A DNA stretch of 64,000 nt from Mayamaea pseudoterrestris (taxonomy: Eukaryota), in NCBI GenBank assembly GCA_027923505.1, contig BROI01000011.1:248001-312000 (forward strand), read 5' to 3'. The notes beneath the pieces are model-generated. The model worked only from the letters and a program-made list of their open reading frames with translations, was not told where the DNA came from and made no database searches. Position 1 is the stretch's first letter. Every line of letters starts with the position of its first letter. Shown here piece by piece: positions 1-64,000 of this stretch. The position numbers and the translations under genes were made by a program.

Positions 1-3000
1 AGCTGGTGTTGACGGAGGACTCTATGGAGGAAAAGGCCAGTGAACTTGTTTTACACCAAAACGAAATTGCTCGTTTGACAACAGAAGTTGAGAGCTTTGC
101 GACGAATCTCCAAGAGGCGATAACAGCAAAGGCGGCCTTGGAAAGCGAACTGCAAGAGACTATCAGCAACCGGCAAGCTTGCCAACACCAGCTATCAGTA
201 ATCACTTTAGAACGAGATAAACTCAGTCAAACAACAACCATGCAACAAGAGCTTATCTCGGCGTTGGAAGAAAAGTTGAGCAATCTTTTGCATGTGCAGG
301 AACAGCTTGCATTGACTCAGACGACACTCGTTAAAACAGAGGAGCAGCTTAACACGGAATACGAGCATATTGTCCGTCTTACCTCAGAGGTCGAGACACT
401 CACGGCCAATCTTCAAGCGACCGTCGCAGCTCAAAACAAAGTGGAATTTGAACTGCTTGGCAGTCAGCAAGAATGTATATCCATATCGTCAAAACACGAT
501 GATCTGTTGAAAGCATATGATGAACTCCAAGAGGCTGCGTCGTCACTGGAAGCACAAGTCGAAAACAGCAACCGAGACATTTCCTCACTCGCCAGTTTGC
601 TGACTGATCTAGAAGTTAAGCATCAAGCACTGGAAATAGTCCACAAAGACGCACTCTGCGATCTTGATACTATTCAGAAAAGAGAGGAGAAGCTTATTAT
701 GGAACGCGATGAACTATTAGGCAGTGTGGCAAAATTAATTTCAGATTCGTCACATACGCAGGCGGAATTGCAGGATGCGCGCGCTAACATCGAGTCACTG
801 TCGGGCGATATTCGAACTAAAGACGAAGAGCTTGCTTCTGCGTCAGCCCAGCTTCTCGAGAAAGAACAAGCCGCCGCCGACCAGAACGACGAGCTACTCA
901 AGACGCATGACTTGCTGGAATCCCTTGAGATTCAGCGCTCGGACGCTTTGCAACGAGTGAGTGACCTCGAAGATGAATTGCTGAGTAAGACAACCATGCT
1001 ATCAGACGAAAACACAGCAATGCATCATGAACTGAAAGAGAAGGACCGCTGCATCGCATTGCTGGAGAACACAGTTCAGCAACTCACCGAGTCTAGTAAC
1101 GACGCAACCGAGATAAAAGAACAATTAGCTAACTATGAAGCCGAACTAGAGCGCCTCAGACGCGAAAGTTGTGCAATGGCAGCGACGTTGATAGCGAGCC
1201 AATCAAGCGCCAAAGATGCACAAAGCAAGTCAGAATTAAAGGAGCATGAGCTCAGCAACGCACTTAGCTTGATAAATGAGCAAGAGGAAGAGATCTGCAA
1301 ATTGAAGGGCATTCCGTCTCATGCGGCAGAGCTAGCAGAAGCGCAGGAGAAATTGGCCAGTCTCAACGAAGTACTACGCGTTGAGAGGGAAGAGCGAGCT
1401 CTTGTTATGGCCAAAGCAATGGGTGAAGCAGAAAGCAACACTCAGCAGCTTCGCTCACGAGTGAGTCATTTAGAGAACGAAATCCGCCGCCTTGAAACTA
1501 AGGAAGCCTCCGCGCATGAGCTCACTAAGATGTCAGCACACCGCGAGAGCGCGCTTGAAAGTCAGGTCGAGGAACTGCAGGAAACGAAAAAGCGAGAAGT
1601 CGAAGCTCGGATCCAGCTCAACGGCACAGTTTTAGCCTTGCGCAATGAAATTGACCGAATCAAGAAGTCTGCCGATTCCGCCCAGCGATCTCTGGAGTCC
1701 ACATACAGAAGCCAACTTTTAAAGCTAAAGGAAGAACACCAAACAATGCTACGACGGTTAAAAGCTCGAGATGATGATTTCGATCATCTTTCCAAAATGC
1801 ATTCCTTGACCGATGAAAAACTTAACAATCTGAAGAAGCTGGAAGCAGAGCATCTCAAACTTCAGGAGTCTTTCGATGCGTTGAAGTCACAACTTCACGC
1901 CGAGTCCGAGCGAGCCCTTAAAAGCGAGACTGCTATGGCGGAGGCTGCGAAACTACGACATCATCTTTCCGAGCTCCAGCAATCAGCCGCGGAAAAAGAC
2001 GCGCGGATCACTAAGCTTGAAGCGAACAAACTGACAACTGCTCAAGTTGAAAAAATAAGAAAAAATAAGCTTGAAAATGTGCAGCTCAAGGAACGCATGA
2101 AAGCTATTGAGAAGGAGTTGGCATCGACGCAGCAAGAGTCATCTCAACTTCGAGATCAGCTCGCACATGCCGCCGAGTCAACTGGTGATCGCGAACAGGT
2201 CCACAAGCTAGAGTTCGACCGAAATGCTATGGGGACTCGGGTGCGCAAGCTTGAAGCTGACAAACGCCAGCTCGAACACGACCTTACGCAGATTCGCAGC
2301 CTTTTGCGACGTTTCAATATCGAGGATGACGACATTACAAAATGCATCGCTACTTTAGGCGATCGAATAGAGTCACTCGAAAACTCCCACTCCAGCTCCG
2401 GCGTCACAGCCAACAATATTGATCAGATCACGTGCAAAGTTACGGCGCTTGAATCGCAAAAGGTAGAACTGGAACGTAAGCTCCTGCGGTCGGAGTCGGA
2501 GCTGAAACGAACAACTGCGGCACTCCAAGCTGATATTGATAAGAAAAACACTTCTATATTGCAGCTGAAGCACAGCCATATGCAAGCCACAGAGGAGCTC
2601 GAGCAAAAAAATTCTCGCTTGACGAAGGAAAATCTCGACCTTTTCGACCGGATCGAAGAGTTGCAGAAAGTAGCGCGATCGAAGCAAGAAGAGCAGTATC
2701 GTCTCAAGTATTCGGATGATACAGTTGCTTTCGAGGCTTCGATTGCCAACTTAAAAAACAAGTCAAAGCGCCAACTCCCTCCCAAGAGTACCCCCTCTAT
2801 CCCCCATCAATTGGGAAGCACGTCTGCCTTGACACCTGGCAAGAGCTCCACTAATATTCGGGCAGCTGCTTTCGATAAGGAAAATGGTTCCGCCAATAGC
2901 AAGTATGAATTCAGCTTGGACAATTTATCGTCATCGGCTGCAACAGAATCGGCCAGCAAGCGTCACAAGTCATCGACTCGCTCGCCTGGTCCGCAAAAGA

Positions 3001-3050
3001 GTCCATTCGGACGAGCTCACGGCCTTGGAGGAGGATCGTACAACTATTAA
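1..3050 (+). CDS. Long coiled-coil protein, 5' end outside the window, function unknown
   Basis: ORF of more than 1000 aa running from the window edge to the stop at 3050. E/K/L/Q-rich heptad pattern throughout with a low-complexity S/P/K tail. No recognisable catalytic motif. Confidence 0.8.
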   Translation, partial: LVLTEDSMEEKASELVLHQNEIARLTTEVESFATNLQEAITAKAALESELQETISNRQACQHQLSVITLERDKLSQTTTMQQELISALEEKLSNLLHVQEQLALTQTTLVKTEEQLNTEYEHIVRLTSEVETLTANLQATVAAQNKVEFELLGSQQECISISSKHDDLLKAYDELQEAASSLEAQVENSNRDISSLASLLTDLEVKHQALEIVHKDALCDLDTIQKREEKLIMERDELLGSVAKLISDSSHTQAELQDARANIESLSGDIRTKDEELASASAQLLEKEQAAADQNDELLKTHDLLESLEIQRSDALQRVSDLEDELLSKTTMLSDENTAMHHELKEKDRCIALLENTVQQLTESSNDATEIKEQLANYEAELERLRRESCAMAATLIASQSSAKDAQSKSELKEHELSNALSLINEQEEEICKLKGIPSHAAELAEAQEKLASLNEVLRVEREERALVMAKAMGEAESNTQQLRSRVSHLENEIRRLETKEASAHELTKMSAHRESALESQVEELQETKKREVEARIQLNGTVLALRNEIDRIKKSADSAQRSLESTYRSQLLKLKEEHQTMLRRLKARDDDFDHLSKMHSLTDEKLNNLKKLEAEHLKLQESFDALKSQLHAESERALKSETAMAEAAKLRHHLSELQQSAAEKDARITKLEANKLTTAQVEKIRKNKLENVQLKERMKAIEKELASTQQESSQLRDQLAHAAESTGDREQVHKLEFDRNAMGTRVRKLEADKRQLEHDLTQIRSLLRRFNIEDDDITKCIATLGDRIESLENSHSSSGVTANNIDQITCKVTALESQKVELERKLLRSESELKRTTAALQADIDKKNTSILQLKHSHMQATEELEQKNSRLTKENLDLFDRIEELQKVARSKQEEQYRLKYSDDTVAFEASIANLKNKSKRQLPPKSTPSIPHQLGSTSALTPGKSSTNIRAAAFDKENGSANSKYEFSLDNLSSSAATESASKRHKSSTRSPGPQKSPFGRAHGLGGGSYNY

Positions 3051-3287
3051 GCTCAGTTCACTGCGCTATTGCTACCATCTCGAATTCGTTTGCAAGCGTA
3101 GCAACCGATAATAGTGTTACCTTACCAACAATCTATAGCAATACGCTCACTATGCAAGTACACAAAGTTGCTGGCAACGGTTTGATTATTTACGCTGTAA
3201 GACTCGTGAGCCAACTACGTATGCGCAATGCACCTTTTTCAATTCAATTCTTGATCCTTTGCCGGACTTCCACATTGTTTGCACTTG

Positions 3288-3809
3288 CTAATCTCTACCA
3301 CTTGCACCAAGTCTCTTGGTTGTCTTGAAGGGAAAGAAGACTGACGCCGTCTCACACTGGCTCACGCGACGACCACCCGGAACGTTGCTGCAATCAGCCT
3401 TCAACCGCGTCTTGGTGGCATCCTTGTTCTCGCTGCAAAGCTTGCACGTGTTGCACTGCGTGTCACCAATAGCTACCTGGCAAACACCATCCTCCCACTC
3501 GACGCTCACATCGACCAGCAAATGCTTGTCTGTTTCCTCCTCCGACAAGTTCAACACGTTGGTGTTGGGAGCCAGTCCCTTCCAAAACCGAAAGATGAAA
3601 CCAGTCGGTCCGTCGTAACCAGAAGATCCATCCGGATTGGTAACGGGCGACGGAGTGAACTGTGACGCCGTGGAGCAGATGCGCGAGGAAACACCCTTGA
3701 TGACGCGTGTTTCGCACTTGATGAAGGGGTCAATGGAAGCGGCGCCACCAATGAGCTGCAATGATGCAAGCGAAAGCAAGGCGCTGAACAAGAGGGACGA
3801 GCGGAACAT
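3288..3809 (-). CDS. Small secreted Cys-containing protein (~173 aa), unknown function
   Basis: Likely start MFRSSLLFSALLSLASLQLIGGAAS is a signal peptide. Several Cys in the mature part (CQV, CNTCKLC, DCSN, QCE). Confidence 0.7.
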   Translation of the reverse strand: MFRSSLLFSALLSLASLQLIGGAASIDPFIKCETRVIKGVSSRICSTASQFTPSPVTNPDGSSGYDGPTGFIFRFWKGLAPNTNVLNLSEEETDKHLLVDVSVEWEDGVCQVAIGDTQCNTCKLCSENKDATKTRLKADCSNVPGGRRVSQCETASVFFPFKTTKRLGASGRD

Positions 3810-4410
3810 GATGATGGTTTGTGCTTTTGGGTTGAGCCAAATGAAATTTGTGATTGCAATTGAGGTGTGAACATGCAAATCGATCCAACCAACTTGGATC
3901 GGAAGCTGCATGGATGGAAACATCTGGCGAGCCAGCCGGACTGCACAGATGAATCATCGTGATTTTTACTTAACAACTGTGACTGAAGACAAGCTTTGAA
4001 TACCCATGGGCATATTTGTTAGTCATGGAGGGACGGAAATTGCGCCTAATTAGCTGATAAAGGTGCGCGCGCCAACATCGCCGAACGATGAGATGTGGGA
4101 CTGAGGGGGAACGAGATAATAATTTGTTCCGGTAACGACTGAGAGCAACCGCCAAGCAGCATTACGATTCAATGTGGTCCCGGCAGCGGTAACAACTTGC
4201 AACTGCCGAGTGCCCGTGCACGTTCAAAAGGGATTCAGAAGTGTTTCGGCACAGAGAGCGAACGTCTACAAAAGCCAGGTACTGTACTGTACCAGCAGGT
4301 ATTCGATGTACTGACGGGCAAGCCAATGAACTGGCAACTGGCAAGGCTTTGATAGCGAAAACGTAGGAGAGCTGGGACAGCAAAGCTAGATAGCTAGAGA
4401 GAGTTGCAAT

Positions 4411-4474
4411 GACATATTCCGAAAATGAGACAATCGAGCGTCGACATATTCCGAAAATGAGACAATCGAGCGTC
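4411..4474. repeat. Perfect 32-bp tandem duplication (intergenic)
   Basis: GACATATTCCGAAAATGAGACAATCGAGCGTC at 4411-4442 and 4443-4474. Confidence 0.95.
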
Positions 4475-4621
4475 GCTAGCTTTCGTATCATCAGTTCCGT
4501 ACCTCGATCAAAGAGCTCGTCAAGTTTTCAAGCACAAAGCAATCAGCCGAAGCTTAAGTACCTTTCACACTCATCTATGAGTAATTCTTATCCATGCTTA
4601 ACATCAAAAACCGCCATCAAC

Positions 4622-5461
4622 TTATAACTCCTCTTTCCCGATAGCCTTGCCGATGAGAAAGAGCACAGCATAGTCTTGCTTTTGGCACCCCGCCACCTCC
4701 GGCATGATTGCTCCAGAGCTAACGGGAAAGTCTGTCAGCAAAGCTGCCTGCGGTCCACCATTATTGCCGCCATCAACCGGACTATACCGCGCACTCCGGC
4801 ACGGCAAATGGGTCACGTCGTACAAAGTTCCTTCGTCCAAATTCCAGGAACCGTCCGGACTGATAGTCAAACCCGTGATAACGTCCCGATAGCCAGTGAC
4901 CAAGTAGCGACCAGGCGTGATGGGAAACTGCGGCGCCTCCATGATCAATCCATGCTCGTCGAGCCACCAATCATTTGGATCAAACGTCCATCCACTTGGT
5001 GCAGTGTTACGTGTCTTGACTAACTTTTCGTCGTAGTCACGCAACCACACGCCGCGTGGACCAGGATCCTTGGTCCACACGCCCCAGTCGTTGGCATTAT
5101 TTCCATTGCTAGCTTTCGGATCTCCGAGCGCGGCAATATACTGCGTCGTTGCTAGTCGCTGGAAACCGGTTGGTGTGTAGAGCGTTTCGCGAAAGAGCTG
5201 TGCGGAAGCAACGCCGGATGCGGAAAGAATCAAACCTACTCCGAGTGTATTCAACATGAGGCTGCGGCGGCCTTGATCATCGGGAAATGATGGATCCATG
5301 TATGTGTCGTCGTCAAAATTGTTGTTGCTATTTGTATTGCCGAGTTGGGAGGATGATGACGAGGAGATGATTGGCAAGACGGTTCTTGATTGGATTCCAA
5401 AGCTCGAGCACAGTTGCACTAGCGGCAGTAGCTTCAACAAAATGCAGAGCTTGGCATGCAT
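4622..5461 (-). CDS. Probable plastid (thylakoid-lumen) protein of unknown function, 279 aa
   Basis: Signal peptide ending CSS-F (ASAF-like), then a Ser/Asn-rich transit region, then GRRSLM + hydrophobic stretch + ASA (twin-arginine-type signal). Trp/Gly/Asp-rich mature domain. Confidence 0.75.
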   Translation of the reverse strand: MHAKLCILLKLLPLVQLCSSFGIQSRTVLPIISSSSSSQLGNTNSNNNFDDDTYMDPSFPDDQGRRSLMLNTLGVGLILSASGVASAQLFRETLYTPTGFQRLATTQYIAALGDPKASNGNNANDWGVWTKDPGPRGVWLRDYDEKLVKTRNTAPSGWTFDPNDWWLDEHGLIMEAPQFPITPGRYLVTGYRDVITGLTISPDGSWNLDEGTLYDVTHLPCRSARYSPVDGGNNGGPQAALLTDFPVSSGAIMPEVAGCQKQDYAVLFLIGKAIGKEEL

Positions 5462-6004
5462 GCTCTTATGATTGGGAGTATCTATACGTAGCTATGACAA
5501 GCCCTGCTTGAGCGACTGATGGCCGTCGAAGAAAACGATGGATCGATGGCTTGCTCAAAGTTCTCGTGTGCGTCAGTCACGAGAGATGAATCACGTGTCG
5601 CATGCGACGCTGCAACGCAAAGTAGGCAGCAACTTCATTACGCAGCGGATGGGCTGCACCTGGACCTAATGCAGCAAGTTCTACCGACACAGCAGAGATC
5701 AGAATTGTCAAAGTACTGAGCTACGAAGAATGCAGTGCATAGACTCATCCAATTTCTGATTACTAATATTTCAAATTTGCCGATGAATAGTCAAGAAACT
5801 ATTGACAGATGCGAATGAATTGAATCCATAGTTAGTTAGCAGTAGAAACTTGTCAAGCCATTTAACTATTGACTGATGCTGCATCATGCTGTACATGGCT
5901 CCTTCTACATACCAGATACTCTTGACTGTCACTCGGTCCAGACAGAAATGGCCGAGCTCAACCGCACCCAAGCAGTACTCGTACATCACGATCTAGATTC
6001 TATT

Positions 6005-6616
6005 TCACTTTTTCACATTTTCCACAAACTCTTGAAACCGTTCGCCTGCGTTCCGCTGCATCTCCGTCTGCACTGCCACTGGCAGTTCGGCGCAGTACGG
6101 AAAGTTCCACTGCTGCTCGGGTGGTTCCACACAAGGCAGCAGTCGCGTCAATGGCGGCACCACAACATCATTGGCCAAGACGGTATGATCGCCAACGTAG
6201 CAGCAATCCTTGATAATGACGCGTTCGCCAATACTAACATGATTGCCAATGAGGCAGTGACTGCCAATGGATGCGGCGTGTATTTCGCAATGCGAGCCAA
6301 TGCTCGTGTACGCTCCAATCGAAACGGCAATCGGTTTCTTGGTTGCAACGTGATTTGGTGGTTGAATGAGCGTATCATGGTGAATGTAGCAGTGCTGGCC
6401 GAGCGTCACGCGCGCCAAATCCGCATGAATCGTCACGTTGCGCTCAATGATGGTCTTGCCCTTGAGCTCCAGTTGACTGGCGCCGTGAATCGTTGCGTTC
6501 TTTGAAACGTAAGCCTTTGTTGTCGTTGTTATATAGTCGTCGTCGAATGGATCAAACGTTTGGGATTTGTCCTCGTGCGAAGAGGAGGAAGGTTGATCAG
6601 CATCAGTCGTCGTCAT
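6005..6616 (-). CDS. DCTN5: Dynactin subunit 5 (p25), left-handed beta-helix; start codon uncertain (6616 or upstream)
   Basis: YVSKNATIHGASQLELKGKTII...IHADLARVTLG and hexapeptide repeats (IGAYTSIGSHCEIHAASIGSHCLIG...IIKDCCYV) typical of dynactin p25. Confidence 0.85.
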   Translation of the reverse strand: MTTTDADQPSSSSHEDKSQTFDPFDDDYITTTTKAYVSKNATIHGASQLELKGKTIIERNVTIHADLARVTLGQHCYIHHDTLIQPPNHVATKKPIAVSIGAYTSIGSHCEIHAASIGSHCLIGNHVSIGERVIIKDCCYVGDHTVLANDVVVPPLTRLLPCVEPPEQQWNFPYCAELPVAVQTEMQRNAGERFQEFVENVKK

Positions 6617-6752
6617 GGTCGTCGTTGGTTCTGCGATTTGTGTCGACGTCGAGGCGCGACGGCGCGGCAGAAAAAGTCGGAGCGGTAATGAACTTGCCGA
6701 TCGAGACGACGATGCCTCCATTTTCTTTTGCTTCTCCATCGCCATTATAATA

Positions 6753-7205
6753 ATGTCGCAGTCTCTCTTTGTCTACGGCTCGCTCATGGCTCCAGAAGTC
6801 ATGCAGGCCGTCATTGGTCGATTGCCTCCAAGCTGTCCCGCAACGCTTGCGGGCTACGTGCGACATCCGGTGCGAAATCAAGTGTATCCTGGCCTCGTTT
6901 CATGCAATGAACGAGTCGGCGAATCGAATGACAGTGAACAATGCAGCAGCAGCAGCAGTACACTAGGAGTCTTGTATACCGACTTGAATTCTCACGAAAT
7001 GGACAAACTCGACTGGTTCGAATCGACCGACTACACGCGCACAGCCGTGAGCGTCACTCTGCCAAACGAAGGTTTCACGCAACCAACGCAAGTCTACGTG
7101 TTTACGAATCCCATCGATCAACTCGATACTAGTCGAGACTGGAGTTTGGAGGACTTTCGAAAGCATCATTTGGAGCAGTTTCTGGGTCGATCGGCGAACG
7201 ATTGA
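6753..7205 (+). CDS. Gamma-glutamylcyclotransferase / AIG2-like protein (150 aa)
   Basis: N-terminal LFVYGSLM motif, YPGLV, LDWFE..Y.R..V, and VYV.. Confidence 0.85.
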   Translation: MSQSLFVYGSLMAPEVMQAVIGRLPPSCPATLAGYVRHPVRNQVYPGLVSCNERVGESNDSEQCSSSSSTLGVLYTDLNSHEMDKLDWFESTDYTRTAVSVTLPNEGFTQPTQVYVFTNPIDQLDTSRDWSLEDFRKHHLEQFLGRSAND

Positions 7206-7414
7206 ATCATGTCTCATGTCGCGACGCGACGAGTGAAAATGGACGAGAGGCGTAGCCTAGGAGTAGCAGCAGGTTTTATAGCAAAGTGGTAAACAGTAAA
7301 TTAACATATTGGTTCATATTTCCTATGGATAGCTGGTTGCGTAGTCTCATCGCCGGTTAGAATCAAAAAGGCATTCGTCGTTGGCAGTTGGCACTCAACG
7401 TAAACGTCACCAAT

Positions 7415-7812
7415 TCATTTGGCCCGCTTCTTCTTTCCCGCATCCAAACCAGACGCCAGTAAATCGTCAAAGTTGTCCGATTTCTTGACAATCTTTTTTG
7501 GCTTGACAGGCTCCTTATTGCCAATCAAATGGTTGGAACCGGCGTTGGCTGCGGCGGCGGCAGCCTTGGCGGCGCGCTTGGCTTCCAAGGCAGCGGCATC
7601 ACTCTCATTTCGTTGCAATGGATTGCCTTCCTGTAAACATAAGGAGAGCAATGAAGTGAGTTATTTGGTAATGCTGTTTTATCGAGTCTTATAGCTTGAC
7701 AAGGCGAGACTCGACAACGTTCGTTCCAACGACTAACCTTCTTTGTTCCCTTTTCGGCTTCCTTTGCCAGCTTCTTGGCTCGATCACGCTCTCTCTGGTC
7801 ACCCCGTGACAT
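7415..7812 (-). CDS. SERF: SERF/4F5-like small EDRK-rich protein; exons 7812-7738 and 7630-7415 (96 aa)
   Basis: MSRGDQRERDRAKK N-terminus. A GT..AG phase-0 intron joins it to EGNPLQRNESDAAALEAKRA. Confidence 0.85.
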
Positions 7813-8106
7813 GATGAAAGTGTCTTGCTCTATGAAACAGTTTCAATTTTTTGTAATGTACAATGATGCGGCGACCAATCGTCGGTCCGTTTCGCCATGG
7901 TCGAGAACGGGTGACGGCGGTTGCGTCGCGCCACGTGGCCAATAAAATAATGTCGTCTACCCACGTCGCTCCGCGATCTAAAATCATTATTACCGGATCG
8001 ACAAAGATGCGACAGCCGCCGTGCCCTTTACCGAAACCGCAGAATCCAAAAACGCAGCTCCTTTTGCTCCACTTTCCTTGCTTTTGTACAATACTACTAT
8101 TCTATC

Positions 8107-8690
8107 ATGTCCTCTGCCGATGTAGAAATGATGGACGCTGCCGCTGATACAGCCGTTGCGGTACGTGGCGCAGGATTACTGGATGAAGATCGTTTCGACT
8201 CGCCGCTCGCACGTTTCATGACATGCTTCACTCTCTAACGAATATAATTCTTTTGCGCGCGCCAACAGGAAACGCCAAAATCGGACGGTCCAGTCCGCTT
8301 TGAAATCAAAAAATGGGCGGCGGTTGCGACCTGGCAGTGGGACATTTGCGTCGATACGGTGCGTTGAATAAACACACGATGAAGGATGATGCTGCCGGCT
8401 GCGTTTATTCGCTTCTACATATGTTAATTCATATTCTAACGTTTCTCCATTTTTCACAGTGCGCCATTTGCCGCAACTCATTGAACGAGCCTTCCATTGA
8501 GTACCAAGCCAATCCAAGTTCCACGAACGACAATGGTTTGTCGATTGCCTTTGGAAACTGCGGACACGTCTTTCACTTGGATTGCATTCAGCGCTGGCTC
8601 AAGACGCGCAGCGTTTGTCCGCTCTGCAATAAGGAATGGGATTTTGCCAAGATTGAGCGTATTCCTGGTTATGGACAGCTCGGAGTGTAA
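8107..8690 (+). CDS. RBX1: RING-box protein 1 (cullin-RING ligase subunit); exons 8107-8160, 8269-8358, 8460-8690 (124 aa)
   Basis: Spliced sequence [27 protein letters not shown]...GNCGHVFHLDCIQRWLKTRSVCPLCNKEW. Canonical introns keep the frame. Confidence 0.95.
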
Positions 8691-9303
8691 AATAGTTGTT
8701 ACTTGGAGATTGAAATGGAGAATTGATTGATCCGGCAGGCAAGTTGACAATGCAGCAATTCATCGACTTTTCTTTGTCGCCAACGAAGGGCTACATACTA
8801 CCGAATGAGAGGAATAACGTCATAGTAGACTGAATTTGTATAGAAAGATACATACTACTCTACGCGTTCTTCCAACGACGCTTGACGGCAAACTCCTATC
8901 TACCGGTGACGCCTTACCTTTGCATTGGTTGCGGCGCAGGGAAGGAGTAATTTACACGTATGTAGCATCCAATATGCATCGTCAAAAACTTGGGATTGCT
9001 CACCTTATTCCACAGCGTCGCTTGCCCCGACGACGGAGACTTTTAGGTCTTGCGAAAACGACGAGCACGACTTTACGCAGACATACTTTAACAGAGCGGC
9101 AAATTAGATTAAAAGTCGCAAAATGAGTAGCATTATCTTGCTTTACTCGTAGTCGTTACGGCAATGGTAGCGGTGAATTCATTGTATTGAAACGATACAA
9201 GTGGTCGTCATGTTGATTGAACGCGCATCGGCAGCCCTACATTAAGTGTTGTCCGTCACAAACATATCGCCCTTGCCTTCAAGTGTTCTAAAGCAATCAA
9301 CGG

Positions 9304-10728
9304 TTACACTGCACCAATCGTACTGCTCTCCCGACCTGCACTCGCACTTGCACTAGCAGTCACTGACGGATCCGCTGCTGCACTCACTCCCACTCGCTCC
9401 AGCAGTAGATCAAAGTCAATGCACGGCTCGTAGTGATCCACCGTCGTGCGCACCCGATGCGAATCATCCATGTTGAGCTTGGGCGTAAAGTTGTACACGG
9501 CCTCCAACGCCACCGACGTGTGCTGCGGACACAGTAGCACGGGCGGCGCGTGCGGCATGCTCGTGACAATCTCCAACACTTGCGTAGAAATGGGATGATC
9601 CGCGCAGCCAGTGACAATCATGGCCGTTTCCCAGTTGCGGTCCTGCGTGCGCCGCATTTGTATCTGCGACTCCATCAAAAAGCCCAACAATATATCGTTG
9701 CGACTGGCGTGACAAACATATAGAGTGCGCTCGGGTCGCTTGCGCAAATTGTTTAAAAACACGCTCAGCGACGTTGCCACCAAATGCAAATCCTTGACGC
9801 GGTAGTGTCGCAGCCGATGGCTGTTCCCACTGACAATGCGCGCGCCCGGTAGGAGTTTCTCCATGTCGGCCAGCGCCGGACTTCCTAGAAACTGCCGATC
9901 CGGCACCAAGCCTAACAGTGGCACGTTCCATCGCTCGCGCAGCAGCTGCGTCATGTAGCGCTTCGTTTGCTCGTACTTTTCGGGTTGCACCTTGTTAATG
10001 ACGACTCCGGCAATGGGTACGTGGTGGGCTTCGCACAAGTGTCGATTCAGTTCCAATTCGTCGTAGGCGTTGCCCAAGCCGCCGTTGGCCACGAGCACCA
10101 TGTGCGCGTTCAGCATGCTGGCCACGTGCGCGTTGGAGAGTTGCACAATGCTTCCCACGGCGCAGTGGCCCGTGCCTTCGCACAAAATGACACTGTTGGG
10201 ACTTGTCTTGGTCAGTATGCGTTGGTAGGCGTTCATGATTTGTGTTTCTTGCTGCTGCAACGTAAACTTTCCGTCCATGTAATCCTTGGTGTAGCCGGGT
10301 GGAATGAGAATGGGCGACGTGTCGGAATAGTCCAAATGATCGAGCTGAAAGTGTGATTTGATGAGAGCGGCATCCTTGTCGACGGATATCATGTCATTAA
10401 CATGATTCATTGACATGACTTGCACCGACTGCTGGCCCACCGGTTTGATGAAACCAACCTTGTCGAGTCGCTTGGACAAGCCGCTCATGAGTGCGAGTGA
10501 CACGCTCGTTTTTCCAACATGCTGGCGCGTCGCGGAAACGTAAATGGCCTTTGGCTGATGCTGCTGCTGCGATGGTGATTGTAAGGTAGTAGTGTCGTTG
10601 ATGTTACTTGCTGCAGCAGTAGAGGTCGTGCTGAAGGAAGCGGATGCTTGGGACGGCGCGAAAATTTTGCTCCTGCAAATCACAGCAGCTCGTCGTTTCA
10701 ATGTTAAAGTTCTCATTAGTCTAGTCAT
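9304..10728 (-). CDS. BioD-like P-loop + DRTGG-type protein (resembles the N-terminal regulatory part of class II phosphotransacetylase), probable mitochondrial presequence, 474 aa
   Basis: AIYVSATRQHVGKTSVSLAL P-loop, VGFIKPVGQ, LCEGTGH, GVVINKV. Arg/Ser/Thr-rich N-terminus without acidic residues. No PTA catalytic domain visible. Confidence 0.8.
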   Translation of the reverse strand: MTRLMRTLTLKRRAAVICRSKIFAPSQASASFSTTSTAAASNINDTTTLQSPSQQQHQPKAIYVSATRQHVGKTSVSLALMSGLSKRLDKVGFIKPVGQQSVQVMSMNHVNDMISVDKDAALIKSHFQLDHLDYSDTSPILIPPGYTKDYMDGKFTLQQQETQIMNAYQRILTKTSPNSVILCEGTGHCAVGSIVQLSNAHVASMLNAHMVLVANGGLGNAYDELELNRHLCEAHHVPIAGVVINKVQPEKYEQTKRYMTQLLRERWNVPLLGLVPDRQFLGSPALADMEKLLPGARIVSGNSHRLRHYRVKDLHLVATSLSVFLNNLRKRPERTLYVCHASRNDILLGFLMESQIQMRRTQDRNWETAMIVTGCADHPISTQVLEIVTSMPHAPPVLLCPQHTSVALEAVYNFTPKLNMDDSHRVRTTVDHYEPCIDFDLLLERVGVSAAADPSVTASASASAGRESSTIGAV

Positions 10729-12383
10729 GGCGTAATGAACATGTGGTAGTGCATGAGGTCAAATACAGTACTTCTTTAACTGCTGCCGATGAAGGGTCGC
10801 TGATCGCTCTCGGCCGGCCAAACGCGCGATGATGCTGACGATTCGGAGAGGGCGATGTGGTGTCGTAGTGGTTCTTGATAATGCGACGATCACATGTGGC
10901 GCGCCGGCGCGGGTAGCTTGGGTACTCACCAGTAGCTTCTACCATACGAGCGGTCAACAAAAAACCTCACGTGCTTCTTTGGTCGCCTCCACCGGTATAA
11001 AACATTTCTTAACAACTACCGGTACTGTTACATGTTTTAATTGTTCTCCTATGACAGCAGAGACCACAAGCCAGCTTGTCCCGATCCAGTATGTACGACT
11101 GGATCTTAGTAGGGGGCAAATCGTCCCTCGACGACGACCCGACCGCGTCAGCTATTATGCATACACCTGTGTCGTTGCTACACTGGCACATCGCAACCAC
11201 ATGCATTACACGTCAATACAGCAACATTCAAGATGGACATACTCAAGTACGAACTGTGACTCGGTGGTCAAGAAGTGCTGCGCCACGCCATTTTGACGTG
11301 ACAAACTGGGCCACGAATACCACTCAACTTGTCAGCATCACTGCCCATATAGCCTCAAAGACTGCATAACGCCGGACCCATGCAACAGAGAGGCCAAAAG
11401 ATCTCATAAACAATGTCCAATGCAGTTTTCCATGGTTGTCGTATAAGTAGAAATGTCCCAGAAAACGTCTAGATGACGCCTGGCATCCGAAAACGGTGGC
11501 ATGACGTTTCGTGATGACATTTATTTTGCGCCCACTTTCATTCACCGCACGCCAGAGGAAACCATCATTCATCGGATCTGATCACATAAATTTGATCGTT
11601 CATAAATCCGATCGTTCAACACATTTGCAAATCATATCAAGCAAGGTTTCTCATGATGCGATCAAGTTTTGCAATGCTTCGACTCTTGGCATTTGCTGCC
11701 TCGATTCGCTCGGTGCTCGGTGAAAGCGAAATTCATGTATTGGTGAGTGCGACGAGTGAGGATCAAGGACAATGATAATTGACTATGTTGCGAACTCGTA
11801 TGTGTTATGTGTTGGGGCATCATAAACATCGTCTCACCGTCTGACTTTTCTTGTTTCAAAAGACGCTTGGGCAAGAATCACCACTGGTACAGCAAGGTGT
11901 AAGTTTCAAGGAGACGGAACAAGACAGCTTTCACACCCACGTCACTCGTGGACTAGCAGCCGGTACGGCTCTAGGCACATGTACCACCCAGGATCAAACA
12001 AATTACAGGGATAATCAAGATTCTTATGGATTCTGGTTCAAACCTGAAGTGCAAATTCAAATTGTCGGGTTTCGAGTCGCTAGCTCAAGCGATTACACCC
12101 CAGCCGCCCAGAGCGTACAGTTGATTAAGCTGAGTGGTACTGGTACTGAAACAAGCTTCCAAGTAACATCGACACCGACAAACATAGTGCAATCGGTTTA
12201 TAAAGGTAAATGATTTGGATGCTTTGACATTTAATGCGAGACAAATGCTCACACTTTATACTTCTAAATATCGCCAGATATAACGCAAACTACCAGAGTT
12301 GATTTAACGGGTACAGACATTGTTACCGTGTCAGCTCGTCAGCGCATTGGAGTTTTAGGAATAACTGAAGCGCCTAATGGTCA

Positions 12384-12474
12384 CGGGTTTCCCCGTCTTA
12401 GCCACTACTTCCAGCTATTTGGAGAGTAAGGCATTTTACTTAATTTGCCTCCTCGCCGCCCCAAGGCGTGCGCC
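12384..12474 (-). repeat. Repeat B2 (terminal copy) of the element
   Basis: 12384-12417 equals 12791-12824, and 12420-12474 equals 12854-12908. Confidence 0.9.
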
Positions 12475-12492
12475 GAGGGACGGGAGGGTGGG

Positions 12493-12790
12493 TGCACTTA
12501 ATTCTATCTTCTTTCCTTGTCAAAAGCAGCACTCGAGGCAGCTCTCTAAAGGAATCAAAGGACAAGCGACTGTAGCAACAACAACAACAACAGGAGGGGC
12601 TGCTTGGAAGGAGCTTGCCTTCTTCAAAAGAATGGCTCCGAGCAGGGCGAAGGAGGATCAAAGGATGCTCTTCAACACGCTCAGGGGCTTATCTGCAACC
12701 ACGCAGCTTTCAAAGCCGTATGGTGTCGCCACGCTGGCGACTGTAACATATAGTGTAGTCTTTTCCTTCCGCTTTCAGCTGCGGCAAAGA
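12493..12790 (-). repeat. Repeat A2 (298 bp)
   Basis: Identical by eye to 19139-19436. Confidence 0.95.
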
Positions 12791-12908
12791 CGGGTTTCCC
12801 CGTCTTAGCCACTACTTCCAGCTACAGGGTTTTAAGGATGGCACACAGTTGGGTGGAGAGTAAGGCATTTTACTTAATTTGCCTCCTCGCCGCCCCAAGG
12901 CGTGCGCC
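12791..12908 (-). repeat. Repeat B1 (internal copy, with 29 nt at 12825-12853 where B2 has 2 nt)
   Basis: Matches B2 in two blocks of 34 and 55 bp and directly abuts A2. Confidence 0.9.
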
Positions 12909-12994
12909 TCCTTGCCACCCACTTTTCATCTTGGAGGACAAAGGACACCCAAAGAGACGGGTGGGAAACGAGCGAAGCGAGTGTGGTGGGTAGG

Positions 12995-14143
12995 TTAGAT
13001 GGGCTGCTGCGGGACAAAGGTGCCAGGGACCAGGGTGTAGGTGCCACCTTGGACCATGCGAGCAGCGTAGCCGGTGGTGTGAGCAGCAGTGCCATGCAGG
13101 TAGCGTAGCATTGCGTCAGAACGCCAGCGGCCCATCAATTTTATAATATTGTCATCGCAGCCGCCATTGAGGAGAGCCATAGCACCACCAGCGCGCAGGG
13201 AGCGAGCCTCAATGTCGGAGGGGTCTAAGCCCAGGGTAGGACCAAGTGCGATGACAGCATTGCGAAGGGTGCGCGTAATCTCCCCATTCTTGACGCCAAG
13301 AGGACGATTAGCACACCAGTAGGTTGCAAGCGGTGTGTGGGCAGTAGCACCATGCTCACGCAAATAAAGAATGCGCCGAGCAGCAGCAAGCACCGGACAG
13401 CAATGGAACAAGCCAGTGCGGCCTTGGCTAATGACTTCACCGCGGACACCATTTTTCTGATTATCAAATGTGAACGACACCTGGGAAGCCGCCAACAAAT
13501 CTGCAGCTGGTGCAGCAAAGAGATCAAGACGGCGGGAACCCAGACAGAGTTGGACTGCACCTAGGCGTAGTGGTGGGGTGTTGCCACCGTGGGTGCCAGT
13601 GTACTCACCAGGGCGCATCAAGAAGAAGAAACCCAGGGTGATGATGTCGGCAAAGGTTTGCAGGGCAGGTGAGCCTGGTCCAGAATAGGCTTGGGCCAGG
13701 ATGTGTTGCACAATGGTGACCGGAATTGGTTTGACGCGAGTAGGGGCTGGATCTTCGCGGTGCCAGCATTTAAATTGTTGCTGCAGCCGGTAGTCAATTT
13801 TGCCACAGGAATCTTGTCGAATGTCGTGGGACCCCATGCGGGCGAACGTCTGGCCCACCGCACGGATGGCGTCCGCCACTGTTGCAGCGCGGACGGGTTG
13901 ACCGCTGGCGGAGAGTCGGCCATCGCGGTAACGGGTTGCCCAGACTTGGAGAGTTGGGACTGGGTCATCCAAGGTTTTGAGGAAAGGGTCGAGATGGTGT
14001 TCAAGACAGAAGTCACACCATGAGGCCCAACGCTTGTCCGCGGAGGCGGCTCTTGAAGGAACGACTCCGGCACGGATCTGGTCTTGGACAGTGCGGTAAT
14101 CATGGTAGAAAGCATCGCGGGTCGTGGTTGGTACAGTTGCCAA
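12995..14143 (-). CDS. Tyrosine recombinase of the retrotransposon (no AUG at its 5' end)
   Basis: FFFLMRPGEY (catalytic R), QKNG (K), RSLRAGGAMAL, GRWRSDAMLRYL (W, catalytic Y). Overlaps the 3' end of pol by ~525 nt in another frame. Confidence 0.93.
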   Translation of the reverse strand: MATVPTTTRDAFYHDYRTVQDQIRAGVVPSRAASADKRWASWCDFCLEHHLDPFLKTLDDPVPTLQVWATRYRDGRLSASGQPVRAATVADAIRAVGQTFARMGSHDIRQDSCGKIDYRLQQQFKCWHREDPAPTRVKPIPVTIVQHILAQAYSGPGSPALQTFADIITLGFFFLMRPGEYTGTHGGNTPPLRLGAVQLCLGSRRLDLFAAPAADLLAASQVSFTFDNQKNGVRGEVISQGRTGLFHCCPVLAAARRILYLREHGATAHTPLATYWCANRPLGVKNGEITRTLRNAVIALGPTLGLDPSDIEARSLRAGGAMALLNGGCDDNIIKLMGRWRSDAMLRYLHGTAAHTTGYAARMVQGGTYTLVPGTFVPQQPI

Positions 14144-16977
14144 GGTAGAGGCTGTGGGTAATGAGTGTTAAAGTAGGTGAGTAATTCAGAGTCAGACAAA
14201 TGCCACAAACGGGAGGCCTTGTCCGCCATTTCATTCACTGGACCAGGAATGTAATCATGGAGGGGAACATAGCGATGTGTGCGTTGATGCAAGGACTGGC
14301 ATCTGAGGAGGTATGCTGCTGGGCCAGTGGAGGTAGTAGAGCCCTTGCGCTGCCAAGCGACAGCCGGAGTGTTGTCATGGGAGGTGTGAATGGTGCGCTC
14401 ACGTATGTCAAAATTGTGTGCCAAAACATCATGATGGAGAACCGTCCCAAACAATTCCAAATCACTATTGGTAATAGTGCCATGTGGGTTGTCAAAACTC
14501 ACCAAGTCCGCCTCAATGTGAGGAGGGAACCTGGCACGCCACAAGATTGGTTGTAGGGCATTGGTGGGCATGGAGACAAAGGCCACGGCCCCAGCGCCAC
14601 GACCAGATGCATCAGTAGTGCCCACAATAGCCGGGTCATCAGGAATCAATTCAGCAATGCGTGTTGGTCGTGTCTCTAGACCAGCCGCAATCCATCGAAA
14701 ATCTTCCAGAAAGTCATGCACTGCCTGGGTCAACCGCAAACGACCAGAGTGACCATCAGGATGGCGAAAGGCCTCTTGCAAGGAACTGAACAGACCACGG
14801 CTGCCAGGAATGGCCAAGGACATGGAGCGCAGCTCGCCCAAGAACTTGTGCCACTGCTTGGTGGCAATGCGGCGCCGAGTAGGAGGGATACTAGCTAGGA
14901 TCTCACGTAGGCGTTCCAGGCGATGGGCTGGCAATGCAACAGTCATGGCGACGGTATCAACCAACCAACCCAGGACTTGCTTGCGAGTGGTCCAAGCACC
15001 ATCTCCTTTGAGTAACTTCTTGACAGACACTGGTTCTTGACGAGCAGGTAAGTCAGTGGGCTCCAGTGGGCGTAGAACTTGGTCAAATGTGTGCAGGAGA
15101 ACACGTTGCAACCTTAGCAGCCGATCCGGATTGCCTTGGGCTAAAGCAATCAAGTCATCCACATACAAGTCATTGTATGCAACAGGACGCTGGAGGATAT
15201 CAGAGCGCTGGCGTGGAGCAGGAAGAGGCGCCACACTAGGATCATTGATGGGCATATCCTCCACAGTCACAATAGGTGGGACAGAGCCTTGTGCGGGCAC
15301 ACTTCCAGGCAGGGGTGTTGGAGTGGTGGTAGCTGGTAAGGTTTGAGCTTGTAACTCCAGACGGTGAGGCGGTGGTGACTTGGCACCACACTGGAAGGCT
15401 TGATTGGCTAAGTCACAAATGGTCTCTGTCACTGCACAGAAATAGGGTGGAGAATGAATCCAACCCATCGGCAGTGTGAGTGGAAAAGCAATCAGAGGCT
15501 CCTCACCAGCACACTGAGGAAACAAGACACCAAGCTTGGGGATATCTCCAGGCAGCAAACGCACACGGTAAAATCCATCAGCAATATCCAACTTGGACAT
15601 GTGGACGGGCCCATAGCGGGGGTTGGCTCGAGCAATGCGTTGCAGCAAACGATAAAAAGTGCGGCCAAACTGCATGGACTCCAGTGGCGCAACTGCAGCA
15701 GTGTCATCATTGACCCCAAAGTAGCTGTAGTCGGAGATGGTCCGAGGTCGCCGGTCGCGCTGAGGCACAACACCAAGTGGACTGAGTCGGAGTTGTTCCA
15801 TTCCAAGGACCTGTGAGGCTGGTAGGACGGTCCAGTGGCCTTTCTTGATCATGTCAGTGAACTCCTCCCGCAGAAAAGCAGTGTGTTCCAAGGCAGACTT
15901 GTGAGGGCCCCTCTTGAGCGCCATTTGCTTTTGTGCTAGTGTCCAAGGCTTTTTCTGCATAATGGCTGGTGCGCCACGTGCATCCAATTGGTGTAGCAAA
16001 TGTGCAGCTGGATGATCCAGATCCTTGACGCTGGGCTGTAAGTCAGAGGCGCCGCGGCTGGCCTCCACAAAGGCACGCCAATCCGGAGACAAAGCAAGAC
16101 GTGCAGATGCCTCCTGAACCAGCTGCCCCAATTCATCATCAAGTAGTTGCAAGGATGAGGTGTTGGTGTGTGAAGGCAACTTGGATGTAGGAAGACTGCC
16201 AGGCAAAGTGCAAGGAGGTGCAGATGCCTTTGGGGAGACCAGGTCGTGTGCCTTTGGCTGAGAGGCCCAGTGTGGAGCCCAGCCAGTTGCCATGGCAGGT
16301 GACTGTGCAGGTGCAGCAGTGGCTTCCATTGAGAGTGGAGCAGCCTTGCTGAATGCCAAGTGTGGTGCCATGGTAGGAGCAGCCTTGCTGGCAACCAAGT
16401 GTGGAGCCATGGCTTGGTGTGACACCACAACTGGGGAGGCGCCAGTACATGGGACTGGAGCAGCCACTGGAGAGGCATCAGCGGTGTGAAGGCCTGGAGA
16501 AGCCACATCCTCAGGTGCGACGGCGACAGACGATTCAAGGGGGCCTGGAGAAGCCACAGCCTGGTGTGTAGGTGTGACGGCAACAGATGGATTGGTGCTA
16601 GGAGCCAAGGTTGGACGACACTCAGGGCGGACATCTTGACGACTTGCTTGGAGTTGACTTGCTTGGACTTGGACCAGGGACGCAGTGGGACCGGGGACAG
16701 AGGCCAATTTGATTACATTCCTGGCAGCAGTAGGCAAGAGACGTGGTGTGGGCAGTAACAATGGTTCTTTCTGCACAACATGCACGCCAGCTTGCTTACC
16801 AAGTTCAGGAGATAGGACAGGTGACACAGTAGATTTAAAACGTTTACTACTGGGCGACTTAATTACTGGAACTACTTCTTCATTTTCGACAACTGGACCT
16901 GCGACTCTGGATGGTGGAACAGCAGAGGTTGCAGGCGTCAGCGGATTATAACATATAGGGATCCGCCCGCCGGACCG
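13618..16977 (-). CDS. Pol: Pro/Ala-rich linker + reverse transcriptase + RNase H; frame is open up to the gag stop codon
   Basis: RT motifs KLDIADGFYRV, LPMGWIHSPPYF, LYVDDLI. RNase H motifs TTDASG, NSDLELFG, HDNTPAVAW, NEMADKASR. No stop between 16977 and the ORF-track start at 16827. Confidence 0.93.
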   Translation of the reverse strand, partial: RSGGRIPICYNPLTPATSAVPPSRVAGPVVENEEVVPVIKSPSSKRFKSTVSPVLSPELGKQAGVHVVQKEPLLLPTPRLLPTAARNVIKLASVPGPTASLVQVQASQLQASRQDVRPECRPTLAPSTNPSVAVTPTHQAVASPGPLESSVAVAPEDVASPGLHTADASPVAAPVPCTGASPVVVSHQAMAPHLVASKAAPTMAPHLAFSKAAPLSMEATAAPAQSPAMATGWAPHWASQPKAHDLVSPKASAPPCTLPGSLPTSKLPSHTNTSSLQLLDDELGQLVQEASARLALSPDWRAFVEASRGASDLQPSVKDLDHPAAHLLHQLDARGAPAIMQKKPWTLAQKQMALKRGPHKSALEHTAFLREEFTDMIKKGHWTVLPASQVLGMEQLRLSPLGVVPQRDRRPRTISDYSYFGVNDDTAAVAPLESMQFGRTFYRLLQRIARANPRYGPVHMSKLDIADGFYRVRLLPGDIPKLGVLFPQCAGEEPLIAFPLTLPMGWIHSPPYFCAVTETICDLANQAFQCGAKSPPPHRLELQAQTLPATTTPTPLPGSVPAQGSVPPIVTVEDMPINDPSVAPLPAPRQRSDILQRPVAYNDLYVDDLIALAQGNPDRLLRLQRVLLHTFDQVLRPLEPTDLPARQEPVSVKKLLKGDGAWTTRKQVLGWLVDTVAMTVALPAHRLERLREILASIPPTRRRIATKQWHKFLGELRSMSLAIPGSRGLFSSLQEAFRHPDGHSGRLRLTQAVHDFLEDFRWIAAGLETRPTRIAELIPDDPAIVGTTDASGRGAGAVAFVSMPTNALQPILWRARFPPHIEADLVSFDNPHGTITNSDLELFGTVLHHDVLAHNFDIRERTIHTSHDNTPAVAWQRKGSTTSTGPAAYLLRCQSLHQRTHRYVPLHDYIPGPVNEMADKASRLWHLSDSELLTYFNTHYPQPLPWQLYQPRPAMLSTMITALSKTRSVPESFLQEPPPRTSVGPHGVTSVLNTISTLSSKPWMTQSQLSKSGQPVTAMADSPPAVNPSALQQWRTPSVRWARRSPAWGPTTFDKIPVAKLTTGCSNNLNAGTAKIQPLLASNQFRSPLCNTSWPKPILDQAHLPCKPLPTSSPWVSSS

Positions 16978-19131
16978 TCAATTGCGGGGCTCAAGATGCT
17001 CCAATGCCCAAGCCAACAAGGCATCATCAGCTGCCTGACTATGCTTGATGTGGTCGGCTTTGCGCTTGCACAATGAGTCACATTTGCCACGCAAATGATA
17101 AGCCATGCAGGGAGCAGTAGCGAGTCCTGGGATGCTATCCTTGGTGGGCCAACTCTTGTCCTCGGGATTCTTCCTCATCAAGCGGAGTTGGCGCTTGTCC
17201 TTCTGGAAGGCTTCAAAGGCTGGGTTGTAATCCAGGTTGATGACCACCTCATTCGCCTTGGTAGAAGGACTGTTGCCGCTTGCACCAGTCAAAGTAGAAG
17301 CTGCGGTGGTATGAGTGCCTTTGCTGTTGACACTGCTACCAACCTTGATGGATCCTGGGATGTCGGCTGCCTTGTTGAGTTGCTTGCTTAGTTGAGTGCA
17401 ATACTTGGCAGGCAAAGGAGGCAGGACAGAGAGATTGCCAATTTCCAAGTCCTCCATGACACTGGCCAGATCCGGGACGGCCTTGTAGGTGGGAGAAGTC
17501 TCCATAGTCTTGAACCAACGGTGGAAGCGGACTTGGACTGCTCGCAGCATGAGGGAGGGTCCCTGCTCACCAAGGCTAGCCAAGGCGTGCTGATAGGTAG
17601 GAATGTTGGCTTCAAATGTCTTGGTCCAATGCTCCAATGTGCAGACAAGCTCATGATCTTCCCCAAAGTACTGTGTGAGGAGGATTAGGTAGGCCCGGCA
17701 CATGCGTGCTGCCAGGAAGTAGTTGGTTGGCAGCACCACTTTGGAAGTAACAGCCTGGAGCTCCTTAGTATCTTGGTAGGTGATTGCATGACCGCCACTT
17801 AGGATGTCGTCATGCGCCTGCGCCGCTTGGAGGACTTCAGCTGACATGTTTGAGCCTTGGAGAACAGTCAGATTGGGTGGTACCATCATGAAGACATTGA
17901 TGCCTCCACTAAAATCATCCTTGTCGGCGCCTGCAAAGTCTCCATCTTGAAGCCGTCGGCTAATGTGCGGCGTCACAATAGGAGCATAGTCTTGGTTACC
18001 CGCTGCCACCGCACCCTCAACTAGATGGTCTTGCACTACCTTGCGCTTGTCCTTGTCAGCCGTGGCGGCTAGGAGGTGGTGCAGTTCGGGATAGCCACTT
18101 GGTGAAGCAATGCGTAGCATGATGCTAGTGCGCCGTAATTGTGTCGCAGTTAAAATGTCGGAGACTTTCTTGGGTGCCTTGGCTGCTTCGGCGCGAGCCT
18201 CTTCACGGGCTCGGACTTCGGCTGCATCATTAGCTTGGCGCTCCAGAAGGTTGACCAAAGCACTTTGATTTGGATCGGGTTGGGCGAACAAGTCCGGCAA
18301 GAGGCGCCGCAAGTTGGTCGAGGTGAACCGGGCCACATCGGCATCCCAGCTCGGTGCGGCTCGTGCAATTCCTGGAATAGTAGGCACTCCATCAGCGGCT
18401 CGGCAAGTAACCAATAGCTTTAGCCAAGTGCAAAGGTTGGTCAAGACATGTTCCAGCCCCGCATCAATAATAGCCGGCGCCAAACGGTCGAAGAATTCGC
18501 GCCGCGTAAAACCCTGCCCAATCACCAGCGGTGCGAACCGCACGGGCAAGGCCTGAACCATCCGCGCACGACCTTGGACAATGGTCGCATCGTCTTCGTC
18601 AACCGGCTGCAATGGAGGCAAATACTCAGTGCCAGCAGGCAAGCCTTGCAATCGCTCCATTGTTTGTGCCAATGTCGCTGGCACATTTGTGAAGTGCCCG
18701 TTCAATGGACTGAGATGAAAATCTGCCACCGTCAGTTCGACGAGGCCTGCCGTGCCTTGGAAAACCTCCGTACCAAAACCGATGACTCGATTGTCCCAGC
18801 GGTTGGTGCGACCTGCAACGGCAAGGTACCGCTGGGCCCCGACAATGGCGTGAATGCAACCATGCAGAGGCTGGTCGGCCTCGACCAAGGCAGCAACAAG
18901 GATGGGAGCGGTCTCCAAGGGCGTGTCGACCAAACCTTTAAAGCAATCAGCTGCAGTTAAAGGAGGATCGGCAGTGCGAGTGAGACCGTTCAAACCATTG
19001 TATTCACCGTTCAAAGGATCATTACTTGCCTGACTGTAACGGGCAAGGAAGGTGACCGTAGGGAGAGTGGCCCCGGCAAAAGGAATGGCGGCGGCTGCGG
19101 CAGCGGCGTCAGCTCCATTGACGGCGGCCAT
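16978..19131 (-). CDS. Gag-like ORF1 (717 aa) with C-terminal Cys/His finger
   Basis: AUG at 19131 just after repeat A1. C-terminal C-x8-C-x3-C-x5-H (CMAYHLRGKCDSLCKRKADH). First ORF of the element. Confidence 0.85.
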   Translation of the reverse strand: MAAVNGADAAAAAAAIPFAGATLPTVTFLARYSQASNDPLNGEYNGLNGLTRTADPPLTAADCFKGLVDTPLETAPILVAALVEADQPLHGCIHAIVGAQRYLAVAGRTNRWDNRVIGFGTEVFQGTAGLVELTVADFHLSPLNGHFTNVPATLAQTMERLQGLPAGTEYLPPLQPVDEDDATIVQGRARMVQALPVRFAPLVIGQGFTRREFFDRLAPAIIDAGLEHVLTNLCTWLKLLVTCRAADGVPTIPGIARAAPSWDADVARFTSTNLRRLLPDLFAQPDPNQSALVNLLERQANDAAEVRAREEARAEAAKAPKKVSDILTATQLRRTSIMLRIASPSGYPELHHLLAATADKDKRKVVQDHLVEGAVAAGNQDYAPIVTPHISRRLQDGDFAGADKDDFSGGINVFMMVPPNLTVLQGSNMSAEVLQAAQAHDDILSGGHAITYQDTKELQAVTSKVVLPTNYFLAARMCRAYLILLTQYFGEDHELVCTLEHWTKTFEANIPTYQHALASLGEQGPSLMLRAVQVRFHRWFKTMETSPTYKAVPDLASVMEDLEIGNLSVLPPLPAKYCTQLSKQLNKAADIPGSIKVGSSVNSKGTHTTAASTLTGASGNSPSTKANEVVINLDYNPAFEAFQKDKRQLRLMRKNPEDKSWPTKDSIPGLATAPCMAYHLRGKCDSLCKRKADHIKHSQAADDALLAWALEHLEPRN

Positions 19132-19138
19132 GGAGGAA

Positions 19139-19436
19139 TGCACTTAATTCTATCTTCTTTCCTTGTCAAAAGCAGCACTCGAGGCAGCTCTCTAAAGGAA
19201 TCAAAGGACAAGCGACTGTAGCAACAACAACAACAACAGGAGGGGCTGCTTGGAAGGAGCTTGCCTTCTTCAAAAGAATGGCTCCGAGCAGGGCGAAGGA
19301 GGATCAAAGGATGCTCTTCAACACGCTCAGGGGCTTATCTGCAACCACGCAGCTTTCAAAGCCGTATGGTGTCGCCACGCTGGCGACTGTAACATATAGT
19401 GTAGTCTTTTCCTTCCGCTTTCAGCTGCGGCAAAGA
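19139..19436 (-). repeat. Repeat A1 (298 bp), 5' end of the element
   Basis: Identical by eye to 12493-12790. Confidence 0.95.
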
Positions 19437-19620
19437 GGATGGAGGAAGACAGTGCGGTACTAAAACTACTTTCACCACATCAATACTTGACAAACAGGTC
19501 CAATTAAACGGGCTCAAAGTTAACAAGAGGCTTACAAGTGGTCAAGCAACTTCCAGCAACACATTTTCAGCATCAGTCATAGGAGTTATCGAGATATTCT
19601 ACACAACATCGGCCACCAGT

Positions 19621-20982
19621 ACACCTAGCCGCAGTCCAAGCAGGACCCCAAGCCGAATGCCAAGCAGGACACCGTCTCGCACTCCAAGCAGGACACCTTC
19701 TCGCATGCCAAGCAGAAGTCCTAGCCGTACGCCAAATACGTCGCCAAGCCGCACACCGAGCAGGTCACCAAGTAGGGCACCAAGCAGTAAACCGAGCGAG
19801 ACACCATCTCGCACACCAAGCAGTAGCCCTAGCCACATTCCTAGCATGACTCCGTCACAGTCCCCTAGTCGCATGCCTAGTGCAACACCTTCCCACATGC
19901 CCAGCCGGACGCCGTCTTTCACTCCAAGCAAGGCACCAAGCAAAACACCAAGTATGACTCCTTCGCAAGTTCCCAGTCAATCTCCGAGTGGTGCACCAAG
20001 CAAGACACCTTCTCAAACTCCAAGCCACATGCCAAGCCGCACACCCAGCAAATCTCCTTCTCGTTTTCCAAGCCACACACCATCACGCAATCCAAGCAGA
20101 GCTCCAAGCAATGCGCCAAGTCGGAGCCCTTCTTACAAACCAAGCCGAACACCTAGCCGTACCCCGAGTAGGTCACCAAGCCGCACGCCCAGCAGGACAC
20201 CTAGCCGCTCACCGAGCAGGTTTCCTTCTCGCATGCCAAGCAGAACTCCAAGCCGCACACCAAGCCAGAGCCCAAGTCGCACTCCTTCACGCACGCCCAG
20301 CAGGATGCCAAGCCGCGCACCAAGCAGGTCCCCTTCTCGCATGCCAAGCAGAACTCCGAGCCGCACACCAAGCAGGAGCCCAAGTCGCACTCCTTCGCGC
20401 ACGCCCAGCAGGACACCAAGCCGCACTCCAAGCAGATCCCCTTCTCGCATGCCAAACAGCACTCCGAGCCGTACCCCAAGCCGGACACCTAGCAGAACAC
20501 CTTCTCGCACGCCGAGCCGCAGTCCAAGCAGACTGCCCAGCAGAACCCCAAGCCGTACGCCAAGCAGGACACCATCTCGCACACCAAGCAGGAGCCCAAG
20601 CCGCACTCCTTCACGGACGCCAAGTAGGTCACCAAGTCGCACACCAAGCAGGAGCCCAAGCCGCACTCCTTCTCGCACTCCAAGCAGGATCCCAAGCAGG
20701 TTGCCAAGCAGAACCCCAAGCCGTACGCCAAGCCGCACTCCTTCTCGCACACCAAGCAGAGCACCGAGCCGCACCCCAAGCAGGACCCCAAGCCGTACGC
20801 CTAGCAGGAAACCTTCTCGCACACCAAGCAGAGCACCGAGCAGGACCCCGAGCAGGACCCCTAGCAGGAAACCTTCTCGCACACCCAGCAGAGCTCCAAG
20901 CCGTACGCCTAGCAGAAAACCTTCTCGCACACCGAGTAGGCAGCCAAGCCACACCCCCAGCAGGGCTCCCTCTCGCGCTCCA
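19621..20982 (+). repeat. Coding 12-bp degenerate tandem repeat, ~113 x-P-S-R tetrapeptides
   Basis: TPSR/SPSR/MPSR/APSR/KPSR units with heavy synonymous variation. Confidence 0.95.
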
Positions 20983-21603
20983 AATGGCTTGCGAGGTACC
21001 CCTAGTGCCCCAACATTTGACCCCGAGCCTGGCTTGGCCAAGGCTAGAAGCTTGGGCAAAGCTGCCGTAAAGAACTGTTGCAAGGGAACGAAACGCAAAC
21101 GCACAGCGACAATGGAAAGTGATTGCTTTGTTTCTTACCAAGCTGATGCCCTCACGACTGGTAAGAAGGAGAATGACTACATTGGCAAGGATGGCAAGAA
21201 AGTTTTCAAAAAGGAATATAAGAAGGGCGTCAAGGCTGGGAAGAAGGAAAAGGAGGGAACAGGCATGTGCTTGACTCCATAATGTCTATTAGTGGTTCAG
21301 GTGCGCAAGTCTCTGACAGTTTTTTCATTGTAAACTTTTTACATTAGTTGAATGCTATATTTCCATTAAAGTAGTAAAGTATTGTTGCTTCCATAAACAT
21401 TATAGCGACATTCAGCGCTCGCTTGACCGCGACAATCCTAAAATCGCGTCGCAGGGGTGATCACGAGTGTAACAATGCGACACGCTCAAGCCCTTCATTG
21501 TGCGCGACGACACTGATCTCCCAGCAGCCCAAAAGCTGCACTGTGTACCCAAATAGAGCATATTGCAAATGCAACAATAGATGAAGAGAGAGACAGAGCA
21601 CGT

Positions 21604-23142
21604 ATGAATCATAATGGCGACAAGGAGTCAGAGGCATCTCAGAGTTTCGACGAACATCAGCTGCCGGACCCAGCGTCATTAGAATATTCGAACGAATCAT
21701 GGAAGGGCCTACTTTGGAGTCGCTTGTTGGAGCATCCGATTCAGAATCTTGTACTTGCACTCATTGTAGCGAGGGTGATCCAGTTGTTTATGTCATTCAT
21801 GGCTGCAACGTTATCAACGGAGAAGGACGGGACGATGAGTCACATAGCAACGAACCATCACGATCAAGCTTTTGCAAACGATGATCCTCGCTTGCGCAGT
21901 CGACTATTGAATGCTCCATTGCCAAACCATTTGGAGCTTGAAGAAAGCGTCGAAGAAAAGCAAGCAACCTCTGTAGTCGAGAGCGATGTCAGTGTCATTG
22001 ACGACTCGCCAACGCAACTACGTCCGACAAACGAAACGGAGTGGCGCAAGAGTACGCTTGCAAGCGCCGAGAAACTGAGTAAAGAACAAGATAGTGTAAA
22101 CACGGAGATGAATGTGGATAAGGTAATGCTTCAATCAGAGCGACACGAATGCGATAACCCATGGGCTGCTCTAGATTCTTTCAATACAGAACAAGCAGTT
22201 ATTAATACATCCCCCAAAAATGTTGACAGCAACAGCAACAATAACGACAATCATCCAGGTCTCGATGCCTTTTACCATTGGTTTGATTTGGAAGTTTCCT
22301 TGTTTCGCATCTATGAGCGAGGTCGAACCGATTATGAAGTGGTGCCACCCTACAATCCCTCCAGTCGTCGCGGAACTGTCAAGGTGGCGCTCAAGGTATT
22401 GAATCAAACAAGTCACCAACGAATCACCGCCTACTGGGTTGACTACAAAGGCAAGCTTGTAGATAAAGGCACGTTTGAGCCGCATGAAACGTGGGTGCAA
22501 ACAACATGGGTGGATCATCCCTGGGTCTTTAGCAACGATGAAAACGTTGTTTTGCTACACTACGTACCCTATCGCATTGTTCCAACCACGACGCAGGAAC
22601 CAACGACTGATCCAGACAATTCTGCCTGTGGCATGCATCGATTCACTATCAAGGATGCCGCTCCATCCGACGCATTGATATTTCGTTGCGCCGTGGACGA
22701 CGCCGTCTTGCCATTTCCAGCCTGCGACTACTTTTCCACTCCCGAGTTTGCCCTCGACAAGGTGTTGCTGCACTGCTACCGCATGAACTATACTGGTTGG
22801 TTGACGCTGACAAAGTACTTGAGCAAGGTTGCGCAACATCCCGACCTGCCAAAATATCGAAGAATTCGAACGGCCAATGCTCACTTTGCGCAAGACGTTT
22901 GGAATACTCCCGCCCGCGGAGTATTGCTGGCACTGGGATTCGTCGAGCGACAGGCGCATGTCGAGTTGGCAGGCGACGTTGGTACCTTGTCGAGGGAGCG
23001 CGTCCAAGACGTTTCTCGCTTGCTGTATCATTTGGAACGTTGGCAGGCTTACGCGGAGAGTGGCGTCTTGGCGGAGCAGCCGGAAGGAGCGGATGGGTTT
23101 GGACGAGCGGGATTTGGGCGTGCTGGACAGATGAATATGTAA
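21604..23142 (+). CDS. Membrane-anchored protein with a VHL beta-domain and a C-terminal PUB domain (512 aa)
   Basis: Hydrophobic segment near residues 48-70. VHL-like LKVLNQTSHQRITAYWVDYKG...VQTTWVDHPWVF. PUB-like LTKYLSKVAQHPDLPKYRRIRTANAHF...VLLALGFVE. Confidence 0.75.
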   Translation: MNHNGDKESEASQSFDEHQLPDPASLEYSNESWKGLLWSRLLEHPIQNLVLALIVARVIQLFMSFMAATLSTEKDGTMSHIATNHHDQAFANDDPRLRSRLLNAPLPNHLELEESVEEKQATSVVESDVSVIDDSPTQLRPTNETEWRKSTLASAEKLSKEQDSVNTEMNVDKVMLQSERHECDNPWAALDSFNTEQAVINTSPKNVDSNSNNNDNHPGLDAFYHWFDLEVSLFRIYERGRTDYEVVPPYNPSSRRGTVKVALKVLNQTSHQRITAYWVDYKGKLVDKGTFEPHETWVQTTWVDHPWVFSNDENVVLLHYVPYRIVPTTTQEPTTDPDNSACGMHRFTIKDAAPSDALIFRCAVDDAVLPFPACDYFSTPEFALDKVLLHCYRMNYTGWLTLTKYLSKVAQHPDLPKYRRIRTANAHFAQDVWNTPARGVLLALGFVERQAHVELAGDVGTLSRERVQDVSRLLYHLERWQAYAESGVLAEQPEGADGFGRAGFGRAGQMNM

Positions 23143-23209
23143 TTTGAATTACTATAACGAAATGCTAGTAAATGCATATATTGGTAGCCATTTATTTAAG
23201 AACGATTTA

Positions 23210-23815
23210 CTACACTAGATCCACCTTTGCACCAACCGCCTCCAGTTTCGCCTTGAGCTCCTCGGCTGCTTCGGGCGTCAATCCCTTTTGAATCGTCTTT
23301 GGAAAGCCTTCCACCAGTTCCTTGGCTTCCTTGAGTCCCAAACCAGCAATGGAGCGAACCTCCTTGATGACTTTGATTTTACTCTTTTCGTCAAAGCCAG
23401 TCAGTTTCAAGTCCACCAGTTTGACAGTTTCAGCGACTGCTTCCTCCACAATTCCGTCACTTCCGTCGTTACTGTCCGAATGCCGCTTCTCCAGTTGCTT
23501 GGTGAGTGCCGCGTGTTGCTTTGGTGTCAGCACAATGCCCATTCGTCGATTCATCTCCTCCGTCAGCAAGGACGTTTCAATCATGTCGAGCCACAGAATC
23601 TTGTGAAATATTGCATCCACCTTTTTGATCGAGTCCTGATTGAGACGATGCGTCGTCCAAACGATTGGCGGTGGTCCGGGTGGTGGTGATGATGGAGTAA
23701 TAGTTGATGTTGCGGCTTCCGACAAGCAGCGCGTGTTGACTGGCGCAAGTGCTCGATTGGATGCTGCTGCTCCTGCGAGTCGTCGTAGAGCTTTCGTATG
23801 ATTCGTAAGCATCAT
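23210..23815 (-). CDS. MRPL12: Mitochondrial ribosomal protein bL12 (L7/L12)
   Basis: C-terminal [24 protein letters not shown]...[12 protein letters not shown] and an Arg/Ala-rich presequence. Confidence 0.92.
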
Positions 23816-24293
23816 GCTTTATGCGTGTTCACGTAGTGTAGTATGGAGTGGAGCGTTTTGCTTTCAAAAACGACAGTTTAGAATTCCTTTCCTCATGGTG
23901 GCGTTTCGCGGTCGTCGTCGAGTGCCGTGTAATTACCGCTATGACAGTCATTTGCGAAATCAAAGACGATGTTCAACTTCGAACGCAATTCGCCAAGCAG
24001 TCATTCATGCATCCATGGCCCTCGTCGCAAATGTCAATTGCATTCAAGCAATATAAAAAAATATCACAGGAAAACAGCTGAATAATATTGCCTCATTAAA
24101 ACTGTCATTGCCCACAAGGCTCGTGTCCTGCTTGTGAGTGAGAATTGTGCGAAGGATGGCGCTCTATTCGTGGATGGTCCATGTCACTGCCGCTCTTGGA
24201 GAATCTGCGAAAACAACAAGCGCCGCAGGCTCATTAAAAGCATTTGTTTGCAAGAGGATTGCATTGTCTCATCTCTGGGATCAAGCTGGACTC

Positions 24294-24950
24294 ATGTTTC
24301 GCACAATAGTGGGAGTGGACGACTCATTCAGGATTGATATTGTTGTCGACAATCCCAAAAGCCATGAGCACACGTTCACATCTTTTGCAAGGCCCAGTGC
24401 AAAAACAAGCCAGTCATGTAGAAAGCGCTCAATGTTTGCGAAACAGAAGAAGCGGTCCGACTCGAATCGATGGAACAACAGTAGCAGTGATAGCTTGGCC
24501 TTCGTACCCGACCGCCGCGAAGGAGGACCGCTAAGCTCGCCATTTTTCAAGGCCTTTCCTCACAGTCTGCGGAGGCCTCATCAAGAGTCGCAATCCTTGC
24601 AAGCATTTTGTCCTATTAAACCTCCCAGATGCCCCATTCGAAGGGATAGCATCGACCTTGACGATCTTAACGAGAGTATTGATCTGTGCTCCCTACTGAG
24701 TCTGCACGATTCGCACGCGTTAATCGACAGCCATTGCAGCGAAATGTCGTTAGATGATGACTTGAATTACGAGTTGCATTCATCCTTTGTCTCTCCCGTC
24801 AAGCCTAGACGAAGAAGAGAACAGAATGCACTACATGGTCGCGCATCAACGGTAAGCTCCTCTGACCTCCGCCAGCTCGTGGAGCTGGATCAGCCTCCTC
24901 CGCCTCGGTCGCCCATTAGAAGAGTAAGAGTTGGAGCAAATGTCGCATGA
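24294..24950 (+). CDS. Hypothetical low-complexity Ser/Arg/Pro-rich protein (start uncertain)
   Basis: Long ORF with IVVDNPK and repeated P-x-x-P-I-R-R motifs. No recognisable domain. Confidence 0.55.
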   Translation: MFRTIVGVDDSFRIDIVVDNPKSHEHTFTSFARPSAKTSQSCRKRSMFAKQKKRSDSNRWNNSSSDSLAFVPDRREGGPLSSPFFKAFPHSLRRPHQESQSLQAFCPIKPPRCPIRRDSIDLDDLNESIDLCSLLSLHDSHALIDSHCSEMSLDDDLNYELHSSFVSPVKPRRRREQNALHGRASTVSSSDLRQLVELDQPPPPRSPIRRVRVGANVA

Positions 24951-25272
24951 ATATAATCGTTTATAGGAGCATACAACGTACTCCTACATTTCATTAAGTC
25001 GACTGGCGCATCCTTTTGCTACAACGATCAAACCGGCGCCAAGGGTGCGGGCGTTACGGGATCTCTCGAGCCGTCGTCGCCGCCATGCACATTGAACAAA
25101 AAGTTAATAACTAATCAAAATGTAAAATTAAATAAAACCCACCATTCTTTCGTAAGCGTAAGAGCGACCTTTAGTTGCCGTCAGTGATGATGCTGCACCG
25201 ACTGTCTTTCTAATTCAAAATATGCATGGATGCATGGTCGCATCGTGCGAACCTGATAGACGCCAAATGCGC

Positions 25273-27360
25273 TTAAACACTCCTCTGCCTCATCTTTGGC
25301 ATATCATGTGGTAGTATATCTGCGATATTCGCATCTCCGAGCGTATGTCTCCTCGCACGATGAACCAAGGATCGATCGCTGCCATGCCCACGGCGCCCTT
25401 GACCTCGAAACGCCGCCCGAGTAGGAAAGTCAACATCGTCTGCTTCCATCGAGTCTGAAGGAGGAGGGCCTGCATGAAACAGTCTTTGCTCTTGCCGATA
25501 GTCATCCACAGCCTCATCATCACCGAAAGGATCCAAATATCTCAAATCGCGCTTGTCAAACACTCGTTCAAGGACAAGGGAACGCAATGGCACGAGAAGG
25601 AACAAGAAGACTGGATAAAGATAGCCAAGACCTGTCACAAACGTCGCAACTCCCCATATGATCAAGGTGCAAACCGTTTGAATAATTGTCCAGGTCTGAA
25701 CCACCTTCCACTCAACTTCCTTTACAATTGGAATCAGCGGTCGACGCTTTGGAAGAGTCACCATGAGTAAGATTCGCTCCCAGACTTCGCACACATGCAA
25801 CGCTCCCATTCCCAAATACAGCAAAAGCCCAAACAAGGCTCCCCTCGGAATCCAGGAAACCACTCGAAAGGCCACCAATGCAACAAACATGAGGCAGGCC
25901 TGCGCAAGGGCTGACCAACGTTGCTCTTCGCAATGCGTCACACGCTCGCGCTTGATACCAAACTCATCAACGTAGTATTCGCGCGTACACAGTGCTCGGG
26001 TATGCAATGGTGCCTGCGGGAGGAGACCACTCGCTGGCGGCAAGCCGAGAATGGCGCAAGGAAAAAAGGTGATACCCAAAACAAGAAAATCCCAATTATA
26101 TGCCGGCGGCTTGGCCAAGTTGAAATCGGCAGTTTGCGACAAGATGGAACTGACATTGTGGTCAATGAAAAAGAGCAAAAAGAACATTAACCCTGGAATC
26201 ATGGCGCCAAAGATTCCTGCCGCTCCAATGTTCTGCAATGGATTCGCCACCCACGTTCGATCCGCCGTCGGTTGCCAATCCCACGGAAACTCGACCGACA
26301 CGCGCGGCAATCCCTGGCTGCCATTGTCTGCTTGATTAAAGGCTGGAATGTACGACACGGCCGTGACTAACACAATGGCAATCATTGTATTGTATCGCGA
26401 CAAGAATATGCGCACTTGACGCGTAAAGAAACCCCACTGATCCGCAAAGTGCAGCGTCCAGGACACGTACATGGTCAAGAGACCAAGCAAAAAGGATGCA
26501 TAGTTTAACGACAGCTCGGCGTATCGCTCCTGCAGATTCATGTCTGGATCAGCCTTTTCCAAAATTGGACCGACCAAATTCTCAAGGCTCAAATACATGA
26601 ACGTGAGCGCTGTGAATAGTTCAAATATTTGCGTCGTAAACGGCGTCACCTTCCAAACCAAGCTGACGATACCAACCATGGCCGAAAGAATGTGAAACAG
26701 CCCAGCCCAAACACAGGTCCAAAAGAAGAAGCTAAAGTACTCGGCGTGAAAGGTCGCCGCCAGCGAGTAGGACGTTTTCACCAAGATTGCCACCAATCCA
26801 GTGATACCAAGCAGCGTGAGTGGTTGTCCTGCCAAAATGGCGTACAATATTCCAGCAATGGCGCTACTGAGCAAGGTTTCCGCCGTTGACAAGTTTCCTT
26901 CCGTCGCCTCGTTCATAATTTCGGCAAAAATGAGGGCCGGAATGAGTTGAATGATAAAGGCGTAAATGGAAGCGTTCAAAATTGTCACGAACGATTTTGG
27001 CCGACCCCAGTCGTCGGCGTAGTAGGGCAAGCGAGCCGCCAAATCTTGCTTGACTCCAGTCAAAAGCTGCAACCGAAAGACTTCTTCCTGCGTCTTGTTC
27101 GTACCGACAGTGTGAATGGCGGATGAATCCTTGCAGCTATCCTTGTCGTCGTCATGGTCGTCAATGCCCCATTCAACGTTTGACAAGACATGCTCGTCTC
27201 CACTACTCGTCACATTTTCGTTATCACTCCAGTGGTGCAAAGATTCGTCGGCATGTGGCACGCGCCCGCTCCTTGACTGCGGCTCCAAGTCAAGCTCCGT
27301 GGCGCATGTTGCGTCATCCTTGTGCTGCTTGGAGGAGGAGGATGTTGTTGCTCTCGCCAT
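25273..27360 (-). CDS. SLC4-family anion transporter (bicarbonate or borate, BOR1-like), 695 aa
   Basis: DLAARLPYYADDW, IPALIFA, AGQPLTLLGITG, LFFIDHNVSS, GLLPQAPLHTRAL, EEQRWS, LFGLLLYLG and multiple TM helices. Confidence 0.92.
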   Translation of the reverse strand: MARATTSSSSKQHKDDATCATELDLEPQSRSGRVPHADESLHHWSDNENVTSSGDEHVLSNVEWGIDDHDDDKDSCKDSSAIHTVGTNKTQEEVFRLQLLTGVKQDLAARLPYYADDWGRPKSFVTILNASIYAFIIQLIPALIFAEIMNEATEGNLSTAETLLSSAIAGILYAILAGQPLTLLGITGLVAILVKTSYSLAATFHAEYFSFFFWTCVWAGLFHILSAMVGIVSLVWKVTPFTTQIFELFTALTFMYLSLENLVGPILEKADPDMNLQERYAELSLNYASFLLGLLTMYVSWTLHFADQWGFFTRQVRIFLSRYNTMIAIVLVTAVSYIPAFNQADNGSQGLPRVSVEFPWDWQPTADRTWVANPLQNIGAAGIFGAMIPGLMFFLLFFIDHNVSSILSQTADFNLAKPPAYNWDFLVLGITFFPCAILGLPPASGLLPQAPLHTRALCTREYYVDEFGIKRERVTHCEEQRWSALAQACLMFVALVAFRVVSWIPRGALFGLLLYLGMGALHVCEVWERILLMVTLPKRRPLIPIVKEVEWKVVQTWTIIQTVCTLIIWGVATFVTGLGYLYPVFLFLLVPLRSLVLERVFDKRDLRYLDPFGDDEAVDDYRQEQRLFHAGPPPSDSMEADDVDFPTRAAFRGQGRRGHGSDRSLVHRARRHTLGDANIADILPHDMPKMRQRSV

Positions 27361-27935
27361 GGTCGTATGCTTTCTTTAGATTGCGATGCTTTTTCTATGT
27401 CGCTTGACCTTTCAATTTACGGTTAGTGACTCATTTGCATGTTCATAACTGTTCCTTTCTACGAGCTTTTAACGTTATTTTCAAAGTGGCAACGGCTGCG
27501 CGCAATGGTGAGATGAACGCCATGGAAGAAATCTGGCGACGGAACAAATGGCGATCCAACGCCACACGTCGCCGCATTTGAATGACGTCAGTGTGAGTAC
27601 CGGTATGACGTGGAGTAAGTACTGGCAGTTGGTGCGCATCGAAACGAGCTAACGTAGTTTCACCTGCGCTCTACCGCTATTTCCAATACGTACGATCTTT
27701 TAGCGACTGTACCTGGGAGTCTTAATCCAATTACCGAGTTACCAGGTCCGCTTGTATAAATTTGAAAGGCCGATTCCAGTCTGCGTAGTGCCAGCTATTG
27801 AAATTTGCAAATGATACGACCAATCGTTTCCATCTATCAGTGACAAGCAAAAGGAAATTGTAGATATCAAAGTGTATGAAATCATGTTAACAAAATTTGC
27901 AACCAATTAAAGCAACGCTCAATAGCATGCCATGT

Positions 27936-28993
27936 TTATTCACGATGGACTGTCAAGGCCGTTTCAAAGTTGCGCCAGATAAAGTCTTTGATCTCCTGCA
28001 GCCCCGTACCCAGCTTGACCGAAGCAAACACTGTCGGTCCAGTCCCTCGCATTCGCTTGGCGTCTCGATCCATGACTGCCAAGTCTGCACCCACTGCGTC
28101 GGCCAAGTCAATCTTGTTAATGACCAGCAAGTCACTCTGCGTAATGCCAGGTCCACCCTTGCGTGGCACCTTGTCGCCGCCAGCCACGTCAATGACATAT
28201 ATGGTCAAATCGGCGAGCTCACTACTGAAATTGGCCGCCAAGTTGTCTCCGCCCGACTCGCACAGCAACAGCAGCGGACTCGTTGTTGTTGTTTCATCTC
28301 GCGCATGTTCCTTCGTCAGTTGCTCCAGCGCCAGCAAGTTGGCGCTCACGTCTTCGCGAATGGCGGCGTGCGGACAGCCGCCCGTCTCCACCGCTCTGAT
28401 GCGATTCTCCGGTAAGACTCCGGATCGCACCAAGAATTCGGCATCCTCCTGCGTGAAAATGTCGTTGGTGACAACGGCAAGGTTTGGTAGCGACTGGCAT
28501 AACGCGTGCACCAAGGCTGTCTGTTGAATGCGAATCAAAGATGAGAAAGATCATTCAAATGCTTTGTTCTAAACTGCCATGCATAATTTTAATGCTTTAA
28601 AAGTTGTCACAACGTTGAGCAAGCGAAAAGCGATCCAACTTGCTGTCTGCCCCACCCAATACCCAATCAGCAGCTGCAATAGCAGCATGACATACAGGTC
28701 TTCATCTTCTCCGATATATCCAAATCCTCCAATTCATTATTGGATCTCACCTTTCCACTTCCGACCGGTCCGCCAATGCCGACGGTGAAGGCGCGCTGCG
28801 TAAAGTCGCGATGGTGCTTCCAGCGATGGAGTCGTTGCGTTTCCGCAGGATACGAACCGGGTGACTCGTATGTGTAATGAGATCGAACATACATAGTCGT
28901 TGAACATGCTGGTAAGCATTTATGTAAGGAATGATGCGATATAACAGAGGTGAAACGGCCACATTGTAGCGGCACGACGAGGCGGTTCGCCAT
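27936..28993 (-). CDS. ureG: Urease accessory GTPase UreG; exons 28993-28751 and 28520-27936 (275 aa)
   Basis: [18 protein letters not shown] across a phase-0 intron, [65 protein letters not shown]. Confidence 0.96.
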
Positions 28994-29347
28994 GGTGGAT
29001 TTTGTCGGACGCCGAGCGCATCAAAGGCATGCAGAAGATCAGAACCGCAACGACAGAATGACGTTTCATTGATTGAAGACTCCCGCCGCGCCATGGCGCC
29101 ATGGAGGCGACCGTTTCGCCATTTTTTACGTCCGATGCGAGCTAGAATGGCGCATTCGGAAGACCAACGAAAGGCGACATCCATGTTCGAGCTATGGAAA
29201 TGACACTTATCGTCGTCGTGAGGAGGTATGATGCAGACCATCTTGTGATTCAACAATAATTAAGTCAACCGACAGCTTGTGCGATCGAGCTATCGACGAG
29301 CTACAAGCAGGCGCGTTCAGCAGCAACAATACCATAATTCAATAAAC

Positions 29348-30519
29348 ATGGGTGGACAACGCAATAGTTGCGGACTCGGCTCCTGTCTCTGTTTCTTTAT
29401 ACTCGCCGGAGTGGCGGCCACCTTGGCTTGGTACTTTACCAAGGGCCATGGCCAACTTCCGCCAAAGCTTCAAAACGCGCTCAACTACATTCCAACCTTG
29501 GGCGACTTTGAGAACGAGGCTCCCTTTGTGGAGGAGACTCCCAACGAAGTTCCACGGTGGCCGCACTCGGGTTATGGTTTGAGCATGGAGATTGTCAATG
29601 CGTTGGAAGATGACTTGTGGTACGAAACCAGCGTCTACGCTGCGAATATATAGTCGCCTGAGTACTTCGTCGAGCCATTGCTCACCATCGTCTTTTGCCA
29701 TAACCTTTCTTATACCAGGTCCACGTACTTTGACCAATCCGTCAGCGACTGGAACAGTGGCAGCCCCGACGTGCTCAATCTCACATCCTCCGTGGCTGGC
29801 TACGACGCTGACTGCACTCCCATTGACGGCGTCATCAAGGTTTGCAACAATGACTACGGTGACACTGGCTGGTACGGCATTAACGAGATTTCCGCCGTGG
29901 GGAAACAGATTGTGTCAAGCATTGCCAAAATGAACGACTACTACTTTACCAGTGACGCATCCGACATGACTGACCGGAGGCAGTACACCATGTGTCACGA
30001 AATGGGTCATAGTATGTTTACAAGAGTCGTAGCGCACGCTCGTGCAATCTCTTCCTGCGCTTGCTTACCTTGCTCTTTTGTTATTTTCACACAGGTTTTG
30101 GCTTGCCGCACGTGGACGAGTCATTCAACAACGCCGACACTGGTTCGTGCTTGGATTACACCAACCGCCCACAGGACAATCTGCACCCAAACTCGCTCAA
30201 TTGGAACTTTTTGAATGACTTGTATGGCACTGGAAACGCCACCATGGAAACGACTGCTCCGTCAGGCAATGGCGATGATGATGCAGTCGGCCCAACGACA
30301 AGTAATGGCCAAGGGAGAGAACGGCAGTTGGTGCGGCAGCTCCCAGACTGGGTACACGAGGAATGGATACAAGTGAGCGCTGCAGCAACCGTTCGGGGCA
30401 ATGTGCCATCGCATTGGCGAAGACTGCGGTCTAGCAGTCATGGCGATGTCCACGAGGTTGAGCTAGGAGAGGGGTATTCAATCTTTGTCGAGCGATTGAG
30501 GCCGGCATGGTTGCACTAG
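29348..30519 (+). CDS. N-terminally anchored metzincin-type zinc metalloprotease, paralog A; exons 29348-29619, 29719-30011, 30095-30519 (329 aa)
   Basis: Spliced HEMGHSFGLPH (HExxHxxGxxH) and an N-terminal TM helix. Introns keep the frame. Confidence 0.88.
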
Positions 30520-31030
30520 GCAGTGTTTGGTCAAATTGAAAAGCGCATTGTACTTATAGAGCTTTGCATATTTGTATATTTGCCTCTTCTGCTGGCATTA
30601 AACTTGTGATTAGTGTATCCGGGGGAGACGCCAAAAATGTTTGTTGCGAGACATTGCCCGCATAGCTTGATTGTAGTGGTACGACATGGTGACGTTTCAC
30701 TGGTTTCGAAATTTCGGGCGCGCCATTGGCATCGTGTCGTTCTTCGGCATTCGACAACCACGCTACATCCTTCGTCGAGCCACAACACCATCCGGAAGAG
30801 GCCTCAAGATTATTGTTATTTATAACGACGCGTACACCTACATCCGTTGACTATTGACTCGTGCAGCTTACTCATTCGTAACCAGTTCAATCACTAGCCT
30901 GCTGCTGTTGCTTGCCCCAACCAAGACACTTTTGCTCTCAACGCATCTCACTGTCAGCGTCGGCGAAACTATCACAAAGTTTCTCCTTCTTCTCCCTAAC
31001 TTCAAACTAAACACCACACATACATAAATC

Positions 31031-32262
31031 ATGGGTGGCAGCAAGGGCTGTGGCATTGGATCCTGCATTTGCTTTCTACTGGTTGCCGGAACGGCCGGAG
31101 CACTGGCCTGGTACTTTACGGCTGGCAATGGCGACGCGACGGATTTGAACGACTCGATTGCCAACGCCTTTGACTTTATCTGGAGCATTTCGGATTTCGA
31201 AAAGGAAGCACCCTTTGAGGAAGTTTCGCCGAACGAAGTGCCGCGATGGCCGAACAATGGACAAGGAATTGAGTTGCAGATTCAGAGTGCGCTGGAGGAT
31301 CGATGGTACGTGTTATGAAGATGCTGCGAATGAATGCGGTGATGCATGAGCTCATTATTAGGGAGAAAAGACTAACCGTTTCATCTTTTTACTTGCAGGT
31401 CCTCCTATTTCGAGCAAGCTGTGAGCGACTGGGACAGTGGCTCGCCCGATGTGTTGACCTTGACATCCACTTCGTCAAGTTACGACCCCGACTGCACTCC
31501 CATTGACGGTCTCATCAAGGTTTGCAACAATGACTACGGTGACACTGGCTGGTATGGAATTAACGAAATATCTGCCATTGGCAAGGAGATTGTCTCAAGC
31601 ATTGCCAAGATGAATGACTATTACTTTTCAGATGATGCTTCTGATCAAGCGGAGCGACGACAATATACAATGTGCCACGAAATGGGTCATGGTGAGTTTA
31701 TTGTGGGTGGAGAGAGTGGATGGGTTTATGCATCGCGACGTGTGAACTACTGATACCGGTAGTGATGCCTTTTTTGGCCAATTTTGTGACTTGGCTTGGT
31801 CTGCTTTCCTTTTCATCACTTATTCACATTTACGCCAACTCTCTGCTTTGTTATATTTCAGGATTTGGATTGCCGCATACGGACGAGTCCTTTACAAATA
31901 CTGATGACGGTGAATGCATGGATTATACCGATTCGCCGGAAAACAATATGCATCCCAATCAAATCAATTTCGATTTTCTAAATAACTTATACGGCGACGG
32001 AACTGGATCTAGTACGAGCGCACCGACGAGCGAAGGCACCAGCAGTGGAGGCGGCCGCAGACGAAGCTTGCGACAGCTGCCAGATTGGGTGCAGGAGGAG
32101 TGGAGACAGATTAGTGCAGCTTCCATTGGGGCTCGAAATAGCCGAGTCCCAGCACATTGGCGAAAACTGCGGTCCAATGAGCTTGGTGATGTGCATGAAG
32201 TGGATTTGGGAGAGGGGTACCGTATAATAGTGGAGCGGTTGTTGCCTCATTGGTTGAACTGA
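31031..32262 (+). CDS. Metzincin-type metalloprotease, paralog B; exons 31031-31305, 31399-31691, 31862-32262 (322 aa)
   Basis: Spliced HEMGHGFGLPH and CMDY (putative Met-turn). Same intron positions and phases as paralog A. Confidence 0.88.
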
Positions 32263-32505
32263 GCGTGAGTGGGACTATTAGGCTTAAAGCAGCAGAATAC
32301 CCATGTGATGCCTGGCAGCATTTGGTTTATGCATGACTATAATGACAAAAAATTGAGCCATTTATAAAGTATATCGTGTAATTAGGATGTTCAGGTGGAG
32401 GAAGATTGGATGAAATTAAACTGTGCTACCATTCGATCTGATGTGCAGCTACGCGCTGGCCACTTGCAGAGATTAAGTATGTAAACACATGCACTGACGA
32501 TAACT

Positions 32506-32578
32506 GCCCGGATAGCTCAGTCGGTAGAGCGCACGACTCTTAATCGTGTGGTCGTGGGTTCGATCCCCACTTCGGGTG
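32506..32578 (+). tRNA. tRNA-Lys(CTT)
   Basis: Acceptor stem GCCCGGA/TTCGGGT, D-arm GCTC...GAGC, anticodon arm CACGA-CT-CTT-AA-TCGTG, T-loop TTCGATC. Confidence 0.97.
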
Positions 32579-32662
32579 TTCCTTTTGTTCTGATAATCTT
32601 TACTTTTGTCCAAGCGCAGCGAGGCACAAATGCTGCGTAATGCTACCATAGCAACACTAGCT

Positions 32663-32735
32663 GCCCGGATAGCTCAGTCGGTAGAGCGCACGACTCTTAA
32701 TCGTGTGGTCGTGGGTTCGATCCCCACTTCGGGTG
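32663..32735 (+). tRNA. tRNA-Lys(CTT), identical second copy
   Basis: Same 73 nt as 32506-32578, repeated with a 157-bp period. Confidence 0.97.
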
Positions 32736-33063
32736 TTTATTTTGGCAAATGTGATTGCCAATATATTATTTTGGTCCTAATCTTTTATAGCTGCGGACGA
32801 TTATGCTTGCGGATGACACAAGAACAGGAGGGAGTCTTTAGGTGATTGATTGTCGTTAGCGATACATACGATTCAAGTGCCGGGGGCGGAAAATTGGGGG
32901 TCATCCGCTGCGTCGATTCACCGGGTTCGTATTCCGAATGTGTATCGCCCGCGTTGATCCAGCTGCATCCATCGCAGCTTCACAATCCCCAGCAGCCCAG
33001 CAGCAGCACGACGTCGTTACCCCTTCTCTCTTGTCTCTACATACATCTTGATTAATTGATAGT

Positions 33064-33797
33064 ATGACTGAGAAGCGAGGTAAATATTGATGCATTTATG
33101 GAGAGTAAAGCGAGGCGCAGAAGACTATGCCTTTGGCTTGACGCTTGGCGCACGTTACAGAGCACTGTATAATCGTTCCAAAGAAAGTGATTGCTCGATG
33201 TAGCATGCCTTCATTATAAATGTACCAAAACGTTTGACTGAATATTGTTTTCACGCAGACCCCGATGCTCCAGTCGAGGATGACATTCCCATGGCGACTG
33301 GCACACCCATTGAGCACGAGGAGCAAGCAGCAGCAGCGGCGTCTACAAAAGCGCACTCGGGAACAACGACGACAACCACCTATACGATTCCGCCGCCGAC
33401 GCCGTATCAAGGACCAGTGTTGCGATCGCTTGGTCGGTGAGTGATTTAAATGATAGAGAGTGGCGATGGAAATGTTTCGCTTGACGACATTCAATGCATG
33501 TGGTTTGACTCATTTGCATCAAGAACTCATTCTTCCACTTCAAAAACTTCTCTCACTACACTATTACTTATCATCAGCCACCCATGTTCCATTACATGTC
33601 CATACTGCCACGCGCAGACGCGTACCTTGCCGCGCAACTCTCCCGACGCCTGCACCATTGTCATTTTTGTCGTCTTGTTGATCGTCTTTTGGCCCATTTG
33701 CTGGCTACCCTTTGTCCTTCCAGACTGTCAAAAGACGGAGCACCAGTGCGCGTCGTGTATGCGTCACGTTGGAACGACGGAGAGTTGTTCAGGATGA
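33064..33797 (+). CDS. LITAF-domain (zinc-ribbon, membrane-associated) protein 1; exons 33064-33079, 33259-33436, 33578-33797 (137 aa)
   Basis: CPYC...hydrophobic stretch FWPICWLPF...HQCASC and a Pro-rich N-terminal part. Exons sum to a multiple of three. Confidence 0.88.
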
Positions 33798-33964
33798 GGA
33801 AATGGTGGAATGAAACTGGGAGTATTGCGCGAAAAATGAGGGCCAGGTATAGTTCTTGGATTAATCGACTCAGCCTTTTATTAAAGCTTATTTGCATGTG
33901 ACATTTGACAGACTATATAAAGGAGACGAAAGAGACAGGATAAGCAGGTCCAAATAAAGCAAAC

Positions 33965-34195
33965 GCTTTTGCAAGTCAATCATGGCGGGGGAACCCCCAC
34001 TTTTCCTCTAACCCGCGCGAGCGGGTGATCACGGGACTGGATTGAACTGGGTCGTGCCACATCCCATGCTAAAAAGCGCGGTTCCTTGGTCTTTGATCGA
34101 TTTTCACGGCATCGCCATTTTTACGGTCGAATGGCGGGACCAAGGAGGCGTTGCATTGCAACCAGCAAGATGTCATGAGAAGCACAAAAAAGCAG
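33965..34195 (+). ncRNA. Candidate structured RNA with telomerase-RNA-like architecture (ends approximate)
   Basis: Closing helix 33980-86/34172-78. Hairpin 33987-98. CTAACCC at 34008-14. GNRA hairpin 34011-26. Possible pseudoknot 34033-82. 9-bp helix 34083-91/34138-46 enclosing 7-bp helix 34113-19/34130-36. TATATAAA at 33914-21. Confidence 0.5.
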
Positions 34196-35129
34196 GGAAT
34201 ATGATTCCGTTGGAATATTTGCCGCGGGACCAAATTGAGTGAGTGAGTCGCCTTTGTTTGAACGAGGTGCAATTTGGTAACATCTTCAATCGTCGACGCG
34301 ACGACCTTAACATGCATGCTTTTGGCTGAAACAGGCGCAATATACCATTTAATATATACTTGATACAATGGACGAGTCAATAGCCTGTTATTACCGCTGT
34401 GGCCAAAGTTTTGGTAGTGTTTCCATTGAGGTGATTTTAGTCATTTTGCAAGAATCGATCCAGCATGACCAAATTTCAAAGTTAAGTATACATTTTGCAC
34501 CATTGCATTCTTAGATCATCAAAGTAGACGATGGTATGCTCAGATTCTCTGTATCGTCATTTTGGACCGAGTTTGATCCCACAGAAGGACGAACTTGCGC
34601 AATCCCGGATTTGAGAACCGATGCGACGCGATTCGTTTCATGCGATGGCCATCGGCACGTAAAGCTACGGTAGCTACCCTAGCCATGCCTACCGGTAGTC
34701 AACAGCATGAACGATACAGTTGTAATTAACAACAGCGGAGGAATGACTGTGGATGTAATCACTAGAAATGCTGCAGCCTTGGCGCCTTCAATGTCCTGCA
34801 ATGGGATCCTTACCAGTTGTCTACAATAGCAAGCTGCTGACTGAGCAACTAGTGTCGCTGTCTCGGGCTAGCCTACATTGGTGATTAATGGAACATTTGA
34901 GCTTGCTGTTAACTGTAAATCTCTTATTCTTGCTCGTCAATTATGCGTTGCATACAAGTTTGCCCCCCGCAACTTGCCGTAGGTAACCAATTATTATTTG
35001 TCGCACAGCCGTCGTACCGTGTCTCCAGGATTCGTGAGCGTCCGTTTCAACTTCATTCTTTCGATCACATTGATCATTGTGGTTCTTCACCTTGCACTCC
35101 TATGGTCTGTCTCCAAAGAAAACTGCGGC

Positions 35130-35833
35130 ATGATTAAAAAACAAGGTATGTAAAATATGCAAAAAGTATAAATTGGTTCAGCATGGCAAGAGCAAGATTG
35201 TAAAGTACGAGTAACGTTCCAATCAGAAGCTTCATCGGCATCATGCTTCCGTCATCGGCATCATGATTGTTGCTCCAAGTATCTGCTTGAAGCGTCCTCA
35301 AGAATGCAGTCCATGTTGTGTTACTGACAGTATTCTCTCCTGACGACTTAGTGGAGCAGGTCAAGGCGGATGATGACATGACAGTTGCAACCGACGCTGC
35401 TTCACACTTCGGGGAGCCGCAGGAAAAGGCTGATGCGCCTGCAGCAGTGAGAGAATTCGCAATTCCTACACCGCCGACAACAAATCCGTACCAGCAGGAA
35501 CCATTGCTGCTTCCAAGGCTTGGTCGGTGAGTATGGAACAAATAATCAAGCTGTTCCTTGACATTCCCCTTTTCCCTCTCATTCCTGGCTGATTCGCTTC
35601 ACACTCCACACAGCCACCGATGTCCCATCACTTGTCCATACTGCCACGAAGATACGCATACGATGCCATGGCACTATCCAGACTGCTGCACCCTGATTGT
35701 AGTCGTCCTTTTGCTCGTCGTCTTTTGGCCCGTTTGCTGGCTTCCACTGGTGCTTCCCGACTGTCAAACCACGGCTCATCGATGCGCCAAATGCTCGCAT
35801 CTTGTGGGAACGACGGCTTGTTTTGGAAGATGA
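35130..35833 (+). CDS. LITAF-domain protein 2; exons 35130-35145, 35331-35526, 35614-35833 (143 aa)
   Basis: CPYC...FWPVCWLPL...HRCAKC. Same 16-nt first exon, 220-nt last exon and intron phases as copy 1. Confidence 0.88.
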
Positions 35834-36008
35834 AGACAGATTTAAAGAGTGAGTTCAAATGAAAAAGAACAATTTGCCACGGCGGCTCTACGTGACAGGC
35901 TCGCAGCGAGGAAACTGAGTTACCTTGTCCTCGAGTCATAGCTACGATATGTCCTACAAAGGAATAGACAACAATTTTAACAGTATAATCAACGTACACA
36001 TACCCATG

Positions 36009-38958
36009 CTAGAACAAAAAGTATCGCTGTCCCAGCGGAACCTTGTCAAGTGGTTCGCAAGTAAGCAGCTCGCCATTCGCATACACTTCAAACGTTTCAG
36101 GATTGACTCTCATTTCCGGCGTTTGATCGTTCAAAATCATGTCCTTTTTGCTAATGTTGCGACAGTTCTTGACGGCTTCCACGCGCTTCACCAATCCAAG
36201 TCGCTCCTTCAGGCCATCCTGCACGGCAGCCGCCGAGACAAAGGCGATCGAATTGCCGGCTGCCGTGGCGGTGGCACCAAACATGGGCCGCATCATGACG
36301 GGTTGAGGCGTCGGAATGCTGGCGTTTGGATCGCCCATTTGAGCGTACGCAATGGTGCCTCCCTTGATGATGGTTTCCGGTTTGGCGCCAAACATGGATG
36401 GTTTCCAAAGCACCAGATCAGCCATCTTTCCCACCTCGACTGATCCAATCAAGTGCGACATGCCATGCGCAATAGCTGGATTGATGGTATACTTGGCAAC
36501 GTAGCGTCTGACGCGAAAGTTGTCGTTATCGCCCGACTCTTCGCTCAAGCGTCCCCGCTGCTGCTTCATTTTACACGCCGTCTGCCACGTTCTTGTCAAG
36601 ACTTCTCCGACGCGGCCCATGGCTTGGCTGTCACTGGAAATCATACTCAGTGCTCCAACGTCGTGCAGTATGTCTTCCGCTGCAATCGTTTCGGCGCGAA
36701 TACGCGACTCGGCAAAGGCAATATCTTCGGGAATGCTAGAGTCCAAATGGTGGCACACCATTAGCATGTCAAGATGCTCGTCGATCGTGTTGATTGTGTA
36801 TGGACGAGTTGGATTCGTGGAACTGGGCAGTACGTGATTCTCTTGGACAATCTTGATAATGTCCGGGGCGTGTCCGCCACCTGCTCCTTCCGTATGGTAC
36901 GTATGAATCGTGCGTCCCTTCATGGCGGCGATGGAATCGTCGACAAAACCTACGCATCAATAACAATTATATGAGATCGAGGGTGCAACGCCCATATATA
37001 GCAAGCTTCTCGCGCTACTTACCAGATTCATTGAGCGTGTCTGTATGAATTGTAATCGCGACATCATGTTCGTCGGCGAACGTCAAGGCGGCATCGATAG
37101 CTGCTGGAGTCGTTCCCTAAGACGAGACCAGTGGAGCTGGCGTAAGTCGTACCATTATATTATCCAAAAATACGTATTTCCTCGCACTTACCCAATCTTC
37201 ATGCAGCTTAAAGCCCGCCGCACCAGCTCGCAGTACGCTCTCCAGCACCTTTGGATCGCTCGTGTTCCCCTTACCAGTGAAACCAAAGTTCATGGCGTAA
37301 CGATCCGTCGCCTGGAGCATCATTTCCACATGCCACGGCGCCGGCGTGCAAGTTGTGGCGCACGATCCAGCCGATGGTCCCGTTCCGCCGCCAAACATGG
37401 TTGTTAATCCGCTCGAAATGGCCTCCTCGATTTGCTGGGGGCAAATGTAATGAATGTGCGTATCAATGCCACCCGCCGTCAAGATGAGTTTCTCGCCCGC
37501 AATGACTTCCGTTGTCGTTCCGACTATCATGTTGGCGTCCACTCCAGACATCATGTCGGAATTTCCTGTGTGTTATTATGAAGGAATTTGCCATTAGCAA
37601 ATGCAATTTATCAGTCGTATGCACGTTCACCCATAATAATTACACTCACCAGCCTTGCCAATCCCAACAATCATGTTACCCTTGATACCAATGTCAGCCT
37701 TGATAATGCCTGCCACAGCATCCACAATCAGCGCGTTCGTAATGACAGTATCCAGCGCCTCGTCCGAAGTGACACTTGTCGCCTGGCCCATGCCTTCGCG
37801 CAAGGTTTTTCCGCCACCAAACTTGCACTCCTCTCCATACGTCGTATAGTCCTGCTCCACTTCGATGACCAAACAAGTATCGCCCAAGACGATTCTGTCG
37901 CCAACGGTTGGTCCGTACATGTCCACGTAGGCGGACCGCTCCATTTCAAAGGGAACGCCCGGCCGGGCCTGGTCGTTTGCTGGCTCGTGCAAGAATCCTC
38001 CAGCATGCACACGCTCCATGATTTCGTCAATGCGATCATCCGAAGCCACTCCGTTGGTCAGCAGATTGCCCGACATAACGTTTTGCTTGCCACCCAAATC
38101 CACCAACGTGACTGTTTTGGTTTCGTGCGGCTCGAACCGCACACTGGCGCCGCTCGGAACGTTGAGGCGCTTGCCAATGCTCACCTGGCGGTCAAACTGC
38201 AATGCTTTATTGGTTTCGACAAACGCGTAGTGACTGCCGACTTGAATGGGGCGGTCGCCAATGTTGACGACGGGAATCTCCAGGAAGTTGCGGCCAGCGT
38301 TGATGGTAATGAGCGAATCGCATGGCAATACTTGACCGGGTTTGTAACCATGTAGCAAGTCGTCATGATGACTATCATCATGTTCATCAAACACTGCTAA
38401 ATCAGGAACAGGCAGAAACGATCCCTTCAACGCCGCCTCCAAGTCTCCATTCTGCCTACAGATTGGATCATGCACCGTCAGTAGCTTGGTGCCATCCGGA
38501 AAGGTGGCCTCCACCTGCACCTGCGCCACCATGTTGGCGACTCCCTCCATGACTTGGTTTCGCCCCAGCAGACACTTGCCCCACTGCATGAGTGTTGCGA
38601 CGCTGGTTTGGCCGCCACGAATCTCCTCCATGATTTGCGTGGCAATCAACGCGATTGCTTCGGGGTGGTTGAGGCGTATTCCGCGCGCCAGTCGATGCTG
38701 CGCCAAGCGACCAGTTTGGTGGAGCTGCAAGTGGTCGCGCTCGCGGGGCGATAAATGATAGCGGCGCATGTGAATATTATGATGGCAGGTTAAATAATTG
38801 ATGGTAGTAGATGTTTTGGCAAAATGTTGAGAAGCCGATGATGTAAACAAGAGTGACGAAGGACTCTCATGAAATCTACCAGCTTCAATCGCCAAAGCAG
38901 CACGACTAGCTCGCTGTCTCCATGGCGAGGATTTGAGGAAGTGCGAAAGGATAGTCAT
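36009..38958 (-). CDS. URE: Urease (single-chain gamma-beta-alpha fusion); exons 38958-37650, 37565-37192, 37116-37023, 36949-36009 (905 aa from the Met at 38958; start uncertain)
   Basis: LSPRE...[90 protein letters not shown], terminal QRYFLF. Confidence 0.98.
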
Positions 38959-39436
38959 GGTCTTGCCAGCAAGCAAGCATGCAAGATATTGCTGCTGCTC
39001 GACTCGAGTCGAGAAGCAAATCTGTTTCCTTGTTGGATTGCGATCCTTTCGTGACGCTTTTGAGTACCGGTATGACAGAATCCACGTCATCAAACACCGC
39101 TACGACTTTCAAAGAAACGTCCGACCAACGGCCACGCAGGCCGCTCCAACCGTTGCATGATGACCCCACGAACTTGTGTACACTCTAGCAGACTCTCGCA
39201 TAAGTAGGCAGTCGTACGAAAACGCGCGGTCAAGCGTGAACCTGGTTGAAACGATTGATCAACGCCGCAGAGCTCTCTCGCAGGCACACACACTCACGCT
39301 GCTGCGCTCCATGGACTCTGGCGCCTTGGACGACTTGGACGACTGTTGAAAGACTATAGCAGCATTGCCTAAGCGTATTGCGCAGTAGACAGCTAAAACC
39401 GCCGCCGCTATTCCCCATTCGCAGCAGCAGCACGTC

Positions 39437-40531
39437 ATGGCGAACACCGACTCCTACCACTCCACATCACCGCAAAGCTCCAAGCACGAAGGCAGTTCGC
39501 AGAGGCAGCTCGATCCGCTGGCGTTGCTCGCTCGTGTCGCGGAAGGCTCGACGAACGCGCAGTCTCCTAGTAATAGTAATGCAGCGGAGGAAACGTTGCA
39601 GCGATTGAATCAACAACAACACAGTCATACAAATACAGCTGCTCCCACCATTCACAACGGCTCACTGCTACCAAACAAGCCGCTGCTGCTGCCTCCCTAC
39701 TTGAATCGCCATACGAGCGGCGAGCACACGGAAACAGCGGCGTCCTTTGGAGACGAGAGCGCCACGACGGATACGAGCGGCGACAGCAATATCAATTTAA
39801 GTAACTGTAACAGTAACAACAATCATACAGCAACCATGATGGAGGAGGAGGAGCCAGTGCAACGTGAACAGCAGCAACAGCAAGAAGCGGAAACAGCACT
39901 ACCAACGAGCGGCGTACTGGCGCGACGCAACAAGCGCCGCCAGCAGCGCGAGGCTCGCGAGGCGAGCGCTCGCACCAAGTCTCACAAGACCCATAGCGAA
40001 CATGATACGTTGCGCGACGTTGCGCCCGAGGAGGAGGAGGAGCAAGTCATGGCGGCGCAAGCTCCCATGGGAATGAATGTAGCTGCCATGCAGCCACGCT
40101 ATTTAATGCAGCAAGGCGGTCACATGATGCCACTGGGAACCGTCACTGCTGCTACCGCTCCATATTCAATGCTCGCAAGTAATTTTGGCATGCAGCCGTT
40201 TCCGCAAGCCTATGGGTCGGCCATGCCATTTGCTAATGATCCATCGCCCTTTAGCTACGCCAATGCGCAAGCGGCAGCCTTTCGTCAAGCGGAACTGCAG
40301 GCGGCGTATGCGCAGCAGCAGCAATCTGCCATGATGATGGCCATGGCTCCTTCAGCAGCAGCTTCAAGTGGCGTCCTTGGTGCAAGCATGGCAGGAGCAC
40401 ATTTGCAAGTGCAGCAGCAGGAGGAGAGGGGCAATGGCGAGGTTCCATGGTATGAATCGGGCATTGTGGATGATGACAGCGAGATGGATCTGACCATTCT
40501 GGAAGCCGAGCCGTTTACGTTGTTTCTCTAA
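39437..40531 (+). CDS. Hypothetical Gln/Ala/Met-rich low-complexity protein (364 aa), possibly a nuclear regulator
   Basis: Long ORF, basic cluster RRNKRR and the motif LALLARVA. Divergent from urease. Confidence 0.65.
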   Translation: MANTDSYHSTSPQSSKHEGSSQRQLDPLALLARVAEGSTNAQSPSNSNAAEETLQRLNQQQHSHTNTAAPTIHNGSLLPNKPLLLPPYLNRHTSGEHTETAASFGDESATTDTSGDSNINLSNCNSNNNHTATMMEEEEPVQREQQQQQEAETALPTSGVLARRNKRRQQREAREASARTKSHKTHSEHDTLRDVAPEEEEEQVMAAQAPMGMNVAAMQPRYLMQQGGHMMPLGTVTAATAPYSMLASNFGMQPFPQAYGSAMPFANDPSPFSYANAQAAAFRQAELQAAYAQQQQSAMMMAMAPSAAASSGVLGASMAGAHLQVQQQEERGNGEVPWYESGIVDDDSEMDLTILEAEPFTLFL

Positions 40532-41751
40532 TGTTTTTCGTGGAATGAGTCTTGCTTTGTAGTGAACATGTAACGTCCATGTACTGGTATATCATGAATG
40601 TTTTGAGCGGAATATCACAAATCAACGCAACTTGCTAGCTTCAAAAGTTGCATCACTGTATCGTTTGTGTATACATGGTAGTATTCCTTGAGACATTCGT
40701 AGCAATACCCTTGCCAAGCGACTGATGTACTCTACTTGGCAGACAGCTCGAACATGAAGATGAATCATACGTCGTAATGCATGATCGTCACCTTTTTCTA
40801 TTTGTATCGATGATACGCAAACACTACGAATGATGCTGCCCAGAAGCTGCGGTTCGGTTGCATGGACAAAGTACTTGTCAACCTTGTTCTGCAAAGACGA
40901 GCACACAAATAGCTCACGTCCTACCGGTACTAATGCGACAATCAATTCAATTCTCCGACACAACGGGTGTCCATAACGAGAATCGAGGGAATCGAGGGAA
41001 GAAAGGCTCAGACTGGCTCTTCGAAACGTGTATAACGACTAAGCGGTGTACGAATCACGAATGCCATCGCCCGTGGCCTTTTGGAATCCCATTTGTCACT
41101 TCATGTCCCCGTATTGGGTATAAGGTATGATGACCAACACATAGTTTCTTGCTGCTCCTTTGGAGACGCTTCGCTGTTCCTGACGAATAGAATAGAAGCT
41201 CCGGCACGACAACAAGTAGGGCTCTACACAGCCGGCGTAGCGCCAAGCTAGCTCGTACCGCTGTGGCTCATGCCTGCAGCGTCTTGGCGTTTCAGCAATC
41301 GCAAAAATCACAATGACAGTTCCATCGCCAGTAGCGAGCAGTACTAGAAGCGCCGACCACAATACGATATCAACATAGCGATAGTGCTACGTACTTCTAC
41401 TATCGCAAGATCTGTCTGTTAAACGTCCATTAGCGAACTTGGCCAACCAGTGAGCCTATAATCTCAGTGATCCCAGAGAATGAGAAATGTCGCGGATGGG
41501 TAAATTATTGAAAACGGGTGACGTTTCTTTAAACGTCAGAAATACTCAATAATGACTTCGACGTGGCTCCAATCAGCAATGATATTTTCTTCCGCGCAAG
41601 CTTCTTCCTGTGCCACGCCAATAACACAAGCTAAGGCTTATATATTGGTGTCAATGTACGAGTATTGCCGGACCATTTCAAAGATTGTCCAGTGTGAATG
41701 CTGCACAGAATCAAAATACTCGCCACCCATCACTTGCACACAATTTGCCGC

Positions 41752-42447
41752 ATGATGATCATCGCCCACCTTGAACGCGCGGTTTGCCTCATGGCGTCTG
41801 GGAGCTATATAGAAGCGGTTTCTGTGCTCGATCAAACGCTACAAGAACTTCGAACAAACTTTCTGGCTCAAGAGGAGGAACTTGTCGATGAAGCCGACTC
41901 TGCTTCTTTGGATGAACTCATGCCGTCTCCTACCTTGAACGCAATTCTTGGACCTATTTGCGCGGCAACAGCTTGCGAGACCCTTAGCACAGGCGAATAC
42001 CCAATATACAAACGAGCCATGCTTGTCAGCGGAATGGTAGACGAGTCTGTCCTATCGAATGAAGTGAACGTCGCCGTGATCAGTGCTGTTGTTCTTTTCA
42101 ACAAGGGACTCATCTTTCATATTTTAGGCCAAGGCAATTCCAAGTGTTTGGCTATCGAGACTTACATCACAAGAGCTAGAACTATTTATAATAAGGCGCT
42201 GTGTCTTATTACAGCATGCTCGCCATCTACCTGCGATAACTTTTGGCTCAAGTCGATCCTTTTGAATAACCTTGGCCAAATTTGCTTTTACAAATGCGAC
42301 CGCACAGGAGAACAGCTTTGTCTAATGGAGATGGAGAAGCTACTGATTCATCGCGTCGAAGATAATGCGATTGAAGGCGAGGAGACGGATCTCCAGCTGA
42401 ATGTTGTGCTCCTATTTGGTGTGCACCGGCCATCTCCGGCGGCCTGA
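41752..42447 (+). CDS. Hypothetical helical-repeat (TPR-like) protein
   Basis: GSYIEAVSVL, SAVVLFNKGLIFH and ILLNNLGQI helical motifs. Confidence 0.7.
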   Translation: MMIIAHLERAVCLMASGSYIEAVSVLDQTLQELRTNFLAQEEELVDEADSASLDELMPSPTLNAILGPICAATACETLSTGEYPIYKRAMLVSGMVDESVLSNEVNVAVISAVVLFNKGLIFHILGQGNSKCLAIETYITRARTIYNKALCLITACSPSTCDNFWLKSILLNNLGQICFYKCDRTGEQLCLMEMEKLLIHRVEDNAIEGEETDLQLNVVLLFGVHRPSPAA

Positions 42448-43141
42448 GCGGGCTTGAAACTTTTAGCTATATACATCTCACGCTAAAAAAGCAATGATAT
42501 ACCAGGAATGTATTATAGAGTTTCTACTATTTTCTTTAGCATAAGCAACTGACTTCGCACATGGTCAAGTGTACAAGCTTGCACCTGGCGCACAAAGTAG
42601 ACGCAGCACTCGTCGTCTGCTTTCCCAAGAATTCTTCGAAAGATTAGCATATAAGCCCCAGAAGGCTAATTTCGACACATACGATAAGACAGTATTCGAA
42701 ATGACTCATACGGTCATTAGATGTCTAGCGTACGTCAGAATCACCACCTGCTGCTGGCTCAATTTGTAGAAGTATGAAATTACAACTAATGGAAGACAGG
42801 ATTGTACAAGTCCTTAAGTAAAGCTGTGATCGGTACATACCAGAAAGCTGTTTAACACTTGTTTTTGTCCATCTTGCAGGAAAGAGAATAGTTCGAGTCC
42901 GAACCGATTGAATTGATGAGTCACGAGCACAAGCTAATTATTGCGCCGCTCCATCATCATGACTCACATTCCATCCGTTGAAACTTCTCGTGCATCGCCA
43001 AAATGAAACACATCGAGCCAGCCGAGACATCACCCAAGACGTGATCCTCACATGAGATCTAATCTTGTGTTGCCGGGACCTCTTCCTTCATTCCAACGAC
43101 AATCAGATACAGGGCGTTACTGCTTCGCATTGGAAAGGAAT

Positions 43142-45312
43142 ATGAGAGTATACGCGCGGCAAACAGCAAGCTTGCTGCTTTTATGCTGCTTTCCAGTTGC
43201 ATTGGCGCAACATGAGAATCGTGGCGAAGAAGAATCGGACAACGCTTCTTTGCAACGCCGTCGCCTTGGCCTCATGACGGAACCAGTCATTGGTGGCGAA
43301 TCCTTGTATCTAAACGACGAAACTTTTCGGGGAATTGGTAACATTTTCTCGCGTGATGCAGACGAATTCATCCTCATGGCGGTGGGTGAACGACAAGGCA
43401 GCATGACGACGCCCTTGCCCACGAAAAGTCCAACGCGTCGTCCGCGGCGACGCACCCCTAGTCCAACAACAATGGCAAGCATCATGACTAATCTTCCGAC
43501 CATGGCTCCACCAACTGTAGCAACTATTACAAACGACCCAACGCCAACACCAACTCGCATGCCGACACTTGCTCCAGCCACTTCCTTTCCGACAATTGCT
43601 CCAGTCACTGCCAATCCAACCATTGCTCCCGCTACCGCCAGTCCCACTGTTGCACCTTCCGCAGCCGCCACTTTTGGGCTTCCGACGGGTGCTCCCTCGA
43701 CCAGCACGACGGCTTGTCCAATAGGTCAATCGCTCGAGCAATCGTGGCTCAATTTACTGTCGTCATACTCATTGCCAGCGTTGCTGCAGGATGCAGCCAC
43801 ACCGCAAGGACAAGCGTTTGTGTGGATGATGCAGCACGATTCTCTTGATCCGTGCAACTTTGACTTTAGTGTGGTGCAACGTTACGCACTGGCAGTGTTT
43901 TACTACGGTACGGGAGGAGTTGGCAGTAACATGTGGATCAACTCGACGAATTGGTTGCCCCAAGCCAGTGAATGCGAATGGTATGGCATTGTTTGCGACA
44001 ATGCCGGCGTGGTGACTCGCGTTGATCTTGGTACGTATACTAGATGGAGGTTGAGTGCGAGAGAGAGTTTACACAGTCGTTAATCGAAGATATCGTGTGC
44101 ACTCACTCGAACGATTTTTAGCCGAGAATGGACTGCAAGGAACAATTCCATCAGAGATTGCCCTTCTCAACTCTCTGGCAGTCTTTATATTGACTGGCAA
44201 TGCCATGACTGGTAGCCTACCCGTCGAGCTGTCTCGATTGACTTTGCTACAGGAAATTGATGTCGAGAGAAACAACATGACGGGCGAGCCACTACAAGTG
44301 TTGACAAGTATAAGCAGCCTGTCGTCAATTCGCCTATCATTCAACAAGTTTAATGGCAGCATTCCTAGTGGAATCTCCAACTGGGGCGGCAATGCGAAAC
44401 AGCTTTGGCTCGCGGGCAACTCGTTTACAGGAAGCGTTCCCAACTCGATTGGAACCTTGATATCGCTTGAAACGCTCCTTCTCAACGACAATCAACTATC
44501 TGGCCCGCTGCCGTCAGAGCTTGGAAATGCAAAGCTACTTGCGCTGCAGTGTCAAAATAATCTGCTGACTGGCACGATTCCCAGTACCTTGTTCATGAAC
44601 ACTAACTTGATGGTTCTGCGCCTGGATGGGAATCAACTGGCGGGTCCCCTTCCAAGTAGCATTGGCGATCTATCGGAGCTAGAGGATTTGAGATTGAACG
44701 ACAACATGCTGACCGGTCAGCTTCCAGTGCAGCTGTATGCTTTGAGTAAACTTGGTGAGTGCTTCATATTTTTTTGCTTCGGGGCAGATGGTTGAGCAAC
44801 GCTCGCGTGCAAATCTATTACTAATAACAACTAACAACTAACCATTTGCCGACTTTCTTATATCATTTCCAAACACAGAGTTCATTCTTCTCGCGGACAA
44901 CGCATTTTCGGGTCGACTACGAGACAACTTTGCCTCGTTTACAGCCTTGGACTTTTTCGACGTCCGCAACAATCAGCTCAGTGGCGTGCTGCCGCCGTCA
45001 CTGTTGGAGGCACCAGTCCTTCGAATCTTATACTTGTCGCACAACCAATTTGAAGGCACTATTCCAAATACACTGGGCCAAGCTAGCATTTTGCGAGATT
45101 TGTACCTTGATAACAACCAGCTATCAGGCACTGTGCCTAGCATCCAACAGGGACAAATGCCAAGCCTCAATGAGTTTCTTATCCAAAATAATACGATTGA
45201 TGGAGTCATGCCGGCATCAATCTGTAGTTTGTTCGGTAGCGACGGTGACTTGGAAGATCTATGGGCCGATTGCAACGAAGTGTCGTGCAGCTGCTGCACT
45301 GAATGTTATTAA
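43142..45312 (+). CDS. Secreted leucine-rich-repeat protein with Pro/Thr stalk; exons 43142-44030, 44122-44754, 44879-45312 (651 aa)
   Basis: Signal peptide, RRRL, PTxAP repeats, QRYALAVFYY..ECEWYGIVC cap, plant-type LxLxxNxLxGxIP repeats, terminal ADC..CSCCTECY. Confidence 0.92.
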
Positions 45313-45591
45313 CAGTAAATAGCGACAATCTTCAGAGGGGTGCACACGGAGACTTAACAGCGGCGAGAGCTGTCACATTAATAATTCATAAGCAACTAAA
45401 ATCTACTTCAAGTAAAAGGTATTTTTACAAATAGGTTCGTTTTGAGGTATAAATCCTTTTCGAACATGTTTGCGGCATTAAGAGAAGAGGAGTCTGCATC
45501 GCCGCCAAACCAAACTCTGTCACTGCGTCAAGGAACAAATACTCGCCAAATCTTGCGTTTGGACCGTATACCGCTAGGTCCACTCGATCAC

Positions 45592-46918
45592 CTACTTCTG
45601 TTTCTTGTCGGACTTGTTAAACGTCATGACGCGGCGCACGCCACCAGCCGTGCGGGACATCAAGCGAGAAAAGAGAGACTTTGCCGCCTCCGCGCGCTGC
45701 TGAATGAGCTGCTCGTAGCGCTCGCGACGCTTAACGTTACTCATCATGACATTTTGAATGTCAAACTGCATCGTGTTGAGCGGATCGTCAATGTCTTTGA
45801 GTGCGTCCATCGCAAACTCCTTCATCTTTGCAATCGTCATGGTAAATTCGGTACAGGATTTCTGCATGGCTCGCTCAAACTCCTCCTCGGCCACGCTCAC
45901 CTTGGTGCGACCATCCAAAAAGGCTTGAATGACTGGCATCGAGGGTGGATAGAGCTCGACAATCTCGTCCCAGTCAGGATCCTTCAACTCTTCATCGTCG
46001 GCGCCATCCTTGCCGCCGCTAGCCCCAGGCAACTCCTCGCCGTCCGCCGAGCGCTTCTTGCCAGACATGGTGACTCCATCCGCCTTGCCCTTGTCCAATC
46101 CATCTTGCTGCAACGCATCGTCGTCATGCGGGACGTCATAGACCGTCGTCGTCATCGTCGAGTCAACCTTCAAGACGCGTGACATGAGATTCTCGCACTT
46201 GGCGTCAAAGGCACTCTTGGCTTGCTCCAACGTTCCAAGAATGATTTTGCGACGCCCATGGTTCTCTGTCACGAGCTTGCAAACGTCAGAATCCAGAACG
46301 CCAATTTGATGAGAGTAGTGACGGAACGACTCGCCGGCCAAGGTTTCCGTAAAGTACTTGATCTTGTCCATCATGAAATCAAGCTGCTCCGCAAAGACTT
46401 GAACGACGCGTTCCTGCGCCTCGTCGCGCACCGACTGCTGCTCCAAAAAGGCTTGCGCATTCTTGTAGTGTGGCGAGTTTGGATCCATTTGCTGCAACTT
46501 GGAAATGGTGTCGGCCCACTTGGCTTGGTCAATCAAATCGACTTGCTCGTCCATGGCCGTAGGATTCATAGCTCCGTCATCGTTGGGAGGCGCATCCTGT
46601 TGAGCGTCAAGTGAAAACAAGCATGTGAGTATGCTGGATCAATTTCATTGCAATGTGTGACGTGCGAATTGGGCTTAACGTCGCGAAAACTCGACGAAAC
46701 AGTCATTGCCGGTCAATTGTAAATTCAATTACATCAAGATAAACACTCACCAGATACTCCTTTGCAGCAGTCGCTTCATACTCGGGCGGCGTCGAGTACT
46801 GTTCCTCCTCGTGTTGCTTGACTTGCGTTTTGCGCGGCTTTTTGTTGGGATGAGGCGTCTTGGGGTGAACCGGCTTGCTTCCAATATTCATGGACGTGGA
46901 ATCGAACGTGACAGTCAT
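45592..46918 (-). CDS. Hypothetical coiled-coil protein; exons 46918-46751 and 46596-45592 (390 aa)
   Basis: Long helical ORF. A phase-0 GT-AG intron links an upstream 56-codon exon. Confidence 0.7.
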
Positions 46919-47594
46919 GCTTGAAATGAGAGTCGATACTGCAGTAGAGAAAAAGGGCGCGTCCCGATTGACTTGAGAGAGCGAGTGAATGATAGCTGCT
47001 GCTAGATGCGATGAACGATCCTTGCTGCTCCTGCGTGAATGTTGTGTCGACGCTTTGACCGAGCGAGGAAAATGACAAGCGCGGGGTTGCAGCTTTGGCG
47101 CACTCACGCGGCGTTCGCAAAACAGCCGTTGGTTGGTGGTGCGATACAAATTTACTTAACGCTGATGCTCCTTGGCGATTGACATGAGTCGATCGAGTCG
47201 ACAATCTCCCTCCGTTCGTTCTTGAAGACGACCATGGCGAATGATTGCGAAGGAATTGCGGGTCAACTTGCTGATAGGAAAGTATTCACGCAGCAATCAA
47301 CGAAAAGTAAGCTGCATAGACAGTTATTGAATCAAGTTGTTAAAGGTTTCAGCGACAGATAGGAGGATACATTGCCGCTTTGCATCTTTCGAATTTCTCA
47401 TTCATTCAAATCGGAAATCGGACGAAGTCAGACAAAGGCTTATCTAAGCAGTAGACAAGAGCGAATCGCTTCCTGTTGAACGTTCATCTGTTTTTGACTC
47501 GTCACAATTTTGGAGGCCATCTACCGTAAATCTTCACTTGCTTTCCAATACGCTCGATTCTATTGACATTTAAACAACAATCGACGCAACAATA

Positions 47595-50500
47595 ATGAGC
47601 AGCAGCACTCTTAACAACGAGGAGGAAGGCTACATTGACTACTCCTGCTCCACCCCCGTGGAACGATTGGCGCGAGACGTGGAAATGGTGCTGCAAAGCT
47701 GGCATGTCACCAATGGAAGTGATCGACACGTTTCGCTATTGAATCCAGATGCTGCAGACGAACGGAACGACTCCGTTTCGAAACTCCACGCGAGCAGCAG
47801 TAGCGGCAGTCTCGCATCGTCCACCAATGCAGCAAACATCAAACAAGTGGAGCAGCGCTTGATTCGATCGGAACGAATCACTTGGGACTGTTCGTCACTG
47901 TCGGACGCCTCCTCGTCGTTCCTTGACGCGCACGACGATTTATCCGGAGTGCGCGTCCAATTGCAACTGTCGCTGTGGGACGCACCGCCATCTAGTCGAT
48001 CACAGTCTCAACATGAGCAGCTACCATCAGAGTCAAATATAGATGATCAAGCTATGAAAATGAATGACAGTGGCCTTCCATATTCGTTGGACCGACCAGT
48101 CGCACTGGAAGCATTTCCATCGGATCTGTTTCGAAACATTTCGTCGCTCTTTGGTATTGGGCAATACATTACATTGTCGCTCTCTGCCGATGACTTCGAC
48201 GAAGAATGCAGCAGCAGCAACAACAATGAACTTATGCTACTTCAATCGCTACTACTAGAGACGGCCACAGGCGTACTGGAGCGGCATGCGTCGACACGAG
48301 TCGTCATGACGGTGCTGCAGAATATTTGGTCCAACTGGCTGCAAACGGCCTTGAACATGGCAGTGAGCAGTTGTCAGTGCGCCATGCCAGTCTTTGGAAT
48401 GTGGGCGAAATATAATGGCGACGGAGTGCCGATGAATATAACGCAGCAAGACGTAAACTACAGCTCCATCATGTGGTGGAAGCCGCTGCGCGATATTTTG
48501 ACTGCTGAACAAGAAACAACGTCCAACAGCAGCACTGATGACACCGGCGTGAACGAGGCAGCAGCACTTTGGCGAAAGATCCAGCAAAACTACTACCGCG
48601 CCCGTCGGCGCATCACGCCGCAACTCGAGGTGAAGATGCTGAATGTGCGGCAGGTTCCACCGATTTGCAACGGGCAGCTGTGCTCATCCGGCTCCTGCGC
48701 TACGTTTACCCTCAGCGTTGTTCCGTTTGACAAGGAGCGATACAGTCTCATGCACCTTTCGACGTGGGGTGACTTGTTGATGACGCAAGCCAATGTGAGT
48801 GAAGCAGCCTTGTGGGGCGCGAAGCATGCTTACAGCTGGAAGAAACCCCAACGTGATCCAAAATATCAAGCAATGGACGACTGGCGTGGCGATCATTCTA
48901 CTGATTGTGTCTCGGGGCTGCATGAATCGGCTCGAACGATTGATATTTATCGACAAGAAAATCGAAACCTTGCCACAATGCTGCTTGAAGATGCTTTGGG
49001 CGCCTCGGCCAAAAATCCCATGTGGGGGCCAGTGGACGATCCTATTGCGAGCGTTCGAGTAGAAACTATTTGGAACGGAATACAGCATCGTCCGTCTCCA
49101 GGCTCACCCAGTACAGCTGTTGATCCACTCCTTTCATTTCCGTTAAAGACACGATCACGCCAAATGAGCGAATCTGATTGGAAAGAAATGCAAGAGTCTG
49201 TGGAGGGTATGATCCTTGATCCGCATAGGTCGAGCTTGTTTAAAGTTCTGGTGGAATTTGATTCCGAGACACCACATGCCTCTCTTGCAACGACAATGCG
49301 ATGCATTTTGGCGGCGTTGATTCGGTCAGCTACATTGCCTCCAGAAACATTGTGTTCGCATCTTATTGATATTCCCCTTATTCAAGGGTGGGATAACATA
49401 GCTGGGAATCTCGTGGCCCAAAGTTTAGCGGAAGCTGCGAATGTTTGCCCGGCAACGCAAGCGCTGGTGGCAGCAATGGACTGGGCAAACGCTGCTACGG
49501 ATATGATTGATGCGACGGAAGCATACGATATTGTTCGGCGGTTATTTGACGACGACTTTACACCCGACTTCCCTGCTCCGCCGGACAATTCGCCAAAGTT
49601 AACACCTCGACAATCGCTTTGCTTCAGAAACGCTGCGCCTCCTGGTCGGCTCCTCTCGCTTCTCTTCATGCACATGGCAAGAGTTCGATCGCCATCGTCG
49701 ATCGCGCTGGTCTGGAATGTGGTCGTTCAAGAGCTTCGAGAAAGATGGGAAAACAAAGAGAATATACCAAATATGAAATTTGCCTTGGGCCTTGATCCTA
49801 TTTACGAAAGGCCAAAAACCAAGCAGCGCTTCTCAGTCTGCAAATCAGTCGCCGCGGTGCCTGTCACGGACTTCGTACAGGATCCAGATAACAGCTACTG
49901 CTTGATCGGGCAAAAGCTCCAAGTACTCAACATTTGTGTTGCTACGGCATCGGTTGTCAACCATCATACTGAGCACTCTGAAAAGCGTCCTCGGCTTGCT
50001 TCATCCATTGAGTCGCCTTTGTCAACGAGCCTTTTGTCTGGCGACAGTGATAATGAAGAATTTTTCGATGCATTCGAGGGGGAGCACGATTTGACAATCA
50101 GCAATGACAAAAATGGCAGCGTTACGCAAAAATCGTCAAGTGTTTCTCGTCTGACTAGCGCAAAGCCCTTTCGCGAGCCTATTCTCCAGCGTGCATATCC
50201 ACTGACTGATGATGTAATTTCTGAACGAAAGATAATGATTGCAAAGCAGGACAGCGGCTTTACAACGGATCTATCGAGTCAGAAGCTTGAACTCATCCAT
50301 CGCTTTCAGCGACCAAAGCTGCTGAGTGATATGCAAGCGTTCAAGGCGTCAAACCCCGACGTTGTGTTCGATGATTTCGTAGCTTGGTACGGAGGCCCTG
50401 CAGATCCACTGCCAGAGTATCGTGACGACGAACCACTGTCGGCATCTAGTCGAAGCATTAGTCGTCGGAGGTCATCGCGAGCTAATTCTATGATGGAAAC

Positions 50501-51302
50501 TGCAGAGGAGCTCGACAAGGCAGCCGATTCGATCCGAGCACTGAATGCGACGCGTGTCTTTTGGCAGGAAACGTGGAATGCGGCAGAGCCTAGGACCGTA
50601 GCTGATCAGGAGCCGTTATTCGATGCAGTCGTCATGGCTGAAATGGCGCTGGATTACCTGGATACAATTCATCCTGCGAATCTTTTATGTCAGATCATGG
50701 CAGCTAATTTAAATGCAGCTTATTTTGCCCTGGTAAGCTCCGCTGGAGTCGCAATGCAAATTGGTGCTGTATCTCGAGTATTGCAAGAACTTCGCGAGAC
50801 CAGTGAAACAGTTATTAAGCTGCTTTCGTCTGATGTACTCGCTGCAGCGACGGCTAGCCGATCCAGGTCCAAACGAAGCTTACCAACAAGCATCGCCTCC
50901 ATTGACACACTTGCATCCTGTGAACGAGCCTGCGCACTCGTGGGCGAGTCAGAGGTCATAGTGTCTCGTGCCATGTACGTATATCACTTCGAGTTGATGC
51001 CTCCTTGAACTGCACCTCATCTCACTTCTATCGCATTCTATCCCAGCTCGCTCCTAAACAAACTTCCCGGTCAGTTTGATTTGATCGAAAACCTTCTTCG
51101 GAACCCCGAAGGAAGTTGGGTCAGTGTTACACCAGAAACCTCTCGAAACGCCGTACTCCATGCCATGGCTAGCCAACAACCCGAGGCGCGCGAGTATATG
51201 ATACGCGGACAGGATCCGTTGTCGCCGTGTCAGCTATGCGTTTCATACGGACCAGCAAACTCCACCGTGACCATTGCATTGGCCAGATGTTGGCGTATGT
51301 AA
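47595..51302 (+). CDS. RAB3GAP1: Rab3 GTPase-activating protein catalytic subunit-like; exons 47595-50974 and 51047-51302 (1211 aa)
   Basis: N-terminal DYSCSTPVERLARDVE..LQSW, APPGRLLSLL, W...VQELRERWE, LIGQKLQVLNIC, LLSDMQAFKASNP...FDDFVAWY, QEPLFD. Confidence 0.85.
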
Positions 51303-51669
51303 CGCTGCAACTGGACTATAACTATGCACTGCATGTCTTTATACCTTTCAGACTGATAACTGGTACCCAAAATAGTGGCTAGCACCCACTATTTATGAAA
51401 CCAGTACCTACCAATAGGTGGGAGTACCGGTATCGGTAGCTTGATCGACAAAGTACAAGTAGTAGTATGTTTTTGACTAACAGTAACAGTAAGATGGAAT
51501 ACCGGCATAGTGAAAACTTGTCGAATGAAAGTGCAAAAGGTGTCACACTTCGGAATTCACAGGAACAATTCTGACCATCATCATCAAACAACTTTTGCAA
51601 ACCACTTTACTCCGTTGTTATGAAAGGCGAGTGCGCAAGAGATTGAAACAAGTATAAACTATAACAATT

Positions 51670-52515
51670 ATGCAGTGTCCAATTTGCTATGACGAAATTC
51701 AGTTTGACGATGATGAAAGTGCCGCAATGGAATCTCGCGTCGAGAAGCAGTCACGTGCAGTTTGCTTGAAGGAATGCAAGCACACGTTTTGCAGCTCCTG
51801 TCTACAGGAACATTGCCATCAGTCAATCATGTCGTTTGGACGTTATGAGTTTATCGCATGTCCCATGAATCCCTTATGCAACTGCTACGTGATGGCGGAT
51901 GAAGTGCGCGACGTACTTTTTCCCGAGCATGAATCAGTGTACCAGCGATATGTTCGATGGAACCAACAAGCCAAGGATCCGACACTGGCGCCTTGTCCGA
52001 CATGTGGTCAACTAGCAAAGGCTCCTGTCTCGAGTGACATGAACGAAAGATTTGTGTCGGCTAATGGAACAATGCTTGCTTTAGATGCAAATCGACGAAG
52101 TTGTCTTGTCGAAACATGTCCTCAAGCAGTCTTTTGTTGCATTCGTGGAAATCTCCACGTGCACCAGACGTGCGGAGAATACATGACCATGCCTTCGATA
52201 CAGTCTTCTGAGCAACAGATTGCCATGTCGAATAAATTGATCGACTCAACCACAAAGCCTTGCTCCCACTGCGGCGTTCGCATTGAAAAATCGTTTGGAT
52301 GCGACTTGATCCTTTGCACGCGTTGCTTCAAGCACTTTTGTTACGATTGTGGGACGCACAAGCAACTGGAACGCATGTTCAAGCATTCGGATGACATGCA
52401 GGTCTGTCGGGGATGCAATCGAATGTACAACAATCATGGACAGTACCGAGATGCTCCGCATTGGAACTCTCGGCGAGCTAAGTGGAAACGAGAGTCGGGC
52501 TGTGTTGTGTCATAA
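51670..52515 (+). CDS. RBR (RING1-IBR-RING2) E3 ubiquitin ligase-like protein with terminal CaaX (281 aa)
   Basis: CPIC...CKHTFCSSCL...CP..LC; CPTC...FC; TKPCSHCGVRIEKSFGCDLILCTRCFKHFCYDC; ends CVVS. Confidence 0.88.
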   Translation: MQCPICYDEIQFDDDESAAMESRVEKQSRAVCLKECKHTFCSSCLQEHCHQSIMSFGRYEFIACPMNPLCNCYVMADEVRDVLFPEHESVYQRYVRWNQQAKDPTLAPCPTCGQLAKAPVSSDMNERFVSANGTMLALDANRRSCLVETCPQAVFCCIRGNLHVHQTCGEYMTMPSIQSSEQQIAMSNKLIDSTTKPCSHCGVRIEKSFGCDLILCTRCFKHFCYDCGTHKQLERMFKHSDDMQVCRGCNRMYNNHGQYRDAPHWNSRRAKWKRESGCVVS

Positions 52516-52679
52516 TATTGAGTTACTGTAAAGTATTGTGGCTAGCTGGCCACGAACGTAGTGGAGTGAATCCTGATCTGAACCGTTTACCGTTGTTCAA
52601 TCATGAAATTCTACAAGACATGTTGTTATAGAATTGCTAACAATCAACAGAGATAATTAACGTGTTGCCATAACTTAAA

Positions 52680-55600
52680 CTACTGGCAAATCTCAACATG
52701 CGCCGTCAAGTACTCGCGCGAATCGCTGCCTAGCGGAAAGGTCGAGTAAGATTGCCATGCATTTCGAGGCGAAACTGATTCGTCAAACACGTAGCTTGTG
52801 AGAGAAACAACTCCTGAAGTAAGTGGGAACATGTGAGGGTCGTTTGCCAGAGTTGCAACGGTATCGGCGAGGCAGATACCCAAATCGAGAACCTGGCCAC
52901 CGTCGCTGCCACGGCATTCACCGGCATAGAAAGTATACTCAATCGATGAGCCTGTCGCGGCGTCGGAATTCAAGATAATACTGAACTGATCCGGTGAAAT
53001 TGTTGCGTTACCAATCACCGTTCCAGAGTCTTCATCGCAACCTGAGGCTCCTACAATGACAACGCAGTCATCCACCAAGCCATCTTCAGCTGTATACTCG
53101 ATATTCCATCCCCACACTCCTCGTCCTTTCGTTTGCGTGTAACAGTTGAAGGATGGATCTGAGAAGCAAGTGGATCTACCCGGACAATAGACGTAGGCGT
53201 CTTCACAAGCGGCGTTGCTAGTCGGCTCAAGTGTCGCTCCACTGTTCGAAGTGGGAATAACATCGACTGTTCTTGTTGGAGATGACGTTCCTCTACTGAT
53301 TGAAGTAGTGGTTGGGTTCGGCGTTGGCGATGCCGTCGGAGCCGCTGTTGGAGCAACTGTCGGAGAAAGTGTCGGGCTGGTAGTTGGTGCATCCGTTGGT
53401 GCGTTTGTCGGCTGAGCCGTAGGTATTTTGGTTGGCGAGCCCGTTGGAGTCTTGGAAGGAGCACTTGTGGGATCTGAAGTTGGATTCGCGTCTGATTCTC
53501 CTGATTCAACAAATGGAGGCTGTGTCGATGAGGAGATCGAGGGGCTTCCCGCGGGTGATGGGAGTCCAGGAACTTGGCCACCGTCAACGCATTCGCAGAT
53601 CTCGGCATGTGCAGAGAGGTAGAGAGGCTCGCCAAAGTTTGACAGCTCAAAGATTTGGTATTTTGTACCATCTTGTGTCGTCCAATTGCTACTTGTCTTT
53701 CGTTCTTGATTTTTCGTATCAAAACTGTATTTCGTCTTTGGGTATCGAAGTTCGTTTGCCACAAGAGGATATGTCGAGACGTCGTACGGTGTAGGAGAAG
53801 AACACTCGGCTGAACCTCTCTGATAGGCAGCTCCTCCGTCAGACATTGGACATGTACCAACATACAATTGGAAGGTGGTGCTTGCATACTCGGAACGAAG
53901 GTACCATGTGAACGAGGAGTCTGATATTTCCGCATAGCCCAGAAGAAGAGTTGAATCGGCATCCACGTCACAATTTGGCACATTAGCTAAAATTTGGCAT
54001 TCAAGTGTTTCCGATTCATAGTCTATGGCGGATAAATCAATTGACCAGCCACTTGCATCTGATGAAGCTTCTACTCCGTCAAACTCGTTGAAACATTTTG
54101 ACGCAGTCGCGCCACAGTAAACGAATGCATCAACACAGTTGCCAAGTTCGCCGTAGTTCCCCGTTGTAGGAACTGTAACCGGTTTAGAAGCAGATGGGAT
54201 GTTGGATGATGGGGAAGTGGCGGTGGTCGGACTGTCAACTGGCTGCGATCCTGTTGGAACCTTTGATTCTTCGCCAGACACGGGCGCTGTCGTCGGAGAA
54301 GCTGCGGTGGTCGGACTTAAAACAGGCTGACTCGTAAATGGTGAGTCCGTGATGCTACCACTTGGAAGATTTATTGGCCTGGAACTCTTAGTTGGCGTAA
54401 CAAAACCTGAAGGCGAAGGCTCCATTACGAGAGTGGGAATAACTGATTTGACTCCAGCAGTTGGTGCACCGACTGGTCGCTTGGTTGGTGTTGCATCTAA
54501 AAGTGTCGGAGAGACGGTTACCCCGGACGGTGAATCAAAAACAAATGATGGCTCTGCTGTTGTTGAAGCGGGTGTTAAAGTTTCGCTTCCAGCAGGCGCA
54601 TTGATAGCCGAGGTTGGATGCGATGTCAACCCGACACTTGGAGCTCTTGTACCCATCTTCATGTTGCTTGACGACGGCATAGCTGTCTGCGCTTTCGTAA
54701 CGGGCACTGGTGTGGCCCGAGATAAGCGTGTCGGAGACGAACTTGGACCGTTCGTAGAGCCAACAAAAGATGTGGGTACTTGTGTTCCAGTACTAGGTTT
54801 ATCTGGACTCGCCGATGGTGATGCGGTTGTGGCCGATGGAAGAGTCTGCGTAGGGTTGGTAACGGTTGGGCTTGCCATAACATTTGGGGTGGAAGAAGCC
54901 ATGGTAGGAAGCTTTTGGATGTTCGACGGCATGTTGGTGGCAGCGTTGGTTGTGGGGCTTGTAGGAACACTCGGCAACGTCGGGCTAGAGGGGCTTGGTA
55001 TCGTGGGAAACATTATAGTTGGGCTCTGTGGCACACTAATTGCTGGAGAAGTTGACCCTTCTTCGTCAAAAGCGGGAGTTGGTGCGAGAGTGCTATCATT
55101 TGCAGTTGGTACTGATGGCGAAGACAAAGAGGTTGGCGTCGGCTGGGAAGCGGCAGTCGGGCTTCCAATGTCGGGCATGCCCGTCGTGCCGGAAGGACTG
55201 GTAGTAGGCACTGTGGGAGAGGCGACCGGTGCGATAGAAGTCGCCAATGGAGCCCGAGTGATAGCTACGCTTGGCGCAGATGGTGGGGAAGGCGTATCAG
55301 GTGGTCCTTGTATCAGCGTTGGGATTGCAGTTGCCGTAGAAGGCGACGGTTTTCCGTTTGCAACAGGAGATGCACTTGGACCTGCAAAACTTGGCGGCAG
55401 AGTCGGAAGAGCAGCTGGCTGTAATGTTGAGGTGGGTGTTGCATCAGCGGCAGTTGGTGCAGATGTAACTAATCCCAACGGCTTGGGTGTAACTCCCTGG
55501 ATAAGACTTGGACGAGCGGTGGTGCTCGTAGAAGTGGGAAGTGTAGGCACGCTTGCCGATGGTGACACGGGGGTACTGCCTGTAGGTGCACTCAATGGAG

Positions 55601-58600
55601 GAAGCGATTGTTCGCCAGAAAAGGTCGGCGATGGAGCCGTGATTGCGCCGCTTGGAGGAGAGGGCGATGCGAGTGGCGAGCTCGTTGGCGATCCTTCTCC
55701 TGGGACCGTCGTTACAGATGGTGGAACTCCAATTGGGGCACCCGAAGCCGAAGGGGCAAGTGGGACGTTGCTGCTGCTGGGCGTTGCCGGCATATCCGAG
55801 CACATGCAAATCTGGGCGTGGCCTGACAGGTACACTTGCGTTCCATGGCTCGTCACGTCAAATGTTTGATACGAACCCCAAGGGCTGGTGGTAAATTGCG
55901 TCTGGTTGCCAATATCAAAGCCATAGTTTGTCACTGGGGTGGGTAGAACGCCTGAATCAAGAGGGTAATTTTCAACATCATACGGACTGTAGGCTGTTGA
56001 GCATTGGCCAGTCGTGCTCTCTCCAACGCCGCCGTCGCTCATCAAGCAGCTGCCGACGTAAGTTTGGAAGCTTGTGCTAGACCACCCAGACTTGACAAAG
56101 TAAGTAATGCTTGATTCGGTAATTTCGGCCGTCCCGGCAACAAAGGCACCACTAGCGTTGATATCGCAATTTTGGGCGCCGGCGATCAGTTGGCATACCA
56201 GTGGGCCGTCGGTAAAACTGACGCCCGAAAGGTTGATGCTCCATCCGCTGCTGCTAGCATCCATTGGTGGCTGAACGCTATCAACGCTGTCAAAGCAGAC
56301 GGAAAGCTCTTCACCACAGTAGACAAACGTATCGACACAAACATCCGGAACCATGACAGTTGGAGATGTTTGCATGATGGAAGGCATGCTCGTGACAGCG
56401 GTCGGAACTGGCACTGACACTGTTGGAATACCGTTTGTAGGACTTGACATACTAACCGGAGCAGATGATGGCGTTGTGATGGGTGGCAAAGTCTGTGATC
56501 CGACCGTGGGTGTGTAAGTGTCGAGACCCGATGAAGTTGGTGACAGTGCCGTTGGAACTGCTAGTGAGACGGTTGGAGCGGGCGTCGAAGTTGAGATTGG
56601 CGGCAGAGTTACGATTGTAGGGGTAGCTTGCGAAACAGTTGGTGCCAAAGTGTTGTCAGTTCCAGATGGAATCGGTGGCAAGGTCGCAGTTGTTGGCGTA
56701 ACCTGTGTCAGTGTTGGAGTGGGCGTCGACATTGGGATTGGAGGCAAGCTTTGCGACCCAACGGTAGGAACATTTGTCGTGGTGGTGCCAGCTGGAATCG
56801 GAGGCAAGTTGGATGCGGTGGGAGCGGCCTGCGAAGGTGATGGAACATCAGTTGACGATGATACCGGAGGCAAGGTTTGCGACCCAACGGTAGGAACATT
56901 GGTCGTGATGGTGCCAACTGGAATTGGAGGCAAGGTGGATGCGGTGGGAGCGGCCTGCGAAGGTGATGGAACATTGGTTGATGGTGAGACTGGTGGCAAA
57001 GTCTGTTGTCCAACTGTCGGATTATTAGTTGCAACAGTTCCCGATGAAATCGGCGGCAAGGTCAAAGTAGTTGGAGTGCTTGGTGACGATGCGATCGGAG
57101 GCAACGTTTGTGCTCCGGTTGAGGGGTTGCTTGTTGTGGTTGTACCCGATGGAATGGGCGGAAGCGACTGCAATGTTGGCGTCGGCAAGATGGTATCGAC
57201 CGTTGACGGAATCGGCGGCACAGTAGCAAACGTCGGCAAGAGAGTGCCAGGAATACTGTTTGACGGTACTGGTGTAACTTGCTGGACAGAAGGAGGTGTT
57301 GACGTGTTCGTTGTTGGGCCAGTTGGTTTAAATGTTGTCACGGTCACTGGTGGACCCATCACGGTAGGCGACCCCATTGCAGGAGTCGGATTCATTGATT
57401 CAGTAGTTGCTACTGGTGCGAGCGTCAATGACCCTGGCGCCGCTGTAGGAAAGTCACCACTGCCGCTATTACCAAAGCAAACTTGGGCATGCGCACTTAA
57501 ATACACGGGCGATCCGTGGCCAGATAGTGCAAGTGTTTCATAGGTCGGTCCCCAAAGCGCAGCCTGCGTGTACTGGCCTTGGTTGGTAACGTCAAAGACA
57601 AAGTTATTTGTTGGCGTCGACAGGTCTCCGCTAAACAATGGATACAAGGAAACATCGTAAGGATTGTAATTGTCGGAACATTCGCCACCCGTTTGCTCGC
57701 CATAGCCGCTGTCGCTCATCAAACAGTTTCCGGCGTAAACATGAAAGGAAGTGCTCGTCGAAGGTGTTTTTGTAGTAAAGGAAACACTCAAGTCGGTAAT
57801 GTCAACGCTACCCACTACAGTGGCAGTAGCAACGTTGCATTGGTCCGCTCCCGAAAGTAGCTGACATGTCAATGGCCCGCTAGTTTCAAAGTTGTAGTCC
57901 GTAAGGTTGATGCTCCAGCCGTTACCAGACACCATGGCACCTGGAGGAGGCGCAATGCTAGCAACACTATCGAAACAGACGGAGATTGTTTCACCGCAGT
58001 AGGCAAAGGCATCGACGCAGCCTAAAGTGTTTGGCAGTGTTGGAGACGGCGTGGAAAGAGTTGGAAAGCTTTGACCAAGGGTGGGCATCATGGTCCCTGA
58101 TCCAGAAGGAGCGACGAGATCCAAAGTTGGTACTGCCGTCACTGTACCTGGCGGCACAGTCGTGGTTGGACCGAAAGGTGAAGGCGCAAGAAAGTCAATC
58201 GTTGGCATACCAGTCGTCATTGTGGGATTAGCAGGTGTTGGACCCGTTGCTCCTGGAAGGGTAGTTGGACTGGCTGGAATCAAAGCTAGTGTTGGTGCCG
58301 GTGTGGAAATGACAGTAGTTGGCGGCTGTGGAATTAGTGGTGTGGGAGCTGCCGGCGTGGTTGCACCTGGACTGGGTGCAACAAAGTCAAAGGATGGCAT
58401 GTTTGTTCCTGGCGTACCTTGGTCGACAAACGCTGGAGTTGGCACAATGGTGTCAACGGAAGGTGCAGGCTGCACCGTGTCAACACCGGCAGGAGGAATT
58501 GGTTGATCAAGCGTTGGTGCTGGAGCATCAGTTGCAAAGTCTGGAAACGGCGGGCTGCTTGCAGGATTGAACGTCCACTCGTAGGGAGGCATGGTCAATG

Positions 58601-60416
58601 AGGTTGGAGGCGTGGCAACGGGCGTTGGTTCTCCTGCAACTGGAACTGGGGGTGAGGTTGTAACGACAGTTGATTCGGTTGGAACTGGAGTCGAAATGAC
58701 TTCTCCAAGCGTTGGCACTGGCGTCGCCGCTGGATTTGAGCCAATCACTCCTGGTGTTGGCACTGGCATCGCCACTGGGGTCGAAATGACTTCTCCTAGT
58801 GTTGGCACTGGCGTCGCCACTGGTGTAGATCCAACCACTCCTGGTGTCGGAACCGGCGTCGCCACTGGCGTCGCGACTGGATTTGAGCCAGTCACACCTG
58901 GTGTTGGAACTGGATTTGTTCCAATCATTCCTGGCGTTGGACTCGCCGAAGTCGTCGTCACGGGCGGCGGCGACGCAACAGCACTTGTCGTACAAACCTG
59001 CGCCTGCGCACTAACGTAGACTGGCTGTCCATGACTCGACACGGTCAACGTTTGATAGGTTGGTCCCCAAACGGCTCCTTGCGTGTACTGCAACTGGTTG
59101 GTCACGTCGAACGAAAAGTCGCCCGACAGGGGCGATGTTTCAAAGGTCGTTCCCGTCGATAGTGGATACAATTCGACTTGATACGGCACTGGATTGCTCG
59201 TGAGACACGGCGGCTGTCCACTCTGCATGCCGACGCCGCCGTCGCTGTAGGGGCAGTTGCCAATGTACGTGTGAAACGAACTAGCCGTGGCGCCGCTAAA
59301 GAGCGAGTACGTGACGCTGACATCCGTCAGTAGCACGCTTCCGACAACAATGCCGGAGTCGGGGTTGCAGTTTGTCGCGCCGCTGATCAAGTCGCACGTT
59401 AGCGGAGCAGCGTTTAAATCCAAACCAGTCACATCCATGCTCCAGCCGTCACTAGTCATACTGTCAGTATTGTCACTGCCATTCAATCCAAAGCACTGAC
59501 TCATGACTCCAGAGCGGCAGTAGGCAAAGGCGCCGAGGCAGTTGCTACCAGCTGGAGTCGGCGTTTCATTACCAGAGTCAACGGGAAAGGGCGTGGGAAG
59601 CTGCACTCCAAAGACGCTTGGTGTTGGAGCTGGAGTCATGACGGAAGTCATGGTTGGTGCGGGCGTCAAAACAGTCGCCATGGTTGGTGAAGGCGTCGTG
59701 ACAGGATTCGTCGTGGTGGGAGCAGGCGCGCCGCCTCCAATGAGTCCCGGAGTAGGAGCGGGCGATGTCAAGCCGGTACCAATGGTTGGCGCAAACGTAT
59801 CGATCGGCGGCGGAATTGTTCCTACAATGCCGGGTGTCGGGGCTGGTGATGTGACTGCAGCACCAATCGTTGGTGGAGGCGTCATGACGGTTGCCATGGT
59901 GGGAGGAGAAGTGACCAAGGTTGGCTGCGGAACGCTTCCAACGACTCCTGGTGTTGGAGCAGGCGAAGTCAAGACGTTTCCAAGAGTAGGAGCAGGTGTC
60001 GCCATGACGGTACCGAAAGTTGGAGCAGGCGTTCCTACCGCAACATTACCAAGCGTCGGAGCCGCCGTTGCTCCAACACCAACGTTTCCCAGAGTCGGCG
60101 CCGGTGTAGCTCCTTCTTGCGCAAAGCCTGGCGATGGCGCCGCAGTATCCGTCGTCGTCATACTAAAGGACAAGGTGACGCCTTCCAACCGCGCCAGTAG
60201 CGCATCGTCGTCCAACAAGTCGTCATTGTGTAAGTCCGTGGAAGGTGAGCGCTCCTGCTGCTGCACGTTGCGGCGGCGGCGGTGGCGATACAACTGCTCC
60301 AAGTCAGTTTCGGTAGTCGATTCAGTTGCAATATCACTTGCAGTACTAGCAGTAGTTACTGCAGTTGCTTCGCCGAGCAGGCAGTAGAGCAAGACTTGTA
60401 GCTTCAAGAGTTTCAT
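52680..60416 (-). CDS. Giant secreted mucin-like protein (~2578 aa) with five copies of a ~180-aa Cys-containing domain separated by Pro/Thr/Ser stalks
   Basis: Signal peptide MKLLKLQVLLYCLLGEATA, then RHRRRR. Repeated C-x-D-A-F/Y-x-YC...GWS...SDGG...YPL...YLSAHA-x-x-C blocks. No C-terminal TM segment. Confidence 0.9.
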   Translation of the reverse strand: MKLLKLQVLLYCLLGEATAVTTASTASDIATESTTETDLEQLYRHRRRRNVQQQERSPSTDLHNDDLLDDDALLARLEGVTLSFSMTTTDTAAPSPGFAQEGATPAPTLGNVGVGATAAPTLGNVAVGTPAPTFGTVMATPAPTLGNVLTSPAPTPGVVGSVPQPTLVTSPPTMATVMTPPPTIGAAVTSPAPTPGIVGTIPPPIDTFAPTIGTGLTSPAPTPGLIGGGAPAPTTTNPVTTPSPTMATVLTPAPTMTSVMTPAPTPSVFGVQLPTPFPVDSGNETPTPAGSNCLGAFAYCRSGVMSQCFGLNGSDNTDSMTSDGWSMDVTGLDLNAAPLTCDLISGATNCNPDSGIVVGSVLLTDVSVTYSLFSGATASSFHTYIGNCPYSDGGVGMQSGQPPCLTSNPVPYQVELYPLSTGTTFETSPLSGDFSFDVTNQLQYTQGAVWGPTYQTLTVSSHGQPVYVSAQAQVCTTSAVASPPPVTTTSASPTPGMIGTNPVPTPGVTGSNPVATPVATPVPTPGVVGSTPVATPVPTLGEVISTPVAMPVPTPGVIGSNPAATPVPTLGEVISTPVPTESTVVTTSPPVPVAGEPTPVATPPTSLTMPPYEWTFNPASSPPFPDFATDAPAPTLDQPIPPAGVDTVQPAPSVDTIVPTPAFVDQGTPGTNMPSFDFVAPSPGATTPAAPTPLIPQPPTTVISTPAPTLALIPASPTTLPGATGPTPANPTMTTGMPTIDFLAPSPFGPTTTVPPGTVTAVPTLDLVAPSGSGTMMPTLGQSFPTLSTPSPTLPNTLGCVDAFAYCGETISVCFDSVASIAPPPGAMVSGNGWSINLTDYNFETSGPLTCQLLSGADQCNVATATVVGSVDITDLSVSFTTKTPSTSTSFHVYAGNCLMSDSGYGEQTGGECSDNYNPYDVSLYPLFSGDLSTPTNNFVFDVTNQGQYTQAALWGPTYETLALSGHGSPVYLSAHAQVCFGNSGSGDFPTAAPGSLTLAPVATTESMNPTPAMGSPTVMGPPVTVTTFKPTGPTTNTSTPPSVQQVTPVPSNSIPGTLLPTFATVPPIPSTVDTILPTPTLQSLPPIPSGTTTTSNPSTGAQTLPPIASSPSTPTTLTLPPISSGTVATNNPTVGQQTLPPVSPSTNVPSPSQAAPTASTLPPIPVGTITTNVPTVGSQTLPPVSSSTDVPSPSQAAPTASNLPPIPAGTTTTNVPTVGSQSLPPIPMSTPTPTLTQVTPTTATLPPIPSGTDNTLAPTVSQATPTIVTLPPISTSTPAPTVSLAVPTALSPTSSGLDTYTPTVGSQTLPPITTPSSAPVSMSSPTNGIPTVSVPVPTAVTSMPSIMQTSPTVMVPDVCVDTFVYCGEELSVCFDSVDSVQPPMDASSSGWSINLSGVSFTDGPLVCQLIAGAQNCDINASGAFVAGTAEITESSITYFVKSGWSSTSFQTYVGSCLMSDGGVGESTTGQCSTAYSPYDVENYPLDSGVLPTPVTNYGFDIGNQTQFTTSPWGSYQTFDVTSHGTQVYLSGHAQICMCSDMPATPSSSNVPLAPSASGAPIGVPPSVTTVPGEGSPTSSPLASPSPPSGAITAPSPTFSGEQSLPPLSAPTGSTPVSPSASVPTLPTSTSTTARPSLIQGVTPKPLGLVTSAPTAADATPTSTLQPAALPTLPPSFAGPSASPVANGKPSPSTATAIPTLIQGPPDTPSPPSAPSVAITRAPLATSIAPVASPTVPTTSPSGTTGMPDIGSPTAASQPTPTSLSSPSVPTANDSTLAPTPAFDEEGSTSPAISVPQSPTIMFPTIPSPSSPTLPSVPTSPTTNAATNMPSNIQKLPTMASSTPNVMASPTVTNPTQTLPSATTASPSASPDKPSTGTQVPTSFVGSTNGPSSSPTRLSRATPVPVTKAQTAMPSSSNMKMGTRAPSVGLTSHPTSAINAPAGSETLTPASTTAEPSFVFDSPSGVTVSPTLLDATPTKRPVGAPTAGVKSVIPTLVMEPSPSGFVTPTKSSRPINLPSGSITDSPFTSQPVLSPTTAASPTTAPVSGEESKVPTGSQPVDSPTTATSPSSNIPSASKPVTVPTTGNYGELGNCVDAFVYCGATASKCFNEFDGVEASSDASGWSIDLSAIDYESETLECQILANVPNCDVDADSTLLLGYAEISDSSFTWYLRSEYASTTFQLYVGTCPMSDGGAAYQRGSAECSSPTPYDVSTYPLVANELRYPKTKYSFDTKNQERKTSSNWTTQDGTKYQIFELSNFGEPLYLSAHAEICECVDGGQVPGLPSPAGSPSISSSTQPPFVESGESDANPTSDPTSAPSKTPTGSPTKIPTAQPTNAPTDAPTTSPTLSPTVAPTAAPTASPTPNPTTTSISRGTSSPTRTVDVIPTSNSGATLEPTSNAACEDAYVYCPGRSTCFSDPSFNCYTQTKGRGVWGWNIEYTAEDGLVDDCVVIVGASGCDEDSGTVIGNATISPDQFSIILNSDAATGSSIEYTFYAGECRGSDGGQVLDLGICLADTVATLANDPHMFPLTSGVVSLTSYVFDESVSPRNAWQSYSTFPLGSDSREYLTAHVEICQ

Positions 60417-61066
60417 GGTGCTGCGACGAGAGATGGAAAAAGTAGTAGTACTTGAGTGTTGGTCTCGTTGCTTTAAAACTCTAGAGTCGACCTTTAATAA
60501 CGCTGGATGACGACAGGTAGAGAGTAGAGGTCTGTGTTTGTTTGTAGCAATGGAGGAGTGAGCGATGGCCACAAGAAAAGGTGCGAATGATGTTGTGATG
60601 AGGGGTTTTTCAAACAACAAACCTGCGAGTTTCAAACGGTATGAGCATTGTATACAGCGTCGAAGATATGGATGTCAAAATACTTAAGCTCATGCGAGCC
60701 TGCATGGCTCCCGTTCATCGGACCGACGCGCCGGGCGAATTTAATGACGTCAGCTATCGTTCACGCTACGACATGCATCTCACATGCGCTGAACTTGTGT
60801 GAAATGCTCAAGACTATATACGTAGTTTTTACCATCTAGTCTACTCCAATTACTGACAACAAGAATTAAATTGCTGACCGTCAAAACATATCATTACATC
60901 CAGAGTATTATTCGTCAGCAAGTTCAGTCGTTGCGCGGAACTGGCGCCGCAACGTTCGCCGCAATTTGGACTGATGATTGGCCAAATAATTGGCCATCAT
61001 CCATGCTATTCGTTGACTCTGCTCAAAACTTGACAGCAATTCTCTCTCCATCATCATCATCTCCTC

Positions 61067-62479
61067 TCACACAACACTATGATTACTGAAAAGAGTCGCG
61101 TTTGGCGGACACTGGTAGTAAATTAGCGAGTAAAGCCGCTTCATTTGTTCATCCCTCACGTAGTGAAAGGAAATGCTGTAGGGCGACGAATGGTTCTTGC
61201 CTTCCACCACTGGTGGAATCGAGTAACGCTTCACCCAAAACTTTCTCGCACTCGAATAGTCGTAGTGATAGTTTGGCGCAAAGTGCATGTACCGCTCACT
61301 GCCATGTTCGTCGCGTGTGTCGTACGCCAAGACATTGTACACCCGCAATATGGCTGCCACGTTCACATCCTCCTCCGCCGTCCGTTTATCCACCAAATGA
61401 ACCGGCAAGCCTTCCACCACAAGTATCTTGAGCGCCGCCTTGTTGAGCGTGTAGCCGGGACCGCCAGTGTTGTAAATGGACGCCATGTTGCCTCCTCGCG
61501 CAAAGCGCTTTCCCAAATACAGTGGTACTTGCATTTCCTGTGGCTCCGTCGAAACAAAATAACCTCCATTCTGCGCCGCCTGTATTTCGTCACTCTCCAA
61601 ATAGCGCCGCATGTTTTCCACCAGCAAATACATGTCGTCGCCACCCAAATGAAAAAAGTCGAAATCTTGAAAATAGTGGTCGTAGACGTAGGCCCAAATG
61701 CTGCGCACCTTTTGCCACATGTTGCCGTAGTCCTCGGGGCCCTGGTGCAGCAAGTCGACGGCGTCAATCGATGTGTCGGTGGCGTCGGATGTGGCGAAAA
61801 AGCCGTCGCACTTTTGACTGTGTGTGTAAGATAACGAGTGTCAGAGTGTTAGAGCTTTAGATTGTTTGTAAAAGAACAACGCAAATACAATCAGTTTACA
61901 TATATCATGTCAACAAACAACATACCCCCACGTTTCTCGAATCAACTTGATTCGTTTATGATTCTGCATGGACGTGTACACGATGCACAGGATTTTTTGT
62001 CGCGGCACGTCGCTATTGCTTCGCATCGAGAGACCATTGTCACTATAGTTGGTGTCAATTAGTATGCGCTCCTTGAGTATTTTATAGTCGTCATCTTGAT
62101 TCCTACATTCATTCGCTATATAGTCGAGCGACATGGATCGTTGCGGAAAATGTTGGCGCAGAAACGCGACGTTGTGCACGTAGTTTGGCGCGCCCCACTC
62201 GTCGAGGGCACCCATGTGCGGGTGGTGCGAGTAGTTACCGGCGACGTGAACGTAGGTAATATTGGTCAAATTGGCTTGCCGAATAATCTCCAAACATTCC
62301 GGACGAAGCGCCATGAAAGGTGGTCGCGTAACATTTCTAATGCCTGCATGATCATTTTTGTCAACGAGTCCGAGCATTTTCAACGTCTTGCCGTATTTTC
62401 CTTCGCGAATCAAGCCGAGACTGACAAAGACTACAGTCACCAGCAGCAGCTGGTTTCGTTTCGCCTGTAGTAGCGACAT
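61067..62479 (-). CDS. GT31 glycosyltransferase, core-1 beta-1,3-galactosyltransferase-like, type II membrane; exons 62479-61926 and 61817-61067 (434 aa)
   Basis: ILCIVYT, IRETWGQKCDGFF, MWQKVRSIW, GGDDMY, YLGKRF, GGPGYTL, EDV, ISFHYV and an N-terminal TM helix. Confidence 0.88.
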
Positions 62480-62482
62480 GAT

Positions 62483-62550
62483 GTTGCTGCTTGGATGCGT
62501 TGCTGCTTGGATGCGTTGCTGCTTGGATGCTCTGGTGCTTGCTTGGATGC
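62483..62550. repeat. 16-bp minisatellite (3 full copies plus a partial) just upstream of the GT31 start codon
   Basis: GTTGCTGCTTGGATGC x3 at 62483-62530, then a partial copy ending at 62550. Confidence 0.9.
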
Positions 62551-63271
62551 TTTATAAAGTAGTAATGGAGGTGCGAATGGCACGACGGAACAAAAGAGGG
62601 AAAAGCGTTTGTGAAACGGCGTGACCGCAGCGCGCGCCGGCGCGCCATGTGACTGGGTCCGTTTCGTCCGACCGCATGACTGCTTGCGAGACGAGCCAAC
62701 AAGCAGCAGCTACTTCCTTCCATGATCCAAGAGAGAGAAGCTTTGCTATTTGCAAAATAAATCTAGGAGAGGTCATTGATTCTACAATACACTTGATCGA
62801 GTCGTTGGTAGCTTTCAAGTTTTGGAGCAGGTGAATTCTCTCGCCCGTTCGTCTCGACACGCACCTTTCAACGCCCGGACGCATCAAGTCTTCTTGTCGA
62901 ATCGTTTTGAAACTGCAACTGCTTGCAATCTACAGATTGGCTTATTTGGACTTTGACTATAGTTTTCAGAGAAGAGGGTTCAGAGCTAGTGCATCACTTG
63001 CGGCGTAGCGACGGAGCGACGGAGCGATTGACGCTCGCAATCAGCACAAGCCAGCGAGCCCTTGATTAAAAACAAACAATCAGTCAAACGACAATCCATT
63101 ATAGGCTGAAACTGAAACAAGAAAGGTAGAAGTTACTGGTGGACTCATTTGAAAAAGTTTGTGACGACTATCGAAAATTTTGTTCCACGAGGAGAAGGAA
63201 GACGAGGTGTGTTGCAAATTAAATTTTGACATCGCTACGTACACCATTCATGCAAGGACCTTTCTACAACC

Positions 63272-64000
63272 ATGCCAGTCCGCATTTTCATTGAGATTTG
63301 CGGAAGCGTCGACTGTACCACTCCTACATTGCAGCAGGAGCCGGAGCAAAAGCGACGACAGCGCCGACCCACGGAGAGTGGCGCCGCAGCTGCCAATGGT
63401 GGCAACGAACACTCTAATACAACCATACTCGTCACGGTTCCAAGTCTAGTGGATGGACCGCAGTCCAACGTATTGGCCAACATTCTCATTACGCAAGTCG
63501 ATGCAATCATGGCGGAGAGCAGCAGTGTTAGTGACAACAGTCACTCTGCCGCAACAACTGCATTTGTAACGTCACTTACTTTGGAGCAACTCGTCATGAC
63601 GCCGGAAGGAACGCACGGCATTCTACTCTTTCTGGCCATTCACGCCCACTCTGTGACGCAAGTTTCCTTTCGCGACTTGATACAACTGCCATTAGTAGTT
63701 GATGGTGACGAATACGCTGCGAATAATGACAATGTTGCGTCAGACTTTGCGTTGCAAATGATTGACGCCGTCGCGCAAGCCTTGGTTGGCGCGCGACTGG
63801 AACGGTTGGAGTTGAGTCACATGACACTTTCGCCGCAAGTGTGGCAGTGTTGGAAGACGCAGAAGCAATTGACCATGCTCAAGCTTGACTACTGCATTGT
63901 GAATGACGCTTCGCTGCAAGCCTTGTTTGAGCAAATGTCGGATTGCTTCAAGTCACTGCAAGACTTGTATTTCGTCTTGAGCGAGACGCAGCTTTCGTCA
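63272..64000 (+). CDS. RNI/RanGAP-like leucine-rich-repeat protein, 3' end outside the window (absent from the ORF track)
   Basis: Hand translation from ATG 63272 (MPVRIFIEICGS...) is open to the window end, with VTSLTLEQL, VTQVSFRDL, LERLELSHM, LTMLKLDYC and LQDLYF repeats. Confidence 0.7.
   Translation, partial: MPVRIFIEICGSVDCTTPTLQQEPEQKRRQRRPTESGAAAANGGNEHSNTTILVTVPSLVDGPQSNVLANILITQVDAIMAESSSVSDNSHSAATTAFVTSLTLEQLVMTPEGTHGILLFLAIHAHSVTQVSFRDLIQLPLVVDGDEYAANNDNVASDFALQMIDAVAQALVGARLERLELSHMTLSPQVWQCWKTQKQLTMLKLDYCIVNDASLQALFEQMSDCFKSLQDLYFVLSETQLSS

Follow-up and report, generated by a model that had tools for sequence, protein, structure and literature searches.

A Tyrosine-Recombinase Retrotransposon with Split Direct Repeats

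The stretch of Mayamaea pseudoterrestris DNA analyzed here (64,000 nucleotides, hereafter the window) contains, between about positions 12383 and 19436, an intact and young retrotransposon of the tyrosine-recombinase kind, flanked by split direct repeats. All of its features lie on the minus strand, in the order A1-gag-pol-YR-B1-A2-B2, where YR denotes the tyrosine recombinase gene. Comparison of the window with itself by blastn defines the repeats. The 5′ terminal repeat A1 (298 bp, 19139–19436) is 100% identical, in direct orientation, to the internal/3′ repeat A2 (12493–12790), and the internal repeat B1 (12790–12908) pairs with the 3′ terminal repeat B2 (12383–12474) at 77% identity over 119 columns. 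ORF1 (16981–19131) is gag-like and encodes 717 aa from its first ATG, with a C-terminal zinc knuckle of the form C-x3-H-x4-C-x3-C-x5-H. ORF2 (13621–16977, 1119 codons) is pol and lies in the gag frame, while ORF3 (12998–14167, 390 codons) encodes the tyrosine recombinase, uses the –1 frame with respect to pol and overlaps it by 547 nt. The identical 298-bp repeats, together with a sister copy whose pol is identical to that of the window at 920/930, make the element look recently active.

The predicted pol product comprises a Pro/Ala-rich linker of about 280 aa, a reverse transcriptase (RT) with YVDD at aa 605–608, an RNase H-like region and a tail that is predicted to be disordered. Motifs of the RNase H region (TDAS...) were spotted by eye in the translation. 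At the default Pfam threshold there is no match for gag, pol, or YR, and at E up to 10 only weak matches to RVT_1, Phage_integrase, and zf-CCCH_12 appear; integrase and protease families are not among the Pfam matches of the element proteins. The RVT_1 match in the window pol (aa 451–527) has an E-value of 0.069, and one of six relatives reaches 1.9e-4, with precomputed PF00078 annotation on 10 of 120 homologues among the matches listed. For YR the Phage_integrase match has an E-value of 0.17, and among its Atlas neighbors are some clusters with PF00589 on 29–86% of members. Profiles built from the pol and YR alignments had 0 matches each among PDB sequences. Since Pfam and the PDB profile searches gave little or nothing, fold searches were needed. 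Foldseek with the model of pol aa 330–1119, whose mean pLDDT is only 53, places the RT of MMLV first (E 6.9e-9) and also retrieves the RTs of XMRV, HIV-1, and Ty3; the last 150 aa of pol have a pLDDT of about 25. The YR model retrieves Cre as its best match (E 6.9e-6, probability 1.00), followed by Tn1549 Int, Xer, and lambda Int. Judged from these predicted structures, pol carries a reverse transcriptase and the element encodes a tyrosine recombinase in place of a DDE integrase.

Repeats, gene order, and domains together place the element as a Ngaro-like tyrosine-recombinase retrotransposon. Split direct repeats define Ngaro elements in the passages of PMC4157794 that concern them, and in the window A1 equals A2 (100%) and B1 resembles B2 (77%), with YR ending at 12998. 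The arrangement A1...B1-A2-B2, in which the internal repeats follow YR, is shared with Ngaro and PAT-like elements as portrayed in the relevant passages of PMC3266345 and PMC4157794, as is the gene order gag, RT/RNase H, YR. PAT-like elements combine split direct repeats with a methyltransferase; here the repeats are present and no methyltransferase domain is found by Pfam even at E up to 10, which is weak evidence of absence, and the predicted disorder of the tail 3′ of the RNase H region fits the lack of one. The initial annotation had described DIRS/Ngaro ORFs as usually overlapping. This holds for the pol and YR genes of DIRS1-like elements and of the present element but not for Ngaro, where according to the corresponding part of PMC3266345 overlaps are usually absent, so that the 547-nt overlap is unusual for a Ngaro element.

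The Junction between gag and pol

The stop-to-stop frame of gag extends from 19143 to 16981 (721 codons), the first ATG being at 19131. It is closed by a UGA at 16978–16980, the proposed readthrough codon, and in the same frame the sequence then stays open from 16977 to 13621, up to a stop at 13620–13618. The TGA at the end of gag and the open frame beyond it had been described in the initial annotation, and both agree with the sequence and the ORF frames. Equally borne out are the predicted length of a Gag-Pol fusion (717 + 1 + 1119 = 1837 aa) and the position of the first in-frame AUG of pol, put at about 190 codons downstream and found at codon 190, where the annotated sister protein (P0153) also starts. 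Under the standard code there is no in-frame TGA in gag, in pol, or in any of the window's long host ORFs.

Around the stop the minus strand reads CGC AAT TGA CGG TCC, and continues as GGC GGG CGG ATC CCT ATA TGT TAT AAT CCG CTG ACG CC. The first two codons 3′ of the stop form a 6-nt spacer, CGGUCC (16972–16977), after which a stem-loop begins (16934–16971). It consists of a closing helix GGCG/CGCC, an inner helix GGCGGAU/AUCCGCU, and a tip UAUA/UAUA, and its definition draws on folding, on a covariance model (R1) and on a half-swap test, the latter two described below. The hairpin that had been proposed here folds as described, (((((((((((...((((...)))))))))))..)))), at –14.1 kcal/mol. Taken by itself the window hairpin is unremarkable, modestly above chance. 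The 38-nt hairpin alone has a z-score of –1.84 (10 of 200 shuffles fold equally well), which becomes –0.99 with 4-nt flanks (27 of 200 as good) and 0.00 within a 91-nt context, and its significance lies in the comparison with relatives.

Conservation of the gag Stop and of its 3′ Context

Gag has 485 relatives at E ≤ 1e-3, mostly of about 700 aa and with the same endpoint as the window gag. The best 150 of these 485 are all ≤768 aa and none is fused to pol. In an alignment of 30 sequences every member ends at most about 20 aa past the common zinc-knuckle/L..W motif, and C679, H683, C688, C692, and H698 are invariant. The nucleotide sequences of related loci were obtained from metagenome contigs retrieved by gag peptide patterns that excluded the stop region. 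No relative emerged from the 336 pattern matches of a metagenome scan with a 3-sequence gag alignment, nor from the 148 of a scan of viral contigs with a subgroup gag alignment. The gag stop is TGA in all 19 metagenome loci that reach the end of gag (18 plus L012), or 20/20 with the window, even at gag identities across loci of only about 25–45%; these locus counts overstate the number of independent lineages, as many of the loci are close relatives of one another. Junctions were compared among 15 distinct sequences. Across these the TGA, a GGC at +10 to +12 and the GCC that closes the stem never vary (15/15); the stop is followed by C in 12/15 and by CGG in 8/15, and the full spacer CGGTCC is present in 7/15. 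The 30 nt 5′ of the stop have a mean column identity of 0.49 in the same sequences. The constraint 3′ of the gag stop, as far as these alignments reveal it, acts at the nucleotide level.

These data bear directly on the possibility that gag and pol form a single ORF, interrupted at the TGA by a private nonsense mutation or a sequencing error, or that the host reads TGA as a sense codon. All that speaks for it is that one copy has the two genes in frame, and it is barely credible. All relatives examined have the stop at this position, and the sister copies with a sense codon that it predicts were not found; a private nonsense mutation is thus excluded by comparative conservation of the stop. 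An ordinary sense meaning of TGA is countered by the lack of in-frame TGA in the long ORFs noted above. Contigs from three public runs (X1, X5, and X6) carry letters identical to the window across 16920–17034, which argues against a sequencing error; they probably represent the same element and so lend no independent support to the conservation of the junction. Contigs of a further run, X8, do not reach the junction.

Pairing Potential of the Hairpin among Distant Relatives

The unconstrained fold is closed by GGC/GCC in 13 of the 15 sequences, and hairpin z-scores are negative in 14 of them (range –4.29 to +0.55). The inner helices differ in sequence from locus to locus: GCGGAU pairs with AUCCGC in the window, GCGGAA with UUCCGC in L005, GUGGUUCC with GGAACCAC in L001, GGGAUC with GAUCCC in L013, and GGAUCA with UGAUCC in L020. 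When the 3′ halves are exchanged between sequences the mean folding energy rises from –15.5 to –11.5 kcal/mol, and the native value is reached in 0 of 5000 permutations. With offset controls the signal is confined to +9 (native –15.7 versus swapped –12.5 kcal/mol, 0/5000), whereas at eight control offsets the native value is reached in 1267–4833 of 5000 permutations, that is, with no signal. Covariance model R1 gives one match per locus, at the gag stop, and its sole match in the 64-kb window is 16931–16980 on the minus strand (34.7 bits, E 3.9e-6).

A single fixed consensus structure imposed on the 15 sequences gives no such signal: pairing is 69.4% versus 67.5% after shuffling, the native value being reached by 82 of 500 shuffles, and the fixed-structure covariation score, with MAFFT and with model-based alignment, is reached by 153 of 500. 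This test was judged unfair because the inner helices of different subgroups are out of register, and for the same reason the case for covariation rests on the half-swap test, which was devised here. The closing helix is uninformative in this respect since it never varies. In the second subgroup (L013–L021) a competing hairpin, CUGGGGA...UCCCCAG, is present and is the unconstrained fold in L018 and L020. The inner stems appear to differ in sequence while keeping their pairing potential across distant relatives. The expectation of a conserved context is borne out, and that of a conserved stem, with halves that co-vary, has the half-swap test in its favor and the fixed-structure pair count not.

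Conservation of the Reading Frame across the Stop

Pol shares the gag frame in 13 of the 16 loci that hold both genes, or 10 of 13 distinct sequences. The exceptions (L001, L011, and L020) are decayed copies whose gag or pol has acquired additional stops or frameshifts. Past the TGA the frame is open for 1119 codons in the window, 863 in L013, and 810 in L018, and to the contig end in L014–L017, L019, and L021. Internal alignment gaps in the linker, which is poorly conserved, measure 3 or 9 nt (six loci), and its substitutions by codon position number 225/205/248, so that an excess at third positions is not clear. That the linker is coding is suggested by its open frame and by indels confined to multiples of three.

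A different account would give the stop context and hairpin another role, such as RNA packaging or dimerization, mRNA stability, or pausing while Gag folds. Pol would then be a product of its own, translated through internal initiation or reinitiation, or from an RNA that is spliced or subgenomic, with its start at or near the AUG at codon 190. This account accords with the public annotation of the sister copy, which begins pol at that AUG, with the near-neutral evolution of the linker at the protein level, and with the YR ORF of the same elements, which clearly requires some non-standard expression route. Separate synthesis of pol would, however, make it needless to keep the gag frame and an opening from the first post-stop codon, both of which are retained in 10 of 10 distinct non-decayed relatives, and it leaves the restriction of linker indels to multiples of three without a reason. 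The distance between UGA and hairpin is exactly 6 nt in 15/15, as would be expected of an element positioned by the ribosome. The window has no AUG near the stop, and among the group-2 linkers a Met occurs only in L013 within the 67 codons inspected. Finally, no contig joint spans the gag-pol junction in the contigs of X1, X5, and X6, which cover it. Separate expression of pol is on balance unlikely.

Proposed Readthrough of the gag Stop Codon

Readthrough of gag stops in gammaretroviruses, and of UGA-CGG followed by a 3′ stem in several RNA viruses, is textbook knowledge. The arrangement in the window is best read as programmed readthrough of the UGA, of the “Type II” kind known from alphaviruses and tobraviruses, that would yield a Gag-Pol fusion. 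To this reading, already proposed in the initial annotation, we assign a probability of roughly 80%, and the conserved stop, frame, and context and the apparently conserved stem support it. Most ribosomes on the full-length RNA would terminate at the gag UGA and release Gag. A minority would read the UGA by means of a near-cognate tRNA and go on translating without a change of frame, giving a Gag-linker-RT/RNase H product of about 1837 aa. Three stimulators may contribute: the 3′ context UGA-C, usually UGA-CGG-UCC; the stem-loop with its GGC...GCC base exactly 6 nt 3′ of the stop; and the placement of this stem at the mRNA entrance of the ribosome while the UGA occupies the A site. The frequency of readthrough would set the ratio of Gag to Gag-Pol, as it does in gammaretroviruses. 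The sequences show the anatomy of the element, the conservation of UGA, spacing, frame, and pairing potential among distant relatives, and the predicted RT and YR folds; readthrough by ribosomes, its efficiency, the amino acid inserted, and a role for the fusion in bringing RT into Gag assemblies are inferred.

Type II readthrough is characterized by UGA-CGG or UGA-CUA and a 3′ stem at a spacing of 7–12 nt, and is used at alphavirus nsP3/nsP4, in the replicases of tobra-, peclu-, furo-, and pomoviruses and for VP9/VP9′ of coltiviruses, according to the sections of Firth et al. (2011; PMC3159437) on this class. The precedent that had been invoked for the element, in alphaviruses and tobra/furo-like viruses, matches this description, and the window context UGA-CGG fits the motif. 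Shared with the viral signals of those sections are the UGA, the C or CGG directly 3′ of it, an apparently conserved stem a few nt downstream, and a minor fusion product that carries the polymerase, the last as proposed for the element (PMC3159437). The element differs in its 6-nt spacer, in having a compact hairpin of ~32–44 nt rather than the alphavirus/virgavirus stem around a loop of 100–150 nt (PMC3159437), and in its carrier, a DNA-integrated diatom tyrosine-recombinase retrotransposon instead of an RNA virus. In the gag-pol of MuLV, as outlined in the same source, a UAG is followed by a pseudoknot 8 nt downstream (PMC3159437). Gag and pol in one frame, a single stop, and structured RNA at a short fixed spacer are common to both systems, and setting the Gag:Gag-Pol ratio is a likely common purpose, whereas the element has UGA-C and a predicted simple hairpin where gammaretroviruses have UAG-G and a pseudoknot (PMC3159437). 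Unlike a gammaretrovirus, the element has neither protease nor DDE integrase and would integrate by means of its tyrosine recombinase.

An alternative is the insertion of selenocysteine at the UGA, the hairpin next to it then playing the part of a selenocysteine redefinition element. Diatoms possess selenoproteins, and a stem-loop about 6 nt 3′ of a UGA resembles such redefinition elements; UGA is moreover the sole stop used (20/20). Against this, a scan of 12000–20000 with Rfam on both strands recovered no SECIS family even at a permissive threshold (E up to 5), its only match being an unrelated bacterial sRNA model (E = 1), and a selenocysteine has no apparent functional reason in a disordered linker. 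UGA-CGG with a 3′ stem is, in addition, a context documented for near-cognate readthrough in the part of PMC3159437 devoted to it. Selenocysteine insertion is highly improbable.

Overlap of pol and YR and the Wider Family

The pol/YR overlap ranges from 394 to 1195 nt in six relatives. No shared –1 slippery heptamer was found in this overlap in the window and relatives. The window UUUAAAU at element position 5787 was considered as a slippery site and rejected, as it lies downstream of conserved YR sequence. In all, the recombinase stays in the –1 frame after a long overlap, and most lack an early AUG. In one subgroup a second conserved in-frame UGA is observed about 110–155 codons into pol.

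Besides the 485 relatives of gag, public data contain more than 1100 of pol, and many of these sequences lie on contigs of 6–7 kb. It is a tentative and rather doubtful proposal that UGA, the 6-nt spacer, and the GGC...GCC hairpin are an ancient recoding device common to a whole large clade of protist YR retrotransposons, in which several non-standard decoding events may be stacked so that the order Gag > RT > recombinase would be set wholly by recoding on one RNA.

Implications for Retroelement Biology

Tyrosine-recombinase retrotransposons are described through overlapping or separate ORFs, and the passages on Ngaro and PAT-like elements in PMC3266345 and PMC4157794 say nothing of gag and pol joined in frame by a UGA and a conserved hairpin. 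The suggestion that readthrough is undescribed for this order agrees with the literature searched, which contains no account of readthrough, or of how RT is produced relative to Gag, in these elements; the founding Ngaro/DIRS papers fall outside its scope, and a prior mention there is possible. If a conserved readthrough module operates here, tyrosine-recombinase retrotransposons would be a third order of retroelements with gag-pol recoding, and an alphavirus-like signal would have arisen in, or be shared with, a DNA-integrated algal element. An annotation rule would follow, as public models now start pol at an internal AUG and so would miss 189 codons. At about 50 nt, the junction would also be a compact natural cassette for readthrough tests in diatoms.

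Organization of the Element

The tyrosine-recombinase retrotransposon lies on the minus strand, at approximately 12383-19436 of the window. When the window is compared with itself, the direct repeats A1 and A2 (19139-19436 and 12493-12790, 298 bp) are 100% identical and B1 and B2 (12790-12908 and 12383-12474) are 77% similar; from these repeat pairs and the positions of the ORFs, the unit is therefore A1-ORF1-ORF2-ORF3-B1-A2-B2. No other copy was found within the 64-kb window. The gag frame, ORF1 (19143-16981, 721 codons stop-to-stop in the standard code), is closed by a TGA at 16980-16978, and the pol frame, ORF2 (16977-13621, 1119 codons), follows directly in the frame of ORF1. ORF3 (14167-12998, 390 codons) is in another phase and overlaps the end of ORF2. 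At the junction the minus strand reads ...CGC AAT TGA CGG TCC GGC GGG CGG ATC CCT ATA TGT TAT AAT CCG CTG ACG CC... The initial annotation is confirmed in its coordinates, in placing gag and pol in one frame, in where it puts the first AUG and in the summed length of 1837 aa.

Pfam yields only weak matches for the element (RVT_1, E 0.069; Phage_integrase, E 0.17; CCCH zinc finger, E 0.058). Structure models of ORF2 and ORF3 were built from alignments with relatives. The ORF3 model (mean pLDDT 69.6) matches Cre recombinase, Tn1549 integrase, Xer and lambda integrase (best E 6.9e-6, probability 1.00). Although the overall quality of the ORF2 model is low (mean pLDDT 53), its best matches are the reverse transcriptases of MMLV, XMRV, HIV-1 and Ty3 (best E 6.9e-9). 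For the last ~150 codons of ORF2 (13621-14070, minus strand), the part that overlaps ORF3, complete disorder is predicted (pLDDT about 25), and this tail may be no functional part of pol; neither Pfam nor the predicted model of the tail gives any sign of a methyltransferase domain. ORF1 is one of a large family of ~700-aa proteins in which a C-x3-H-x4-C-x3-C-x5-H knuckle close to the C terminus is invariant. In its features the element is Ngaro-like, but its long pol/recombinase overlap is atypical for that group.

A stretch of ~1.4 kb adjoining the element (19600-21000) is made up of degenerate internal repeats, with self-similarity of 64-86% at many offsets, and is covered by long open frames on both strands, for example 19405-21282 (plus strand, 625 codons). 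Elsewhere in the window, frames at 52680-60674 (minus strand) and 47574-51008 (plus strand) run uninterrupted in the standard code for 2664 and 1144 codons, which points to a host genome dense in genes and poor in introns.

The gag Stop and the pol Frame among Relatives

With a threshold of E<=1e-3, a gag search of 1.84 billion representative proteins returned 485 relatives. Of these, the best 150 are all at most 768 aa, most of them full-length and ending at the query end, and none is a gag-pol fusion protein. In a 30-sequence gag alignment (19-41% identity to the query) every member ends within about 20 residues past the zinc knuckle and a conserved L..W. Scans of metagenome and viral contigs with close gag alignments found no related locus; a metagenome scan with a subgroup gag alignment returned 25 loci, which were analysed by tblastn with the window proteins and a walk along the gag frame. 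The peptide patterns used in the scan lie inside gag, so nothing at the stop was selected for. The gag stop is TGA in 18/18 loci that reach the gag end and in L012, a locus found later (20/20 with the window). A private nonsense mutation, the alternative raised in the initial annotation, is ruled out by this count and by the common end of the gag relatives. Use of TGA as a sense codon is likewise ruled out, in-frame TGA being absent from the long ORFs of the window. Decoding of the UGA by selenocysteine insertion is unlikely, as a permissive Rfam scan found no SECIS element.

Pol is in the gag frame in 13 of the 16 loci that hold both the gag end and pol, or 10 of 13 once three junction-identical pairs are collapsed. 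The three exceptions (L001, L011 and L020) are decayed copies, with additional stops or changes of frame in gag or pol. In the second subgroup of loci, the frame after the TGA is open for 863 codons in L013 and 810 in L018, and to the contig end in L014-L017, L019 and L021. Contigs of different metagenome records are identical around the gag stop in four cases (L006/L007, L015/L019, L016/L017 and L012/L018); the same families of elements are therefore present in more than one sample. Contigs carrying pol relatives are often 6-7 kb long, which is roughly what a complete element measures.

A named public protein (P0153) from the diatom Mayamaea pseudoterrestris is identical to ORF2 codons 190-1119 at 920/930 positions, and a near-identical sister copy therefore exists. 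The gene model of this copy (window 13621-16410, minus strand) starts pol at the first AUG, codon 190, and misses the 189 codons upstream; with pol begun at an internal AUG, the in-frame connection of ORF1 to ORF2 is therefore lost in standard annotation. The protein is labelled hypothetical, and the gag relatives are likewise without names. Contigs of three public runs cover 16920-17034 with every letter as in the window, and as near-identical copies they provide no independent support; no contig joint across the gag-pol junction was seen in those examined.

A Conserved Signal 3' of the Stop

The hairpin at 16971-16934 (minus strand) folds as first proposed, at -14.1 kcal/mol. Alone it is unremarkable (z -1.84, with 10/200 shuffles folding equally well), and z is -0.99 with short flanks and 0.00 in a 91-nt context. 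Among the 15 distinct junction sequences, the region after the stop is conserved at the nucleotide level, although identity among the gag proteins is only about 25-45% and no alignment of the linker protein is possible from one subgroup to the other. In the 30 nt upstream of the stop, mean column identity is only 0.49. The TGA, the GGC at +10 to +12 and the GCC that closes the hairpin do not vary, and the spacer from TGA to GGC is exactly 6 nt in 15/15. A C immediately follows the stop in 12/15, and the codon there is CGG in 8/15.

When the GGC...GCC segments (32-44 nt) are folded singly, 13/15 form a closed hairpin and z is negative in 14/15 (range -4.29 to +0.55). The inner helices in these folds differ in sequence between lineages and keep their pairing: GCGGAU/AUCCGC in the window, GCGGAA/UUCCGC in L005 and L004, GCGGG/CCC(U)GC in L009, GUGGUUCC/GGAACCAC in L001, GGGAUC/GAUCCC in L013, GGAC/GUCC in L018 and GGAUCA/UGAUCC in L020. 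The second subgroup also has a competing hairpin, CUGGGGA...UCCCCAG, which L018 and L020 adopt when folded without constraint, and either structure may apply in that subgroup.

A covariance model made from a MAFFT alignment and one fixed structure gives one match per locus, at its site. Its sole match in the window is 16931-16980 (minus strand, E 3.9e-6), and it also finds the 3'-truncated site of L012, which is outside the training set but locally identical to L018. Stem covariation, which the initial annotation proposed as a check, was not borne out by a formal pair count on this alignment, which was no better than shuffles (69.4% of cells paired versus 67.5%, reached by 82/500). One structure applied column by column describes these hairpins poorly, since the closing helix is invariant and the register of the inner helices differs from one subgroup to another; a register-free test was therefore used, in which the 3' halves of the hairpins were exchanged among sequences and refolded. 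In this test the native mean is -15.5 kcal/mol versus -11.5 (sd 0.77) for swapped halves, and is reached by 0/5000 permutations with all 15 sequences and 0/5000 with 9 representatives. With 7 representatives 2/5000 reach it, about what the identity permutation alone gives. In 41-nt windows at eight other offsets (-200 to +100), 1267-4833 of 5000 permutations reach the native value, and native energies are -2 to -9 kcal/mol, versus -15.7 (swapped -12.5) at the hairpin position.

Further Candidate Recoding Sites

The recombinase ORF is in the -1 frame relative to pol in 7/7 elements holding both (the window, L004, L005, L006, L013, L016 and L018), with overlaps of 394-1195 nt (13621-14167, minus strand, in the window). 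Its first Met is at codon 110 in the window and at codons 8-179 in relatives; conserved recombinase sequence begins earlier. No shared slippery heptamer was found at a homologous place in the overlap of these seven elements. One subgroup has a second in-frame TGA (L004:4067, L005:2668, L006:1912, L007:2536, L009:565) within a conserved pol motif, L-*-x-x-G-A-P, homologous to window 15982-15984 (minus strand; pol codon D332). The residue is Asp in the window and Ala in the other subgroup. C follows this TGA in 4/5 loci (3/4 distinct sequences), and apart from this TGA the pol frame of L004 and L005 is open. The TGA could mark a second site of recoding, or else a defect common to the subgroup.

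Readthrough as a Proposed Route to pol

Type II readthrough, as described in PMC3159437, involves UGA-CGG or UGA-CUA followed, 7-12 nt beyond the stop, by a conserved stem, and the carriers named there include alphaviruses, several plant virus genera and coltiviruses. The junction anatomy matches Type II readthrough. It differs from that of gammaretroviruses, where the signal is a UAG-pseudoknot. Most ribosomes would terminate at the UGA and release Gag, and a minority would insert an amino acid and continue into a Gag-linker-RT/RNase H fusion, with the hairpin at the mRNA entrance presumably raising the fraction that reads through. Alternatively, pol may be expressed independently of gag, but this leaves unexplained the preserved gag-pol frame, a frame open from the first codon past the stop, linker indels in multiples of three and the fixed 6-nt spacing. 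No account of gag-pol readthrough in the DIRS order was found in the full-text literature searched, or in papers on these elements or on recoding, and the founding papers may contain an earlier remark. Readthrough itself is a mechanism of a known kind. What appears to be new is its predicted occurrence, with an alphavirus-like signal, throughout a large family of protist tyrosine-recombinase retrotransposons.
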